A stretch of DNA of 64,000 nucleotides. Origin: Pseudomonadota bacterium. GTDB lineage: Bacteria; Pseudomonadota; Alphaproteobacteria; Paracaedibacterales; CAIOTO01. Location: positions 1,238-65,237 of the forward strand of contig JAZKDQ010000015.1 in assembly GCA_040387495.1 (NCBI GenBank), in the 5' to 3' direction. The notes below the pieces were generated by a model. The model was not told the DNA's origin and did not search any database. It saw nothing but the letters and a program-made list of their open reading frames with translations. Shown here piece by piece: positions 1 through 64,000 of the stretch (the first letter of the stretch is position 1; each line of letters starts with the position of its first letter). Position numbers and translations under genes: made by a program.

Positions 1-531
1 TAAAATGGCGATAAAAAGTGTGTTGTAAACGAGTGTCGTCACGCTCCAGCTTGATAAGTATAGTGCTATCAATGGTGATAAAGTTGATGCAATCAATGCT
101 GACAATGATGATATCCGGAAAACCTTTGCCATAACAAGCCATGTAAACAGTGTAAGCCCACCAAGCCAAGGGGTCAGTGCAAAATACACGCCTAATGCGG
201 TAGCTGCACCTTTTCCACCTTTAAAACGAAGCCAGACAGGGAATACATGTCCCAACACGGCAGCAAGTGCTACGCATGTCTCAACCCAGTTCGCCGCTGA
301 ATCGGGTGCATAATACGTATGAATAAGAATAACAGGAATAGCACCTTTTAATACATCACATACCAATGTAGCTATGGCAATTTTCTTATTTCCCGTTCGT
401 AAAACATTCGTCGCACCAATGTTGCCGGAACCAATATTACGAATATCACCCATACCTGACCATTTTGAAAAAAGAAGTCCGAATGGAATTGAACCAAGTA
501 AATAAGAAAATGCAATTAAAATATATGGCAT
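1..531 (-). CDS. plsY: Glycerol-3-phosphate acyltransferase PlsY (5' part; gene runs off the left edge)
   Basis: Not in the ORF track because there is no stop in the window. My translation of the reverse strand from the ATG at 531-529 gives MPYILIAFSYLLGSIPFGLLFSKWSGMGDIRNIGSGNIGATNVLRTGNKK...FPVWLRFKGGKGAATALG, which are the PlsY/YgiH signature blocks. Confidence 0.85.
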   Translation of the reverse strand, partial: MPYILIAFSYLLGSIPFGLLFSKWSGMGDIRNIGSGNIGATNVLRTGNKKIAIATLVCDVLKGAIPVILIHTYYAPDSAANWVETCVALAAVLGHVFPVWLRFKGGKGAATALGVYFALTPWLGGLTLFTWLVMAKVFRISSLSALIASTLSPLIALYLSSWSVTTLVYNTLFIAIL

Positions 532-609
532 AGTGCAAACTTTCTAATAGAATTACATAAAAAATACGATTATAATCCCTTTGAGTCAAGTATGGAAAAA
601 TAAAAACGT

Positions 610-1278
610 ATGATTATTGCTGTTGATGGGCCTGCCGGTGCAGGAAAAGGGACTATATCCCGCGCGCTTGCCCAACATTTTTCATTAAAATATATTGATA
701 CGGGAATTATGTATCGCGCACTTGCATTCAAAGCATTAGCTGAAGGTATGAATTTAGCACACGAGGATTCCTTGGTTTCTCTCGCAAGAACATTAACAAC
801 AGATGACCTTCAATTGCCGGAATTACGTATGGAAGAGGTCGGAAATGCAGCTTCAAAAATTGCAGTTTTGCCGGCTGTTCGTGAACAAATAACAGTGCAT
901 ACGCGACTTTTTAGCCAAGAAATTACCTTGCCATATCGTGGCGTTGTTCTTGATGGACGTGATATTGGTACCGTTGTTTGTCCTGATGCAGATATAAAGA
1001 TTTTTGTGACAGCCACACCGAATGTGCGTGCAGAACGTCGATTGGCTGAGATGATACGATCAGGAAAACAACCTCAGCAAAACATGTTAGAACAAATAAT
1101 AGAGAGAGATCATCGTGATCAGACGCGTGCTGCGTCACCGTTGGTGCCAGCCATTAATGCAACATTATTGGATACAAGTGAAATGACGATACAGGACGCG
1201 TGTCAACGTGCGTTTGCGATTGTTATAGAATATCAGAATGAGAATTGTGAGCGGTCTTTAGTAGATGTTTGTCGATGA
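610..1278 (+). CDS. cmk: Cytidylate kinase
   Basis: 222 aa. P-loop IIAVDGPAGAGKGT followed by YIDTGIMYRA and DGRDIGTVV, typical of Cmk. Ends in TGA at the expected length. Confidence 0.93.
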   Translation: MIIAVDGPAGAGKGTISRALAQHFSLKYIDTGIMYRALAFKALAEGMNLAHEDSLVSLARTLTTDDLQLPELRMEEVGNAASKIAVLPAVREQITVHTRLFSQEITLPYRGVVLDGRDIGTVVCPDADIKIFVTATPNVRAERRLAEMIRSGKQPQQNMLEQIIERDHRDQTRAASPLVPAINATLLDTSEMTIQDACQRAFAIVIEYQNENCERSLVDVCR

Positions 1279-1297
1279 GTTTCTTAGTTTGTTTGCT

Positions 1298-2164
1298 TTA
1301 TGCAACTATTCTTAATCTAGCTTCACTTTTTTCAAACAAATCAAGTGTGATATTGCCTTCACATACGGTGATTGCTTTGCTTGACATGGTAACCCGGTTA
1401 TCTTTGCATACCTCTATCTTTATAAAGCCACCACGTTTAGATGCCTGATACGCCATAAGTGATGTTTTACCTAAGCGTTCTGACCATAATGGAGCAAGTC
1501 TGCAATGTGATGATCCACATACTGGATCTTCAGGAATACCGACGCGTGGGGCAAAATAGCGTGATTCAAAGTCATAGCCTTCTCGTCCATGTGTAGTGAC
1601 AGATACAGCTCTGCAATCAAGTGATTCAATTAAAGTAAGATTCGGTGTGAGAGCCACAAGATCACTCTGGTTTTGTAGTGTAACGACATAAATTAATTCA
1701 TCACGCATTACAGATGTGATTTCAACTTCACCATCTGGGGTAATAAGGGCTTGCTTTAATGCCAAGGGCAGGGGGTATTCCACAAGTTTTTTCTGGGGGA
1801 AATCAAGAGTAATCCACTCATCTTTTTCTTTTGTAACCGTTAAAGGACCTGCTAGTGACTCAAACACAATTTTAGTTTTATTTGTAAAACCCTTTTCCCA
1901 AAGAATATGCGCTGATGCAAGCGTTGCATGTCCACAAATGGGGGCTTCATCGCGTGGTGAGAACCAGCGGATATGAAAGCGATCAAAGTCATTTGCTTGA
2001 ACTGGCAATCGTTTCACAAAAGCTGTTTGTGACCAATTGAGCTCTGCTGCAATTATCTGCATAAGTGTTGGATCTGGAAAATCATCAACAATAAAAACCC
2101 CTGCCGGATTGCCAGCAAAAGCACGATCTGTGAATGCATCAACAAGCCAAAAAGTTGTTCCCAT
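1298..2164 (-). CDS. PhzF-family isomerase-like protein
   Basis: The ORF track gives 1298..2200. The family-like N-terminus MGTTFWLVDAFTD..AGNPAGV starts at the internal ATG at 2164. ICGHATLASAHIL and the C-terminal CGS motif are typical of PhzF/YddE-like proteins. Confidence 0.8.
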   Translation of the reverse strand: MGTTFWLVDAFTDRAFAGNPAGVFIVDDFPDPTLMQIIAAELNWSQTAFVKRLPVQANDFDRFHIRWFSPRDEAPICGHATLASAHILWEKGFTNKTKIVFESLAGPLTVTKEKDEWITLDFPQKKLVEYPLPLALKQALITPDGEVEITSVMRDELIYVVTLQNQSDLVALTPNLTLIESLDCRAVSVTTHGREGYDFESRYFAPRVGIPEDPVCGSSHCRLAPLWSERLGKTSLMAYQASKRGGFIKIEVCKDNRVTMSSKAITVCEGNITLDLFEKSEARLRIVA

Positions 2165-2321
2165 GGCGATTATTTTCTCTGAGTTTTTAAATATATACAT
2201 AATATGGGGAGTAGACTTCTAAAAAACAAGAGTTTTTGAATGCATAAACACAAAAAAGGCGAATCTTAATAGCCTTTCTCAAAAAAAAAAGCGATAATCA
2301 AAGTTAGTTTATTGATTTTTT

Positions 2322-3020
2322 ATGTTTTGTAGTATGACATCATTTCCTGCTTATCCTCTTATAGCTCCATCGTTACTGGCAGCCGATCCTTTATGTCTTG
2401 AAGATGAGATTAAGGCGGTAGAAGCTGCAGGTGCTGATCTATTGCATATTGACATTATGGATGGGCATTATGTTCCAAATTTAACCTTTGGTCCCCATTA
2501 TGTAAAAGCCATAAAATCAATGACCAATTTGCCACTTGATGTGCATTTGATGGTGTCTTCACCTTCTGCAGTTGTGCCCTGGTTTCTGGACGCCGGCGCT
2601 AATTGGGTTAGTTTTCATCCGGAAACCGAGGCGCATCCATATCGCTTACTTCAATACATTCAATCTAATGGTGTTCGATCAGGAGTTGTGCTGAATCCTG
2701 GCTCGCATTGGCAGATAGTAGAGCCCTTATTACCTGTACTTGATTTTGTTTTATTGATGTCTGTAAATCCAGGTTTTGGCGGGCAATTATTTATCCCAGA
2801 AATATCTTTAAAAATAGCTCCACTTCTTGCGTTAAAGCCAGATCTCATTATTGAAATTGACGGTGGTGTAAATTCGAAAAATGCACCTGGTTTAATTGAA
2901 AAAAATGCACATGTCCTTGTGGCAGGTTCTTCTATCTTTGGACAAAAAGAAAAAATAGCGTTAAAATTATATCGTGTGGAAACATACCGTGCCGCAATTA
3001 ATACACTCCGAGGAAATTAG
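2322..3020 (+). CDS. rpe: Ribulose-phosphate 3-epimerase
   Basis: IAPSLLAAD, HIDIMDGHYVPNLTFG, DVHLMV, MSVNPGFGGQ and DGGV blocks. The true start may be the ATG at 2334. Confidence 0.93.
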   Translation: MFCSMTSFPAYPLIAPSLLAADPLCLEDEIKAVEAAGADLLHIDIMDGHYVPNLTFGPHYVKAIKSMTNLPLDVHLMVSSPSAVVPWFLDAGANWVSFHPETEAHPYRLLQYIQSNGVRSGVVLNPGSHWQIVEPLLPVLDFVLLMSVNPGFGGQLFIPEISLKIAPLLALKPDLIIEIDGGVNSKNAPGLIEKNAHVLVAGSSIFGQKEKIALKLYRVETYRAAINTLRGN

Positions 3021-3025
3021 AATTT

Positions 3026-4780
3026 ATGTTTAATTCGCTAAAAGGCATATTTTGGAAGAACCTTAGGCGAAGCCATGTTTATGGAGTTAGCTTGCTTGGC
3101 CGAAAAACGCCTCGCATTGGTCTTCTAATAAATGACCCATGGCAAGGAAACATTCATTTTGGTGAGGCGATACTATTAGGTGACTTACATTTAAATAATC
3201 GTCGTTTTACGTCCAGTGACATGTTGATTGCACTTGAAAAACCTCAAAACATCCATGAGCCTATGGCTGCTTACATGCAAAGTTTTATGTTTTTGTATGA
3301 TTTAAATGCCATTAGCGGTAATGCAGGTCGTAAGCGTGCACGGCAACTTATTGAACATTGGATACGATTACATCATTCATGGGCTCATAAAAGTTGGAAT
3401 TCTTTTGCATGGAAGCCAGGTGTCGTTGGGCTGAGGCTCTCTGTATGGCTAAGTTTGCATGATTTTTATGCAAGTACGGCAGATGAGGATTTCAAAAGAC
3501 TTCTTACGACAAGTTTTGACAAACAATTGCGTTATTTAAGACGCCATTGGATGGAAGAAAAAGATAAACTTCATCAATTTTGGGCACTTAAGGGTGTTAT
3601 TTTAGGAGAATCACTTAGAAGCGAAAAAAGGAACGTAGATCGTGTCGAACGTTATATGAATATTTTATCGGCATTAATTCACGACCAAATTTTGCCTGAT
3701 GGTGGCCATATAAGCAGAAGTCCGCTTTTGCATTGGCGTTTTTTACGTGATTTAATTGATATAAGAACAAGCCTAAGATCTCATTTAGGGACAAGTGTTC
3801 AATTAGAAAAAGCTGAAAAAAATTTGCAAGAATGCATTCAGAAAATGACGCCGTTATTAAGGTTTCTTCGGCATGGTGATGGTGGTTTGGCTTCTTTCGA
3901 TGGTACGTTGTCACCTTTTGCGCACGGGCTTTGCATAGGCGTTACTGCAGATGCCGTTGATAGTGTGTTGACACTAACAGATGCAGAAACGACGCGACCA
4001 CCGCAACGAGCGCCAGATAGCGGCTATGAACGTTGCGCAAGTCGCAATTCTATTGTTTTAGTGAATACATTTCCTGGTTCTAGTTATAATCAAAACCCGC
4101 CATATTCTAACGAAGCATTTCGAGAGCCAGGCCTTGAATTGCTTGGTATTGAGTGGAGCTTTGGTAGACATCGTTTTATACATAAAGGTGATGTTGCGAT
4201 TAAACTTAGTCCTAGTAGTAACTGTGAACATGATTTTAAAGATAAATGGGTTACTAATTTAGATCCCCAGCTGACTCAATTAGTTATAAAAAGACATAAT
4301 AAAGAAGGTCATAACTATATCGCTTTTGATGCAGAATATGTTGGCGAAGACACTTCCTTCTATTGGCAGCGCCATATTTATTTATCACCAAAAGGTGAAG
4401 AATTACGTGGTCATGATACGTTTCGAATTTCACATGATGCGACCATTGGGGTGCGATTTGAAATGAACCCGTTATTTACAATTGAAGGTGAAGGTGAAAA
4501 AATTTATTTAACGCTGCAGTCTGATACTAATAGTCGGCAAGGAAGGAAGAATGAGAAAACCCAGGAACAGCTTCATGTGAAACCGCAGGAGAAAAGCAAG
4601 CAACGTAAAACGGTAGAGCCTGAACGATGGTTCTTCCGTAGCATTGGGTGTGATGACGTTATTACGACGTTAGCAGACGAAGAAAACCGTACGTTGTTAT
4701 TAATAAAACAATGTGAAGCACACCGTTCATATACATTGAAGTGGTCTTTTAGTCAAACCAATAGTGTTAATGAAATATAG
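3026..4780 (+). CDS. Heparinase II/III-like family protein (alphaproteobacterial conserved type)
   Basis: 584 aa. LPDGGHISRSPLLH and LRHGDGGLASFDG match blocks I recall from the alphaproteobacterial heparinase II/III-like proteins. There is a basic low-complexity insert near the C-terminus. Family assignment is from memory only. Confidence 0.6.
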   Translation: MFNSLKGIFWKNLRRSHVYGVSLLGRKTPRIGLLINDPWQGNIHFGEAILLGDLHLNNRRFTSSDMLIALEKPQNIHEPMAAYMQSFMFLYDLNAISGNAGRKRARQLIEHWIRLHHSWAHKSWNSFAWKPGVVGLRLSVWLSLHDFYASTADEDFKRLLTTSFDKQLRYLRRHWMEEKDKLHQFWALKGVILGESLRSEKRNVDRVERYMNILSALIHDQILPDGGHISRSPLLHWRFLRDLIDIRTSLRSHLGTSVQLEKAEKNLQECIQKMTPLLRFLRHGDGGLASFDGTLSPFAHGLCIGVTADAVDSVLTLTDAETTRPPQRAPDSGYERCASRNSIVLVNTFPGSSYNQNPPYSNEAFREPGLELLGIEWSFGRHRFIHKGDVAIKLSPSSNCEHDFKDKWVTNLDPQLTQLVIKRHNKEGHNYIAFDAEYVGEDTSFYWQRHIYLSPKGEELRGHDTFRISHDATIGVRFEMNPLFTIEGEGEKIYLTLQSDTNSRQGRKNEKTQEQLHVKPQEKSKQRKTVEPERWFFRSIGCDDVITTLADEENRTLLLIKQCEAHRSYTLKWSFSQTNSVNEI

Positions 4781-4982
4781 TGTTTATATAGGACTGATTT
4801 AAAGTCACTTTTCTCGTTTTAATAAGTAAGGTGTTTTTCTTCGTTATTTTTAATTATTATTATAATTTTTGGATGCGATTTAATAGCCCATACATTATAC
4901 CTCATGATTTTCCATCTCCGCCCTTGCATATCTCCGTTAAAATGTTTATTTCTTAAACATAGCCTTATATATAAAAAGAACA

Positions 4983-7868
4983 ATGCAACAAACAATTCAA
5001 ATTCGTGGTGCACGCGAACACAATTTAAAAAATATCAATGTGGATATTCCACGCGATAAACTCGTTGTGATCACTGGACTTTCAGGGTCAGGTAAATCAT
5101 CGCTTGCATTTGATACACTTTATGCTGAAGGGCAGCGTCGTTACGTTGAAAGTTTATCATCCTATGCTCGCCAGTTTTTACAACTCATGGAAAAACCAGA
5201 TGTTGATTCAATTGAGGGCTTAAGTCCGGCTATTTCGATTGAACAAAAAACAACATCTAAAAACCCGCGCTCGACAGTTGGTACGGTAACCGAGCTGTAC
5301 GACTATATGCGTTTGCTGTTTGCGCGGGTAGGTGTGCCACATTCACCAGCAACTGGTCTACCGATTGAAGCACAAATCGTATCCCAAATGGTGGATCGTG
5401 TTATTGAGATTCCAGCGAAGACCCGCTTGATGCTGTTAGCACCGATTGTTCGTGGCCGTAAGGGCGAGTATAAAAAAGATTTACAAGATTTACTTAAAAA
5501 AGGCTTTCAGCGTGTTAAAATTGATGGCAAAATTTATACCCTTGAAGAAGTACCTGAACTTAAAAAAAATATTAAGCATGATATAGCTGTCATTGTTGAT
5601 CGTTTTGTCATCCCTGAAGGAGAAGATCGTCGCGAATTTATGACACGGTTGGCTGATTCCTTTGAAACAGCGCTTGCATTAAGTAATGGGTTGGTATGGG
5701 TTGAAAATGCTGATACAGCTGAATCAATCACTTTTTCATCAAAATTTGCGTGCCCTACTTCTGGTTTTACGCTTGATGAAATTGAGCCAAGACTCTTTTC
5801 GTTTAACAGTCCGCAAGGTGCATGCCCCACATGTGATGGCCTGGGTCTAGAGATTGTTTTTGATCCTAATTTGATTGTACCTAATCGTGCATTAAGTGTG
5901 CATAATGGCGCGATTGCGCCTTGGGCAGAAGAATCGAATGCTGGAAAACGTGTTACAGCTACTCGCGAATATTATTTGCAGATGCTTGAATCCGTTGTGA
6001 ATCATTATGGTGGGTCAGCAAAGGTGCCCTATGCAGAATTATCCGAAAACATCAAAAATGCATTATTATATGGTTCCGGCACTGAGCTTATTCCTATTGT
6101 TTATAGTGACGGCAATAAGAATTACATCACCAAGAAAATTTTTGAAGGTGTAATACCAAACCTTAAACGTCGTTGGCAAGATAGCGAAAGTGAATGGGTT
6201 CATGAAATGCTTGGGCGCTATCAAAATGAGCATGCGTGTCATGCCTGTGGTGGGTTGCGTCTTCGTCCCGAAGCATTGTGTGTTAAAATCAATGATAGAA
6301 ACATTGCGGAAGTTTGCAATTTCTCAATTAATGACGCTTATGAATGGTTTAACACATTAACCCTCACACCAAAACAAGAACAAATTGCCACCCGGATTTT
6401 AAAAGAAATACGTAATCGGTTGATGTTTTTGGTAAATGTGGGGCTCGATTATTTGACATTATCACGTGCAGCGGGAACACTTTCTGGCGGTGAAAGCCAA
6501 CGTATACGCTTAGCATCGCAAGTAGGGTCTAGTTTGACAGGGGTATTGTATGTTTTGGATGAGCCTTCGATTGGTCTTCACCAGCGCGATAATGACCGCT
6601 TGCTTGAAACGTTAAAACACCTAAGAGACATTGGGAATACTGTCGTTGTGGTTGAACATGACGAAGATGCTATTCGAACCGCTGACTATGTCATTGATAT
6701 GGGACCTGAAGCTGGTGCAAGAGGTGGAGAGATAATTGCTCAAGGCACGCCTGAAGAAGTAACTAATAATCCAAACAGTATTACAGGGTTATATCTTCGT
6801 GGCATTAAAAGCATTCCTATCCCAGCTAAGCGACGCTCAGGGCACGAAGGAAAATCTTTAAGTCTTTTTGGGGCGCGTGCAAATAATTTGCATAACGTGA
6901 ACGTAACGATTCCATTAGGTACATTCACATGCGTGACGGGCGTATCAGGCGGGGGCAAGTCAACTCTTGTTATTGAAACATTGTATAAAGCTCTATCGAA
7001 GGCAGTTGCACATGGACGTGAAATGCCAGGTGAACATGATCGTCTTGAAGGCGTAGACTTTATTGATAAAATTATTGATATTGATCAGTCACCGATTGGT
7101 CGTACACCGCGATCAAATCCGGCAACTTACATTGGCTGCTTTACACCGATTCGTGAATGGTTTGCTGGATTGCCAGAATCAAAAACACGTGGCTATGCGG
7201 CTGGACGCTTTTCGTTTAACGTCAAAGGTGGACGTTGTGAAGCATGTCAGGGTGATGGCGTAATTAAGATTGAAATGCACTTTTTGCCAGATGTTTATGT
7301 GAAATGTGACCAATGTCACGGTAAACGCTATAATCGTGAGACGTTGGACATCCAATACAAAAACAAAAATATTGCTGATATCTTAGATATGACAGTGGAT
7401 GAAGCTGTTGTCTTCTTTGAAGCGCATTCACAAGTGCGTGAGAAATTAAGATGCTTGCAAGAAGTAGGCCTAGGCTATGTCAAAGTAGGGCAGTCTGCAA
7501 CGACTCTCTCCGGTGGTGAAGCGCAACGTGTAAAATTAGGAAAAGAACTGTCGCGACGCGCAACAGGGAAAACCTTATATATATTGGATGAACCAACAAC
7601 TGGTTTGCATTTTGATGATGTACGTAAATTGCTAGAGGTATTGCATACCCTTGTTGATCAAGGCAATACTGTTTTAGTGATTGAACATAATCTTGAAGTG
7701 ATTAAAACGGCGGATTGGATCATTGATATGGGGCCAGAGGGCGGCTCTGGCGGCGGGCATATTGTTGCTGTTGGAACGCCTGAAAGCGTAATTAATGTTG
7801 AGAAGAGTTATACGGGGCAGTATCTTAAGCCATATCTTGAACGACATGCGTTAAAAGAGGCTATTTGA
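4983..7868 (+). CDS. uvrA: Excinuclease ABC subunit A
   Basis: 961 aa. Starts [12 protein letters not shown]... and has [14 protein letters not shown], two ABC modules (LSGGE.QR twice) and zinc-finger cysteines. Confidence 0.97.
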
Positions 7869-7979
7869 TATTTTTTTTAAAATAGCTTATAGAGATTAGG
7901 CCTACCTAAAAAAATGCTCCCATTTTTAGGGAAGAACATTGTAAGATGAGTTAAACAAAATACATAATCTTAAAGCTAT

Positions 7980-8549
7980 ATGATGCAATTACCTTTTTCC
8001 GAACGTGATTTTTTATACATGACTTATGGTGCTCTTTTGGATGCTCCTGTTGAGCCAATGCGGATACACTATCATCAAGATCTCTATGCACGGTGGCAAG
8101 CTGGTGAACGTATTATATGGAACTGGGCTGCCTTTTTTTGCGGACTGGTGGGTCTGGGCGGTGTATGGATGATTTACCGTCGCTTATATCTCTTATCCTT
8201 TGTATACCATCTCATAACGATATTCTTATTTTCAACATGTGTTTATTTTTTTTCGCAGCATTTAGCTGATCAGTTTAAACTCGCTATTTTTTGCATTAAT
8301 CTTGCCCTTGCAGTTCTGAGTGGGTTATTTGCAAATACGATCCAACTTACATGGCTCGCTGCGTGGAAGCAGAGATTTTCTAAGCATAAAATTCCCCGTG
8401 GTGGCGATATGGGAACCGTCTTTGCTTATTTCTCAATAATTCTTATATCATTAGGTAATGTACAGGGGAAATTTTCAGCAATGCTCACAGTAATGCTCTT
8501 CAGTTTATTTGTGTTAGCCCATTACGTATATTATGAACATGAGCTTTAA
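7980..8549 (+). CDS. Multi-pass membrane protein, DUF2628-like
   Basis: 189 aa. The IIWNWAAFFCGLVGLGGVWMIYRRLY block resembles DUF2628, followed by several hydrophobic helices. The family call is weak. Confidence 0.5.
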   Translation: MMQLPFSERDFLYMTYGALLDAPVEPMRIHYHQDLYARWQAGERIIWNWAAFFCGLVGLGGVWMIYRRLYLLSFVYHLITIFLFSTCVYFFSQHLADQFKLAIFCINLALAVLSGLFANTIQLTWLAAWKQRFSKHKIPRGGDMGTVFAYFSIILISLGNVQGKFSAMLTVMLFSLFVLAHYVYYEHEL

Positions 8550-8553
8550 TAAA

Positions 8554-8835
8554 CTAGTGAAGTTCAAAACTAACAGCGGGCGTCACTATGGTATTAGATA
8601 TTAAATTTCCAGCAGTAGCTACACGAACAATTTCAATGCGACCATCAATATTTTTATGCCAGAACTCAATAAAGGCAGTTAACCGTGGGAACACTGGTGG
8701 AAGATCAAATTCCTGCCATAGGTATGTCTGGAGCAATAATGGATGATCAGGCAAATGGTAAATAATTTCCGCAGTTGTCAGGCAATAACCATTAAGGGCA
8801 CGGAAGAATTCACTTTCATAATCAGCTAAATGCAT
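8554..8835 (-). CDS. Usg-family protein
   Basis: The ORF track gives 8554..8871. A likely start is the ATG at 8835 (MHLADYES...). GYCLTTAEIIYHLPDHPLLLQTYLWQEFDLPPVFPRL matches the Usg (PF06233-type) block as I recall it. Confidence 0.65.
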   Translation of the reverse strand: MHLADYESEFFRALNGYCLTTAEIIYHLPDHPLLLQTYLWQEFDLPPVFPRLTAFIEFWHKNIDGRIEIVRVATAGNLISNTIVTPAVSFELH

Positions 8836-9012
8836 AAATACCTCCTGATTTATGAGGATTGCATAAAGCAAAATTCCGCAACTTTATATTTAAAGTGTGT
8901 ACTTTAAGTCTTAAAAATTCGTTAAAATATCAGGTTTTCGCATTTGTTACTGTACGCACGTAATTTCATCGCCTAAAATGCACTATGATTTAAATTGTAA
9001 ATGTGACTCTTA

Positions 9013-10950
9013 ATGACTCCTAGTTCTAATGCACTTCGTTTTCTTAGTATTGATGCCGTAGAAGCAGCTAAATCTGGTCATCCAGGTATGCCAATGGGTA
9101 TGGCTGATGTGGCAACAGTACTCTTTCAAGAATTTCTGACATTTAATCCAAAAGATCCTCATTGGCCCAATCGTGATCGTTTTGTGCTGTCCGCTGGCCA
9201 TGGATCTATGCTGCTGTATAGTTTGCTTCATTTGTGTGGCTATCCTGATATGACGTTGGATCAATTAAAAAACTTTCGTCAATGGGGAAGCATAACGCCA
9301 GGTCATCCTGAATATGGACACACACCTGGGGTGGAAACAACGACGGGGCCGCTAGGGCAGGGGCTTGCTACAGCTGTTGGTCTAGCGTTAGGTCAAGAAA
9401 TGATAGCTGCACGCGTTGGTCAAGACGTTATTAATCATAAAACATATGTGATTTGCGGTGATGGCGACTTGATGGAGGGTATTAGCCAAGAGGCTGTATC
9501 TTTTGCAGGGCATCTTAAACTTAAAAATCTTATTGTCTTGTTTGATGATAACGGCATAACAATTGATGGGAAGACGTCGCTTTCAACGAGTGATGATCAT
9601 TTAGTGCGCTTGTCGGCGAGTGGTTGGAAGACAACAGCGATCGATGGGCATGATGAACAAGCCATCCGCGAAGCCCTGATGTGGGCGCAAACAAATGATG
9701 CACCGACATTGATTGCATGCAAGACGACGATTGCTTTTGGTGCACCAACGAAGGCGGGCACATCGGCAAGTCACGGTAGTCCACTTGGAGTGGATGAAAT
9801 TCAAAGAACACGCGAAAAACTTAATTGGCCGCATGCACCATTCGAAGTACCAGATGATGTGCGTGCTGTTTGGATGAAAGCATCGATGCGCCACCTCCCA
9901 ACATATGGCGCATGGATGGCAAAGTTTAAAGGGTTGCCGGCTGAAGCAAAACACTTGCTGACTGCAGATAAAGCTACTGCCGATGTTACTGCATTAAAGC
10001 AAACTTTTCTGGATGAAAAACCAAATCAAGCGACACGTATTTTGTCACAGCGTGTGCTTGATGCATTGTCGCCTGTTATGCCTCACCTTGTTGGTGGGTC
10101 GGCTGATTTAACGGGATCAAATAATACGAAAGCAAAAGGTCAGGCGCCAGTTGATGCCGAGGACTTTAGTGGCAGTTACATCTATTTTGGCATTCGTGAA
10201 CACGCAATGGCGGCAATGCTTAATGGGCTTTCTTTATATGGATTTACACCCTACGGCGGTACGTTCTTAGTGTTTAGTGATTATTTACGCCCAAGTCTTC
10301 GCTTGTCAGCATTGATGAAGCAACCTGTGATTTATGTGCTTACACACGATTCCATCGGCCTTGGTGAAGATGGTCCAACGCACCAACCAGTTGAGCATTT
10401 AGCCGCATTACGTGCGATTCCAAACCTGAATGTATTTCGCCCTGCGGATAGTATTGAAACGGCAGAATGTTGGGAACTGGCATTAAATACGCATGAGACA
10501 CCAAGTGTACTTGCGCTAACGCGTCAAAATTTACCAACGTTAAGATCTACTGCTCATGAAAACCTCACCTCATTCGGTGGATATATTATTTCTGAGGCAA
10601 AAGAACCACGTCAGGCAACGTTGATTGCAACAGGGTCAGAAGTATCACTCGCCATTGAAGCTCAATCTGCATTGCACGTCCTAGGTTTTAACGTGGCTGT
10701 TGTATCAATGCCTTGTTTTGAGTTATTTGCACAGCAAACACCTGAGTATCGAGCCACTGTATTAGGAGATGTGCCACGCATTGGTATCGAAGCTGCCGAG
10801 GAGATGGGCTGGTCTAAGTACTTAAGAGAAACCGATACATTCATTGGTATGATTGGATTTGGTGCATCAGCACCTGCAAGCACATTATTTGAAAAATTTG
10901 GAATTACACAACAGGCTATTATTGAAGCCGTAAAAAGGAGAATTGCATAA
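9013..10950 (+). CDS. tkt: Transketolase
   Basis: 645 aa. SGHPGMPMGMADV, GDGDLMEGIS, HDSIGLGEDGPTHQPVE. The stop overlaps the gap start by 1 nt (TAATG). Confidence 0.95.
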   Translation: MTPSSNALRFLSIDAVEAAKSGHPGMPMGMADVATVLFQEFLTFNPKDPHWPNRDRFVLSAGHGSMLLYSLLHLCGYPDMTLDQLKNFRQWGSITPGHPEYGHTPGVETTTGPLGQGLATAVGLALGQEMIAARVGQDVINHKTYVICGDGDLMEGISQEAVSFAGHLKLKNLIVLFDDNGITIDGKTSLSTSDDHLVRLSASGWKTTAIDGHDEQAIREALMWAQTNDAPTLIACKTTIAFGAPTKAGTSASHGSPLGVDEIQRTREKLNWPHAPFEVPDDVRAVWMKASMRHLPTYGAWMAKFKGLPAEAKHLLTADKATADVTALKQTFLDEKPNQATRILSQRVLDALSPVMPHLVGGSADLTGSNNTKAKGQAPVDAEDFSGSYIYFGIREHAMAAMLNGLSLYGFTPYGGTFLVFSDYLRPSLRLSALMKQPVIYVLTHDSIGLGEDGPTHQPVEHLAALRAIPNLNVFRPADSIETAECWELALNTHETPSVLALTRQNLPTLRSTAHENLTSFGGYIISEAKEPRQATLIATGSEVSLAIEAQSALHVLGFNVAVVSMPCFELFAQQTPEYRATVLGDVPRIGIEAAEEMGWSKYLRETDTFIGMIGFGASAPASTLFEKFGITQQAIIEAVKRRIA

Positions 10951-11954
10951 TGACATTAAAGATCGCAATTAATGGTTTTGGTCGTATTGGTCGGATGGTT
11001 TTACGTGCAATGGCTGAAAATCCGCGTCCAGGAATTCAAATTGTTGCCATCAATGATTTGGGTTCATTGGCAGATAATGCCCACATGTTTCGTTATGATT
11101 CCGTGCATGGTCAGTATCGTGGAACGCTCAATTTAGGTAATGATACAATTGATATCGGTCATGGGCCAATTAAAGTTGTGGCAGAACCTAATCCAGAAAA
11201 ACTTCCTTGGGCTGAAATGGGCATTGATCTTGTGTTTGAATGCTCTGGTCGATTTACGAAACGCGATGATGCAGCTAAGCACCTAATAGCGGGGGCAAAA
11301 CGCGTGATCGTGTCAGCACCGGCAGATGGTGCGGATTTAACCGTTGTGTATGGGGTGAATCACACCCAAATTAATGCATCACATACAGTATTATCAAATG
11401 CCTCATGTACAACAAACTGTTTAGCACCGATTGCATTTGCGCTTAATAATGCTATTGGGATTGATTCTGGTTTTATGACGACGATTCATGCGTATACAGG
11501 GGATCAACGATTGGTAGATACCATTCATAAAGATTTACACCGTGCACGCGCAGCAGCCATGTCAATGATTCCAAGTTCGACTGGTGCAGCAAAAGCTGTT
11601 GGTTTGGTGCTGCCAGAATTAAAAGGGCGTCTTGATGGCACAGCGATTCGTGTACCAACAGCTAATGTATCAGTTGTAGATTTCAAATTTATTGCAAAAC
11701 GTAAAACAAATGTTGATGAGGTGAATCAAGCGCTGTGTGCAGCAGCTGAAGGGCAATTAAAAGGGATTTTGGGCGTAAATACAGTGCCATTGGTATCATG
11801 TGATTTTAATCATGATGATCGCAGCTCTATAGCAGATTTGCCACAAACACACGTCGTTGATGGCCAGCTTGTTCGTGTATTGTCTTGGTATGACAATGAA
11901 TGGGGCTTTTCAAATCGTATGTTGGATGTCGCTGCATATTGCGCGAAGCAATAG
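10950..11954 (+). CDS. gap: Glyceraldehyde-3-phosphate dehydrogenase
   Basis: 334 aa. INGFGRIGR, SNASCTTNCLAP and WYDNEWGFSNR. Confidence 0.95.
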   Translation: MTLKIAINGFGRIGRMVLRAMAENPRPGIQIVAINDLGSLADNAHMFRYDSVHGQYRGTLNLGNDTIDIGHGPIKVVAEPNPEKLPWAEMGIDLVFECSGRFTKRDDAAKHLIAGAKRVIVSAPADGADLTVVYGVNHTQINASHTVLSNASCTTNCLAPIAFALNNAIGIDSGFMTTIHAYTGDQRLVDTIHKDLHRARAAAMSMIPSSTGAAKAVGLVLPELKGRLDGTAIRVPTANVSVVDFKFIAKRKTNVDEVNQALCAAAEGQLKGILGVNTVPLVSCDFNHDDRSSIADLPQTHVVDGQLVRVLSWYDNEWGFSNRMLDVAAYCAKQ

Positions 11955-12006
11955 CTTAATTTTCTCAATCATCGTGAGAAAGAACAAGGCACTCTGATAA
12001 TTCTAA

Positions 12007-12048
12007 CTTTTGACACACCATCTTGCTCGTCAAAAGTGATTTTTTCTG
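12007..12048 (+). terminator. Hairpin plus T-run downstream of gap
   Basis: CTTTTGAC (12007-12014) pairs with GTCAAAAG (12029-12036) across a 14-nt loop and is followed by tgATTTTTTct. The stem is AT-rich, so the call is only moderate. Confidence 0.45.
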
Positions 12049-12072
12049 AAAAGTGCGAAAGTGCGCAGATCT

Positions 12073-12109
12073 GGGAGTAGAAAATCACAAAATTGATTTT
12101 TTTACTCCC
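12073..12109. other. Long near-perfect hairpin (about 15 bp stem, 6-nt loop)
   Basis: GGGAGTAGAAAATCA-caaaat-TGATTTTTTTACTCCC, with one bulged T and one G-T pair. On the + strand it is followed by accTTTT. It lies just 3' of the minus-strand ORF at 12143-12355. Confidence 0.35.
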
Positions 12110-12142
12110 ACCTTTTAAAAAAAATAAACCAGCTGTTTTCTC

Positions 12143-12355
12143 TTAATCACTCACACTACCCATTGCCGAGAAACATTTTAGGAGAATGTAAGGAATGATA
12201 ACTCCAAGTTCTGGATGCCCAAAAGGTGATCCTGCCACGCCCAAAATGCTGGAAACTCCGAACAGTACACCTGCTGCCATTTCCACCTGTAATATATTTT
12301 GAATATCTCTCATAAAAATCCTTTTTTTGTCAGCAAATGTTATCAAGTGAATCAT
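12143..12355 (-). CDS. Small hypothetical membrane protein inside the gap-duplication insert
   Basis: A 70-codon ORF, or 56 codons from the internal Met. It has two hydrophobic segments (AAGVLFGVSSILGVAG and LGVIIPYILLKCF). No family recognised, so it could be spurious. Confidence 0.3.
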   Translation of the reverse strand: MIHLITFADKKRIFMRDIQNILQVEMAAGVLFGVSSILGVAGSPFGHPELGVIIPYILLKCFSAMGSVSD

Positions 12356-12610
12356 GCTATCCGTTAATTTTAAAAAAAATAGTTAGATGAAAGGTTTGTT
12401 GTTAAACTAAGAACATTTACACTCTTACTCAATCATTATCAAAGTGTTCTCTGCAACCCATCAAGACTTAGAATATGGAGGGCAGTCTTATTTCCTGGGG
12501 TGTAGTAAATAGACAACTTGAAATTTTAACAGAAAAATCAATTTTTCTTTTTATTACGCAAAAGAATAATAAAAAGAAATTATCTTCACTATCATTAAAT
12601 TCTTATGCAA

Positions 12611-12712
12611 GTCGTTGATGGACAGCTTGTTCGTGTGTTGTCTCGGTATGATAACGAGTGAGGTTCTTCAAATCATATGTTGGATGTTGCTGCGTATTGC
12701 GCGAAGCAGTAG
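12611..12712 (+). pseudogene. Dead duplicate of the last 34 codons of gap
   Basis: It aligns without indels to 11853-11954, with 13 mismatches by hand count. It translates to VVDGQLVRVLSRYDNE*GSSNHMLDVAAYCAKQ*, with an in-frame TGA at 12659-12661. Confidence 0.85.
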
Positions 12713-12733
12713 CATTTTTGGGGGGTGGATAAT

Positions 12734-14089
12734 TTATTGATCATCCAAACTGCGTGTTGTTTTCTTTGGTGTAATAACAACAGCACCATCAACAAAATGT
12801 AGCGTCACTGATTCGGCATTTAATGGAAAATTTGCTGCTTTCGTAACAACATGATCGTTTACTGACGTCCACACAAATCCCTTTTCTAAAATCTTAGAAT
12901 AAGATGATTGTTCAAGGCGCCCAGTCAAATAAGAGAACTCTTGCTCTTTTGAAGCCATAACTGAACGTGTTGCACGAAAGAAGCGCTCTGAAAGATGCCC
13001 AAAACATTGCAAATGCATTTCGAGCGATGTTGCTGGATGTTTTAGTACCTGACTTTGTACGCGGTGTGTCAGAAGTGTTAAATAATGTTTCATGGCACGT
13101 GACAAGCGATCGGATCGATCATCAAGGCGTTGCATTGCTGATTCAAGAATATGGTGTGGTTGTGGCAGCCCACGTGCAAGGCCTTTAACGTTCGTCCATT
13201 CTGTGCGCAACATACGCATTGTTAGCTGGTGCATACGTTCTTGCATGTGTTGCAGTGCAAATAATAATTGTGAGCGTACCGGTGTTGCAAGCTCGGCGGC
13301 GGCCGTTGGGGTAGGAGCTCTGACATCAGCGGCATAGTCAATCAGTGTCGTATCAGTTTCATGACCAATCGCTGAAATAAGTGGGATAATGCTTTCCGCC
13401 GCAGCGCGTACAACAGCTTCTTCATTAAATGTCCAAAGATCCTCAAGGCTGCCGCCGCCACGTGCCACGATTATCACATCTGGCCGCATGGACGCATCAA
13501 GCACATTCATACCACGAATGGCGAGTGCTACTTGCTCGATTGAGCCTGGTCCCTGAACTTGCGCTGGCCAAATAATGACTTCACACGGGAAACGATCGGC
13601 TAAGCGATGCAAAATATCACGGATAACCGCTCCTGTAGGAGATGTAACAATACCAATGCGTTTTGGAAATGTTGGGATTGGGCGTTTTCTCGCAAATAAT
13701 CCTTCGGCTTCAAGGCGTGCTTTGCGTTCCATCAGCACTTGCATGAGTGCACCTTTACCGGCTGCCTCGACACGCTCAACGACGACTTGGTATTTTGATC
13801 GACCAGGGTAAGTTGTAATGCGCCCTGTGATAATAACTTCAAGGCCATCTTCCAACTGAACAGCCATAGGTGTGCCGCGCCATGCGACAGCATCAATCAC
13901 GGCATCGTCATCTTTTAAAGCGAAATACGAATGGCCGGATGTGTGTTTTTTATAACCGCTGATTTCACCGCGAATTTTGATATTGCGAAAGCCTTCCTCG
14001 ACGTATTTTTTTAAGCATAAGCTGAGTTCACTGACGGACAGTGTGTCAGGGCCAGAGGGTGCAAAATCAATAATACGCTGGGCTTCCAT
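12734..14089 (-). CDS. xseA: Exodeoxyribonuclease VII large subunit
   Basis: 451 aa. Has an N-terminal OB fold (IKIRGEISGYKKHTSGHSYFALKD), GIVTSPTGAVIRDI, ARGGGSLEDLW and SAIGHETD. Confidence 0.93.
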   Translation of the reverse strand: MEAQRIIDFAPSGPDTLSVSELSLCLKKYVEEGFRNIKIRGEISGYKKHTSGHSYFALKDDDAVIDAVAWRGTPMAVQLEDGLEVIITGRITTYPGRSKYQVVVERVEAAGKGALMQVLMERKARLEAEGLFARKRPIPTFPKRIGIVTSPTGAVIRDILHRLADRFPCEVIIWPAQVQGPGSIEQVALAIRGMNVLDASMRPDVIIVARGGGSLEDLWTFNEEAVVRAAAESIIPLISAIGHETDTTLIDYAADVRAPTPTAAAELATPVRSQLLFALQHMQERMHQLTMRMLRTEWTNVKGLARGLPQPHHILESAMQRLDDRSDRLSRAMKHYLTLLTHRVQSQVLKHPATSLEMHLQCFGHLSERFFRATRSVMASKEQEFSYLTGRLEQSSYSKILEKGFVWTSVNDHVVTKAANFPLNAESVTLHFVDGAVVITPKKTTRSLDDQ

Positions 14090-14216
14090 TATTTTTTATT
14101 TTTCTTATGTAGTTTTTCTTTGGTGTCATTCTAAAACGAGTGTGAGTGCAATACAAAGGAATTGTGAGATGCCTTTTTGTGATTTAAACATAAAATGTGA
14201 GCCGTAAGACAGTAAA

Positions 14217-14284
14217 AGGATATTTTTAGGATATAAAAATCAAAATATCCTAATTTTAGGATATGATAATGATACTCATCCTAT
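14217..14284. promoter_or_regulatory. Cluster of AGGATAT repeats (candidate operator) in the xseA/alaX-like divergent spacer
   Basis: AGGATAT occurs at 14217-14223, 14228-14234 (11-bp spacing) and 14258-14264. Its complement ATATCCT is at 14245-14251. Together these form the 9+2+9 palindrome ATATCCTAA-tt-TTAGGATAT at 14245-14264. A further inverted AGGAT core is at 14278-14284. Confidence 0.4.
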
Positions 14285-14331
14285 GGCAGAAAATTTAAAA
14301 TTATTTTGTGATTATATTACAGGATTTTATT

Positions 14332-15036
14332 ATGACTATTTCATTATTTTCAAACGATACATATTTATTTGAATCTCACTCAATTGTTAGTGATATGAGG
14401 CACGATGAAAGAGGTTTTTATATTGCGCTTGATCAAACTATTTTTTACCCACAAGGGGGCGGGCAGCCTTCTGACCAAGGTGTATTAAAATATTATGATA
14501 TGGAAATTCAGATATTTCATGTTAAACAAATTGGCAATGAAATTAGACATTATGTAAGCACGCTACCTGATTTACCTGCTGGCACGTGTGTTATGTCTCA
14601 CATCGATAAAGAAAGACGTATTATTAATGCGCGATATCATACAGCAGCTCATTTGATTGGAAATATCGCAGAGCAAATTTGCCCTACTTTAAAGGCTGTT
14701 AAGGGGCATTCTTTCCCTGGCGAAGCCTATGTTGAATTTCATGGATCAGAAATACCCCACGCACTTATACTTATTGAGTCTTCAAATAAGGCAATTCATG
14801 ATTGTTTGCCAACAAGAACATTTGAAATTAATGCAAAAGAATTTGAAGAACAATTCTATAAATTTCCTTACAACATCCCCAACAATAAAATGTTTCGCGT
14901 CATGCAAATCAAAGGTTACCCGCCTGTACCATGTGGCGGCACCCATCTATCAAATTGCTCTGAAATTGGTTATATTCAAGTAGGCAAAATCAAGGCAAGA
15001 AATAACATCTTGCGCATTTCATATGAGCTAAAATGA
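14332..15036 (+). CDS. AlaX-type alanyl/threonyl-tRNA editing domain protein
   Basis: The ORF track starts at GTG 14308, and the ATG at 14332 is a more likely start. IFYPQGGGQPSDQG, the HxxxH motif (RYHTAAHLIGN) and CGGTHL are the tRNA_SAD/AlaX signatures. Confidence 0.8.
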   Translation: MTISLFSNDTYLFESHSIVSDMRHDERGFYIALDQTIFYPQGGGQPSDQGVLKYYDMEIQIFHVKQIGNEIRHYVSTLPDLPAGTCVMSHIDKERRIINARYHTAAHLIGNIAEQICPTLKAVKGHSFPGEAYVEFHGSEIPHALILIESSNKAIHDCLPTRTFEINAKEFEEQFYKFPYNIPNNKMFRVMQIKGYPPVPCGGTHLSNCSEIGYIQVGKIKARNNILRISYELK

Positions 15037-15806
15037 GATTTGTTTCATTAATTGACGCTGGAGGACAGAAAACGATAACCATCGATGCTGATGCACAGAT
15101 TTTTCGTTTAGAACTTGATGGTAATGTGCGTGAAACACGCTTAAAAGCGCATGCCGCCGATGTGCTTTATATGCTTTTTAATAAGCATCCGCAGCCACTT
15201 AAGTACGATGAAATTATTGATGTTTTTAAGGCGCATAAATTGACCATAACGGATGTAACGCGCATGCATCGAAAACTATCAGAGATACGCATTTTTCTTC
15301 AACGATTTCACCCCTCATTAGGTGAGATTCTGCTTAATACGCGAGGCGTTGGTTATAGCTTGCCTTTGCGTTTAAAAAACATGCATCAGTTACAACTCAC
15401 ATCAGAGACTACGTTTAAGAATACTAAAATAACGGCGCATATGCTCGTTTTAAAATCTCTTATTAATGACGCTATTTTACAAACATCAAATCATAAAGTG
15501 ATTAGACATCCCCAAGGTTACGTTATTGATAGAAATCCAATTCGTTCAATTCTGGTAGAAAAAATTATGTTATTTAATCAGTCCTCTGACGCTATTTTAA
15601 ATGAAATCCGTGTCCATGAGGCTGACTTTACAGGAATAAGAGTACAGTATTTGCTTGCAAAACTTAGGACATACGTTGGCATTGCACGTATTTCGGAGTA
15701 TCCCATTTCCGAAGCACAGTGGATTGATTGGTTTTCACAAGAAGTATGGACGCTTTATGATGATTTACAAAAGCTGGTTAAGCTGGTGGAATCACAGGCA
15801 CATTAG
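15033..15806 (+). CDS. Receiver-less winged-helix (OmpR/CadC-type trans_reg_C) putative transcriptional regulator
   Basis: 257 aa. The N-terminal part fits the OmpR/PhoB C-terminal wHTH pattern (LYMLFNKHPQPLKYDEIID...MHRKLSEIRIFLQRF...LLNTRGVGYSL). The C-terminal 150 aa or so are unassigned. The start overlaps the alaX-like stop (ATGA at 15033-15036). Confidence 0.6.
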   Translation: MRFVSLIDAGGQKTITIDADAQIFRLELDGNVRETRLKAHAADVLYMLFNKHPQPLKYDEIIDVFKAHKLTITDVTRMHRKLSEIRIFLQRFHPSLGEILLNTRGVGYSLPLRLKNMHQLQLTSETTFKNTKITAHMLVLKSLINDAILQTSNHKVIRHPQGYVIDRNPIRSILVEKIMLFNQSSDAILNEIRVHEADFTGIRVQYLLAKLRTYVGIARISEYPISEAQWIDWFSQEVWTLYDDLQKLVKLVESQAH

Positions 15807-15808
15807 AG

Positions 15809-16684
15809 TTACGACTTCGTTCTTATCGACAAGACATCTTGTCCATTTTCACCGCATGCAATATGAAATGTATTAGCATCAATTGCATCAATGACTGCTC
15901 CTGACTGGTGGGTTTTCCCAACGGAATTCTCAATAACTCGGCTTTGTAGGATACTTTTCACTTCTCCATTAACAACACCAAAAGCAGGAGGATATTGTGG
16001 CGAAGGTTGCAGTGCACGCACCAGATTATGAATGGAAATAGCTGATTGCATCCAATTAATTTCGCCATCTTTTGCGCTTCGTCCACCAAAATAGGTTGCC
16101 TGGCTTATGTCTTGCACGATACGTGGTGCGGTTTGTGTGGCAATTAAAGGGAGGGAGCGTTTTAAAACAGTAACAGCAAGTGTATTCATGCGGTTCATAA
16201 CTGTACCAGCTGTGTCATCCGCGCTAATTGGTGTTGATTCTTGATCGACGATATCACCAGCATCTGCTGCCTTTACCATATGATGCAAAGTGACACCTGT
16301 TTCAGACTCACCATGAATCATTGCCCAGTTCACAGGGCAACGACCGCGATATTTTGGCAGCAAGGATCCATGCATATTATAAGCACCAAGGGGAGGGTGG
16401 TTTAAAATGACTTCTGGGATCATATTGCGATAGTAGAACGAGAATATAGCATCAGCCTGGTAGGCGTTGATTTGATTTTGAATATTCTCGTCTTTAAGTG
16501 TTTCTGGCGTAAGTACATCTATATCATGACGAATGGCCAATTCTTTGACAGAATCAAACCAAATATATTCCTTCGGATTGTCTTCATGTGTAACAACAGC
16601 CGCAATGGTATAGTATGTTTCTTCGATTATATACCTTAGGCAATCATAACCCAGCTGACTATAGGCGAATACAATACAGCGCAT
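15809..16684 (-). CDS. arnA: UDP-4-amino-4-deoxy-L-arabinose formyltransferase, stand-alone ArnA N-terminal domain
   Basis: The ORF track gives 15809..16714, with a likely start MRCIVFAY at 16684. Colinear with the E. coli ArnA N-domain as I recall it (VFAY, THEDNP, IFSFYYR, NMHGSLLPKYRGRCPVNWAMIHGESETGVTLHHMVKAADAGDIV). It stops at about 290 aa, so there is no decarboxylase domain. Confidence 0.85.
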   Translation of the reverse strand: MRCIVFAYSQLGYDCLRYIIEETYYTIAAVVTHEDNPKEYIWFDSVKELAIRHDIDVLTPETLKDENIQNQINAYQADAIFSFYYRNMIPEVILNHPPLGAYNMHGSLLPKYRGRCPVNWAMIHGESETGVTLHHMVKAADAGDIVDQESTPISADDTAGTVMNRMNTLAVTVLKRSLPLIATQTAPRIVQDISQATYFGGRSAKDGEINWMQSAISIHNLVRALQPSPQYPPAFGVVNGEVKSILQSRVIENSVGKTHQSGAVIDAIDANTFHIACGENGQDVLSIRTKS

Positions 16685-16685
16685 A

Positions 16686-17615
16686 TTAATCCTCGTAGGT
16701 GTCACGAATTTCATATCGTGGGCGATGACTCAGGTTGAGTGCTAAGCGCCCTAAATATTCTCCGACAAGCCCAATGCCAACAATAACCACGCTAATAAGG
16801 AAAAACTCAATTGCGAAAAGCGTAAAGATTCCTTCAGCTTCCGGGCCAATGATTACGCGCCGAATCAATAAATAAGCCACCAAGAAACCACTTAAAGCGG
16901 AGGTTAACATGCCAAACATTGTAAATAATTGTAAGGGTGCAATTGAAAAACTCGTAATAAGATCAAAGTTCAATCGAATAAGCATATAGAGGTTATATTT
17001 TGATTCACCTGCGGCACGTTCAGCATGGATCACTTCAACCTCTGTTGGATTTTGTGCAAGTTTATAAGCCAATGCAGGAATGAATGTTGAATGTTCGTTG
17101 CCAGCCACAATTTTATCAATGATTGACCGATGATATGCACGTAACATGCAGCCTTGATCACGCATATGTATGTCTGTAATTTTTTCGCGTACCCAGTTTA
17201 CAGCGCGTGAAACATATGTTCTAAAAAACGTATCTTGGCGTTTATCACGATAGCTACCAACATAATCATAGCCTTCATCCATTTTTGTCAGTAATTTATG
17301 AATTTCCTCAGGGGGATTTTGAAGATCCGCATCCAAGGTGATAACAGTTTCTCCACGTGCTTTTGAAAATGCAGCTATGATTGCCATATGCTGTCCAAAG
17401 TTTCCTTTGAAATCTATTATGCGGATTTTGCCTTTATGTTCTGCACTTGCTTCGCGTAATAACTCTAAACTTTGGTCTTTACTGCCATCATTTGTAAATA
17501 TAATCTCATATGTTTTTTTTAAGGCATCAAGGCTTGTTATTAAACGATTAATGAGCTGTGGGATATTAGCCTCTTCATTATAAACGGGCACAACAATTGA
17601 TAATTGAAGCGTCAT
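16686..17615 (-). CDS. arnC: Undecaprenyl-phosphate 4-deoxy-4-formamido-L-arabinose transferase (GT2)
   Basis: 309 aa. SIVVPVYNEE, NDGSKD, ITLDADLQNPPEEI, GCMLRAYHR, STFIPALA, ESKYN and two C-terminal TM helices with GEYLGR, colinear with E. coli ArnC. Confidence 0.88.
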   Translation of the reverse strand: MTLQLSIVVPVYNEEANIPQLINRLITSLDALKKTYEIIFTNDGSKDQSLELLREASAEHKGKIRIIDFKGNFGQHMAIIAAFSKARGETVITLDADLQNPPEEIHKLLTKMDEGYDYVGSYRDKRQDTFFRTYVSRAVNWVREKITDIHMRDQGCMLRAYHRSIIDKIVAGNEHSTFIPALAYKLAQNPTEVEVIHAERAAGESKYNLYMLIRLNFDLITSFSIAPLQLFTMFGMLTSALSGFLVAYLLIRRVIIGPEAEGIFTLFAIEFFLISVVIVGIGLVGEYLGRLALNLSHRPRYEIRDTYED

Positions 17616-17748
17616 AAAAAATCTCCTAGTGAAAGATGCTATAATAACTTACCCAAAGAGCTATTAGTGCACGCAAAACAAAGTATATCACTTTTATAAG
17701 TTATATTGAGTGTTGGTACAAGCATAAGGTCTGTGAAATAGAAAAAAG

Positions 17749-19002
17749 TTATTTTGAAAACTTGATAAATGAGAGCTGATATTTTAGTTGAACATCGCCC
17801 TCTGCGGGGATTGTTATATTCCAGTGGGTTGAGTCGTGATCATTATGCTTATCAATGTTGGATTTATCATCATTCTTTACATGTGGAATTGTGTCACGAA
17901 TAATCGTGCAATTTGCAATATCCTCAGGTAAATCAAGCACTACTCGAATAGAAACAGGTGTTTTGCTCTTATTTGTAAGTTTCAGGCAATATTGGGCTGT
18001 ATTACTTGCTGATATAAATTGGTTTTGTTCTAGCTTTGCTTCAATAGATTTTGATTCTTTGTTGTGATTTTTCTCGATTTTATCAATTTGAGTAGATGGA
18101 ATTCGTACACTTATTTCTTGCCCAACGGTAGTATGTGTTAAGTGAGCGTTGCCAAGTATTTCGAATTTTCCTTGCTCATCTTGATAATAGAGCATGGCAG
18201 ATCCAGGAGGTAAATCTTGACCAAGGTTATTTTCAGCAATGTTATCAAATGAAACCCACGTTTCAACAACAGGAGTCCCTGGCTTATTGTCCATATCCTT
18301 TAAATATTCACCGCCAACTGAAATCCTATATTGCAATTTAGATTTTAATGTCTCTTTTGACGATATCCAATTGAGCCGTTTAGGTTCGTTTTCGTGTAAA
18401 TCAAGAGGATTTTTATAAGGATAACCTTTTACTTTTGTGTGTGCCTTTTCCGTATTGCTTTCTTGAGTTGGAGGAATAACCCCATCTACAAATTGCACTT
18501 GCGCATTTTTAATAGCAATGCCTGATGTATTGATAATTTCGATTGATCCATTGAAAAATAAATATTGGTAACCTGACCGAAACTGAATCGCATAATGAGG
18601 TTTCCAACTCATATTCTGTAAAAGATATGTTAGATTTATGAAACTTTTGGGTTCGTGTAGAGTGCTATTAACGAGTACTTCCAATATCGAGCTTTTCCCA
18701 TTTTCTGATTTGACAAGAATACTTTCATCAATTGTAGCTTCTTTTGGTTGCGCTGATAAGGAAAACATAAGTGATTCCTTGATGATGCTATTGGCAATCC
18801 CTGGAATCTGCATGCGATGTTTACCAGATGACAATGGTAATGTTTGTCCTTGATTAATAAGCGCACCATTTTTATAAAGAGTGAGAGTGGTTGCTAAAAC
18901 AGTTCCTGGTACATCGGCACATGCAGGTACAGTTACGCCTACTAGTGCTAAAGCACATATCATTTTTTTATTTATTTTAGGTGATAAAATATCTAGTAAC
19001 AC
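17749..19002 (-). CDS. Secreted DUF4140/DUF4139-like (MuiA-family-like) protein
   Basis: 417 aa. There is a signal-like segment MICALALVGVTVPACA (alternative start 18963). The N-terminal LTLYKNGALINQGQTLPLSSGKHRMQIPGIANSIIKESL resembles the DUF4140 pattern. The family call is from memory and is weak. Confidence 0.5.
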   Translation of the reverse strand: MLLDILSPKINKKMICALALVGVTVPACADVPGTVLATTLTLYKNGALINQGQTLPLSSGKHRMQIPGIANSIIKESLMFSLSAQPKEATIDESILVKSENGKSSILEVLVNSTLHEPKSFINLTYLLQNMSWKPHYAIQFRSGYQYLFFNGSIEIINTSGIAIKNAQVQFVDGVIPPTQESNTEKAHTKVKGYPYKNPLDLHENEPKRLNWISSKETLKSKLQYRISVGGEYLKDMDNKPGTPVVETWVSFDNIAENNLGQDLPPGSAMLYYQDEQGKFEILGNAHLTHTTVGQEISVRIPSTQIDKIEKNHNKESKSIEAKLEQNQFISASNTAQYCLKLTNKSKTPVSIRVVLDLPEDIANCTIIRDTIPHVKNDDKSNIDKHNDHDSTHWNITIPAEGDVQLKYQLSFIKFSK

Positions 19003-19434
19003 TATAGAGCTCCAGGCGTGCTTTTAAAGGCTTATTGTTTAAGGCGCAGTTGTATTCAAATTAAGAAATTTTTCATTTGCACAGTTGCAAAAAGAACAAA
19101 TTTCTTGCGTAGGTTATCTTGCCATTTAAAAAGTAATCTCTCAAGATTAAAAAGAGCTTTTAAAATAAGAAGGGTTCATTTATACATATCTGGAATGACA
19201 TGTTGGTTTTATGTGAACTGAGACATAACTATTGATTATTATTGCAAAATGTAAGAGAGAGATTTTTTTTGTTTTTTAACACTAAGACTCGTTTTGGCTG
19301 AATATCAGTTAAACAAATCATCTGAGGTGATAAAAATATTTTTTAATTAGTAAATCTTGCATACGATGACAATAGTGTTTAGACTCGTCAAATGATATTG
19401 AACCATTCTATACAAGACTGAAGGTAGTAAATAT

Positions 19435-20397
19435 ATGTTAATAGAGAATGATCCGTTTACAGTAGTTTGGTTTTCCCCTGATTCAAGTGGTCTTTCTCTT
19501 ATTCAGTCTGTTTTTGCTTCATATGCTTGGACAACGACACCAGAAGGTCTTCGCAGTAATTACAGTTCGCTTGCAATGCAACCAGTTATTTTATTTGACC
19601 TTATTGGATTTAGAGAGCATTCAATAAAAAAAATTAAGTCAATTGCCTCACTTTTGCCACAAATTCCAATTATTGCTGTTGGAGACCATAGCTGCTCTGC
19701 ATTGGCTGAAGCAGCCATTGAAAACGGAGCAACAGATTTTTATTTTGGACCACTTAATAGTGGGCTTTTACGCAAACGAATTTTAACTCTTCTTGACGAT
19801 CCTGCAAATACCGACACACAACCAAATACAAAGTATCGTGATGCCCAGCCAGTTGAACTTGCTTTTATGGCTTTTTATGATGAATTGACAGGTTTGCCAA
19901 ATCGGAAATTATTTTTCTCTCGACTTGACGATTTAGCCAAAACAAATCTTACGAATGAAACATTCTTTTCACTCCTTTATATTGACTTGGATGGGTTTAA
20001 AAATATTAATGATCAACATACACATAAGGCTGGAGATTGGTTGTTGCAACAAGTTGCGATGCGCCTTCGGAATTGCATCAAACGTAATGATACGGTTGCG
20101 CGCATGGGCGGCGATGAGTTTAGTATTCTACTTGTAGACATCGACGATACAGATGTTGTTGCAAACATTGCGCAACGTATTGTCTACAACATATCCGCTC
20201 CATTTTTCTATAACAACCAACAGCTCAATATTAATGCGAGTGTAGGAATAGCTTTATTTCCGCAAAATGCGAGTAGCAGCCAAGAATTACTTGAGCGCGC
20301 TGATCAAGCAATGTATAAAGCGAAGCAAGTAGGCCGAGGAAACTATCGGTTTTATGCATCAGAGGATAATATTATTCACACAAAAAAATTTGGTTAG
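19435..20397 (+). CDS. Diguanylate cyclase (GGDEF) with an N-terminal receiver-like domain
   Basis: 320 aa. D.LTGLPNR, DLDGFKNIND, the RMGGDEFSILL active-site motif and ADQAMYKAK. The N-terminal 125 aa or so have a REC-like beta-alpha pattern (VILFDL...PIIAVG). Confidence 0.85.
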   Translation: MLIENDPFTVVWFSPDSSGLSLIQSVFASYAWTTTPEGLRSNYSSLAMQPVILFDLIGFREHSIKKIKSIASLLPQIPIIAVGDHSCSALAEAAIENGATDFYFGPLNSGLLRKRILTLLDDPANTDTQPNTKYRDAQPVELAFMAFYDELTGLPNRKLFFSRLDDLAKTNLTNETFFSLLYIDLDGFKNINDQHTHKAGDWLLQQVAMRLRNCIKRNDTVARMGGDEFSILLVDIDDTDVVANIAQRIVYNISAPFFYNNQQLNINASVGIALFPQNASSSQELLERADQAMYKAKQVGRGNYRFYASEDNIIHTKKFG

Positions 20398-20405
20398 ATT
20401 TAATC

Positions 20406-20506
20406 CCGGATGGGTTAAATTATCCGCCGCTTGCGGCGAATTGTCTTCATAAGTAAGCCCATCCGTAAAATGATACCCACTTGATACCCCGCTGCTTGCG
20501 GCGGGG
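20406..20506. repeat. Composite GC-rich palindromic element between convergent genes
   Basis: CGGATGGG (20407-20414) pairs with CCCATCCG (20458-20465) and encloses the CGCCGC-tt-GCGGCG palindrome (20425-20438). A second hairpin pairs CCCCGC (20487-20492) with GCGGGG (20501-20506). The 10-mer GCTTGCGGCG occurs twice (20429 and 20494) and GATACCC occurs twice (20472 and 20483). Confidence 0.45.
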
Positions 20507-20541
20507 ATGTTCATTCCGCCAGAATCTAATTCCAAATTATG

Positions 20542-21132
20542 CTAATTCAAACTAAATTTAATTGGAACTGTTCGTTCTGCATATCCAGATCTATGTGGTG
20601 AAAATCGCCATGTTGAAATGGCTTTTTTTGCTTCATGCATAAACATAAATGGGCAGTCCTTCGTGCCATTTTCTAAGTCAACTTTATGTATGGTACCATT
20701 TGGAGCAATACTAATTTTCATAATGCATAGCGCTTCTCTGCCAACTAAACGTGCTTCTTCAGGATATGTAGGATGCTTGTTTTCTGGGTTAGGAATAATA
20801 TCAGATAAGGTGGATCCCACATGTTGTTGACTATGCGTCATTATGTTTTTGTTTTTAGTTTTTTCAAGTGAGCTAAGCCGGGCTTTTTGTAGAGCAATAG
20901 TTGATTCGCGTGTGTTTGCGGAAATTGGGTCTGATTGGCTAGGTGAAAATGCCACAAATTCAATTGATGTTGTTAGAAACTCACCTTTTTTAAGTTTGCT
21001 ATATGTTAATGATGTAGCTTGTAGTGCATACCACAAAGCATAAGAAGTTACACCACATGCTAAATGGAGTATGAGTGAAAGTAAAAGTGATTTTGCAAAT
21101 GAACGTATTGTTTGAGCGATATTTTTATTCAT
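20542..21132 (-). CDS. TonB C-terminal-domain protein
   Basis: 196 aa. It has an N-terminal TM anchor and the C-terminal block YPEEARLVGREALCIMKISIAPNGTIHKVDL...AKKAISTWRFSP, which is typical of the TonB_C fold. Its ATG overlaps the ctaG stop (TAATG at 21130-21134). Confidence 0.7.
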   Translation of the reverse strand: MNKNIAQTIRSFAKSLLLSLILHLACGVTSYALWYALQATSLTYSKLKKGEFLTTSIEFVAFSPSQSDPISANTRESTIALQKARLSSLEKTKNKNIMTHSQQHVGSTLSDIIPNPENKHPTYPEEARLVGREALCIMKISIAPNGTIHKVDLENGTKDCPFMFMHEAKKAISTWRFSPHRSGYAERTVPIKFSLN

Positions 21133-21665
21133 TAGTGTGTGTATTCAAAAAAAGTATAAGATAGAGTTAATGTTTTTAAATCTTTTGTCAACGGGTCTTT
21201 TAGTATGTCGGGGCTAACAGTAAAGAGAACAGGCATATCAAGTATTTGACCAGGTTCAATTCTTTGTTGTTCAAAGCAAAAGCATTGAATTTTACCAAAA
21301 AAAATCCCTGCTTTATCTGGACTAACATTATATGTAGCCATTCCAATAATAGGACGATGACTATTATTTTCTGCTTGGTAGTAAACGAGTTTTGGTTCAC
21401 CTATTTTGACGATAACTTCATGTTGTTTTGGAATAAAATGCCAAGGTAAGTCACGATGTATCGATGCTGTAAATTTAACACGAACGTAATGATCTTCTTT
21501 AGGTGCTTCTACGTCGAACAATCCAACTTGTGGAGTACCACCAAAACCTGTTTTTTGGCAAATAAGACGATAAAGCGGAACTGCTGCAAATGATGCACCT
21601 AGCATACCTGCAGATAGCGCTACTAAAAAATAAATGAGATGTTTATTTTTTGTTGGATCGTTCAT
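21132..21665 (-). CDS. ctaG: Cytochrome c oxidase assembly protein CtaG/Cox11
   Basis: 177 aa. TM anchor, YRLICQKTGFGGTPQ, the copper motif CFCF (KIQCFCFEQQ) and LSYTFF. Confidence 0.9.
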   Translation of the reverse strand: MNDPTKNKHLIYFLVALSAGMLGASFAAVPLYRLICQKTGFGGTPQVGLFDVEAPKEDHYVRVKFTASIHRDLPWHFIPKQHEVIVKIGEPKLVYYQAENNSHRPIIGMATYNVSPDKAGIFFGKIQCFCFEQQRIEPGQILDMPVLFTVSPDILKDPLTKDLKTLTLSYTFFEYTH

Positions 21666-21680
21666 CTAACACTTCTTAAT

Positions 21681-21794
21681 TTAGAATGGACGTCCACCAA
21701 CTCTGATAAATCCGACACAATAAAGTATGATTACAAGCGATAGCAAAAGACTCAGAATAGCACGATTCCGCGCTTTATGATTAGGAGAAAGCAT
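21681..21794 (-). CDS. Unannotated 37-aa single-TM peptide upstream of ctaG
   Basis: Below the ORF-track size cutoff. My translation is MLSPNHKARNRAILSLLLSLVIILYCVGFIRVGGRPF*. There is an AAGG motif 6 nt upstream of the ATG, and the stop is 15 nt before the ctaG start. Confidence 0.4.
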   Translation of the reverse strand: MLSPNHKARNRAILSLLLSLVIILYCVGFIRVGGRPF

Positions 21795-21865
21795 TACAAA
21801 CCTTTTCATAGCTAAATAGTGAAAAACCCCAAGAAAATTTATTTCTCGGGGTATATTGCCAAAAC

Positions 21866-22366
21866 TTAACGCTTTGAGAACTGGAAGCGCTTACGAGCTT
21901 TTGCTTGGCCGTACTTCTTACGTTCAACAACACGACTGTCACGTGTTAAAAATCCACCTTGCTTTAGCACAGTGTGAAGATCTGGTTCAAAATGCACTAA
22001 CGCACGGCTAATACCATGACGAAGTGCGCCAGCTTGGCCAGACAAACCGCCACCACTGATTGTGCAGAACACATCGTATTGGCCAGCACGATTTGATGCT
22101 TTAAAAGGTTGGTTGATAATCATTTGTAAAACTGGGCGTGCAAAATATGATTCCCATACACGGCCATTAACCATGATTTTACCTAGGCCTGGCTTTATCC
22201 AAACACGTGCAATTGCATTCTTACGCTTACCTGTTGCATATGAACGACCTTGTGCATCGATTTTTTTTACTTTAGGCAGTGCCAATATTGGTCCTGCAAC
22301 TGAAGTTTCTCCATCAACTACGCCTTGTGTTGCTGATTTCAAATTATCTAATGTTATTTTTGTCAT
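21866..22366 (-). CDS. rpsI: 30S ribosomal protein S9
   Basis: 166 aa. [32 protein letters not shown] and the C-terminal [22 protein letters not shown]. Confidence 0.95.
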
Positions 22367-22369
22367 AAA

Positions 22370-22843
22370 CTAGATACTCCGTTTGTTCTTGCGATTCAGG
22401 CTCGCAATGTCAAAGACTGTTGGATTTTGTGCTTCATGTGGGTGATTGCTACCAGCATAAACTTTAAGATTGCTCATGATTTGACGACCAAGTGGGCCGC
22501 GTGGAACCATACGTTCTACAGCTTTCTCAATTGCACGTGCTGGGAATCTTCCATCAAGAATCTGGCCCATTGTGCGTTCTTTAATACCGCCAGCATATCC
22601 TGTATGCCAGTAGAATTTTTTATCTGCACGTTTTTTGCCAGTTACATGAACTTTTTCCGCATTGATAATAACTACATGATCACCACAATCAACATGAGGT
22701 GTGTAGGAAGCGAGATGCTTGCCGCGCAAGCGATTTGCCACGAGTGAAGCAAGACGTCCAAGTATAAGGTCTTGAGCATCGATCAAGATCCATTTCTTAT
22801 TAACATCTTGGGCACGAAGCGACTGGGTAGTTTTATTATCCAT
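22370..22843 (-). CDS. rplM: 50S ribosomal protein L13
   Basis: The ORF track extends to 22939, but the L13-like N-terminus (MDNKTTQSL...[18 protein letters not shown]) starts at the ATG at 22843. [12 protein letters not shown] and YWHTGY.GG are present. Confidence 0.95.
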
Positions 22844-22964
22844 TCTTTCAATCCAAATAGTTTGCTTTATGTATTGTATTATATAGACATATGATATAGT
22901 GGTGGTCAAGGAAAATACGACATTTGTTAACGGTAACATAATACCGCACTTTATTGGATAGCTT

Positions 22965-23513
22965 ATGGATTTACCTATGCTTGTTGAAATTGATGAATCT
23001 ACTCACCCAATTATCTTGGATATACGCTATGCCTCAATGAATAATTTTACTGGGCAAGTGATTTATAATAAGCCACTTTGTTTGATACACAAAGATGCAC
23101 TTGTCCTTTTTGAAAAAGCAATTGTATTGGCTGCTAAACAAAATCTTACATTTAAGGTATTTGACGCATTCAGACCACAAGCCGCACAAGAGGCCCTTTG
23201 GAATATTTGTCCGAATGACATGTATATAATGCCGCCAACAAAGGGTTCGGTTCATACACGCGGTGTTGCAATTGATTTGACGTTGATTAATGATGCTGGA
23301 TCAGAGCTTGATATGGGCACGCCATTTGATGATTTTACTGAACAATCGCATCACGGAGCATCTTTACCTGTGGCTATCGAGCAAAATAGATATCTATTAT
23401 TAGGAATTATGACGACTGCCGGTTTTGATTTTTATCGTAATGAATGGTGGCATTATCAGATGTTTAACCCCCGAGAATATGAATTAATTAAAGATGACCA
23501 TGGAATGATGTAA
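22965..23513 (+). CDS. ddpX: D-alanyl-D-alanine dipeptidase (peptidase M15D, VanX/DdpX type)
   Basis: 182 aa. [20 protein letters not shown], the metal-ligand block [13 protein letters not shown] and EWWHY. Confidence 0.85.
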
Positions 23514-23716
23514 GTAAGATGTTTTTTTAATTGCAATTTGTTTTAGACCAAGTGTGTTTTTCGGATAGAAAATATCCCAATCTCTTTTTTTATTGTAATT
23601 TGCATAAAATTTTAGTATATTTTTCAAAAAACAACAAAACTCTCATTTCTTCTGTTGAATTTATGACGCATTTTAGTTAAAATTATGTAAACAATAACAG
23701 TAAGGAGCGACAAATT

Positions 23717-24142
23717 ATGTCTCTAGCTACACGTTTAAATGAACCATCACAATTTTCAGACAATGAAACTATGACTGATGAATGTTTAGAGTATTTTCGT
23801 GACAAGCTCGTAGGCTGGCGTGAGCAGTTACTTACAGAGAGCTCAGAAACAATTTATGAAATGCAAGAGAAATCAAATCAAGAACCTGATGTAATTGATT
23901 TTGCATGTAATGAAGTTGCACGCTCGCTGGAGTTACGTACTCGTGATCGGGAACGTAAGCTTGTTAATAAAATTAATGAAGCCCTGATGAGAATTGAAGA
24001 TGGCAGCTATGGTTACTGTGAAGAAACTGGAGAGCCAATTAGTTTAAAAAGACTTGATGCGCGTCCAATAGCAACGTTAAGCATTGAAGCACAAGAACGA
24101 CATGAACGACGCGAACGTACGTATCGCGAAGAGCTTCAATAG
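23717..24142 (+). CDS. dksA: RNA polymerase-binding transcription factor DksA (one-Cys type)
   Basis: 141 aa. It has a coiled-coil region and the C-terminal YGYCEETGEPISLKRLDARPIATLSIEAQE. Only one Cys of the canonical CxxC..CxxC remains, as I recall for alphaproteobacterial DksA. Confidence 0.9.
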   Translation: MSLATRLNEPSQFSDNETMTDECLEYFRDKLVGWREQLLTESSETIYEMQEKSNQEPDVIDFACNEVARSLELRTRDRERKLVNKINEALMRIEDGSYGYCEETGEPISLKRLDARPIATLSIEAQERHERRERTYREELQ

Positions 24143-24146
24143 TTTT

Positions 24147-25241
24147 TCATACTAAAAAGCCGCGGGCTATTTGATCACGTTCAATTGCTTCAAATAAAGC
24201 AGTGATGTTTCCTTCTCCAAATCCACTGTGCCCATGGCGTTCAATTACTTCAAAGAATATTGGCCCAAACAGATTCTTGGTAAAGATTTGTAAAAGTAAT
24301 TTTTTTGAATCGCCATCATATTCACCATCGATTAAAATATGATGACGTGAAAGTGTGTATAAATTAAAACCACTTTCAGGGAATCGTTCTGCAATTACAT
24401 CGTAGTATGTTGATGGAACTTGCATGAAAGAAATTCCCGCTTTCGTTAGTCCTTCAATAGAGGGGACTATTGCTGATGTCGTAAGTGCAATGTGTTGAAT
24501 ACCTTCACCTTTGTAATCAATTAAATTTTCTGTGATTTGAGACTTTTCGTCACTTGATTCATTGATTGGAATCCGAATTGTGCCGCAGGGACTAATCAGT
24601 GCTCTGCTTACTAAACTTGTCTTTTTGCCTGAAATATCAAAGTATCGTATTTGGTGAAAGTTAAATAGCGTTTGGTAAAACCCGCACCAGTGATCCATTT
24701 TCCCGTTGTAAACATTGTGTGTTAAATGATCAATCATAAGAAGTGAATGACCAATAGGGTGTATATTAGTTCCACTAAAGTAAGTAAATTCAGATTCAAA
24801 AAAAGCATCCAGTGAATCACCATCAACACAATAGAGCAGGCTATCACCAATGCCATGGATAGCGGGTATATTGTAGGGTGTTGTGTATTTATAAGAAAGT
24901 TCCCCATTAGTAATTCACTTTTGGTGTGCCGTCGCAGCATTGTTTACCCAAAAACCCATAGATGAAGCGCAAATACCGTGTTCTCGTCCAAATATGGCCG
25001 CGTGTCCTGTTGATTCGCAATTCACTAGAAAATGGATTTGTCCTTGCTTATATAAAAAAAATTCTTCTCTTTTGTGCTGCGCGATACATTGAAAGCCAAG
25101 ACGAAGTAGGGTTGCTTTAAGGTAGGATCTTAAATCTTCGGTTGGTGCTGTGAATTCGACAAAGGCAAATCCCTTTGTGCCCGCGGGATTCTTTGTCAGT
25201 CCTTTTTTATTCTCATTAAATGTATATGAAATGACATTCAA
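24147..25241 (-). pseudogene. hppD: 4-hydroxyphenylpyruvate dioxygenase interrupted by one in-frame TGA
   Basis: The track ORFs 24915..25241 (108 aa) and 24147..24737 (196 aa) are in the same frame, since 24917-24737=180. Reading through the TGA at 24915-24917 gives a continuous 364-codon frame: ...WVNNAATAHQK*ITNGELSYKYTTPYNIPAIHGIGDSLLYCVDGD...LLMIDHLTHNV... This is colinear with Pseudomonas HPPD as I recall it. Confidence 0.85.
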
Positions 25242-25313
25242 ATTTCTCCCTATTACATAATTATTTTACAATATAATTTGTGAATAATATATTAACAGAA
25301 GAATATATGTAAT

Positions 25314-25781
25314 TTAAGTAATGGATGTTATGCGTAGTCGGTCCAAAACGCCTTGTAAGATAAAACTAGCTGCAACCTTGTCTACATTAGCTTTGCGCTT
25401 CATACGTGACATATCAGCTTCAATCAATGCGCGATTAGCGGCACACGTTGAAAGACGTTCGTCCCAAAGATAAACAGGTATCCCAAAGGGAAATATATGC
25501 GTTGCAAGAAATTCTTTTACTTTTTTAGCTTGTGGCCCTTCATCACTATTCATCAATAAAGGTAATCCTGATACAAAACCACCAACTGGATATTGTTTCA
25601 GCAATCGATGAAGGTGCGCTTTCCAGTCAGTTTTACGATCAAGCATTGTAAGTGGTGATGCAATAAGCCATGTGGCGTCGCACACGCTAATGCCAATACG
25701 ACGATCGCCTATATCAAGACCAAAGAGCCGTTTTTGTTGTTGTTTAAGTGGAGGGAGATCATCGAGTGTGCAGTAGATCAT
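25314..25781 (-). CDS. ruvX: Putative pre-16S rRNA nuclease / Holliday junction resolvase-like YqgF
   Basis: 155 aa. LFGLDIGDRRIGISVCD, DERLST and the overall YqgF pattern. Confidence 0.88.
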   Translation of the reverse strand: MIYCTLDDLPPLKQQQKRLFGLDIGDRRIGISVCDATWLIASPLTMLDRKTDWKAHLHRLLKQYPVGGFVSGLPLLMNSDEGPQAKKVKEFLATHIFPFGIPVYLWDERLSTCAANRALIEADMSRMKRKANVDKVAASFILQGVLDRLRITSIT

Positions 25782-25829
25782 GTTTTATTTATTACCAAAG
25801 AAAGAATGAATGAAAATGGAGCGTGATTT

Positions 25830-26153
25830 TTAGAGAGTAAAAGAATTTCCACATCCGCAGCCAGCGCTGGCGTTTGGATTTGTTATAACAAAGCGTGATG
25901 CTACTAAATCTTCCGTGAAATTAAGCTCTCCGCCAGAAATTAAGCCGAGTGAAATATCGTCAATTACAAGTTTTGTATTATAGTATTCAAATAAATGATC
26001 ATCAGCAGTCATTGCATCATCAAAGATAAAATTATATTGAAATCCGGAACATCCACCGCCTGTAATGCTGATTCTGAAAAATGAATTCTCTTTCTCTTCA
26101 GTCAACAAAGATTGAATTCGTGTCGCTGCTGATTGTGTAATAGTAAATGACAT
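25830..26153 (-). CDS. erpA: Iron-sulfur cluster insertion protein (HesB/IscA/ErpA family)
   Basis: 107 aa. GGGCSGFQYNF and the C-terminal CGCGNSF. Confidence 0.85.
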   Translation of the reverse strand: MSFTITQSAATRIQSLLTEEKENSFFRISITGGGCSGFQYNFIFDDAMTADDHLFEYYNTKLVIDDISLGLISGGELNFTEDLVASRFVITNPNASAGCGCGNSFTL

Positions 26154-26303
26154 TTCAATTCCCCAAAGTGCAATTTTGTATTTTTTATGTATGCATATTT
26201 ATTATTGGAAACAAAATATATTAATGCATCGTGCAAAACACATTCTAACATCAAATTGGATAAGAAATAAAATCTTTATGTGAGTTTTTAAAATCAAATA
26301 ACC

Positions 26304-26930
26304 TTATTTTTTTATAGCTGGTGTGCAGATAATGCTTCCATTTACGTTTGATATATCGGCACAGTTGCGTAACTTATCACCAATTTTGGATCTAACACTG
26401 ATTGTACGTACGTTAGTTCCGTTATTATTGATATTTCGTACAGTAAGTGTCAAAACGAGTGTTGAGTCAATAGTTGGAACCCCCACACCATTACGACATG
26501 ATACATGTAATGTGTATGTGCCATCCGCATTTTTAACAAGTGTGGGCTCAATTAGGTCACCATACACAGCGTCTTTGTAGCTTTTTGTTATACAGCTTGA
26601 TCTAAATGTATACGTTGCAGGAAGATCTGCTACTGACGGTTCAAGAGAAGGCTGTGTTGCTGGGGAAAGCGCGGCTGCTGCAGGAGTTGATGAAGAAACT
26701 GAAGAAACGGCGAGGGCTGGAGAAACTGGAGGAATAGAAACTACCCCAGGTATAGCTGGAGCAGCTATCACTAGTGATTGAGGCGGCTGAGCGCCAATGT
26801 CTGCGTGTGTTATATTAGTGCCGATGAGCAGCGATGCTATTAGGTATTGAATTTTTTTATGCCTAGCATGCGTATGTATGGATGATTTTTGAACAAAAAA
26901 TGTTTGAATGTTTACAGCTGCTTTTTTCAT
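26304..26930 (-). CDS. Hypothetical exported protein with an Ala/Pro/Ser-rich linker
   Basis: 208 aa. It has a hydrophobic N-terminal segment, the low-complexity tract PAIPGVVSIPPVSPALAVSSVSSSTPAAAALSPATQPS, and a Cys-containing C-terminal domain. No family recognised. Confidence 0.5.
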   Translation of the reverse strand: MKKAAVNIQTFFVQKSSIHTHARHKKIQYLIASLLIGTNITHADIGAQPPQSLVIAAPAIPGVVSIPPVSPALAVSSVSSSTPAAAALSPATQPSLEPSVADLPATYTFRSSCITKSYKDAVYGDLIEPTLVKNADGTYTLHVSCRNGVGVPTIDSTLVLTLTVRNINNNGTNVRTISVRSKIGDKLRNCADISNVNGSIICTPAIKK

Positions 26931-27105
26931 TAATTTAATATCAATTTGAATGAATCCTTATCTTAATTGTGATGTAAGTGAGTTAATAAATCATTAACAG
27001 AATTGATTTTATTGTTCTCAGCTTTGTAATTGAGTTTTCCCCTTTTAAAATTATCATTTTTTAGCTACAACAAAGGTAACAACATAAAATAAAGACGAGC
27101 AGCTC

Positions 27106-29238
27106 ATGTCCAAAAAAATCATACTCCGCATTTTCGCAATAGTTACCACCTTTGCTGTTATTGCATTGATAGCACCAACATTTATTAACTGGAATTCATA
27201 CAAAAAACCTTTGTTGGAGCTGATAAACAAGCAAACGGATTTTAATGTAACAATAGATGGAGACATTCAATTGTCATTGTTGCCAAGACCATACCTTAGT
27301 GTTGGTCAGGTTTCTGTTAAAAATCAGAATGATCCACAGAGAAAAAATGCTGAACCTCTTGTTAAACTTAAACAGCTATCATTCGCCATTGACTTTCTAC
27401 CACTTTTAAGCAAGAAAATTTCCATCAGAAGTGTTGAGCTAATTGAGCCTGTTATTTCGCTCAATAAACAAACAGATGATACAAAAGATAGCGTTTCTGT
27501 CTCAGTGAATTTATCCACAAAAAGAACGCATGATTCATTAAATAAAAATGATAAAAAAGAACATCAGCAAGCTAAAAATCAAAAAGATGAAAAGAATGAA
27601 GCTTTATCCCTAAATATTACAAAAGCCTCCGTTGTTGACGGTTCTGTTATCTTAATTGATTCAAAGACAAAGAAAAAAACAGAAATTAAGGCTATTAATC
27701 TTGGAGGTGGCTTTAGTTTTACACATGGTTTTGACATGAAGGCTGGCGCGAATGTTGATGGTATGAAGGTCAATGGTACGATTAAAGGTGGTGCTTTTGT
27801 TAATGGTTTGCCGAGCACATTGGATGCACACTGTGAGGTAGCACAAGAAAAAGGAATACAAGGCGCTGTCACACTTTCAGGTACACATAAAGATGGCCTT
27901 TTCACAATTAAAGCATCATCCGATGCGGTAAAAGTGCCAATGCAAATTCAAGTTGGCACGCAGACAATAGATCTAGCTAAAGGTGTGCAGTTTAATGTGG
28001 ATGCAGTTATGCATGATAAAGTCGTTACAATTAATGCACTTAAAGCAAAAGCGGCGGACATTAATCTAACGGGGAAGGGGACCTTTAATATTGAAAAGAA
28101 TGTCGGTTTTCTGGCTATAGCACTAACATCAAATATGCTAAACTCAACTGGTACTGTTGGTGTGGATTTAAGTCAAGCTAAACCAATGCTGACTATAGAC
28201 CTTGTTCTACCAAAAGTAGATGATAAAGCGTGGACAAAAGCTACTAACACGAAAACAGCATCTGGAGCAGCATCTGGTGAAAAATCACAGCATGAAAAGG
28301 CTCATCAAACATCAAAAGAGCGTTGGTCTAAAGATCCTATTAACTTAAGTGCGCTTCAATCAGTGAATGCGGATGTATCTCTTGCAATTGATAAATTAAG
28401 TCTTAACGACATTAATGCGAGTAAGGTTAAGCTTCGTTTGAATATCAATAACGGGGTAGCAACAATCAAGCAATTATCAGCCAATGTTTTTGATGGTGGT
28501 GCTACTTTAACAGGCACACTTGATAGTAAGTCAGGTCAGCTGACAACTGATGCTAAGTTAGCCAGCATGAATGTGCTGAAATTGCCGGGTGTAAAGGGAT
28601 CAGCACTTAAATCAGGTACGTTGAATCTTTCGGCAGCTATCACAACAAGGGCAACATCTATGTACGCTATCATTAATCACTTAAATGGCACCGGTAATTT
28701 GGATGTTAGCAAAGGTGTTGTTGAAGGTGTTGATATCAAACAGTTTATTGCTGATTTAAAAATGACGAAGGATGTCAGTGGTTTATCAAAATTAAAAGCA
28801 TCATTTGATCGTAAGGCTGATATGACATTTAATCATGTTCGCGGTGATGTTAAATTAACGAATGGTGTCGCGAATACGCGTAACTTTGAAATCGATATGA
28901 ACGAAGGTATGATTAAAAGTGCAGGAACTGTGGACTTACCAAATTGGAAATTGGCACTTAATTCAACATTGATTGTTCGTGATGCAAAGAATTTACCGAA
29001 CCTTAGTGTTAATATCACAGGTCCAATTGACCAGCCACAGTTTGCGTTGGATATGGATCAATTGCAAAAAGCATTGCTACAGCTTGCGGCGAATCAATTG
29101 GCTGATCGTGCGAAAGATACTGTGAAAAAGAAGATCACTGAACAACTTGGTGGCGCTGTTAAAGGCGACATAGCTGATAAAGTTGGCGGGGAAGCTGCAA
29201 AAGCTATCGGGAAACTTTTGCCAGGATTATTTGGGTAA
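27106..29238 (+). CDS. AsmA-family outer-membrane biogenesis protein
   Basis: 710 aa. It has an N-terminal TM anchor followed by IDGDIQLSLLPRPYLSVGQVSVKN, and a C-terminal AsmA_2-like region (SANVFDGGATLTGTLD...GTGNLDVSKGVVEGVDI...NGVANTRNFEIDM). Confidence 0.75.
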   Translation: MSKKIILRIFAIVTTFAVIALIAPTFINWNSYKKPLLELINKQTDFNVTIDGDIQLSLLPRPYLSVGQVSVKNQNDPQRKNAEPLVKLKQLSFAIDFLPLLSKKISIRSVELIEPVISLNKQTDDTKDSVSVSVNLSTKRTHDSLNKNDKKEHQQAKNQKDEKNEALSLNITKASVVDGSVILIDSKTKKKTEIKAINLGGGFSFTHGFDMKAGANVDGMKVNGTIKGGAFVNGLPSTLDAHCEVAQEKGIQGAVTLSGTHKDGLFTIKASSDAVKVPMQIQVGTQTIDLAKGVQFNVDAVMHDKVVTINALKAKAADINLTGKGTFNIEKNVGFLAIALTSNMLNSTGTVGVDLSQAKPMLTIDLVLPKVDDKAWTKATNTKTASGAASGEKSQHEKAHQTSKERWSKDPINLSALQSVNADVSLAIDKLSLNDINASKVKLRLNINNGVATIKQLSANVFDGGATLTGTLDSKSGQLTTDAKLASMNVLKLPGVKGSALKSGTLNLSAAITTRATSMYAIINHLNGTGNLDVSKGVVEGVDIKQFIADLKMTKDVSGLSKLKASFDRKADMTFNHVRGDVKLTNGVANTRNFEIDMNEGMIKSAGTVDLPNWKLALNSTLIVRDAKNLPNLSVNITGPIDQPQFALDMDQLQKALLQLAANQLADRAKDTVKKKITEQLGGAVKGDIADKVGGEAAKAIGKLLPGLFG

Positions 29239-29272
29239 TAGTTATAGGGTTGTTGGATTGTAGGAGAACATA

Positions 29273-29704
29273 ATGAATATACCAGTTACGAGTTATGCTC
29301 ATAGAATATTTCCAAGAATGGAAAGGTATTTTAAATTTGGTTTTTCAGATAAAAATTATAAGGATTACCCTATTAATTTAGAACTTAATGAAACGCCTAT
29401 CGGGGTATATGAAAATACACCTAATCAGATAAAAGGAAGCATTATTATCACTGATAAAGGTCTGCATTATTGTGTTGAAGATAATTACTCAAAAACAGTA
29501 TATTACGGTGATATAGAGGACAAAAATATTTCAGAAGATAAACTAACAGTTACTGTTTTAGATATATACTTGAAAGATGGTTCTATATTTTATTTGCCTG
29601 TAAATCGTAATTCCAAAAATAGTAAATTTAGTGATTTATTTGAAATTTGGCATTTTTTGAATAATGTTACTCATGAACTTCGAAAATCAAAAAACACGGA
29701 GTAA
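29273..29704 (+). CDS. Hypothetical protein (Asn/Lys/Tyr-rich, AT-rich coding)
   Basis: A 143-aa ORF 34 nt after asmA. No family recognised. The composition looks more AT-rich than the neighbours by eye. Confidence 0.45.
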   Translation: MNIPVTSYAHRIFPRMERYFKFGFSDKNYKDYPINLELNETPIGVYENTPNQIKGSIIITDKGLHYCVEDNYSKTVYYGDIEDKNISEDKLTVTVLDIYLKDGSIFYLPVNRNSKNSKFSDLFEIWHFLNNVTHELRKSKNTE

Positions 29705-29848
29705 AAATAATTGATGTAATTTTGCTTCCCTCACATTATCATTTCCAAAAAAACTCGAAAAAAGCCCTTCTTTTGGGTAATACAAAAACCCCCTGGCATC
29801 AATCACCGTTGATGTGGTACGAATAGTGGTACTCATTGAAACACAAAC

Positions 29849-30997
29849 ATGGAATCGTTTATGCATATCTCAGTTGAAAAAGCCCCATTTTTAAAAGTTC
29901 TAGGGCACGGACAAAGCGTTGTTGAAAAAAAAACAACCGTGCCAATTATAAGCACAGTTTTGTTGCATGCTGTTGATGGTCAATTGTCTGTGACAGCAAC
30001 TGATATGGATATGGCGTTGATTGAACGTATTCCGGTTGAAGTGAAAGTTGCTGGTTCTGTATGTGTTTCAGCGTCATTGCTTCATGATATCGTGAAAAAA
30101 CTAAACGATAAAAAAGTAATTGATCTTACCGTAAGTGATGATGGATCGCGTTTGTTTATCGTATCTGGTCGTTCACGTTTTGATATGGGTTGTTTGCCTG
30201 TTGAAGATTTTCCGCAGCTTGTTCAAAGTGAAATCACGCATCGTTTTACGTTGCCAGCACCTGTTTTTAGGCACCTTATAGATTCTACACGTTTTTGTAT
30301 GGCAGTTGAAGAAACACGGTATTATCTAAATGGCATTCATTTCCATGCACATGAAGAAGGTGGCGTTCAATATTTACGCGCCGTTGCAACAGATATGCAC
30401 CGTCTTGCGTGCGTTGAATGCGAAGCACCTGAAGGTGTTAAAGACATGCCGCAAGTGATCATTGCACGCAAAACAGTGCAAGAAATTCGAAAATTGCTTG
30501 ATGATGCAGAGGCGCCAATTCAAATTGGATTGTCATCAACACGCGTTGAATTTAACGTTCAAGGTGCTGGGTATGACGCTGTTTTGACAGCACGGCTTGT
30601 TGAAGGAACATTCCCAGAATATCAAGCTGCTATATTGGTGGAAAATGATAAGTCATTGATTGTTCTTACGAAATCATTTGCTGAAAGTATTGATCGTGTC
30701 GGCACTGTTGTAACGAATGATAAACTACGAGCGATTCGTTTGAGTGCATGCGATAATCAAGCGACGTTGTCAGCTGTTAGTCAAGACTACGGTAGTGCAA
30801 TTGAAGAAATGGATGTTGATTTTGCTTATACTGATAAAGTAGATGTATGTTTTAATGTGCGTTATATGATGGAAGTGGCTCAGCAAATTAACACGGAAGA
30901 GATGGAGCTGTTGTTGCTTGATTCAGATTCTTCGCTTGTCATTAAACCTGTTGGTAATCCACACATGGTATTTATTTTAATGCCGATGGAAGTCTAG
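29849..30997 (+). CDS. dnaN: DNA polymerase III beta sliding clamp
   Basis: 382 aa with a three-domain clamp pattern (TVPIISTVLLHA..DGQLSVTATDMDMAL, RYYLNGIHF, ATDMHRLA, EGTFPEY) and the C-terminal PMEV. The start may be the ATG at 29861. Confidence 0.95.
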   Translation: MESFMHISVEKAPFLKVLGHGQSVVEKKTTVPIISTVLLHAVDGQLSVTATDMDMALIERIPVEVKVAGSVCVSASLLHDIVKKLNDKKVIDLTVSDDGSRLFIVSGRSRFDMGCLPVEDFPQLVQSEITHRFTLPAPVFRHLIDSTRFCMAVEETRYYLNGIHFHAHEEGGVQYLRAVATDMHRLACVECEAPEGVKDMPQVIIARKTVQEIRKLLDDAEAPIQIGLSSTRVEFNVQGAGYDAVLTARLVEGTFPEYQAAILVENDKSLIVLTKSFAESIDRVGTVVTNDKLRAIRLSACDNQATLSAVSQDYGSAIEEMDVDFAYTDKVDVCFNVRYMMEVAQQINTEEMELLLLDSDSSLVIKPVGNPHMVFILMPMEV

Positions 30998-31049
30998 TTG
31001 AAACTAAAATTAAAAATTATTCAGAATAACTCTGTATTCATCTTAATAA

Positions 31050-31072
31050 ATCCTCGGGTTAAACCCGAGGAT
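31050..31072 (+). terminator. GC-rich hairpin between dnaN and recF
   Basis: ATCCTCGGG-ttaaa-CCCGAGGAT, a 9-bp stem with a 5-nt loop. There is no clear T-run afterwards, so it may be a partial terminator, a processing site or a stability element. Confidence 0.4.
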
Positions 31073-31089
31073 AACAGACGGGTAGCGCA

Positions 31090-34616
<3,527 letters not shown>

Positions 34617-34727
34617 TGGACTTTATAAAAAGTAATTAAGCCTTTGTTTGATTGACTTTTGGTTGCCATATTAAAAAAATTTAGTTATATTTAAAAATTA
34701 TCTAATTCATAAAAAGGACGAATAATT

Positions 34728-35054
34728 GTGGTTAAGTTAGAATGGGGTACAAAGCGTACGTGTCTTAGTTGTGGAGCACGATTTTACGATTTGCAGAAAA
34801 CACCACCGACATGTCCAAAGTGCGGTACAATTTTTGAAATGCAAACGGCAAGCCGTGGCCGTCGAGGAAAAGCGGCAATCGTTGATGTAACAAAAGACTT
34901 GTTGGCACTTGATGGTGTTGGAGTGGATTTGGATCTAGATTTAGGTGCAGATATTGATGGTGACATTGGTGCTGATTTAATTGAAGACACTGACGATTTG
35001 GATGAAGGTCTTAATGATATCCCAGATGTATTAAATGGAGATGATGATCTCTAA
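34728..35054 (+). CDS. TIGR02300-type zinc-ribbon protein with acidic tail (FYDLN_acid family)
   Basis: 108 aa with a GTG start. KRTCLSCGARFYDLQK.PPTCPKCG contains the eponymous FYDL motif, followed by a Asp/Leu-rich acidic C-terminus. Confidence 0.8.
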   Translation: MVKLEWGTKRTCLSCGARFYDLQKTPPTCPKCGTIFEMQTASRGRRGKAAIVDVTKDLLALDGVGVDLDLDLGADIDGDIGADLIEDTDDLDEGLNDIPDVLNGDDDL

Positions 35055-35130
35055 GATTAAATTATATATTTAACTTCTTTAATAATCTACAGTATGAAAA
35101 TTGCATGTAGTTATCATCTTATACTATTGT

Positions 35131-35184
35131 TATTCCCGCGACTCGACACGGCATATCCCTAGGCCTAACCGGGAAGCGGGAATA
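35131..35184. other. Isolated GC-rich inverted repeat in a 419-bp AT-rich spacer
   Basis: TATTCCCGC (35131-35139) pairs with GCGGGAATA (35176-35184). The interior contains TCCC/GGGA pairing and the palindrome TAGGCCTA. There is no T-run after it. Confidence 0.35.
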
Positions 35185-35473
35185 TAGAAATAACGTGTGA
35201 TAAGCACTTGTGTCATAGTGCTCTGCTCTTAACTAATCTAAATTTTGCCATGCGACTATACACTAACTTTGTTTTATTTTTGGTTTGTATTAAAATAAAA
35301 ATCATATCTTGCTAAAATTTAAATTAAATTAGCATGAATATGACTCATCTTAAAGGCCTGTCAATAATAAGGGCAAATAGATTCAATTTGCACCATTTTC
35401 CACTTTGTTGATTGATAAATGCTTGCTATCGTTAACGTGTACCTTAAAAATAACCTGATTGAATTGTAGTCCC

Positions 35474-37906
35474 ATGAGCACGAAAATAACAAATATAACG
35501 CTAACATGCTTAATTGTTTTATGGCTTCTTCTTGTTTGCAGTACGGTTTACGGTGCGCTAGTAATTTATGAAAATTCATGGTTTTTATGGGTCATTGCCT
35601 CTGGCATATTATTTGTTGGTTTATTAATTTCTTTTCTTACGTTGCATGATCGACATTTATTAAAACATCTATCACAGCATGCGCAATTAATAAGAACAAC
35701 AGCTGCTGCACTTGGTCATCATCATGAAATTATTGTTTTTGACGAGAATGGACAAACAGTTTTCACAACGCATCCACATGCTTACCCACACAAACGTGAA
35801 TTCTTAAGAAAAATCATGTTGCGTATATCGCCAACAGCAGAAGCAACACAGTTTAAGTTATGGGTGGATGAATGCCAGCCTGGTATATGTTTGCTTGTAG
35901 GTGGAGGTGATGGCTTAGGACAACAAAAACGGTGGTGGTTATCACACGTATCATCACTAGACCCATTAAAAATGAATGGGAAACATTTTGTCTTAGTTAC
36001 ACTCACAGATGTGACATCACACCTTGACGGATATGACCAGGTAAAAAATAATTATAAACAAGTTGAAGGTTTTATTGACAATGCGCCTTTTGGAATTGTT
36101 TACATTAATGCTACGCATCACCTTATTGGTTTAAACGATACATTTACACAATGGATTTCTCAATCGAAAGAACGTGTTTTAGGGCAACCTCTTAGAGATT
36201 TTATTGATTTTCAAAATGCTGATTCAAGCCAGACTACTGTTGTTACAATTAAGCCCAATAAGCAACAATCATTTAAAGCTTTGTGGTTTCCACCCCAAAT
36301 AAAAAATGGCCGGTTGTCTGCTGCCTTAATATGCAAACTTGATGCAATGACAAAACTTGAAAATGATGATAAAAATTTATCAACGCAGGCAGGCTTTCTA
36401 TGCGCACCTATTCCATCCGTTATAATTGAAGAAACAGGTATTATTTCAGCATTAAATCCTGCATTTACGACGTTAATCACTGATATAGCGCGTGTTGATG
36501 GAAATACACCTAATATCGGAAATAATTTTTTTGATTTACTCGAGCCATCACATAAAGATGAAATTAGTCAGAAATTAAATCAAGCCCGTGCAGCAGACGG
36601 AGATATTCCACCTTTTGATATTCGGTTTAACGGTGATAAAATGCATTCCACAGCCTATGTTCGTGTTATTGGCAATTCTATCGGTTTAACGCAAGACTCA
36701 CCATTAATTATCCAATTCATTGATACGTCTGAACAGAAACGTTTGGAACAACAGTTTATTCAATCTCAGAAAATGCAAGCTGTAGGTCAGCTGGCTGGTG
36801 GTATTGCCCATGACTTTAATAACTTGCTAACAGCAATGATTGGTTTTTGTGATTTATTGCTGCAGCGGTACATGCCTAATGATCCATCCTATACAGATAT
36901 TATTCAAATTAAACAAAATGCAAATCGTGCAGCAAATTTGGTAAGGCAGTTGCTCGCCTTTTCAAGGCAACAAAATTTACAACCAAAAGTACTTCACATA
37001 ACAGATACTTTGGCTGAATTATCAGCTTTGCTTCGTCGCCTTATTGGTGCACGTATTGATTTGCAAATGGTACATGGCCGTGATTTATGGCCTGTTATGG
37101 TTGATGCAAGTCAATTGGAGCAAGTTATTATTAACTTAGCTGTAAATGCCCGTGATGCAATGACTGATGGTGGGAATCTGATCATTCGCACAAGCCAGTA
37201 TTATAATAAAACGTCGCAACAATTAGGTCATGATTCAATGCCTATTGGTGATTATGTGCTAATTGAAGTTGTTGATACAGGACATGGTATTGATCCAGAA
37301 ACAATGGAGCACATATTTGAACCATTTTTCTCAACAAAAGAAGTTGGTGCAGGCACAGGCCTTGGTCTGTCAACAGTATATGGGATTGTTAATCAGACGG
37401 GTGGTTTTGTTGGTGTTGAAAGTAAACTTGAGCAAGGAACGTCATTTAAAATTTATTTGCCGCGATATAGTGGCGAAGAAGTGGTGCATGTACCAGTTAT
37501 AGAAGCACCTGCGGGAGATTTAACAGGAAATGAAACTATTTTACTTGTTGAAGATGAAGACGCTGTACGTTTGTTTAGTGCCCGTGCGCTGCGTGATAAA
37601 GGGTACAAAGTCATTGAAGCAGAAAATGGTGATAAAGCGCTTGAAATTGTAGAGCAAGGACAAAGTTTTGATCTATTAGTCACTGATGTTGTTATGCCTC
37701 ATATGGATGGCCCAACACTTTGTAAAAAAATTCGTGATATCCATCCGAATATGAAAACAATTTTTATATCTGGGTACACGGAAGATACATTTAGAAAAAA
37801 TTTAGGGCACAATGCTGATATTCACTTTTTACAAAAACCATTTACCTTGAAAGATTTAGCACAAAAAGTGAAGGATGTTTTGAGATTTAAGGATAAGACT
37901 GCTTAA
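35474..37906 (+). CDS. cckA: Membrane-bound PAS-containing hybrid histidine kinase with C-terminal receiver, CckA-like
   Basis: The ORF track starts at TTG 35459, and the ATG at 35474 is a likely start. It has two N-terminal TM helices, a PAS-like middle region, the H-box QKMQAVGQLAGGIAHDFNNLLTAMIGF, an HATPase domain (DTGHGI, GTGLGLS) and a REC domain (ILLVEDED...LLVTDVVMPHMDG...SGY). The architecture and H-box fit CckA. The orthology call is tentative. Confidence 0.75.
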   Translation: MSTKITNITLTCLIVLWLLLVCSTVYGALVIYENSWFLWVIASGILFVGLLISFLTLHDRHLLKHLSQHAQLIRTTAAALGHHHEIIVFDENGQTVFTTHPHAYPHKREFLRKIMLRISPTAEATQFKLWVDECQPGICLLVGGGDGLGQQKRWWLSHVSSLDPLKMNGKHFVLVTLTDVTSHLDGYDQVKNNYKQVEGFIDNAPFGIVYINATHHLIGLNDTFTQWISQSKERVLGQPLRDFIDFQNADSSQTTVVTIKPNKQQSFKALWFPPQIKNGRLSAALICKLDAMTKLENDDKNLSTQAGFLCAPIPSVIIEETGIISALNPAFTTLITDIARVDGNTPNIGNNFFDLLEPSHKDEISQKLNQARAADGDIPPFDIRFNGDKMHSTAYVRVIGNSIGLTQDSPLIIQFIDTSEQKRLEQQFIQSQKMQAVGQLAGGIAHDFNNLLTAMIGFCDLLLQRYMPNDPSYTDIIQIKQNANRAANLVRQLLAFSRQQNLQPKVLHITDTLAELSALLRRLIGARIDLQMVHGRDLWPVMVDASQLEQVIINLAVNARDAMTDGGNLIIRTSQYYNKTSQQLGHDSMPIGDYVLIEVVDTGHGIDPETMEHIFEPFFSTKEVGAGTGLGLSTVYGIVNQTGGFVGVESKLEQGTSFKIYLPRYSGEEVVHVPVIEAPAGDLTGNETILLVEDEDAVRLFSARALRDKGYKVIEAENGDKALEIVEQGQSFDLLVTDVVMPHMDGPTLCKKIRDIHPNMKTIFISGYTEDTFRKNLGHNADIHFLQKPFTLKDLAQKVKDVLRFKDKTA

Positions 37907-38865
37907 TTTTCCTTTTGGATTAACTTGATAATCAGAGGTAATGCACGTTCACATTCCCTTAAGGGATTAAATGTGATTGGCCATGGAGCTTTTGCAAAAA
38001 CTGCATGTTGATTTTGTATTATTGTTTTGTAAAAGCGAGAAAAACGTTTATTTTTAATGGGAAGTTTCCAAATTTCAATGGGTTTCCCAAGATAACATGC
38101 TTCTGAAATCATGCTGATTGAATCACCTGTCACCAATATTTCATCTGCTGACCCTATATAATTAAAATAGGGATTCTCACCTGTGCCATCCCAAATAGTG
38201 ACATCAAGATTCGATAGTTCACGTTTTAAAATATCAATTCCTGATGTAGGTGTGCGACGAGACGGAGAGATTAAAATGTTTGTATTGGATTTATCTCTAA
38301 CTTTTTGTTTTAGATATGCTGCTATCTCAACAAAATCTGTTTCTTTAAATGTGTAATGTTTACTGTTGCCACCTAAAAGTATTGTAATGGTATAAGCATC
38401 CGGTTTCTTATTCACAGCAAAGGATACTTCTTTATGTGGGTGCAATGAACCAAGTGTTTCGATAACGTTTGGATGTACTCCAACTTCGTCGTGCTGAGGC
38501 GGGATAACAATAGTGAAGTAATCAAGAGAGCAGCGCGGCTTTAAAAGGGCAATAGTTGGTATTTTCTTTGCAAGTGGAGCTGCTAACAAATATGCCTGCC
38601 TGCCTGCAGCAACAATAAGTGATGGCTGGCCGTTCAAGCTTAATGTCGGCAAGAATCTTATTGGCAAATGACGAGTGAGGAAGGGTGTTAATATCTTAAA
38701 CCAAAACGGAAGATTAACGTCTATATAAATAGCATCTGCATTTAAGTGTTGTTCAAGCGGTTTGGCAAGGGCTTCACATTGCCGTAGTGTGCCAATTTTT
38801 CCTTTATCACATAAAACAAGGATAGTCTTTTGCCTATTACTAAGCACGCCTAAAGTTTTCAGCAT
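37903..38865 (-). CDS. ELM1/DUF1022-family (mitochondrial fission ELM1-like) protein
   Basis: The ORF track extends to 39021 across the upstream gene. A plausible start is the ATG at 38865 (MLKTLGV...TILVLCDKGKIGTLRQCEALAKPL), which gives a 26-nt overlap with the NDUFS4-like gene. The family call is from the N-terminal block and the size of about 320 aa. Confidence 0.65.
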   Translation of the reverse strand: MLKTLGVLSNRQKTILVLCDKGKIGTLRQCEALAKPLEQHLNADAIYIDVNLPFWFKILTPFLTRHLPIRFLPTLSLNGQPSLIVAAGRQAYLLAAPLAKKIPTIALLKPRCSLDYFTIVIPPQHDEVGVHPNVIETLGSLHPHKEVSFAVNKKPDAYTITILLGGNSKHYTFKETDFVEIAAYLKQKVRDKSNTNILISPSRRTPTSGIDILKRELSNLDVTIWDGTGENPYFNYIGSADEILVTGDSISMISEACYLGKPIEIWKLPIKNKRFSRFYKTIIQNQHAVFAKAPWPITFNPLRECERALPLIIKLIQKEN

Positions 38866-39127
38866 ACGTGCGACGTCTGGGAGATGCACTTTTGGTGGTT
38901 TCAATAGTGTAACGGAATTGATGGCGATCAGCGAATGCTCGTGCATCTTCAAGCGAATCAAACTTAAGTGAAATCTGTCGAAGTGTATCACCAGTAGAGT
39001 TCCATGCTGTTTCAAGATCACGGATACTACCTGGTGTGCCGCTTACTTCAAGGGTCCATCGACCCTGTATGGCTTTACCAGATTGTGCTGTTGATTTTGT
39101 TGTGGAAAATATTCGTGCATGGATCAT
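38840..39127 (-). CDS. ETC complex I subunit conserved-region protein (NDUFS4-like)
   Basis: 95 aa. ARIFSTTKSTAQSGKAIQGRWTLE...LKFDSLEDARAFADRHQFRYTIE...RTYAENF follows the NDUFS4/PF04800 pattern (aRIy.P.k.a.QSG...W.LeF...F.s.E.A..yA...g..y.v....k.YadNF). Confidence 0.8.
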   Translation of the reverse strand: MIHARIFSTTKSTAQSGKAIQGRWTLEVSGTPGSIRDLETAWNSTGDTLRQISLKFDSLEDARAFADRHQFRYTIETTKSASPRRRTYAENFRRA

Positions 39128-39143
39128 GTCTTGACCTCAAAAA

Positions 39144-39220
39144 TGGTCGGGAAGAGAGGATTTGAACCTCCGACATCCAGTACCCAAAACTGGCGCGCTA
39201 CCAGGCTGCGCTACTTCCCG
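39144..39220 (-). tRNA. tRNA-Pro (anticodon UGG), CCA encoded
   Basis: I folded the reverse complement by hand: CGGGAAG-TA-GCGC-AGCCTGGTA-GCGC-G-CCAGT-TTTGGGT-ACTGG-ATGTC-GGAGG-TTCAAAT-CCTCT-CTTCCCG-A-CCA. This gives a 7-bp acceptor stem, a 4-bp D stem, a 5-bp anticodon stem with a TT-TGG-GT loop, and a T-arm with a TTCAAAT loop. Confidence 0.92.
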
Positions 39221-39280
39221 AACTGGTGTTTTATTTATAGGCGAAAATTTGACTTATGGCAAGCGATTTCTCGATAAATT

Positions 39281-40075
39281 TTAAATATTAGGCATTCCAA
39301 TTAATGATGCTTGCCCACCATAGCGTATTTCATCGAGATGCGTTGAGCGTCTGTAGCTAAAATAATCATCAGCATGTGCATATGTATTTATAGGTGATGG
39401 GTTGATGTCTGCAATCCCAGCAATTTGCAAAGTACGATAAGCAGCCATAGGCAAATCAAAACCAAAGGTTTTAATTATACCCATTCCATTTGCTTTTGTT
39501 GGTGCTCTCCAGTGCATAAATAAATCGCTCGAATCTGGGAATGCATCATGGACATCTGAACCAACTTCATAGGATTCAGACCAGATACAAGGGCCAATTG
39601 CAGCCTTTATATGTTTACGTGAAGCCCCGAGCGATTCCATCGCTACAAGTGTATTTTGCAAAATTCCACCTGCAAGGCCTTTCCAGCCTGCATGAGCAGC
39701 GGCAATAACCTTATTAAAGGGGTCAAGGAATAATACTGGAACGCAATCAGCGGTTTGTATGCCTATAATCAAATTTTTTTGATGCGTAACAAGAGCATCA
39801 GCTGTAGGCACATCATCACCAAAAGGTCTATCGATAACAAGAACTGTATTCGTATGTTTTTGGCATGCAAACACTATTGGAATATTTTCCATAGATAGAG
39901 CATTAGCCATACGCTGTCGGTTTTGCATGACATTTTCTAGAAGATCACCTTTTTTCAGACTTACATTTAAGCTTTCAAACTCGCCTGTACTGGTACCACC
40001 TTTACGTCCGAAAAAACCATGCGCTAGCCAGGGAATATCATTTAAATTGGATGCTTTTAAATTTGGAGGGGTCAT
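39281..40075 (-). CDS. pgeF: Peptidoglycan editing factor PgeF / YfiH laccase-domain protein
   Basis: 264 aa. HGFFGR.GG.S, QKHTNTV, ADALVT, ADCVPVLF and AAHAGWKG, the DUF152/YfiH signature. Confidence 0.85.
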   Translation of the reverse strand: MTPPNLKASNLNDIPWLAHGFFGRKGGTSTGEFESLNVSLKKGDLLENVMQNRQRMANALSMENIPIVFACQKHTNTVLVIDRPFGDDVPTADALVTHQKNLIIGIQTADCVPVLFLDPFNKVIAAAHAGWKGLAGGILQNTLVAMESLGASRKHIKAAIGPCIWSESYEVGSDVHDAFPDSSDLFMHWRAPTKANGMGIIKTFGFDLPMAAYRTLQIAGIADINPSPINTYAHADDYFSYRRSTHLDEIRYGGQASLIGMPNI

Positions 40076-40147
40076 ACGTCTAACTTGCTGTATAAGAAGC
40101 TTTTCATGTAGGATACAGTAAAATAATGCAGTGTAAAATACCTTTAG

Positions 40148-41404
40148 ATGACAAAATTACAACCTGTGCGTGGAACGCGCGACCTTTTAGGATCTGAACT
40201 TTTACGTCACCGTGAAATTCAACGTATCGCCAATGAAACGACTGCGCTATACGGTTATGAACCGATTGAAACGCCAATCTTTGAGTACACCTCTGTTTTT
40301 ACAAAACCATTGGGTGAAACATCCGATATTGTTGGTAAAGAAATGTATACATTTGAGGATCGTGGTGGCGAAGTCATAACCTTGCGTCCTGAAGGAACAG
40401 CGCCAGTTGTGCGTGCCATGATGAGTGAAGGTCTAACGCAAACACTGCCACAACGTCGCATTTTGCAAGGGCCTATGTTCAGGTATGAACGGCCGCAAAA
40501 GGGGCGCTACCGGCAGCTGCATCAAATTAGCATAGAATGTATTGGCATTGCGACGTATCACGCTGACGTTGAAGTCATTGCCATGGCCGATCACATTTTA
40601 CGTAATATTGGCTTAACGAATGTTGTGTTACACCTAAATACCTTGGGTGACATGGAAAGTCGTTTGTCGTATCGAACGGCATTGATTGCATACTTTGAAC
40701 AGCATCAGGATAAGCTGTCAGAAGATAGCTTGACGCGCCTTCAAAAGAATCCACTTCGTATCCTTGATTCTAAAGATCCTCAAGATAAAGAAGTTTGTGC
40801 AAATGCACCCAAGCTTATTGATCACCTCAACGCATCATCAGCACAATTCTTTAGTAATGTATGCAAGGCATTGACGACACTTGGTATCACATATCAACTG
40901 GATGATACGCTGGTGCGCGGGCTGGATTATTATTGCCATACGGTTTTCGAATTTAAATCGGCAGACCTTGGTGCACAAGATACTGTTCTTGGTGGTGGTC
41001 GTTATGATGGGTTGATGGAACAAATGGGCGGCCCTCAAATGCCAGCAGTTGGTTGGGCCTGTGGTCTCGATCGTTTGGCTTTGCTTGCGACGCACCTTGA
41101 TGTTGCAGCGCCAAATCCAATTGCATGTATTATGCCATTCGGGGAAGCTGAAGAATTGCCTGCAATCCTTTTAGCCCAAAAATTGCGTGCAGCGGGGGTT
41201 TATGTTGAATTGCTTATGCAAGGAAACTTTGGCAAGCGTCTAAAAGCAGCGTCAAAGAAGGATGCGCGTTACGCCATTATTATTGGTGAGAACGAAATTA
41301 AGGCAGAAACATACATGGTTAAAGATTTGATGGCAGAGGAGGGCGCTTTGCAAAAGGAGCAATCTTTAACGTTGGATAAAGTGAAAGAATTGTTGCACAC
41401 TTAA
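40148..41404 (+). CDS. hisS: Histidine--tRNA ligase
   Basis: 418 aa. PVRGTRD, LRPEGTAPV.R, FRYERPQKGRYRQ and GGGRYD, with a C-terminal anticodon-binding domain. Confidence 0.95.
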   Translation: MTKLQPVRGTRDLLGSELLRHREIQRIANETTALYGYEPIETPIFEYTSVFTKPLGETSDIVGKEMYTFEDRGGEVITLRPEGTAPVVRAMMSEGLTQTLPQRRILQGPMFRYERPQKGRYRQLHQISIECIGIATYHADVEVIAMADHILRNIGLTNVVLHLNTLGDMESRLSYRTALIAYFEQHQDKLSEDSLTRLQKNPLRILDSKDPQDKEVCANAPKLIDHLNASSAQFFSNVCKALTTLGITYQLDDTLVRGLDYYCHTVFEFKSADLGAQDTVLGGGRYDGLMEQMGGPQMPAVGWACGLDRLALLATHLDVAAPNPIACIMPFGEAEELPAILLAQKLRAAGVYVELLMQGNFGKRLKAASKKDARYAIIIGENEIKAETYMVKDLMAEEGALQKEQSLTLDKVKELLHT

Positions 41405-41428
41405 TTGGCGCCGTCGCATCTGTGAAAG

Positions 41429-41977
41429 ATGAATAATCCTCTTTTTGAAAAGCCATATACCTATATGATTCTAATTTTAGACAAATTATATCAAGATATC
41501 CCTGAAGTGCAAATGATGCTACTAAAAAATCAAACAGAGCCGCGGTTCAGAAAATTGTTTGGGTATAAGCACACATATCTATTGGCGATGGTTGCGTTTT
41601 TAAATACGTGTCATCAAGGGGTTGCCAGTGATGGTGTTGATGAAACAACAAAACTCACGTTGAACGTTGCAGCAGAAGAAAAACCACTTACTGCACTGGA
41701 AATAAGACGAATAAAGTACAAAGAATTTATGCAAAAAGCAGCAGAAAAAGAAAGAATCGAGGAAGAAGAAAGAGAAGCTTTAGAAAAAGAGGTTATAGAA
41801 GATTTTAAAAAACTTAGAGAAAATGAAGTGATTCTATGGTGGGATAAAGACGGACCTGCATATGGGATTCCTGCAAGTGAGAAGTTTGAATACTCAGTCA
41901 TTGAAGAAAAAATTGGTCAATTTACGTCACATAAGATGGTAACAAAAAGAAAGACACCAGAAAATAATGAAAATTAA
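41429..41977 (+). CDS. Hypothetical protein with a Glu/Lys-rich coiled-coil segment
   Basis: 182-aa ORF. There is a hydrophobic segment at LLAMVAFLNTC, which could be a signal or lipoprotein-like segment if translation starts at the internal MMLLKNQ. No family recognised. Confidence 0.45.
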   Translation: MNNPLFEKPYTYMILILDKLYQDIPEVQMMLLKNQTEPRFRKLFGYKHTYLLAMVAFLNTCHQGVASDGVDETTKLTLNVAAEEKPLTALEIRRIKYKEFMQKAAEKERIEEEEREALEKEVIEDFKKLRENEVILWWDKDGPAYGIPASEKFEYSVIEEKIGQFTSHKMVTKRKTPENNEN

Positions 41978-42101
41978 GAAATGTGTTTTCTTTCAAGGAA
42001 TCAATCCTATGGGCTTTGTTGAACTGTTGAGTTGGCGTTTTCAATATTGTTATTGAAATTTAGAAAGAGCAAGCCTTGACTTTGGATAAGGTGCCAATCT
42101 A

Positions 42102-42683
42102 CTAAATCATCAACTTATACCCCAACCAAACGAGGGTTAGCTTCACATATTCATTCCATAACAGGGGGAATTCTTTTTTATTGGATGAATTTTTATCAGG
42201 CACAGAATGCGGGATGATATTCAAATCAGGTAATAAACGTTTAAATTCAATCAAACTACGCCTTATGTGATAATTACCGGTTACAAGGCGGATAGAGTGA
42301 ATATTATTTTTCTTTACCCATTTCGCTGTTTCTTTAGCATTACCAGCCGTATCTTGCGCGCTGTATTCAAGTTCAGTATGTGATAAACGTTGCGTTAAAT
42401 GTTCGGGGACTTTCTGCTTTTTTATAAGTGTTTCCATAGTTACACCAGGGTGTACGCCAGAAATAAGAAGTCGATTGCCAAGACCTGCGCTCAATAATGA
42501 AAAACCAAGCTCAACCCGCCCTTTACCGCCCGTCAAAACAACAATTGCATCGGTGGATTGCGTCATGTCAGCAGGTGCATCAGGTAACGTTATCGCAAAT
42601 AAGCAAAAGCCTAAAAGCCACACCATGATAACACTTGCTATGCTTAAGAAAAAATAACGCAGAAATAATAGAATGTGTGTCAT
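42102..42683 (-). CDS. DUF218 (YdcF/ElyC-like) protein
   Basis: The ORF track extends to 42785. The ATG at 42683 overlaps the ftsX stop as ATGA (42680-42683). It has a TM anchor, then DAIVVLTGGKGR...LLISG...DTAGNA.ET..W......I.LVT..YH..RS, the DUF218 pattern. Confidence 0.7.
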   Translation of the reverse strand: MTHILLFLRYFFLSIASVIMVWLLGFCLFAITLPDAPADMTQSTDAIVVLTGGKGRVELGFSLLSAGLGNRLLISGVHPGVTMETLIKKQKVPEHLTQRLSHTELEYSAQDTAGNAKETAKWVKKNNIHSIRLVTGNYHIRRSLIEFKRLLPDLNIIPHSVPDKNSSNKKEFPLLWNEYVKLTLVWLGYKLMI

Positions 42684-43585
42684 GCATCCATTCGCATTAA
42701 TGTTCTTGTTACAGCTAGGCGTGAAACAAACATTGCCAAAAAAGAAATTATAAGTGGTATGAAAACAATTAATGCCCATGACCACGGTTGGGATTCAAGT
42801 GTAAAAAGTTTTGGCACACCAAAACGTTGCGATAGCCAGCTTAAAAAAACAACTGCTGGGATTGCTATAGCTAAACCTAACATGCCTCCCTTAAGACATA
42901 AATAAAAAGAACTGTTTTGAAAATAACTGGAAATGTAACGATTGCGGGCACCCATAAGACGTAATGTATCAATCGTACTTTTATGTATATTAAGTGATGC
43001 CCGTGTCATAACGCTTACAATAATAAGAATTGCAAGTACGATAAATCCTATAATGCTGAATGAAATCATGCGAAGTGATGATGCGAGCATTACTAAATTT
43101 TGCTGCCATTTTGCATGTGATTCTAGCCGGATATTAGGCACGATTTCTTTAAGCAAACGTTGTGCCTCAATGACATTGAATGTATTTTTTGGATCAAGTT
43201 CAATATCTATTAGTATCGGCAGTTTTAAATCTTTTAAATTGTCGGTATCACCAAGCCAAGGCTTTAAGAGGAGTAGCATTTTATCATTTGATACAATTTC
43301 AAAAGAAGTAACGCCTGGAATTTTGGGTAATAATTGTGTAACACGATTTATATCTATGAGAGCATTCTCATCTTGAGTAATTTCAATTGTTATTTTTTTT
43401 TGACCACTTGGATTTTGCCATTTACTGAGTGCACCACCAATTGATGTTGCTGCAGCAAGAACGAGAATGAGTAAAAAAACCAAAAGACACATAAGGATAG
43501 GCAAGTGACGTCTGCCTGATTCTTGCTCGAGAGGAATATCATTAAGTGTGTATTTTACAGTACGTTTTTTCTTAAGCGTTTTCAT
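42680..43585 (-). CDS. ftsX: Cell division permease-like protein FtsX
   Basis: The ORF track extends to 43642. A likely start is MKTLKKK at 43585. It has four TM helices with a large first periplasmic loop, sits directly after ftsE, and shows the FtsX-type block RLMGA...I...F. Confidence 0.85.
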   Translation of the reverse strand: MKTLKKKRTVKYTLNDIPLEQESGRRHLPILMCLLVFLLILVLAAATSIGGALSKWQNPSGQKKITIEITQDENALIDINRVTQLLPKIPGVTSFEIVSNDKMLLLLKPWLGDTDNLKDLKLPILIDIELDPKNTFNVIEAQRLLKEIVPNIRLESHAKWQQNLVMLASSLRMISFSIIGFIVLAILIIVSVMTRASLNIHKSTIDTLRLMGARNRYISSYFQNSSFYLCLKGGMLGLAIAIPAVVFLSWLSQRFGVPKLFTLESQPWSWALIVFIPLIISFLAMFVSRLAVTRTLMRMDA

Positions 43586-43589
43586 AATA

Positions 43590-44333
43590 TTAAATAGCCT
43601 TTGATCGTGTATGCATGTTCTGCGTTGCAGGATCACGCGCATTATCTGTATAATTAAAAGACAATTTACCTTGTGCTAAATGCAATTCTGGATGAGAAAA
43701 TGACTCAAGTATTGTTCTGTTGTGCGTAGCTACAACAACTGTTGTTCCTATTTTATTAAGTTCTTCAAGCAATAACATCAGTTTATAGGCGGCACGATCA
43801 TCCACATTACCCGTTGGCTCATCTGCTAGGAGAAGGAGAGGGCGTGTTATAACAGCACGTGCTATTCCAACACGTTGCTTTTGCCCGTCAGATAAGCTTG
43901 CAGGGAGAAAGTCAAAATGTTCACCAAGCCCAACCCAATGAAGAAGTTCTTTAGCATATGTTCGCGCACGGTTTATATCCATACCTGCCACGCGTAATGC
44001 CAAGGCAACATTATCGAGCGCGTTTAGATGCGGCAAGAGGCGACAATCCTGAAAAACAAGGCCCATTTTTTGTCTAAAGATAGGTAACTCTGAAGTGCTT
44101 ATACTTGCAGCATCTTGCCCGAAAACAGTAAGCACACCTTGCGTCGGCTTGATGTCGCGATAGATAAGTTTCATGAGCGACGTTTTGCCAACACCACTTG
44201 CCCCCGTTAAAAAGTAAAACCCTGAGGAATATAATGAACAACTTAAATTATAAAAAACAGGTATTCCAGATGGATAATATAAACTGACTTGGTCGAAGCG
44301 TATTATTTCAACAGGAGCACGACGCTGCGACAC
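43590..44333 (-). CDS. ftsE: Cell division ATP-binding protein FtsE
   Basis: 247 aa. Walker A motif [10 protein letters not shown]-loop, signature [14 protein letters not shown] and Walker [11 protein letters not shown]. Confidence 0.92.
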
Positions 44334-44422
44334 AACTTTACCTTTTTTAAGAATGTTCTAAGAACAGTTTAGGATATTTGTCCCTAGAAAATCAATGCGC
44401 CAATAATTTTTTCTACAAAAAC

Positions 44423-45088
44423 CTAAGAAATATGTAAAACAAGTTCGTCTTTAACTTCAGTTACACCGACGACTGACCAAGCAGCTTTACGTGCTTCTTT
44501 CTCTTCTGCCCACGAGCGTACAATTCCTCTTAAGATTACCTTGCTCCCATCTATTGCTACTTCTATGTTTTTCGCATCTAAAACAGCATTTCGTTGAAAT
44601 TCCCGAACAATCTGATTCGTGACATTTTTAGGATCAATACCCACATGAGACGAATTTACCACAATGTAATTGAATATGTTCCTCACCCCATATAAATTAC
44701 GAATACATTTAAAAGCTTGTTGCTTCTTGTAATATTCATCAACTTCTCCGGTTAATTCCACTTTACCATTTTCAACAACAATTTTTATTTTTTCAGGTGA
44801 AGCAAGAGAAACATCAGCTTCTAATGCTTGAACAACTGCTCGTGCAATTTCTTTATCGCTACGCTGCAAAGGTGCTTCCATATCAACGACAAGTTCCTCC
44901 ACAACAGCCTTGACGCCGCGCACATTTTTTGTCGCTTGTTCTGCTAAATATTTTTCGCAATAGGTACGCACACGTCCGCTTAATGTAACGATCCCCTCTT
45001 CGACCGAAACGATTATATTTTGAGACCTCAACCCTTGTTCAAAGTTAAGTTTTTCAAAAACATACTGTTGGATGATGGTATCATTCAT
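44423..45088 (-). CDS. BON-domain protein (three BON repeats, OsmY-like)
   Basis: 221 aa. Three repeats of the pattern ..I.V.V..G.V.L.G.V......k..A...a..v.GV..V.n.l.V. Confidence 0.8.
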   Translation of the reverse strand: MNDTIIQQYVFEKLNFEQGLRSQNIIVSVEEGIVTLSGRVRTYCEKYLAEQATKNVRGVKAVVEELVVDMEAPLQRSDKEIARAVVQALEADVSLASPEKIKIVVENGKVELTGEVDEYYKKQQAFKCIRNLYGVRNIFNYIVVNSSHVGIDPKNVTNQIVREFQRNAVLDAKNIEVAIDGSKVILRGIVRSWAEEKEARKAAWSVVGVTEVKDELVLHIS

Positions 45089-45205
45089 AGCTCTTACTCC
45101 ATATGTGCACTTTGAAGTTTAGATTACAAGGATTTTGAAAAAATAAAAGTTGAAAAGGTGATTGTTTTTAACTTATTTATAGCTTGTGATTCACATTTTA
45201 TGAAA

Positions 45206-46027
45206 TTATAATTCACATTCAAGGTCACGATGTGTTTTTATGCCGACCTCTTTTAAGTGAGAATAGAGTTCTGGGTGGTCATTATAAATTTCTGTCATTC
45301 TCATTAATTCACTAACTCCAAATAAAAGACATATTTTAAACTGACGAAGAGAAAAATAATCACAGAAAATATTTTCTATTAATTTTTTTGTGTAATTATT
45401 CATAAGCGAAAAAAGATAAAGAAAAGCTATATCTATTCCCCTCGGTCCTATTCCGTAACCTTCCCAATCAAAAATAAATCCATCAAAGGAAATATTAGCC
45501 CAATGCAAATCTCCATGCACAACAACCCAGTCTTTTACAATAGTATCTATGTTGGAATGGTATCTTTCTTGAATTCTACGCGTAATTAATTCTTGTCTAT
45601 AGGCCACATATAAAGAATCATTCGTTGATAAATTATCTAATTGATTCTTTATGTCTGACAGAAAATGAGCACTCACTTCAGAGTTTAAATCTTTTAGACT
45701 CGGCGTTGACGACATACTTTTTCCCTTATGATAAGACATAAGAATAATTGACCAAAATATGCCATTATATTTAAGAATTGATGTTTCATAAATCTTCGGT
45801 TTCTTGATTCCAGCAAAACTATTGCTATTCAGTATTCTTGTTGCTTGCGTTCTGGCTGCATCTTCTGTTAAATGATCTGAGATTCTAAGCCATTCATGGC
45901 TGCCTTCCTCTTTTTGAAACTTAATCCCCAAGCTTTTTTTATGCCAACCATAGGTGACGGTAGAGTAATCAAATCTTTTTGCATGGCTGATAGAATCAAT
46001 CACAGATTTAAATTTTGTTTTAATCAA
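45206..46027 (-). CDS. Aminoglycoside/choline-kinase-type phosphotransferase family protein
   Basis: 273 aa. It has the catalytic-loop HGDLHWANI and the downstream DWEGYG (Brenner-type APH motif plus DxE/D). The substrate is unknown. The coding sequence is AT-rich by eye. Confidence 0.7.
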   Translation of the reverse strand: MIKTKFKSVIDSISHAKRFDYSTVTYGWHKKSLGIKFQKEEGSHEWLRISDHLTEDAARTQATRILNSNSFAGIKKPKIYETSILKYNGIFWSIILMSYHKGKSMSSTPSLKDLNSEVSAHFLSDIKNQLDNLSTNDSLYVAYRQELITRRIQERYHSNIDTIVKDWVVVHGDLHWANISFDGFIFDWEGYGIGPRGIDIAFLYLFSLMNNYTKKLIENIFCDYFSLRQFKICLLFGVSELMRMTEIYNDHPELYSHLKEVGIKTHRDLECEL

Positions 46028-46192
46028 AGTGTATCACAATTCAATGTCGTAAATATCCTTGCATTTTCATTAAACATCATATCTTAAGCACGTAAAAGTA
46101 GTTTTTATAGAATAAGCTATAATTTAAAATTCAAACATCCTTGAAATATAAGCGTAACTCTTATAAAACTAAGACTACTCAAAAAAATCTAA

Positions 46193-49100
46193 ATGGAGGT
46201 TGTTATATCACACGGTATAAAGACACAAGGTGGTATTTCATCTGCCTATACGGCATTCTTTTGTTTGGAAGAGTTAACAAAAAATAAAAGCTCACTTGTT
46301 TTAGTCGTTCCGCGGGATGAACGTATTCATGATTTGGCTGATCAGTTAAAATCCGTTGCACCAATGCACACAATCTTATCATTTCCTGGTTGGGATTGCC
46401 TGCCATATGATCGTGTATCCCCAAGCTCAGATACTACACATACACGTTTGTCCACGCTTTATGCACTTTTAGCAGAAAAATCCCCTTTTATTTTGATCAC
46501 GTCTGTATCAGGGCTTGGGCAACGATTGCCGCCACCATCTCTTATGAAAACACATGATTATACGCTTTCTATTGGTGACAAAGTATCACGCGAATCACTT
46601 TTATCCTTATTGATTGAAAAAGGGTGTAACCGCGTTGAAGCCGTATATGAAATGGGTGAATTTGCCGTTCGTGGTAGCTTAATTGATGTGTTTGCACCAG
46701 GCTCGTCTTCACCTGCTCGGCTTGATTTCTTTGGGGATGAACTTGAAAGCATTAAATGTTTTGACCCTATCACTCAAAAAACAAATTCAAGTGCTGAATT
46801 GGCAGATCTCTCTATGCGTGCAGCGCATGAGGTGCTATTAACACCCGATAGCATAACGCAATTTCGTCAACAATATCGTGCATTTTTTGGTGGGTCACGC
46901 ACTTTTCCAGCGGATGATCCTTTATATCAACACATTAGTGAAGGCCGTCCATACCCTGGAATGGAACATTGGCTGCCACTTTTTTTTGAACAAAAAGCAA
47001 CCTTATTTGATTACATAAGTGGACAGACAAAAATTTTATTTGATGATGGAATTAACATCGCAATTCAGTATCGTTTGGAAGCCATCGAAGATTACTATAA
47101 GGCACGATTAAACCCACCATTGGGTGATGTAACGCCATATAACCCGATTGCACCCAATTTACTATACTGGCAAGCTGCGGATTGGCAACATTTTACTGAA
47201 ACGCAATCAATCACACAGTTGTCGCCGTTCAAAACAGACGAAGCAGCATTCAATCTTAAGATTTCTCCTTCATTCAAAGCTGAACGTGAACAATCAACAA
47301 CGGCTCTGTTTGACGCGCTTGATACTTATTTATCGAGCAATAAATCGCGCAATCGAATTATCACATGTATGTCAGATGGTACGCGTGATCGGCTGCTTCA
47401 TATGTGTGAAGAACATCATATCCTTAATATTATTCCGTATGATGTTTTTCCTACTGATGCTGTTTTAGGCACAGCGAGGTTTGATGAGACAATACTTGTT
47501 ATTGCGCCTTTTGAAACAGGATTCGAATCTGACCGTTGTGTTTTGCTCACTGAGCAAGATATTTTGGGCGAAAAAATACGTAGGCTTAAAACAATCAAAC
47601 GCAAAAGCGACGCGTTTTTCCAAGAGATCAGCCAGTTATCTCTTCATGATTTAATCGTACATCGTGATCACGGTATAGGACGTTATTTAGGGCTTGAAAC
47701 GATTACGGTTGATAATTGCGCACATGATTGTTTGACGCTTTTATATGACAACGATGACAAGCTTTTTTTGCCCGTTGAAAACATTGAATTAATTAGTCGT
47801 TATGGTGACGCGGATTCGCTTGCCTCGCTAGACCGATTGGGATCTGGTGCATGGCAACTTCGCAAAGCACGCGTTAAAAAACGTATCCAAATTGTTGCTG
47901 ATTATTTGATTCGATTGGCAGCAGAGCGGAGCCTTCATACAGCAACTGTGCTTGAACAAACCGGTCGTGATTTTGATGATTTTTGCGCACGCTTTCCGTA
48001 TGTTGAAACAGATGATCAATTACGCGCAATCATGGAGGTGCTCGAGGATTTAGCCCGCGGCAAACCGATGGATCGTTTGGTATGCGGTGATGTTGGATTT
48101 GGTAAAACTGAAGTTGCTTTGCGTGCAGCATTTATAGCTGTGATGAATGGCAAACAAGTTGCAATCATTGTGCCAACAACGCTGCTTTGCCGGCAACATT
48201 TTTCAAATTTCCAAAAGCGCTTTCAGGGTTTTCCTTTCCGCGTTGCGCAACTATCGCGTCTTGTGAAGGCCAGTGATGCAAAGCTTGTTCACGATGATGT
48301 AGCCTCAGGCCGTGTTGATATTATTATTGCAACCCATGCCATTTTGAGTAAGAAAACCAAATTCTCTGATCTTGGTCTTGTTGTGGTTGATGAAGAGCAA
48401 CATTTTGGTGTGAAACAAAAAGAGAAACTAAAGCAACTACGGTCAGATGTACACGTTTTGACGTTAACAGCAACGCCCATTCCACGCACCTTGCAGCTAT
48501 CCTTAGCAGGTGTTCGTGATTTAAGCTTGATAACAACTCCTCCTATTGACCGTCTGGCTGTTCGTACGTTTGTGATGCCTAAAGATCCACTAGTTATTCG
48601 CGAATCAATCATGCGTGAATTTAACCGTGGGGGACAGGTGTTTTATGTTACCCCGCGTCTTGAAGATTTACCGTCGCTTAAAGAAGAGTTGCAAACATTA
48701 GTGCCCGAAGTGAAATTCGCGGTGGCGCATGGGCAATTGTCACCAACTGAGCTTGAAGATGTCATGACAGCATTCTATGACCACCAGTTTGACGTGTTAA
48801 TTAGTACGAATATTATCGAATCAGGCATTGATGTGCCGTCAGCAAACACGTTGATTATACATCGATGTGATTTATTTGGGTTGTCTCAATTGTATCAATT
48901 ACGCGGTAGAGTAGGGCGATCAAAAACCCAAGGGTATGCTTATCTGACCTATTCACCAAAGCAGAAGTTATCTGCGAATACGACAAAGCGCCTGCAAGTT
49001 CTACAAAGCTTGGATACATTGGGGGCTGGTTTTACATTGGCAAGTCATGATTTAGATATCCGTGGTGCGGGTAATATTGTGGGTGAGGAGCAATCAGGGC

Positions 49101-49672
49101 ATATCCGTGAAGTTGGTGTTGAATTGTACCAAACATTGCTTCACGAAGCGATTATGATGGCACGCGCTGTTGAGGCGAATAGCAATGATGGCATTGAAAT
49201 TGGATTAAACGATTGGACGCCGCAAATTAACCTGGGTGTGCCTGTATTGATTCCTGAAAGTTATGTGACGGATTTGGGACTTAGGCTTAACCTATATCGC
49301 CGTGTTGCTAATTTAGCCACCCGTGAAGAGATCGATGCTTTTGCGGCTGAACTCATTGATCGGTTTGGGAAATTACCTGTCGAAGCCGCAAATTTACTTG
49401 ATGTTGTTGAACTTAAAGGACTTTGCCGCCAAGCACATATTGAAAAACTTGATGCTGGACCAAAGGGATTATTGATTACATTCCGTAACAATGAATTTAA
49501 AGAACCAACAAAGCTAATTCATTATTTGCAAAAGCCAGAAGTGTATAAAGCAAGTGCCATTAAAATTCGACCTGATCATAAATTATTCTTTGGTCGTGAT
49601 TTTGGAAATCCATTACAACGCCGAAATGGTGTACGGCAGATTGTGAAGGATTTGGTGGGTTTGTGCATTTAA
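46193..49672 (+). CDS. mfd: Transcription-repair coupling factor
   Basis: 1159 aa. It has a UvrB-homology N-terminus, a CarD-like region (VHRDHGIGRY), helicase motifs (GDVGFGKTEVA, DEEQHFG, LTATPIPRT) and a TRG-motif region. Confidence 0.96.
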   Translation: MEVVISHGIKTQGGISSAYTAFFCLEELTKNKSSLVLVVPRDERIHDLADQLKSVAPMHTILSFPGWDCLPYDRVSPSSDTTHTRLSTLYALLAEKSPFILITSVSGLGQRLPPPSLMKTHDYTLSIGDKVSRESLLSLLIEKGCNRVEAVYEMGEFAVRGSLIDVFAPGSSSPARLDFFGDELESIKCFDPITQKTNSSAELADLSMRAAHEVLLTPDSITQFRQQYRAFFGGSRTFPADDPLYQHISEGRPYPGMEHWLPLFFEQKATLFDYISGQTKILFDDGINIAIQYRLEAIEDYYKARLNPPLGDVTPYNPIAPNLLYWQAADWQHFTETQSITQLSPFKTDEAAFNLKISPSFKAEREQSTTALFDALDTYLSSNKSRNRIITCMSDGTRDRLLHMCEEHHILNIIPYDVFPTDAVLGTARFDETILVIAPFETGFESDRCVLLTEQDILGEKIRRLKTIKRKSDAFFQEISQLSLHDLIVHRDHGIGRYLGLETITVDNCAHDCLTLLYDNDDKLFLPVENIELISRYGDADSLASLDRLGSGAWQLRKARVKKRIQIVADYLIRLAAERSLHTATVLEQTGRDFDDFCARFPYVETDDQLRAIMEVLEDLARGKPMDRLVCGDVGFGKTEVALRAAFIAVMNGKQVAIIVPTTLLCRQHFSNFQKRFQGFPFRVAQLSRLVKASDAKLVHDDVASGRVDIIIATHAILSKKTKFSDLGLVVVDEEQHFGVKQKEKLKQLRSDVHVLTLTATPIPRTLQLSLAGVRDLSLITTPPIDRLAVRTFVMPKDPLVIRESIMREFNRGGQVFYVTPRLEDLPSLKEELQTLVPEVKFAVAHGQLSPTELEDVMTAFYDHQFDVLISTNIIESGIDVPSANTLIIHRCDLFGLSQLYQLRGRVGRSKTQGYAYLTYSPKQKLSANTTKRLQVLQSLDTLGAGFTLASHDLDIRGAGNIVGEEQSGHIREVGVELYQTLLHEAIMMARAVEANSNDGIEIGLNDWTPQINLGVPVLIPESYVTDLGLRLNLYRRVANLATREEIDAFAAELIDRFGKLPVEAANLLDVVELKGLCRQAHIEKLDAGPKGLLITFRNNEFKEPTKLIHYLQKPEVYKASAIKIRPDHKLFFGRDFGNPLQRRNGVRQIVKDLVGLCI

Positions 49673-49789
49673 TCATTTAAAAAACAAAATCTATCTACTT
49701 GTCTAATGCTTTTTGTCATGTGTCGTGATATAAATGGAACATTCTCATGCTCATCTCATATGTATAAAAAATAAAATCAAAGGATCCTT

Positions 49790-52075
49790 ATGACTTTCAA
49801 TGTTTACACTGAATCACTCGCATATCATCGTCGCAAACCGTATGGAAAAATAGCTGTTGTTCCAACAAAGCCTGTTGATGATCGTGAAGACTTAGCGCTT
49901 GCTTATTCACCAGGCGTCGCTGAGCCTTGCATGGAAATTTATAGAGATCCAAGTCAAGCTGCCGAGCTTACAGCGCGTGCTAATTTAGTAGCCGTAATAT
50001 CTAATGGTACCGCTGTATTAGGATTGGGTAATATTGGTGCATTAGCATCGAAACCAGTTATGGAAGGAAAAGCAGTTCTTTTTAAGAAATTTGCGAATAT
50101 TGACGTATTTGACATTGAAATTGATGAAACAGATACAGATAAATTAGTCGAAATTATTGCCTCGTTAGAACCAACGTTTGGTGGCATTAATCTTGAAGAC
50201 ATTAAAGCACCTGAATGTTTTGAAATTGAACGACGTCTAAAAGAGCGTATGAAAATCCCCGTATTTCATGACGATCAACATGGCACAGCTGTAATTGTTG
50301 GCGCAGCAATTTTAAATGCTTTAGAACTTGTTGAAAAAAATATTGCTAATGTGCGTGTGGTTACTGCGGGTGCCGGAGCAAGTGCAATTTCTTGTCTTGA
50401 TTTGCTCGTTGAACTTGGCGTTAAACGCGAAAATATTACTGTATGCGATAGCAAAGGGGTTGTTTATAAAGGGCGTGCTGATCTTAAGGATGCAAGTAAA
50501 TTAGGATACGCGGTTGAAACATCACATCGCACGCTTAAAGATGCGGTTGCCGGTGCGGATATTTTTCTAGGGCTTTCGTCGGTGCCTAATATTATGAACG
50601 AAGAAATGATTGCTTCATTAGCGCCACGACCACTCATTATGGCACTCTCTAATCCAGAACCAGAAGTGCATCCTGAAACTGTTTTAAAAGTACGCAAAGA
50701 CGCAATTATGGCGACGGGTCGTTCTGATTATCCAAACCAAGTTAATAATGCTCTATGTTTCCCTTATATCTTCCGAGGCGCGCTTGACGTTGGTGCAAGT
50801 ACAATTAATCAGGCGATGAAAATTGCTTGTGTTAATGCTATTGCTAAGCTCGCCAAGGCAGAAAGTTCTGACATTGTTTCAAATGCATACGGTGGGGAAG
50901 TGCATCGTTTTGGTCATGACTACATTATCCCAAAACCGTTTGATAGCCGTTTGTATGTAGAAATATCATTTGCTGTTGCAAAGGCAGCGATGGAAACAGG
51001 TGTTGCTACACGTCCAATTGCAGACATGAATGCTTATCAGCACGAATTAGAAAGTTTTGTATACAAATCAAGCTCTGTCATGCGGCCTATTTTTAATGCA
51101 GCATCACGACCGACAGAACGCCCTGTACGTCTTGCTTTTGCTGAAGGAGAAGACAATCGTGTACTTCAAGCTGTTCAATCACTTGTGGATCGCGGTATTG
51201 GTCGTTGTATTTTAATTGGTAGACCAGATGTCATTAAATGGCGTATTGAAAACTTGGGGCTTCGTATACAAAGTGGTGTAAACTTTGATGTTGTTGATCC
51301 AAATAATGATGAGCGTTATTCAGATTATTGGCAAACGTATCATTCCTTAATGGAAAGAAAAGGAATTACACCTGATATCGCAAAAATCCGTGTACGTACA
51401 AATAACACAATTATTGCGAGTTTAATGGTGCGACGTGGAGATGCTGATGCAATAATGTGTGGTGTGATTGGCCGCTACGTAGAGCATTTCAAAGATACTC
51501 GTCAAATTATGGGAATGAGCACAGACGCTAGTTTGTGTGCTGCGATGACAACGTTGATTTTAGAAGATGGCCCTTTATTTTGTTGCGATCCTTATCTGAA
51601 TGAAGATCCAACCGCTGAAATGATAGTTGAAATGACTCGCCTTGCTGTTCAGCAAGTTAGTAGATTCGGGCTAAAGCCAAAAGTTGCATTATTGTCACAT
51701 TCTAATTTTGGTTCATCAGGATTAGATTCTGCTGTAAAAATGCGTTCTGTTTTCGAGCAGGTACAAAAAATATACCCAGAGCTTGAGATCGAAGGTGAAA
51801 TGCATTCTGATGCAGCGCTCGATGAAGTTATCCGTATGCGTCTATTTCCAAATTCAAAACTTAAAGACTCAGCTAATTTGTTGATTTTTCCAAATATAGA
51901 ATCAGCTAATATTTCTTATAACATGGTGAAATCAATAACAGGTTGTTCTACGATAGGACCTATTTTGATGGGGCTTTCTGGGGTAGCTCATATATTAACG
52001 CCATCTTGTTCGGTGAGATCTATTGTTAATATGGCAGCTTTATCTGTGGCAGAAGCGAGCGAACGGCTGAGATAA
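49790..52075 (+). CDS. maeB: NADP-dependent malic enzyme with C-terminal phosphotransacetylase-like domain
   Basis: 761 aa. [32 protein letters not shown] and the PTA-like C-terminal half. Confidence 0.93.
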
Positions 52076-52156
52076 TCATTCGCGAATTGTCATATGCTTG
52101 TATCCAAATTTAAATTGTATATAATTATAAGAAACAAAAAAGGATAATTTTAAACA

Positions 52157-52969
52157 ATGCGCTGTGCTTCCTATTGCAATGCTGAACGTTATGACATAGA
52201 TGAGTTAGCAATATTTTTGCGAAAACAAGGCTTGGACCCTAAATTTTATGATAATGTTATTCATATTCATAAAAGACGTGAATCCAATGAAGATGCAACA
52301 TTTGATGCTGAAATTTTTATTTTTCCGTATGGTTGCATCAGCATTTGGGGGTTGACAGAAGAAGAAGAGGGGGCTTTTATCAATGATATAAATGCCTTTG
52401 AAGTTACTCCCCTTTCAATACCAACAATGGATACATCTGTTTATGAGTATGGTGAGACTACTCTCATCAATGAAGAAGAAGATGAAATGATATTAGAATC
52501 TACAGATGATCTAATTAAATTATCTTTATCACATGGATTAACTCAATCTGTAAAATTAGAAGCGTTTGAACAAAGCATCGTTAAAACAATTCAAAAAACA
52601 CGTCATTTACCAGATGAACTTGCGCAAACTGGTAAGATATCAATGTCACGTAAAAAGTTGTCACAAAAGATTGGCGCCTTGTTTGCTGAGCGAAATTCAA
52701 TAAACCTACACTGCGACGTATTAGATACCCCAGAATTCTTTTGGCGTCGTCCTCGCTACGAAACATATTATCATTTAGCATCCGAATATATGGATATTAA
52801 GCAGCGTCTTGATATTCTTAATAAGCGTCTTGATGTTATTCATGAATTATATGACATTTTGTCAAACGAGTTAAAGCATGCGCACTCTTCACGACTCGAA
52901 TGGATCATTATTCTTTTGATTGTCATGGAAGTTGTTATGATGCTAGCAAAAGACGTATTTAAAATCTAA
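52157..52969 (+). CDS. RMD1/DUF155 (YagE-like) family protein
   Basis: 270 aa. The F.YG..V.WG block is present (IFIFPYGCISIWGL), with a C-terminal coiled region and a terminal TM helix, as in DUF155 proteins. Confidence 0.7.
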   Translation: MRCASYCNAERYDIDELAIFLRKQGLDPKFYDNVIHIHKRRESNEDATFDAEIFIFPYGCISIWGLTEEEEGAFINDINAFEVTPLSIPTMDTSVYEYGETTLINEEEDEMILESTDDLIKLSLSHGLTQSVKLEAFEQSIVKTIQKTRHLPDELAQTGKISMSRKKLSQKIGALFAERNSINLHCDVLDTPEFFWRRPRYETYYHLASEYMDIKQRLDILNKRLDVIHELYDILSNELKHAHSSRLEWIIILLIVMEVVMMLAKDVFKI

Positions 52970-53193
52970 TACATGCTTAATTTAATAGTTGGTCATAGCC
53001 GCAATCGCTAGCCTTGAGATTATTACCCTAGCCTCAGGCTTCCCTGTTGTATTTAGGTGCAGCGTTAATTATGCACATTATAACTTTTGCTGCATCAATT
53101 TAGAATTACATACGGTAGCTTATAAAGGTACTCATTTTATGAGATGTATCTATTCTTTTGGGTATGATGAGGTATCATAAATAGGAAGCCTCA

Positions 53194-55413
53194 CTAATCA
53201 AATTTATTCGTTCGTGGAAAACCAATCGGTGCCAACCTACCTGCTGCAGCACGCTTACCAATCCACAAACGCAAATCCTTTTGGTGATATTCTTTTTCAG
53301 CACGCTTCCAACGAAGGCCGCCTTCTAACATAATTGTTTTAATATCTGAAATTCCGCCATCTTTATATTTTTGGAATGTAACACCTTTTCCACGTGTCAT
53401 TTCAGGCAAATCAGCTATTGGGAAGAATAGCAACTTGCGATTTTCACCAATGATGGCTACATGATCACCAGTAACAGGTATGCATGCAAATGGTTTCTCT
53501 TTATCTTCTAGCGTTAATACCTGCTTTCCACTCTTTGTTTGTGCAAGGATATCATCTGCTTTGACAATGAATCCACGCGCACTGCTTGATGCAAGTATGA
53601 ACTTTTGTTCTTGTCCTGGAGTTATTATGAAAGCATTCACCACATCATCTGTATTTTCAAGTTCAATTGTCATACGAATTGGGTCACCATGCCCACGTGT
53701 GCGTGTGATCTTATCAATACCAATTGTGAAAAAGCGACCATTCGTAGCTAAAAGAAGTAGTTTATCTGTAGTTGAAGCATTAATGACATAACGCTCTTCG
53801 TCGCCGTCTTTATATTTCAAATCAGTTGCATTATGCCCTTTGATTGTGCGAATCCAATTTTTAGCAGATAAGACAACAGTTACGTCTTCTTTTTCAATGG
53901 CGTCTTCAAAGGGAATAATTACGACATCAGGTGCTTTTGATAAATCAGTACGACGTTTGCCAATGATTGTATCTTTACCAAATTTCTTCTTTATTTCCTT
54001 CATGTCTTTGACAATTATATTTCGCTTTTTCTTTGGATCAGCAAGCAGAGCTTCTAATTGACCTTGCTCTGTTGTTAGATCTTCAAACTCTTTTCGAATT
54101 TCAATTTCTTGGATTTTACGAAGCGCACGCAAACGCATATTTAAAATAGCTTCTGCTTGCGTTTCATTAAGCTCAAAACGAGCCATCATAACTGCTTTAG
54201 GTTCATCTTCTTCACGAATGATTTGAATAATTTCATCTAAATTTAAATATACAATTAAAAGGCCTTTTAAAATTTCAAGCCGATTTAATATTTGAAGCAA
54301 ACGGTATTGTGTACGTCTTTCTAAAACAACGAGACGATGATCAAGAAATGCTTCCAAAACTTCTTTGATATTCATAACGCGTGGCACAGTGTTTGCATCT
54401 AAAACGTTAAGATTAAGAGGTATACGCACTTCAAGATCTGTGCTCCGGAATAGAGATTCCATTAAAACAATAGCTTCTACATTACGGTTCTTTGGGATAA
54501 GAGCAATACGCACTTCATCCGTTGATTCGTCTTGAATATCATCAAGTAACGGTAATTTTTTATCTGTAAGTAATGTTGCAATACGTTCAATAAGCTTTGA
54601 TTTTTCAACCATGTACGGGATTTCAGTAATGATTATCCTATATTGCCCACCTTTTAAATCTTCAGTTTCAAAGCGGGCACGTAAGCGAAAGCTACCACGG
54701 CCGGTTTCATATGCTTTTAAGATTGTCGCTGGATCTTCAATTAAAATACCGCCTGTTGGAAAATCAGGACCCGGAATCAAACTTATTAATTCCTCAATGG
54801 TTGCTGAAGGGTTAGCGAGCAGTAGTAGCAAGCCATCACACAATTCATCTAGATTATGTGGAGGTATTGATGTTGCCATGCCCACAGCAATACCTGTTGA
54901 ACCATTTGCAAGCAAGTTTGGGAATGTTGCCGGAAATACTAAAGGTTCTTCTTGCTCGCCATCATACGTTGATCTAAAATCAACGGCATTCTCGTCAAGA
55001 CCATCCATAAGCTCCATAGCAAGGGCCGTAAGTCTGGCCTCTGTATAACGCATTGCTGCAGCTGAGTCTCCGTCAATGTTTCCAAAATTCCCCTGGCCAT
55101 CAATTAATGGGTAACGTACAGAAAAATCTTGCGCCAAACGTACGAGTGCACCATAAATTGCAGAGTCACCATGTGGGTGAAATTTACCCATTACGTCACC
55201 AACAACACGTGCACACTTTTTAAATCCAGATTGAGGATTCAAACGAAGCTGCTGCATAGCAAATATCAAACGGCGATGAACAGGTTTAAGGCCATCACGT
55301 ACATCTGGCAGAGAGCGTGACATTATCGTCGATAAAGCATACGCCAAATAACGTTCGCTGAGTGCTTTTTCAAAATCAATATTAACGACATTATCAACTT
55401 TAACAGATGCCAT
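53194..55413 (-). CDS. parC: DNA topoisomerase IV subunit A
   Basis: 739 aa, which is ParC-sized and has no GyrA box. [60 protein letters not shown] and MRYTEARL. Confidence 0.92.
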
Positions 55414-55649
55414 GGGGAACTCTCCTTCATTTCACTTAGAATCTAGCATAAAAAAGAGCAAGAATCAGGTTTTTTTACACGTAAAAAGAAAAACAGAAAA
55501 TTTAATAACTGATGTTTAATTACATTTATTACTTTGAACTCAATAAAACATCAATGCACATAGATTATTTAAATATATTTTTACTATATTAATTAAATAT
55601 TAATTCTATGATGCTATATTAATTACATAAAACAAAATAAAGTTATTTT

Positions 55650-56525
55650 ATGGAATTCTTAAATTCACTAACATATCAATCTGAGCTGAATTTCATCCGT
55701 AATACAATGAAATTACCGCTACTTGATCGTGAAGAAGAGTATTCCCTAACATGTGCGTGGTACTATGAAAAAGACGATAAAGCGCTGACTAAGTTAATTT
55801 CATCTTATGGAAAATTGGTCGTGGGGACAGCTACACGGTTCCGTCATTATGGTCTATCTCTTAGTGATCTTATACAAGAAGGAAACCTTGGTTTGCTTCA
55901 CGCTGCCCAACGTTTTGATCCAGAGCGAGACGTGAGATTTTCAACGTACTCAAAGTGGTGGATACGTGCTTTTATTCAAGACTATGTTTTGCGTAACTGG
56001 TCTATTGTCCGTACGGGATCAACAACATCACAAAAAATGTTGTTTTTTAATTTAAAGCGTTTAAAAAACCAGTTAGAGCATTTGTCTGCAGACCTTATGT
56101 CGTATGAACAACATAAAGAAATTGCAACTATATTGCATGTGTCACTTAACGATGTTGTCGAGATGGAACAACGCTTATTGCATCATGATTTCTCACTTAG
56201 TGTGACCGCATTAAATTCAGATGAAGAATGGATTAGTTTGCTGCAAGATGAACGTATGAATCCAGAAGAAGAAAACAGCCAAAACCAGGATCAAGAAGTG
56301 CGCCATAAATGGATTGATCAAGCAATGGAGGTGTTAAACCCTCGCGAAGTTTATATTATTTTAAAACGACGATTGCAAGATCCGCAGGAAACACTTGAAA
56401 CAATTGGTAAAACACTTGGTATAACAAAGGAGCGTGTTCGTCAGTTAGAAGTCCGTGCGTTACGAAAAATGAAACATTATTTTTTAAGTCACGCAAATGA
56501 AGCAAAACAATCTATTTGTTTTTAA
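55650..56525 (+). CDS. rpoH: RNA polymerase sigma-32 (heat-shock sigma factor)
   Basis: 291 aa. Region 2 is DLIQEGNLGL..A..RFDP......FSTY..WWIR. An RpoH-box-like segment QKMLFFNLKRLK is present. Region 4 is LGITKERVRQLE..AL.K. Confidence 0.9.
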   Translation: MEFLNSLTYQSELNFIRNTMKLPLLDREEEYSLTCAWYYEKDDKALTKLISSYGKLVVGTATRFRHYGLSLSDLIQEGNLGLLHAAQRFDPERDVRFSTYSKWWIRAFIQDYVLRNWSIVRTGSTTSQKMLFFNLKRLKNQLEHLSADLMSYEQHKEIATILHVSLNDVVEMEQRLLHHDFSLSVTALNSDEEWISLLQDERMNPEEENSQNQDQEVRHKWIDQAMEVLNPREVYIILKRRLQDPQETLETIGKTLGITKERVRQLEVRALRKMKHYFLSHANEAKQSICF

Positions 56526-56801
56526 TAATGATTCTGCACTGACAAAATCAGACACATAGATCATTTTTGTAAAAAAGAATAGTATTTTGTTGAAAAATAA
56601 TGTATAAGTAAATTTCAAAATAGAACAATCTGTGAACAACGAGACTAAATATTTATTATTTCTTTGAAAATAATAGTACATCTCAGTTTTGAATATTATC
56701 TTAGTATTTTAAAAAGAAAGCCCTTGTTATTTAGAGGAGTCTTTTTATGTTCGCAGTCGTGCTAAACATTATGACATCAAACATTTTATACTGGAATAAT
56801 T

Positions 56802-58145
56802 ATGATAAACTTTACATCACTTTCTTTGATTGAACCTCTTGTGCGCGCTCTTGAATCCGAGGGCTATACAAATCCAACTCCTATTCAGCAACAAGCTATA
56901 CCTCATCTTTTGCAAGGACGAGATTTACTTGGTATTGCACAAACAGGTACAGGCAAAACAGCAGCATTTTCCTTGCCCATTCTGCAGCATATGGTAACGC
57001 TTCCAAAAAAACGGAAGCCAAACGAGATTCGTGCTCTAATTTTAGCACCAACGCGCGAATTGGCGGCTCAAATTGCGGATAGTTTTAAAAATTATGGCCA
57101 AAATCTACCGTTAACAACACTTGCTATATTTGGTGGTGTTGGCCGTGGGCGTCAGATTGCAGATTTGCAACGTGGCGTAGATATACTCGTGGCGACACCT
57201 GGTCGTTTCTTGGATTTGGCAAGTGAAAAGCATATTATTTTAACTAATTTAGATTTCTTTGTGCTAGATGAGGCTGATCAAATGTTTGATATGGGCTTTA
57301 TTCATGATCTTCGTAAAATTATCAAAATGATACCGACAAAACGGCAAACACTTTTGTTCTCAGCAACAATGCCTACAGATATAGCTAATCTTGCAAATAC
57401 AGTATTATCAAACCCTGTAACCGTAGAAGTGACCCCTGTTGCTAGCACGGCTGATAAAATCGACCAACGTGTGATTTTTGTAGAGCAACCGAATAAGAAT
57501 GCTTTGCTAGGACAAATCATGCAAGATCCAACGATCACTCGGGCACTTGTATTTAGTCGCACTAAACACGGCGCAAATAAAATTACTCAAAAATTAGAGG
57601 CGTTGAACGTTAAGGCGGAAGCCATTCATGGAAATAAATCCCAAAATGCGCGTCAGAAGGCACTTGACGATTTTAAAACAGGGGCAGTGCGCGTATTAGT
57701 TGCTACTGATATAGCTGCTCGTGGCATTGATGTTGATAACGTATCACATGTCATTAATTTTGACTTACCAAATGTGCCAGAAAGCTATATTCACCGTATT
57801 GGGCGTACGGCACGTGCCAATACAACCGGAGTCTCGATTTCTTTTTGCAGTACATCAGAAAAGCCATTTTTGCGTGATATTGAAAAACTTATTCGAAAAT
57901 CATTGCCAACTGAAATAAGCAGTGTTGTCGGTACAGATGCTGATCGCATGGCAGCTATGGAAGATGCAAAAAGAGAAGCTATGCAAAATTCAAAAGGCGG
58001 AAGAAGAGGGGGCTTTAATAACACGAATAGTGGTAAAACCTTCCCAAACTCCAGGCCCGGTAGCCCAACTGGTGGTAAGCCAAATAACCGTGCAAATGCA
58101 CGGCCGACATCATCTGGTTCACGCAACAGAAGTTCTTCTCATTAA
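56802..58145 (+). CDS. rhlE: ATP-dependent DEAD-box RNA helicase (RhlE-like)
   Basis: 447 aa. It has a Q-motif, AQTGTGKTAAF, PTRELA, DEAD (VLDEADQM), SAT and HRIGRTAR, plus a basic Gly/Arg/Asn-rich tail. Confidence 0.9.
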   Translation: MINFTSLSLIEPLVRALESEGYTNPTPIQQQAIPHLLQGRDLLGIAQTGTGKTAAFSLPILQHMVTLPKKRKPNEIRALILAPTRELAAQIADSFKNYGQNLPLTTLAIFGGVGRGRQIADLQRGVDILVATPGRFLDLASEKHIILTNLDFFVLDEADQMFDMGFIHDLRKIIKMIPTKRQTLLFSATMPTDIANLANTVLSNPVTVEVTPVASTADKIDQRVIFVEQPNKNALLGQIMQDPTITRALVFSRTKHGANKITQKLEALNVKAEAIHGNKSQNARQKALDDFKTGAVRVLVATDIAARGIDVDNVSHVINFDLPNVPESYIHRIGRTARANTTGVSISFCSTSEKPFLRDIEKLIRKSLPTEISSVVGTDADRMAAMEDAKREAMQNSKGGRRGGFNNTNSGKTFPNSRPGSPTGGKPNNRANARPTSSGSRNRSSSH

Positions 58146-58179
58146 AAGAGATTACATAGCTTTTAAATTATGGTGTAGC

Positions 58180-58698
58180 CTATGGAGCGGCACCTGCTAC
58201 CGAAGCAGTGCCAGGTAGAGAAGATGGTTTATTAGCAGGCATCGGTGGAATGGCAGGCAGTGGTGGAATGACCGCTGCCGAAGCATGTATATCTGCTGCT
58301 ACAAGTGGAGTTTTTGCACGAGCTGCTGTTGCTTCTGGTAAGGGAGCTACACGTGTAGCAGAAACGGTGACAGTGCTCTTAGGACCAGCTGAATTTTTAG
58401 CAGAATTTGTTTCTGTTGCCTTGCTTTGCTTTCCATCAAGAATACTGAGTAAAGAAGCTGGCAAAACTGAACTTGTTGATTCACGCTCTGCTGGCAAATT
58501 AAGCTTAATTAATTTGCATTGATTATCTGATGTGCAATAATTTAATACATTATTTTTCGGATCAAATACATAAATCGATTTATCTGCTTGTAATGGCAAT
58601 AAAACAAATCGATCTTGATGGCTATTATATGCAATATAACTTGCTAATGAAATTAATGTCGTTAAGCTTAAAATCAGGGTTGCTTTTACACTATGCAT
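58180..58698 (-). CDS. Hypothetical membrane-anchored or exported protein with a Pro/Ala-rich tail
   Basis: 172 aa. It has an N-terminal hydrophobic anchor (ATLILSLTTLISLASYIAY) and a low-complexity C-terminus. I prefer it over the overlapping +-strand ORFs, which lack any protein-like features. Confidence 0.4.
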   Translation of the reverse strand: MHSVKATLILSLTTLISLASYIAYNSHQDRFVLLPLQADKSIYVFDPKNNVLNYCTSDNQCKLIKLNLPAERESTSSVLPASLLSILDGKQSKATETNSAKNSAGPKSTVTVSATRVAPLPEATAARAKTPLVAADIHASAAVIPPLPAIPPMPANKPSSLPGTASVAGAAP

Positions 58699-58767
58699 TG
58701 CGCCATCCTTTAGTTATGAATGATAATTGTGTTGTTCTACGTTCATGATGATTCAATATTATTAATA

Positions 58768-60387
58768 ATGTGTAAACAGAGGTGCTTTGTGATTTTTAAA
58801 AAAATTATTTTTTTAGCTTGGTTGGTGATCTTAACTGCAAACGTGTTTGCAACAGGTCGTTTGCAAGGAATTTTACCTGAATTTGAAAAATATGTTGAAA
58901 AGGTTCAAGCTGAATGGGGCGCTCCTGGTGTAGCTATTGGTATCGTTAAAGATGGCAAGATTGTATACATGAAAGGTTTTGGCGTACGTGAAGTTGGAAC
59001 TGATAAAAAAATAGATGAGCATACCGTTTTTCAGATAGCATCACTTACAAAAAATGTTTTAGTACATTTATTTGCAAAATTAGTGCAAGAAGGTAAAATC
59101 AATTGGGACGATCCTGTCACAAAACACATACCAACATTTTTTATCGGTAATCCGCACGTTACCACTCAGTTCACAATTCGTGATCTTATCTCACACAGAA
59201 GTGGCTTACCCTCTTTTTCGTGTGATTCTTTGTGGTATTTAGATTTTTCAACGGATGAAATAATCCAAAGCCTTGCAAAAATACCTTTAAAGAATCTAGT
59301 TAATTCGAAATATGGTTATCAAAACCAACTCTTTGGTGTGGCGAGTATGATTGCTGAGAAGGTAACAGGAAAAACAATAGAAGTATTGTTCAAAGAATAT
59401 TTTTTTACTCCTTTGCATCTTAATGACTCAAGTGTTGGGCTTAAGGCAATTAATCCTGAAAAATCATTTTTCAATCGTATATTCACTTCAGGTGAAAATC
59501 TTAACGTAGCATACCCCCACGATGATCGTGGTGGTACAGCGCGCAAGATGGAATTATCACCACTAATATATCGTTTTCCTGGAAGTTCGGGTGCGAATAT
59601 GTCAGTAGCAGATCTTTCTCAATGGATGATTTTTATGATCAATAAAGGCGTGCATGATGGAAAGACTCTCATTGACGAAAATCAATACACTCAATTAATA
59701 ACGCCTAATATCGATTGTTCAATGAAATATGATGATTCTCAATTTCCAGGTGATCGCTATAAAAGCGTTGCGTACGGCATGGGGCATTTTATTATGCAAT
59801 ACGGAGAAGGAACAAAATTCCTCAAAACATTCGGTCATATGGGAGGATTCTATGGCACACGTAGCTTAATGGTAGTTGCTCCGGAAGAAAAATTAGGCAT
59901 AGTTGTGCTATCTAATTATGGTTCATTTCGTGTGAGTTTAGTGCCAGAGGCAATCCATAATAAATTTATGGATCTTTATCTAGGTCTTTCAGAAATAGAC
60001 TGGAGCAAGCGCTTGAGAGATGAATTTGTATCAATCAAAAAACAAAATAAAATGTATAAAACCATACAACGTTTACAAAATCCAAAAACGGCACGTGCAT
60101 TAACAGATTATACCGGAACATATAAAAATGATTTATACGGGCAGCTTGAGTTAAAACAAGATAAAAATACTCTCTTTTTAATTTTTCGGAATAAAAAAAT
60201 ACACCTTGAGCATTTTAATGGAAATGAATTCGTATTTCCTGGACATTTATTATCAGAAACTTATTGTGAAAGTGATATTGGATATATAGATTTTGGAGCA
60301 AGAAATGGAAATAAACTAGATGTATGTGCCATTTCTTCGTTGCTCAATGAAGGAAAAGATCACGGTTTGTTTGAGAGGACTCAATAG
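58768..60387 (+). CDS. Serine hydrolase, class C beta-lactamase/PBP4-like (peptidase S12) with an extra C-terminal domain
   Basis: The ORF track starts at 58720. The ATG at 58768 precedes a signal-like segment (KKIIFLAWLVILTANVFA). It has the SxxK motif ASLTK, YxN (YQN) and HMGG-type blocks, plus a C-terminal region of about 120 aa as in DUF3471-containing homologues. Confidence 0.8.
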   Translation: MCKQRCFVIFKKIIFLAWLVILTANVFATGRLQGILPEFEKYVEKVQAEWGAPGVAIGIVKDGKIVYMKGFGVREVGTDKKIDEHTVFQIASLTKNVLVHLFAKLVQEGKINWDDPVTKHIPTFFIGNPHVTTQFTIRDLISHRSGLPSFSCDSLWYLDFSTDEIIQSLAKIPLKNLVNSKYGYQNQLFGVASMIAEKVTGKTIEVLFKEYFFTPLHLNDSSVGLKAINPEKSFFNRIFTSGENLNVAYPHDDRGGTARKMELSPLIYRFPGSSGANMSVADLSQWMIFMINKGVHDGKTLIDENQYTQLITPNIDCSMKYDDSQFPGDRYKSVAYGMGHFIMQYGEGTKFLKTFGHMGGFYGTRSLMVVAPEEKLGIVVLSNYGSFRVSLVPEAIHNKFMDLYLGLSEIDWSKRLRDEFVSIKKQNKMYKTIQRLQNPKTARALTDYTGTYKNDLYGQLELKQDKNTLFLIFRNKKIHLEHFNGNEFVFPGHLLSETYCESDIGYIDFGARNGNKLDVCAISSLLNEGKDHGLFERTQ

Positions 60388-60421
60388 ACAAAAAATAATG
60401 AATTGAATGATAACAATTTGA

Positions 60422-60445
60422 TTAAGCCCCATGAATGGGGCTTAA
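60422..60445. terminator. Bidirectional hairpin between the convergent serine-hydrolase gene and lpdA
   Basis: TTAAGCCCCA-tgaa-TGGGGCTTAA, a perfect 10-bp stem with a 4-nt loop. It lies 35 nt after the + gene stop and 6 nt after the lpdA stop, with A/T-rich flanks on both sides. Confidence 0.6.
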
Positions 60446-60450
60446 CATAT

Positions 60451-61845
60451 TTAATAATGAATTACACGATCCAATGCGTCTAGTGTTGATTCATGCATCA
60501 TTTCCGATAACGTTGGATGAGGGAAGATGGTGTGAATAAGTTCTTCTTCTGTTGCCTCGAGTGTCTTAGCAATCACAAATCCTTGAATCATTTCAGTTAC
60601 TTCAGCGCCAATCATATGTGCACCAAGTAGTTCACCTGTTTTTGCATCAAAGATTGTTTTAACAAGACCTTCTGGTTCACCTAATGCAATTGCTTTTCCA
60701 TTACCACGGAAGGGAAAACGACCTACTTTGATCTCTCGTCCAGCTTCAATTGCTTTAGCTTCAGATAAGCCTACACTCGCTACTTGTGGCATACTGTACG
60801 TGCAACCTGGGATATTTTCACGACTCATTGGATGTGCTTTTAAATTAGCAATTTTTTCAACACAAAGTATCCCTTCGTGTGACGCTTTGTGAGCAAGCCA
60901 TGGTGCACCCGCTACATCACCAATTGCATACACACCTGGCTCCTGAGTCTGACAGTATGCATCAACAAGAATTTGTCCTTTTTCAACTTTTACTTTAGTT
61001 TTTTCAAGGCCAAGATTTTCTGTATTACCAATGATCCCAATGGCAACAATAACAGCATCAACGGTTTTAACTTCTGTTTTTCCGTCAGCCATTTTGATTG
61101 TCACTGAAACAGATTTATCAGTGGCTTTCATAGCAGTTACCGATGCACCTAAAGCAAAAGACATCCCTTGCTTTTCAAAATCTTTTTGAGCGAGAGTAGA
61201 TATTTCGGCATCTTCTTGTGGCAGGATTCGTTCCAATAATTCAACAACTGTAACATTTGCACCAAGCGTTTTATAGAAACTAGCGAACTCAATGCCAATG
61301 GCACCTGATCCAACGATTAATAAGTCTTTCGGCATAAATGTTGGTGTCATCGCTTCTTTTGCAAGCCAAATGCGTGGATGATTTTCTGGAGCAAAGGGGA
61401 GGGTGCGTGCACGCGCGCCAGTTGCAATAATAATGTGAGCTGCAGATAGCTGTTCAATTTTTCCATCATTTAATGTGAGCGTGAGTTTTTTATTACCATC
61501 TAACTTCCCTGAACCTTCAAAAACAGTCACTTTATTCTTTTTTAAAAGCCCACGAATACCAGAAGATAATTGCCCTGCAATTGTACGTGATCTTTTTACA
61601 ATGGCTTCAAGGTCGATTTTAACATCAGAGACTTTTAAGCCAAAAGCGGCTGCATTATCAATCAAGTGCTTCACTTCGGCGCTGCGAAGCAATGCTTTAG
61701 TAGGAATACATCCCCAATTTAAGCATACACCACCAAGGTGCTCACGTTCAATGATAGCAGTTTTCATTCCCAATTGAGCGGCACGAATAGCAGCGACATA
61801 TCCGCCAGGGCCTGCGCCTATGATAATGAGATCAAAGTTTTGCAT
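60451..61845 (-). CDS. lpdA: Dihydrolipoyl dehydrogenase
   Basis: 464 aa. GAGPGGYVAAIRAAQLG, the redox centre GGVCLNWGCIPTKALL, and C-terminal HPTLSE. Confidence 0.95.
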   Translation of the reverse strand: MQNFDLIIIGAGPGGYVAAIRAAQLGMKTAIIEREHLGGVCLNWGCIPTKALLRSAEVKHLIDNAAAFGLKVSDVKIDLEAIVKRSRTIAGQLSSGIRGLLKKNKVTVFEGSGKLDGNKKLTLTLNDGKIEQLSAAHIIIATGARARTLPFAPENHPRIWLAKEAMTPTFMPKDLLIVGSGAIGIEFASFYKTLGANVTVVELLERILPQEDAEISTLAQKDFEKQGMSFALGASVTAMKATDKSVSVTIKMADGKTEVKTVDAVIVAIGIIGNTENLGLEKTKVKVEKGQILVDAYCQTQEPGVYAIGDVAGAPWLAHKASHEGILCVEKIANLKAHPMSRENIPGCTYSMPQVASVGLSEAKAIEAGREIKVGRFPFRGNGKAIALGEPEGLVKTIFDAKTGELLGAHMIGAEVTEMIQGFVIAKTLEATEEELIHTIFPHPTLSEMMHESTLDALDRVIHY

Positions 61846-61991
61846 GTTCTTGATTAATCCTGAGTTTTATTGAGGGGTACAGAATAACGAAAATAAGGAT
61901 AAAACGCAAATGATCATTCTTTAATAATTTTTTAATCAATTGAAACGTATTATGAAATAGAGCTCTAGAAACAAAACCGGATTTTTGCTTT

Positions 61992-62699
61992 ATGCAAAAG
62001 ATTTTAATATTTTTATCTTTTTTCTTTATTGTGACTGGATCTTTAGATGCCGCACCTGGACTTAAAATGCCAAAAGCAAAAATGCCTGGTGTAGTAGGAA
62101 AATTAATAACTGCTATTTCCAAAATGCCTAAAGAGCTTGAAAAACTTATGAAAACAACAATAAAAATTTCAAGAATCATTATGGATTGTCGGAATTCTAT
62201 GTTAAGGCCCGGTCCAGACCTTAAAATGTATTTTGATGAGATGCGAAAAAAAACATTTGTATTAGAACGAGAGCTTATGGTCATGCAAATGTCTATTGAA
62301 AAATTTCGTATAAATATAGTTTATCTAAGCTTGGAAAATGCTGGAAAAATGTGTAATACAATGCCAATAACAGCTGCCATGGCTATGCCTTATGTTGGAA
62401 CAGCTGTCGCGGGGATGTGCGGTAGAGTTGGGTTTGTAGAGGCTAAAGTGCTGGCTTTGCTTGCTAATGCTGAGCTAAAAGTATCAGAAGGTATGACAAT
62501 ACTTCAAAATATGAATGATAAAATAATGGCTATGGAACAAGCGGGCGGAATGAGCGGTATGGCGCAAGCAGGAATGAATGTGGAAATAGCACAAGCAGGA
62601 ATGAATGCAGGTATGGCGCAAGGGGCTGCTATGCAACCCAACATACCGATGACCCCAGACGTTGGCGTGATGCCACCAGGCGGGTGGCATGCAGGATGA
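61992..62699 (+). CDS. Hypothetical secreted, very methionine-rich protein
   Basis: 235 aa. It has a signal peptide (MQKILIFLSFFFIVTGSLDAAPG). Met is very frequent throughout, roughly one residue in seven by eye. The C-terminal repeats read GMSGMAQAGMNVEIAQAGMNAGMAQGAAM. No family recognised. Confidence 0.5.
   Translation: MQKILIFLSFFFIVTGSLDAAPGLKMPKAKMPGVVGKLITAISKMPKELEKLMKTTIKISRIIMDCRNSMLRPGPDLKMYFDEMRKKTFVLERELMVMQMSIEKFRINIVYLSLENAGKMCNTMPITAAMAMPYVGTAVAGMCGRVGFVEAKVLALLANAELKVSEGMTILQNMNDKIMAMEQAGGMSGMAQAGMNVEIAQAGMNAGMAQGAAMQPNIPMTPDVGVMPPGGWHAG
62556..62628 (+). repeat. About 2.7 copies of a 27-bp (9-codon) tandem repeat inside the Met-rich gene
   Basis: GCGCAAGCAGGAATGAATG at 62562-62580 is repeated as GCACAAGCAGGAATGAATG at 62589-62607. 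GGTATGGCGCAAG at 62556 recurs at 62610, which is a 54-nt offset. Confidence 0.6.
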
Positions 62700-62728
62700 T
62701 GCTATGGGCGGTTAAGGGGCTTTGTACT

Positions 62729-63397
62729 TTAGTGCACTGAACGGGAAAGCTCATTATTATAAGCAGTTTCGACGATTGCATGTTCAAGTAATGCTTGCAC
62801 AAGTCTTGATTGTTCTTGTAGGGATGGTACTTCTAAAATAGCCTGTTTTTCATTAGGTTGAAAGGGACAAACCATTGCAAGAGCTGTAATAAGTTTTTCA
62901 TTTGATATGCGCTGGATTTCATCCCAATTTGGTGAAAGATCAATCATTTGAAAATATGGCTTTAATGCTTGAAATAAACGGGGCCTATCAAGTATGAAAT
63001 CGATTTCATCAACGACATCCATACTATATCGTTGGTAATCAACGCGTGCAGTACGATATAGCTGATCATTTTTCACTTCTTTTATTAAGTCAAAGCGACA
63101 TTCTCCCATTAAAGTAACAATATATTTTTCATCTTGCGTTTCAACTATGTCGACAATACGTCCTGCACATCCGGTTCGAAAGAGATATTGCGACGCGTCA
63201 ACATCTGAAGGCATATTGCTTAATATAGGTTGCACAACCCCTATATAGGTATGTTCAAGTGGCACATTATCAACTATGGCTATGAATTCATTCTCTAACA
63301 ACGGGATAGGCATAGACGTACGTGGCATTAGAACAGCACCATGCAACGGGAGCAAAGGTAGAAGTGTCGGTAAATTGTCAATCGATAAAATATTCAT
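62729..63397 (-). CDS. LON substrate-binding (N-terminal) domain protein
   Basis: 222 aa. LPLLPLHGAVLMPRTSMPIPLLE, then the GCAGRIV...G..RF pattern of stand-alone Lon N-domain proteins. Confidence 0.8.
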   Translation of the reverse strand: MNILSIDNLPTLLPLLPLHGAVLMPRTSMPIPLLENEFIAIVDNVPLEHTYIGVVQPILSNMPSDVDASQYLFRTGCAGRIVDIVETQDEKYIVTLMGECRFDLIKEVKNDQLYRTARVDYQRYSMDVVDEIDFILDRPRLFQALKPYFQMIDLSPNWDEIQRISNEKLITALAMVCPFQPNEKQAILEVPSLQEQSRLVQALLEHAIVETAYNNELSRSVH

Positions 63398-63702
63398 AAA
63401 CTCTCTTTGTGTTATTTTAAAACAAATATATTACGATACAGTTCTCATTCATACAAACTCTTTTTATTTACAAGCATGCAAAAATTTATCAAACATCTCA
63501 AGAATAGATTGTCCATAGATCAAAATGTTTGTTATTTATTTTAAAAATATTTTATATCAATTGATATCTTAATGTCAAAGTGAACCTTATTTATTTTTTC
63601 TTCTAGTTTTTGAATCTTGATTTATAAAATAAACATTGTTTTGAGTTGAATAAAGGTTTGATTTGAGTTACGATTATAATAACTTTTTTTATAGTAGATA
63701 TT

Positions 63703-64000
63703 ATGTTTAGAACGCCTCAATTTTGGAATAAACGACAATGGATAAGTTATCTACTTATTCCCATTTCTTGGATTTGGACGCGTATTTCGCAATGGAATGA
63801 GGGACACATCACGCCAGAAAGTGTCTCGGTGCCAGTCATTTGTGTTGGTAACCTAGTTATGGGTGGCGCTGGAAAAACACCGACAGTAATTGCTCTGGTA
63901 GACCTTTTGAAAAAAATGGGGCATGTGCCCCATATTTTAAGTCGTGGTTATGGTGCGTACATTCGCGATACCATTCAAGTGAATCCAAATAAACATAATT
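63703..64000 (+). CDS. lpxK: Tetraacyldisaccharide 4'-kinase (5' part; runs off the right edge)
   Basis: Not in the ORF track. My translation from the ATG at 63703 is MFRTPQFWNKRQWISYLLIPISWIWTRISQWNEGHITPESVSVPVICVGNLVMGGAGKTPTVIALVDLLKKMGHVPHILSRGYGA, which carries the LpxK N-terminal and P-loop pattern. Confidence 0.85.
   Translation, partial: MFRTPQFWNKRQWISYLLIPISWIWTRISQWNEGHITPESVSVPVICVGNLVMGGAGKTPTVIALVDLLKKMGHVPHILSRGYGAYIRDTIQVNPNKHN

Follow-up and report, generated by a model that had tools for sequence, protein, structure and literature searches.

A disabled gap 3' end and an orphan insert beside xseA: a probable recombination scar in an uncultured Paracaedibacteraceae-like alphaproteobacterium

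The window, meaning the whole 64-kb stretch of DNA that was analysed, contains an intact gap gene that converges on xseA, and between the two genes lie 656 bp of inserted DNA and a second, disabled copy of the end of gap (Table 1). Homologues of the encoded Gap carry the Pfam domains Gp_dh_N and Gp_dh_C. An exact look-up of the window's Gap returned no record; an identical full-length Gap protein is on record from NCBI and Logan sources. Amongst species-representative genomes the top match to Gap reaches 69% identity, which indicates that the clade is missing from that collection. Over xseA, the nearest sampled relative stands at 86% identity.

Table 1. Features of the gap-xseA locus, in window coordinates.
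Feature	Coordinates	Strand	Description	Basis
Strain-variable mosaic tract	10509..16300		tkt 3' end, gap, insert, dead gap end, xseA, two ORFs, fmt 3' part	sliding-window identity, mismatch maps
gap	10950..11954	+	intact, type I GAPDH, 334 aa, internally mosaic	ORF, translation
L082-like island in gap	11441..11818	+	same type as flanks	97.6% identity to L082
Live repeat copy	11850..11955	+	last 35 gap codons, stop codon, 1 nt	repeat and allele comparison
Orphan insert between gap-end copies	11956..12607			no likeness in relatives, plasmids, phages, JGI metagenomes
Hairpin	12006..12045	+	9-bp stem, then U-run	fold of 12006-12037, dG -9.9, z = -2.1
Strong hairpin	12072..12110		~16 bp, between convergent gap and ORF56	dG -18.1, z = -3.96
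ORF70	12143..12355	-	small orphan protein, two hydrophobic segments	ORF list
AT-rich stretch	12356..12607		~28% GC, upstream of ORF70, ends at dead-copy junction	composition profile
Dead copy of gap 3' end	12608..12713	+	four disabling substitutions including in-frame TGA	codon and allele comparison
Short spacer	12714..12733		xseA-proximal motif TTTGGGG(GG)TGGATAATT	motif common to L090, L091, L092
xseA	12734..14089	-	exonuclease VII large subunit, 451 aa, convergent with gap	ORF list, homologue search

The gap end is duplicated. Repeat finding recovers the live and dead copies as an ungapped 106-nt direct repeat (87% identity, spacing of 758 nt), which is the sole repeat with E<1e-3 in a self-BLAST of the whole window and, at E = 4.8e-30, is therefore far above chance. 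Homology sets in sharply at 11850/12608 and stops 1 base past the stop codon. The preliminary description of this DNA had aligned the last 34 codons of gap (11853-11954, 102 nt) with a colinear downstream copy, and a codon-by-codon comparison agrees with it in detail: there are no indels and 13 mismatches, nine of them synonymous and four disabling, and since 10 of the 13 lie in third codon positions the differences are not spread evenly over the codon. The mismatches are scattered throughout (longest perfect run, 14 nt), with dS = 0.65, dN = 0.05, and dN/dS = 0.08. The disabling changes, as first described, are W to R (11886), TGG to TGA (11903), F to S (11908), and R to H (11917) in live-copy coordinates, with the in-frame TGA falling at 12659-12661 of the dead copy. 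Between the dead copy's stop codon (12710-12712) and the xseA stop at 12734 the distance is 21 nt, as had also been noted, and the junction between the insert and the dead copy (12607/12608) is abrupt.

The chance that this structure is a metagenome assembly artefact, in which strain variants of the gap end were stitched in tandem or a chimeric contig lies behind the mosaic seen against locus L082, is very slight. The window does come from a MAG, several related lineages (L082, L086/L087, and L092) occur in samples of one study (GROS21-1), and the outer junctions of the strain-variable tract (~10,509 and 16,300) rest on the window contig alone. However, the dead copy bears a stop codon and three changes at invariant GAPDH residues and thus cannot be a co-occurring functional allele, and the exact runs shared within the repeat (at most 14 nt) are too short for assembler collapse. 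The identical Gap protein from two sources also speaks against an artefact, as does contig L081 (GCA_040384145.1), which reproduces the same sequence over xseA, the dead copy, and the insert, except for one N run; this contig stems from another assembly and provides independent support for the structure.

The insert is an orphan. It has no match in plasmid collections, in phage collections, or in any of the 10 related metagenomic loci that formed the comparison set, it shows no similarity to local sequence, and a scan of JGI metagenomes with a 32-mer taken from it came back empty. The comparison with relatives, which the preliminary description had proposed, found no relative that carries the insert at all, with or without the duplication, including the conspecific loci L082 and L083, and in no sampled genome does the insert come after gap; a donor was not found. 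On these comparisons, the added DNA is foreign to the recipient lineage. Integrase, recombinase, transposase, and phage genes are lacking both in the insert and among 40 further ORFs of the window scanned against Pfam (a set that leaves out the large ORF at 46193-49672), in keeping with the earlier remark that no integrase remains, and mobile-element genes are likewise absent from the relatives' neighbourhoods of the locus. An insertion sequence or MITE would be expected to have inverted repeats at its termini and a target duplication of 2-14 bp. The locus does not fit this: repeat finding pairs no inverted repeats at the ends of the insert, the duplication measures 106 bp, and the insert occurs once only in the window and in none of the related loci.

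The two hairpins and the 70-codon minus-strand ORF that had been noticed between the copies are recovered by folding and in the ORF list, respectively. The upstream hairpin, with its U-run, is probably an intrinsic terminator that now serves gap; the consensus terminator scan called no terminator, though folding supports both hairpins. The sole Rfam match (insert at E<=1, plus the whole window) is a distant tRNA-Pro. A shorter form of ORF70, ORF56 (12146-12313), begins at a start with an AAGGA Shine-Dalgarno sequence, which makes this start likelier than that of ORF70, and the codon-usage score of ORF70/ORF56 exceeds that of 96% of shadow ORFs. ORF70 has no Pfam match and no homologue but itself in 5.8 billion proteins or 1.84 billion representatives; word-indexed searches returned only the query, and index-free searches added spurious matches to long repetitive proteins.

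The related loci offer a view of the arrangement into which the insert would have come. In L090, L091, and L092, gap and xseA are convergent and separated by a 153-bp spacer that ends in the same xseA-proximal motif as the short spacer of the window, which the dead copy directly adjoins. The dead copy would thus occupy the ancestral position of the gap end, where the gap of the relatives ends, and this supports the earlier suggestion that it is the remnant of an ancestral convergent gap/xseA arrangement. No functional gap with an end like that of the dead copy occurs in the sampled data, and a scan of JGI metagenomes with a degenerate pattern for the clade-specific SNRMLDVAAYCAKQ* end was empty. 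Each lineage has its own, different DNA right after the gap stop codon. The conspecific loci L091 and L092 diverge over the final ~420 nt of gap and again inside xseA (the spacer between the two genes being identical), and in the conspecific pair L084/L088 identity drops from 96% to 82% at the tkt 3' end. The gap locus is a point of recurrent exchange. The preliminary description had named pgk as often following tkt-gap in alphaproteobacteria and had remarked on its absence; pgk is indeed absent from the window, but the remark has no bearing here, as none of the relatives has pgk after gap.

Exchange has also left its mark inside the gap gene of the window. The segment at 11441-11818 is 97.6% identical to L082 and 83.9% to L092, while the last 93 nt of gap show the reverse (84.9% and 93.5%, respectively); downstream of the breakpoint, identity to L082 falls to 82-85% and identity to L092 rises to 88-93.5%. 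The maximum chi-square breakpoint lies at 11816|11819 (permutation p<1e-4; Fisher p = 2.5e-9), and the ratio of L082-like to L092-like informative sites in the triplet changes from 55:3 in 11441-11818 to 4:14 in 11819-11945. The gene is thus mosaic, its breakpoint falling shortly before the repeat, and the discordance between its 5' and 3' parts, which had been proposed as a check on the import of the gap end, is present. From 11819, 31 nt ahead of the repeat, the sequence is non-resident, which is what a homologous anchor lying upstream of the repeat would lead one to expect. With a small probability, the L082-like island is a conversion patch that has nothing to do with the scar and whose right end is close to the repeat by coincidence.

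The two gap ends also have different affinities, as judged over the 93 nt to which the allele comparison extends (all repeat-based inference rests on ~100 nt). The live end differs from L092 at six positions, from the repaired dead copy at eight, and the repaired dead copy differs from L092 at 11. The closest known allele of the live end is that of L092, which elsewhere is ~84% identical to the window; the two have GAC at 11894 in common, a state that is otherwise unique. The closeness of the live end to L092 does not significantly exceed that of the 5' part of gap (6/93 versus ~53/491). With L086 and L094 as outgroups, the dead copy has the doubly supported state at the synonymous positions 11879, 11894, 11897, and 11936; the live copy has it at none of these. 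The synonymous differences that can be polarised are all derived on the live lineage, several being shared with other species, and the four non-synonymous changes are all derived on the side of the dead copy. The L086-like states of the dead copy are suggestive of a basal origin and do not prove it, as L094 agrees at some of the sites only. That the dead copy is an allele of the common ancestor of the window and L082 is ruled out by 17 differences from L082 in 93 nt, though the segment just upstream of the breakpoint is L082-like, and extra exchange events must therefore be assumed.

These affinities bear on the simplest local explanation, namely that the gap end was duplicated in situ no later than the 656 bp went in (by slipped or unequal recombination, or by an insertion with a long staggered target duplication), that the downstream copy decayed neutrally, and that a later homologous conversion overwrote the live end. 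This sequence of events is unlikely. It has in its favor that the two copies share CTT, TCA-AAT, TTG, and an extra C-terminal Gln codon before TAG, which most relatives are without, and that clean conversion patches in the gap 3' end are known in the clade (L092 versus L091), so that an overwrite would explain the likeness of the live end to the L092 allele. The preliminary description had argued that in-situ decay should not be so enriched in synonymous differences. Under an in-situ model the probability of at least nine synonymous differences in 13 is 0.011-0.088 depending on transition bias (kappa), and the enrichment, being borderline once this bias and ongoing synonymous change in the live copy are modelled, is not decisive. 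Against an in-situ origin it counts that the insert resembles no local or related sequence, so that foreign DNA is needed anyway; that the two copies are not each other's closest alleles (in a small sample of 93 nt); and that the polarisable synonymous differences all lie on the live lineage. It also needs more events than import does, and we know of no insertion mechanism that makes a target duplication of ~106 bp.

A wider comparison with L082 places the scar in time. The window and this conspecific locus are ~99-100% identical over 5000-10508 and ~16300-17700, while the tract between (~10,509-16,300) is 75-90% identical or non-homologous, from which it follows that at least one inter-lineage replacement spans the locus. 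The flanks of the tract differ from L082 by ~0.5%. Four disabling substitutions exceed what this divergence would allow (P ~0.002, or 0.03 with a more generous rate), which means that the scar predates the latest swap or came pre-formed; its formation by the same recent event that parted the window from L082 is ruled out. The scar is older than the split between the two.

The structure is probably a scar that recombination left in a core region of the chromosome of this uncultured Paracaedibacteraceae-like alphaproteobacterium, and has no function itself. Its likeliest mechanism of origin combines a homologous crossover in gap with an illegitimate join, in the manner of homology-facilitated illegitimate recombination (HFIR). 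Under this scheme, the ancestor would have had convergent gap and xseA genes a few tens of bases apart, and DNA from a related lineage would have entered, bringing a functional gap 3' end and ~650 bp of unrelated sequence with a terminator hairpin and a small convergent ORF. One end of the incoming DNA would have recombined homologously inside gap, and the other would have been joined illegitimately to the resident gene, 35 codons short of its stop, by HFIR or, equivalently, by a single crossover with a circularised fragment. The gap gene would have remained whole, now ending in donor-type sequence and followed by a new terminator, and the last 34-35 codons of the resident gene, stranded beside xseA, would have decayed through the W to R, W to stop, F to S, and R to H changes. 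The earlier proposal that the present gap 3' end and the 656 bp were imported gains support from the breakpoint and from the L092-like live end; that the two arrived together, that the right-hand join was the illegitimate one, and the order of events relative to the other mosaic patches are things we infer.

In HFIR, the illegitimate junction usually shows microhomology to the donor over a few bases. The gap locus resembles HFIR products in that one imported end lies in homologous sequence (here, the breakpoint in gap) and the other is an abrupt non-homologous join, and in that novel DNA was gained and a short recipient stretch lost with no dedicated recombinase genes. Donor-type sequence thus seems to begin inside gap, as a homologous anchor would have it, though this point may be the edge of an independent conversion patch. 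HFIR was defined experimentally with a known donor, whereas no donor was found for the gap scar, which lies in an uncultured, probably intracellular bacterium. HFIR is known from Acinetobacter, Streptococcus pneumoniae, and Pseudomonas stutzeri and takes place in E. coli conjugation as well (PMC3240628; de Vries & Wackernagel 2002, Prudhomme et al. 2002, and Meier & Wackernagel 2003, these three as cited in PMC5361080). It is an established route that leaves such an architecture, and stranded 3' gene ends are known for Rhs and T6SS loci (PMC5361080, PMC3240628). In Rhs, CDI, and T6SS effector loci, orphaned 3' ends arise by sequential displacement (PMC5361080): as at gap, a new 3' end arrives on a conserved upstream anchor and the old end is displaced downstream as a non-functional fragment. 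However, those loci encode toxin and immunity functions under diversifying selection and hold arrays of fragments, whereas gap encodes a housekeeping glycolytic enzyme, both of its ends encode the same peptide, a single fragment is present, and the cargo is a 656-bp orphan without sign of toxin or immunity function.

The layout, with an intact gene bearing an alternative 3' end, foreign DNA, and a displaced dead 3' fragment, also matches that of an integrase-type island or prophage that targeted the gap 3' end and supplied a replacement for it, nearly all of the element, its integrase included, having since been deleted. The model for this is icd/icdC, which flank the cryptic prophage e14 of E. 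coli K-12 (Hill et al. 1989, as described in PMC13626634); there, the housekeeping frame is kept intact by an alternative 3' end that differs mainly synonymously, and the original 3' fragment survives as the pseudogene icdC beyond the inserted DNA. Similarly, gap remains intact at 334 aa and its displaced end persists as a stop-bearing fragment, with homology ending 1 base past the stop codon. Such an origin is nevertheless improbable for the gap insert, and the earlier suggestion of an element carrying a mimic of its target's 3' end finds no support. The e14 element is 15 kb long and excises by its own site-specific recombination system, whereas the gap insert measures 656 bp, no integrase, recombinase, transposase, or phage gene was found in it, in the scanned 64 kb, or near the locus in relatives, and phage and plasmid collections hold no match to it. 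Non-resident sequence begins 31 nt upstream of the repeat and not inside it, and none of the 10 related loci has an element bounded by such repeats at the site. The dead gap fragment is disabled by a stop codon, unlike icdC. The lack of an identical core within the repeat (longest run, 14 nt) counts weakly, as decay could erase a core.

A more speculative idea, to which we give little credence, is that the 656-bp unit is a minimal integrase-free cassette, in which a terminator and the small membrane ORF56 travel with a replacement gap end, and which spreads between co-occurring endosymbiont lineages solely by host homologous recombination and uses the conserved gap 3' end as a portable anchor; ORF56 might then be selectable, acting for example as a small membrane toxin or in exclusion. 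On this view, the clade would reserve its gap-xseA spacer for cargo, which might explain the lineage-specific DNA found there.

Taken as a one-ended homologous recombination event with an illegitimate join, the structure is a clear but ordinary kind of recombination scar, with nothing pointing to a new mechanism or function. It is a well-preserved natural case in which such recombination would have dragged unrelated DNA into a housekeeping operon and left the gene unbroken. The wider context matters more than the scar itself. Three independent conspecific pairs of uncultured Paracaedibacteraceae-like bacteria carry patches of species-level divergence at tkt-gap-xseA, which indicates that these presumably host-associated lineages exchange core DNA across species-level boundaries (~15% divergence). 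Such exchange matters for how reliable gap or tkt can be as phylogenetic markers, for the strain resolution of MAGs, and for the question of how isolated symbiont genomes really are.

A repeat search of the window recovered the duplication of the gap 3' end as an ungapped 106-nt direct repeat with 87% identity; self-BLAST of the entire 64 kb gave no other repeat below E = 1e-3 (E = 4.8e-30 for this one). Homology sets in abruptly at 11850/12608 and ends one base past the stop codon. Codon-by-codon comparison of the last 34 codons of gap (102 nt) with the downstream copy bore out the coordinates, the absence of indels and the 13 mismatches reported in the preliminary description; ten fall at third codon positions, nine are synonymous as claimed, and four are disabling, every one in the downstream copy and within the universally conserved WYDNEWGFSNR stretch. 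The dead copy does end 21 nt from the xseA stop. Over xseA, the dead copy and the insert, the window agrees exactly, save for a run of N, with contig L081, which belongs to another assembly (GCA_040384145.1), and an assembly artefact is very improbable, given that the dead copy is both disabled and reproduced in this second assembly. The L081 contig (2665 bp) corresponds to window 11965-14619, with its edge on the gap side 10 nt past the live stop codon. It is part of an assembly of >64,000 contigs, a sister assembly of which (GCA_040384245.1) contains another related contig, L094; both assemblies may represent a host or a community that harbours these bacteria.

Features of the gap-xseA region in the window and in related metagenomic contigs
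Feature	Sequence	Coordinates	Strand	Remarks
gap	window	10950-11954		ORF
Live copy of gap end	window	11850-11955		3' end of intact gap
Hairpin 1	window	12006-12037		fold, dG -9.9, then U-run
Hairpin 2	window	12072-12110		fold, dG -18.1, z = -3.96
ORF70	window	12143-12355	minus	ORF list
ORF56	window	12146-12313	minus	likelier start of ORF70
Dead copy of gap end	window	12608-12713		W->R; TGG->TGA at 12659-12661; F->S; R->H
xseA	window	12734-14089	minus	convergent with gap
20-nt direct repeats	window	14221-14270		two copies 30 nt apart
AlaX-like trans-editing domain protein	window	14308-15036		tRNA-synt_2c C-terminal region and tRNA_SAD
257-aa ORF	window	15033-15806		weak Trans_reg_C match
Orphan ORF after gap stop	L082	7079-8059		326 aa, no Pfam match
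Orphan ORF after gap stop	L083	4015-4959		314 aa, no Pfam match
Palindromic element, ~94 nt	L090	1913-2006		in gap-xseA spacer
Palindromic element, ~94 nt	L091	3979-4072		in gap-xseA spacer
Palindromic element, ~94 nt	L092	~3140-3233		in gap-xseA spacer
Related palindromic element	L084/L085	~7046-7145
Patches versus L091	L092	2700-3124 and 3500-4800		spacer between patches identical

The insert holds, in order, a probable gap terminator, a strong hairpin, a small convergent ORF and a 28%-GC upstream stretch; both hairpins fold as had been proposed, and the minus-strand ORF is present. Read from its likelier start, this ORF (ORF56) has an AAGGA ribosome-binding site and a codon-usage score that exceeds those of 96% of shadow ORFs of equal length and falls at the 17th percentile for chunks of real genes, and is plausibly coding. 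It is an orphan: its sole match among 5.8 billion proteins is itself, the extra matches of an index-free HMMER scan of 1.84 billion representatives were all spurious (long repetitive proteins), and it has no Pfam match. The 656 bp matched no Rfam family and nothing in the ten related loci, plasmids, phages or JGI metagenomes.

The closest Gap in the species-representative genome collection has 69% identity, and relatives in a large protein database form a graded metagenomic series (98% to 80% identity) bordering on Candidatus Paracaedibacteraceae. Among the ten related loci retrieved for comparison, the closest keep the gene order 5' of gap (uvrA, a 189-aa ORF, usg, tkt, gap), and the sequence directly 3' of the gap stop codon is different in each lineage: a 326-aa orphan ORF and then xseA in L082 (conspecific with the window) and L083, a 300-bp spacer in L084/L085, a 153-bp spacer with a 94-nt palindromic element in L090, L091 and L092 (the last from another species), apaG, folE and ccmC in L086/L087, and unrelated sequence in L088, L093 and L094. 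None of the ten carries a second gap-end copy or the insert, with or without a duplication, and the spacer between gap and xseA seems to take up cargo that varies from strain to strain. The L090-L092 spacer terminates, just outside the xseA stop, in TTTGGGGTGGATAATTT, a motif that in the window directly follows the dead copy's stop; the dead copy therefore lies where a compact ancestral gap end would be, as had been suspected. The palindromic element (termini CCGTCAT...ATGACGG, internal ACGTGGYGATCYAG) occurs neither in the window nor in the other related loci, and has the look of a small repeat family of the MITE or RPE type.

Import of the present gap 3' end should leave phylogenetic discordance within gap, and this was found with L082 and L092 as references. 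Informative sites at 11441-11818 are L082-like in 55 cases and L092-like in 3, against 4 and 14 at 11819-11945 (Fisher p = 2.5e-9), and by maximum chi-square scan the change of affinity falls between 11816 and 11819 (0/10,000 permutations as extreme), 31 nt upstream of the repeat start. Identity to L082 falls across the breakpoint from 97.6% to 82-85%, while that to L092 is 83.9% before it, 88% in 11819-11852 and 93.5% in 11853-11945. Set against the gap 5' part, the live end is not significantly nearer to L092. The proximity of breakpoint and repeat may be coincidence, and the island 11441-11818 could be an independent conversion patch. It lies within a ~5.8-kb tract (10509-16300; L082 ~6560-11600) that is otherwise 75-90% identical to L082 or non-homologous, between flanks ~98-100% identical (5000-10508 and ~16300-17700), with outer junctions drawn from a single contig. 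Tight mismatch clusters in otherwise identical sequence at 9777-9791, 10150-10221 and 11672-11684 suggest very short conversion patches (micro-mosaicism).

The tract contains the tkt 3' end, gap, the spacer, xseA, two ORFs and the fmt 3' part. The tkt 3' end (10509-10949, tkt ORF intact) is 74-77% identical to every relative, compared with 79-82% among the relatives, indicating that at least this segment was imported in the window lineage; its source looks to be a lineage further removed than all those in the sample. The alaX-like and 257-aa ORFs are strain-variable members, present in the window and L090-L092 and absent from L082, where a MORN-repeat protein takes their place, and from L084. 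Between xseA and the alaX-like ORF, a divergent region of 26% GC carries the AT-rich direct repeats TATTTTTAGGATATAAAAAT and TAATTTTAGGATATGATAAT, which may be an operator or promoter motif. Two further conspecific pairs show divergent patches: L084/L088 drop from 96% to 82% identity at the tkt 3' end, and L091/L092, otherwise essentially identical, have 45 substitutions between them over the final ~420 nt of gap, plus a divergent patch within xseA. Exchange between lineages is thus recurrent at the gap 3' end and xseA in this clade. Conversion patches being frequent here, the duplication could have arisen in situ and a patch then overwritten the live end, a doubtful account that involves a larger number of events and does not dispense with foreign DNA as the source of the insert.

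The differences between the copies, all inferences on which draw on ~100 nt, bear on the same question. With the four disabling changes reverted, the dead copy differs over 93 nt from the live copy at 8 positions, from L086 at 10, from L092 at 11 and from L082 at 17; the live copy differs from L092 at 6 and shares with it an otherwise unique GAC at 11894. Polarised with L086 and L094, the dead copy has the state backed by both outgroups at 11879, 11894, 11897 and 11936 and the live copy at no site; the outgroups disagree at four more synonymous sites, and at each of the four non-synonymous differences it is the dead copy that has the derived state. This polarity and the L092 affinity point to most synonymous divergence (dS = 0.65, dN = 0.053, Nei-Gojobori counting) as probably having arisen in the history of the live allele and being shared with alleles of other species. 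The earlier argument that synonymous enrichment speaks against in-situ decay holds in direction but is suggestive rather than decisive, since in a model where one copy decays neutrally and the other takes synonymous changes only, for equal time, P(>=9 synonymous of 13) is 0.011-0.088 by transition bias, and transitions (12 of 13) favour the higher values. Both copies have CTT, TCA-AAT, TTG and a terminal Gln codon that most relatives lack, so the donor and recipient alleles were related, not remote.

Four disabling substitutions over ~78 non-synonymous sites amount to ~5% neutral divergence, compared with ~0.5% between the window flanks and L082, at which 0.5 would be expected (P ~0.002; by our own arithmetic, P ~0.03 even at a threefold higher neutral rate). 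This excess, and a dead copy that is not L082-like, indicate that the scar is older than the latest swap separating the window from L082; it may have evolved in the lineage from which the entire tract was donated, or else L082 may have exchanged its own tract afterwards.

A further 40 ORFs of the window, scanned against Pfam, gave housekeeping genes only (among others cmk, rpe, uvrA, tkt, gap, xseA, fmt, rpsI, rplM, dksA, ruvX, dnaN, recF, gyrB, hisS, and parC/gyrA-type and rpoH-type genes) and no integrase, as stated earlier, nor any transposase, phage gene or pgk; the sole tRNA is 26 kb away. The absence of pgk stands, but not its relevance to the insertion: no relative examined has pgk 3' of gap, so this absence is unconnected to the scar event. 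A degraded integrase-type island bringing a mimic of its target's 3' end, as e14 does with icd/icdC (described in PMC13626634), matches in architecture but is quite unlikely here, with no integrase found and foreign sequence that does not start inside the repeat.

The reading as a recombination scar is supported, and its best-supported explanation, which we consider probable, is a homologous crossover in gap with an illegitimate join, resembling homology-facilitated illegitimate recombination (HFIR; de Vries & Wackernagel 2002, Prudhomme et al. 2002, Meier & Wackernagel 2003, as cited in PMC5361080). DNA from an unsampled donor of a related lineage, carrying a gap 3' end and then the orphan 656 bp, would have recombined homologously inside gap and joined illegitimately at its other end 35 codons before the resident stop codon, leaving gap intact and the resident end stranded beside xseA; a circularised fragment entering by a single crossover would leave an identical product. 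HFIR yields such architecture (PMC3240628) and has been put forward to explain orphaned 3' regions at Rhs and T6SS loci (PMC5361080), which the stranded gap end resembles. The scar has no evident function of its own and adds a new case, from a little-known bacterial clade, to a type of event already described.
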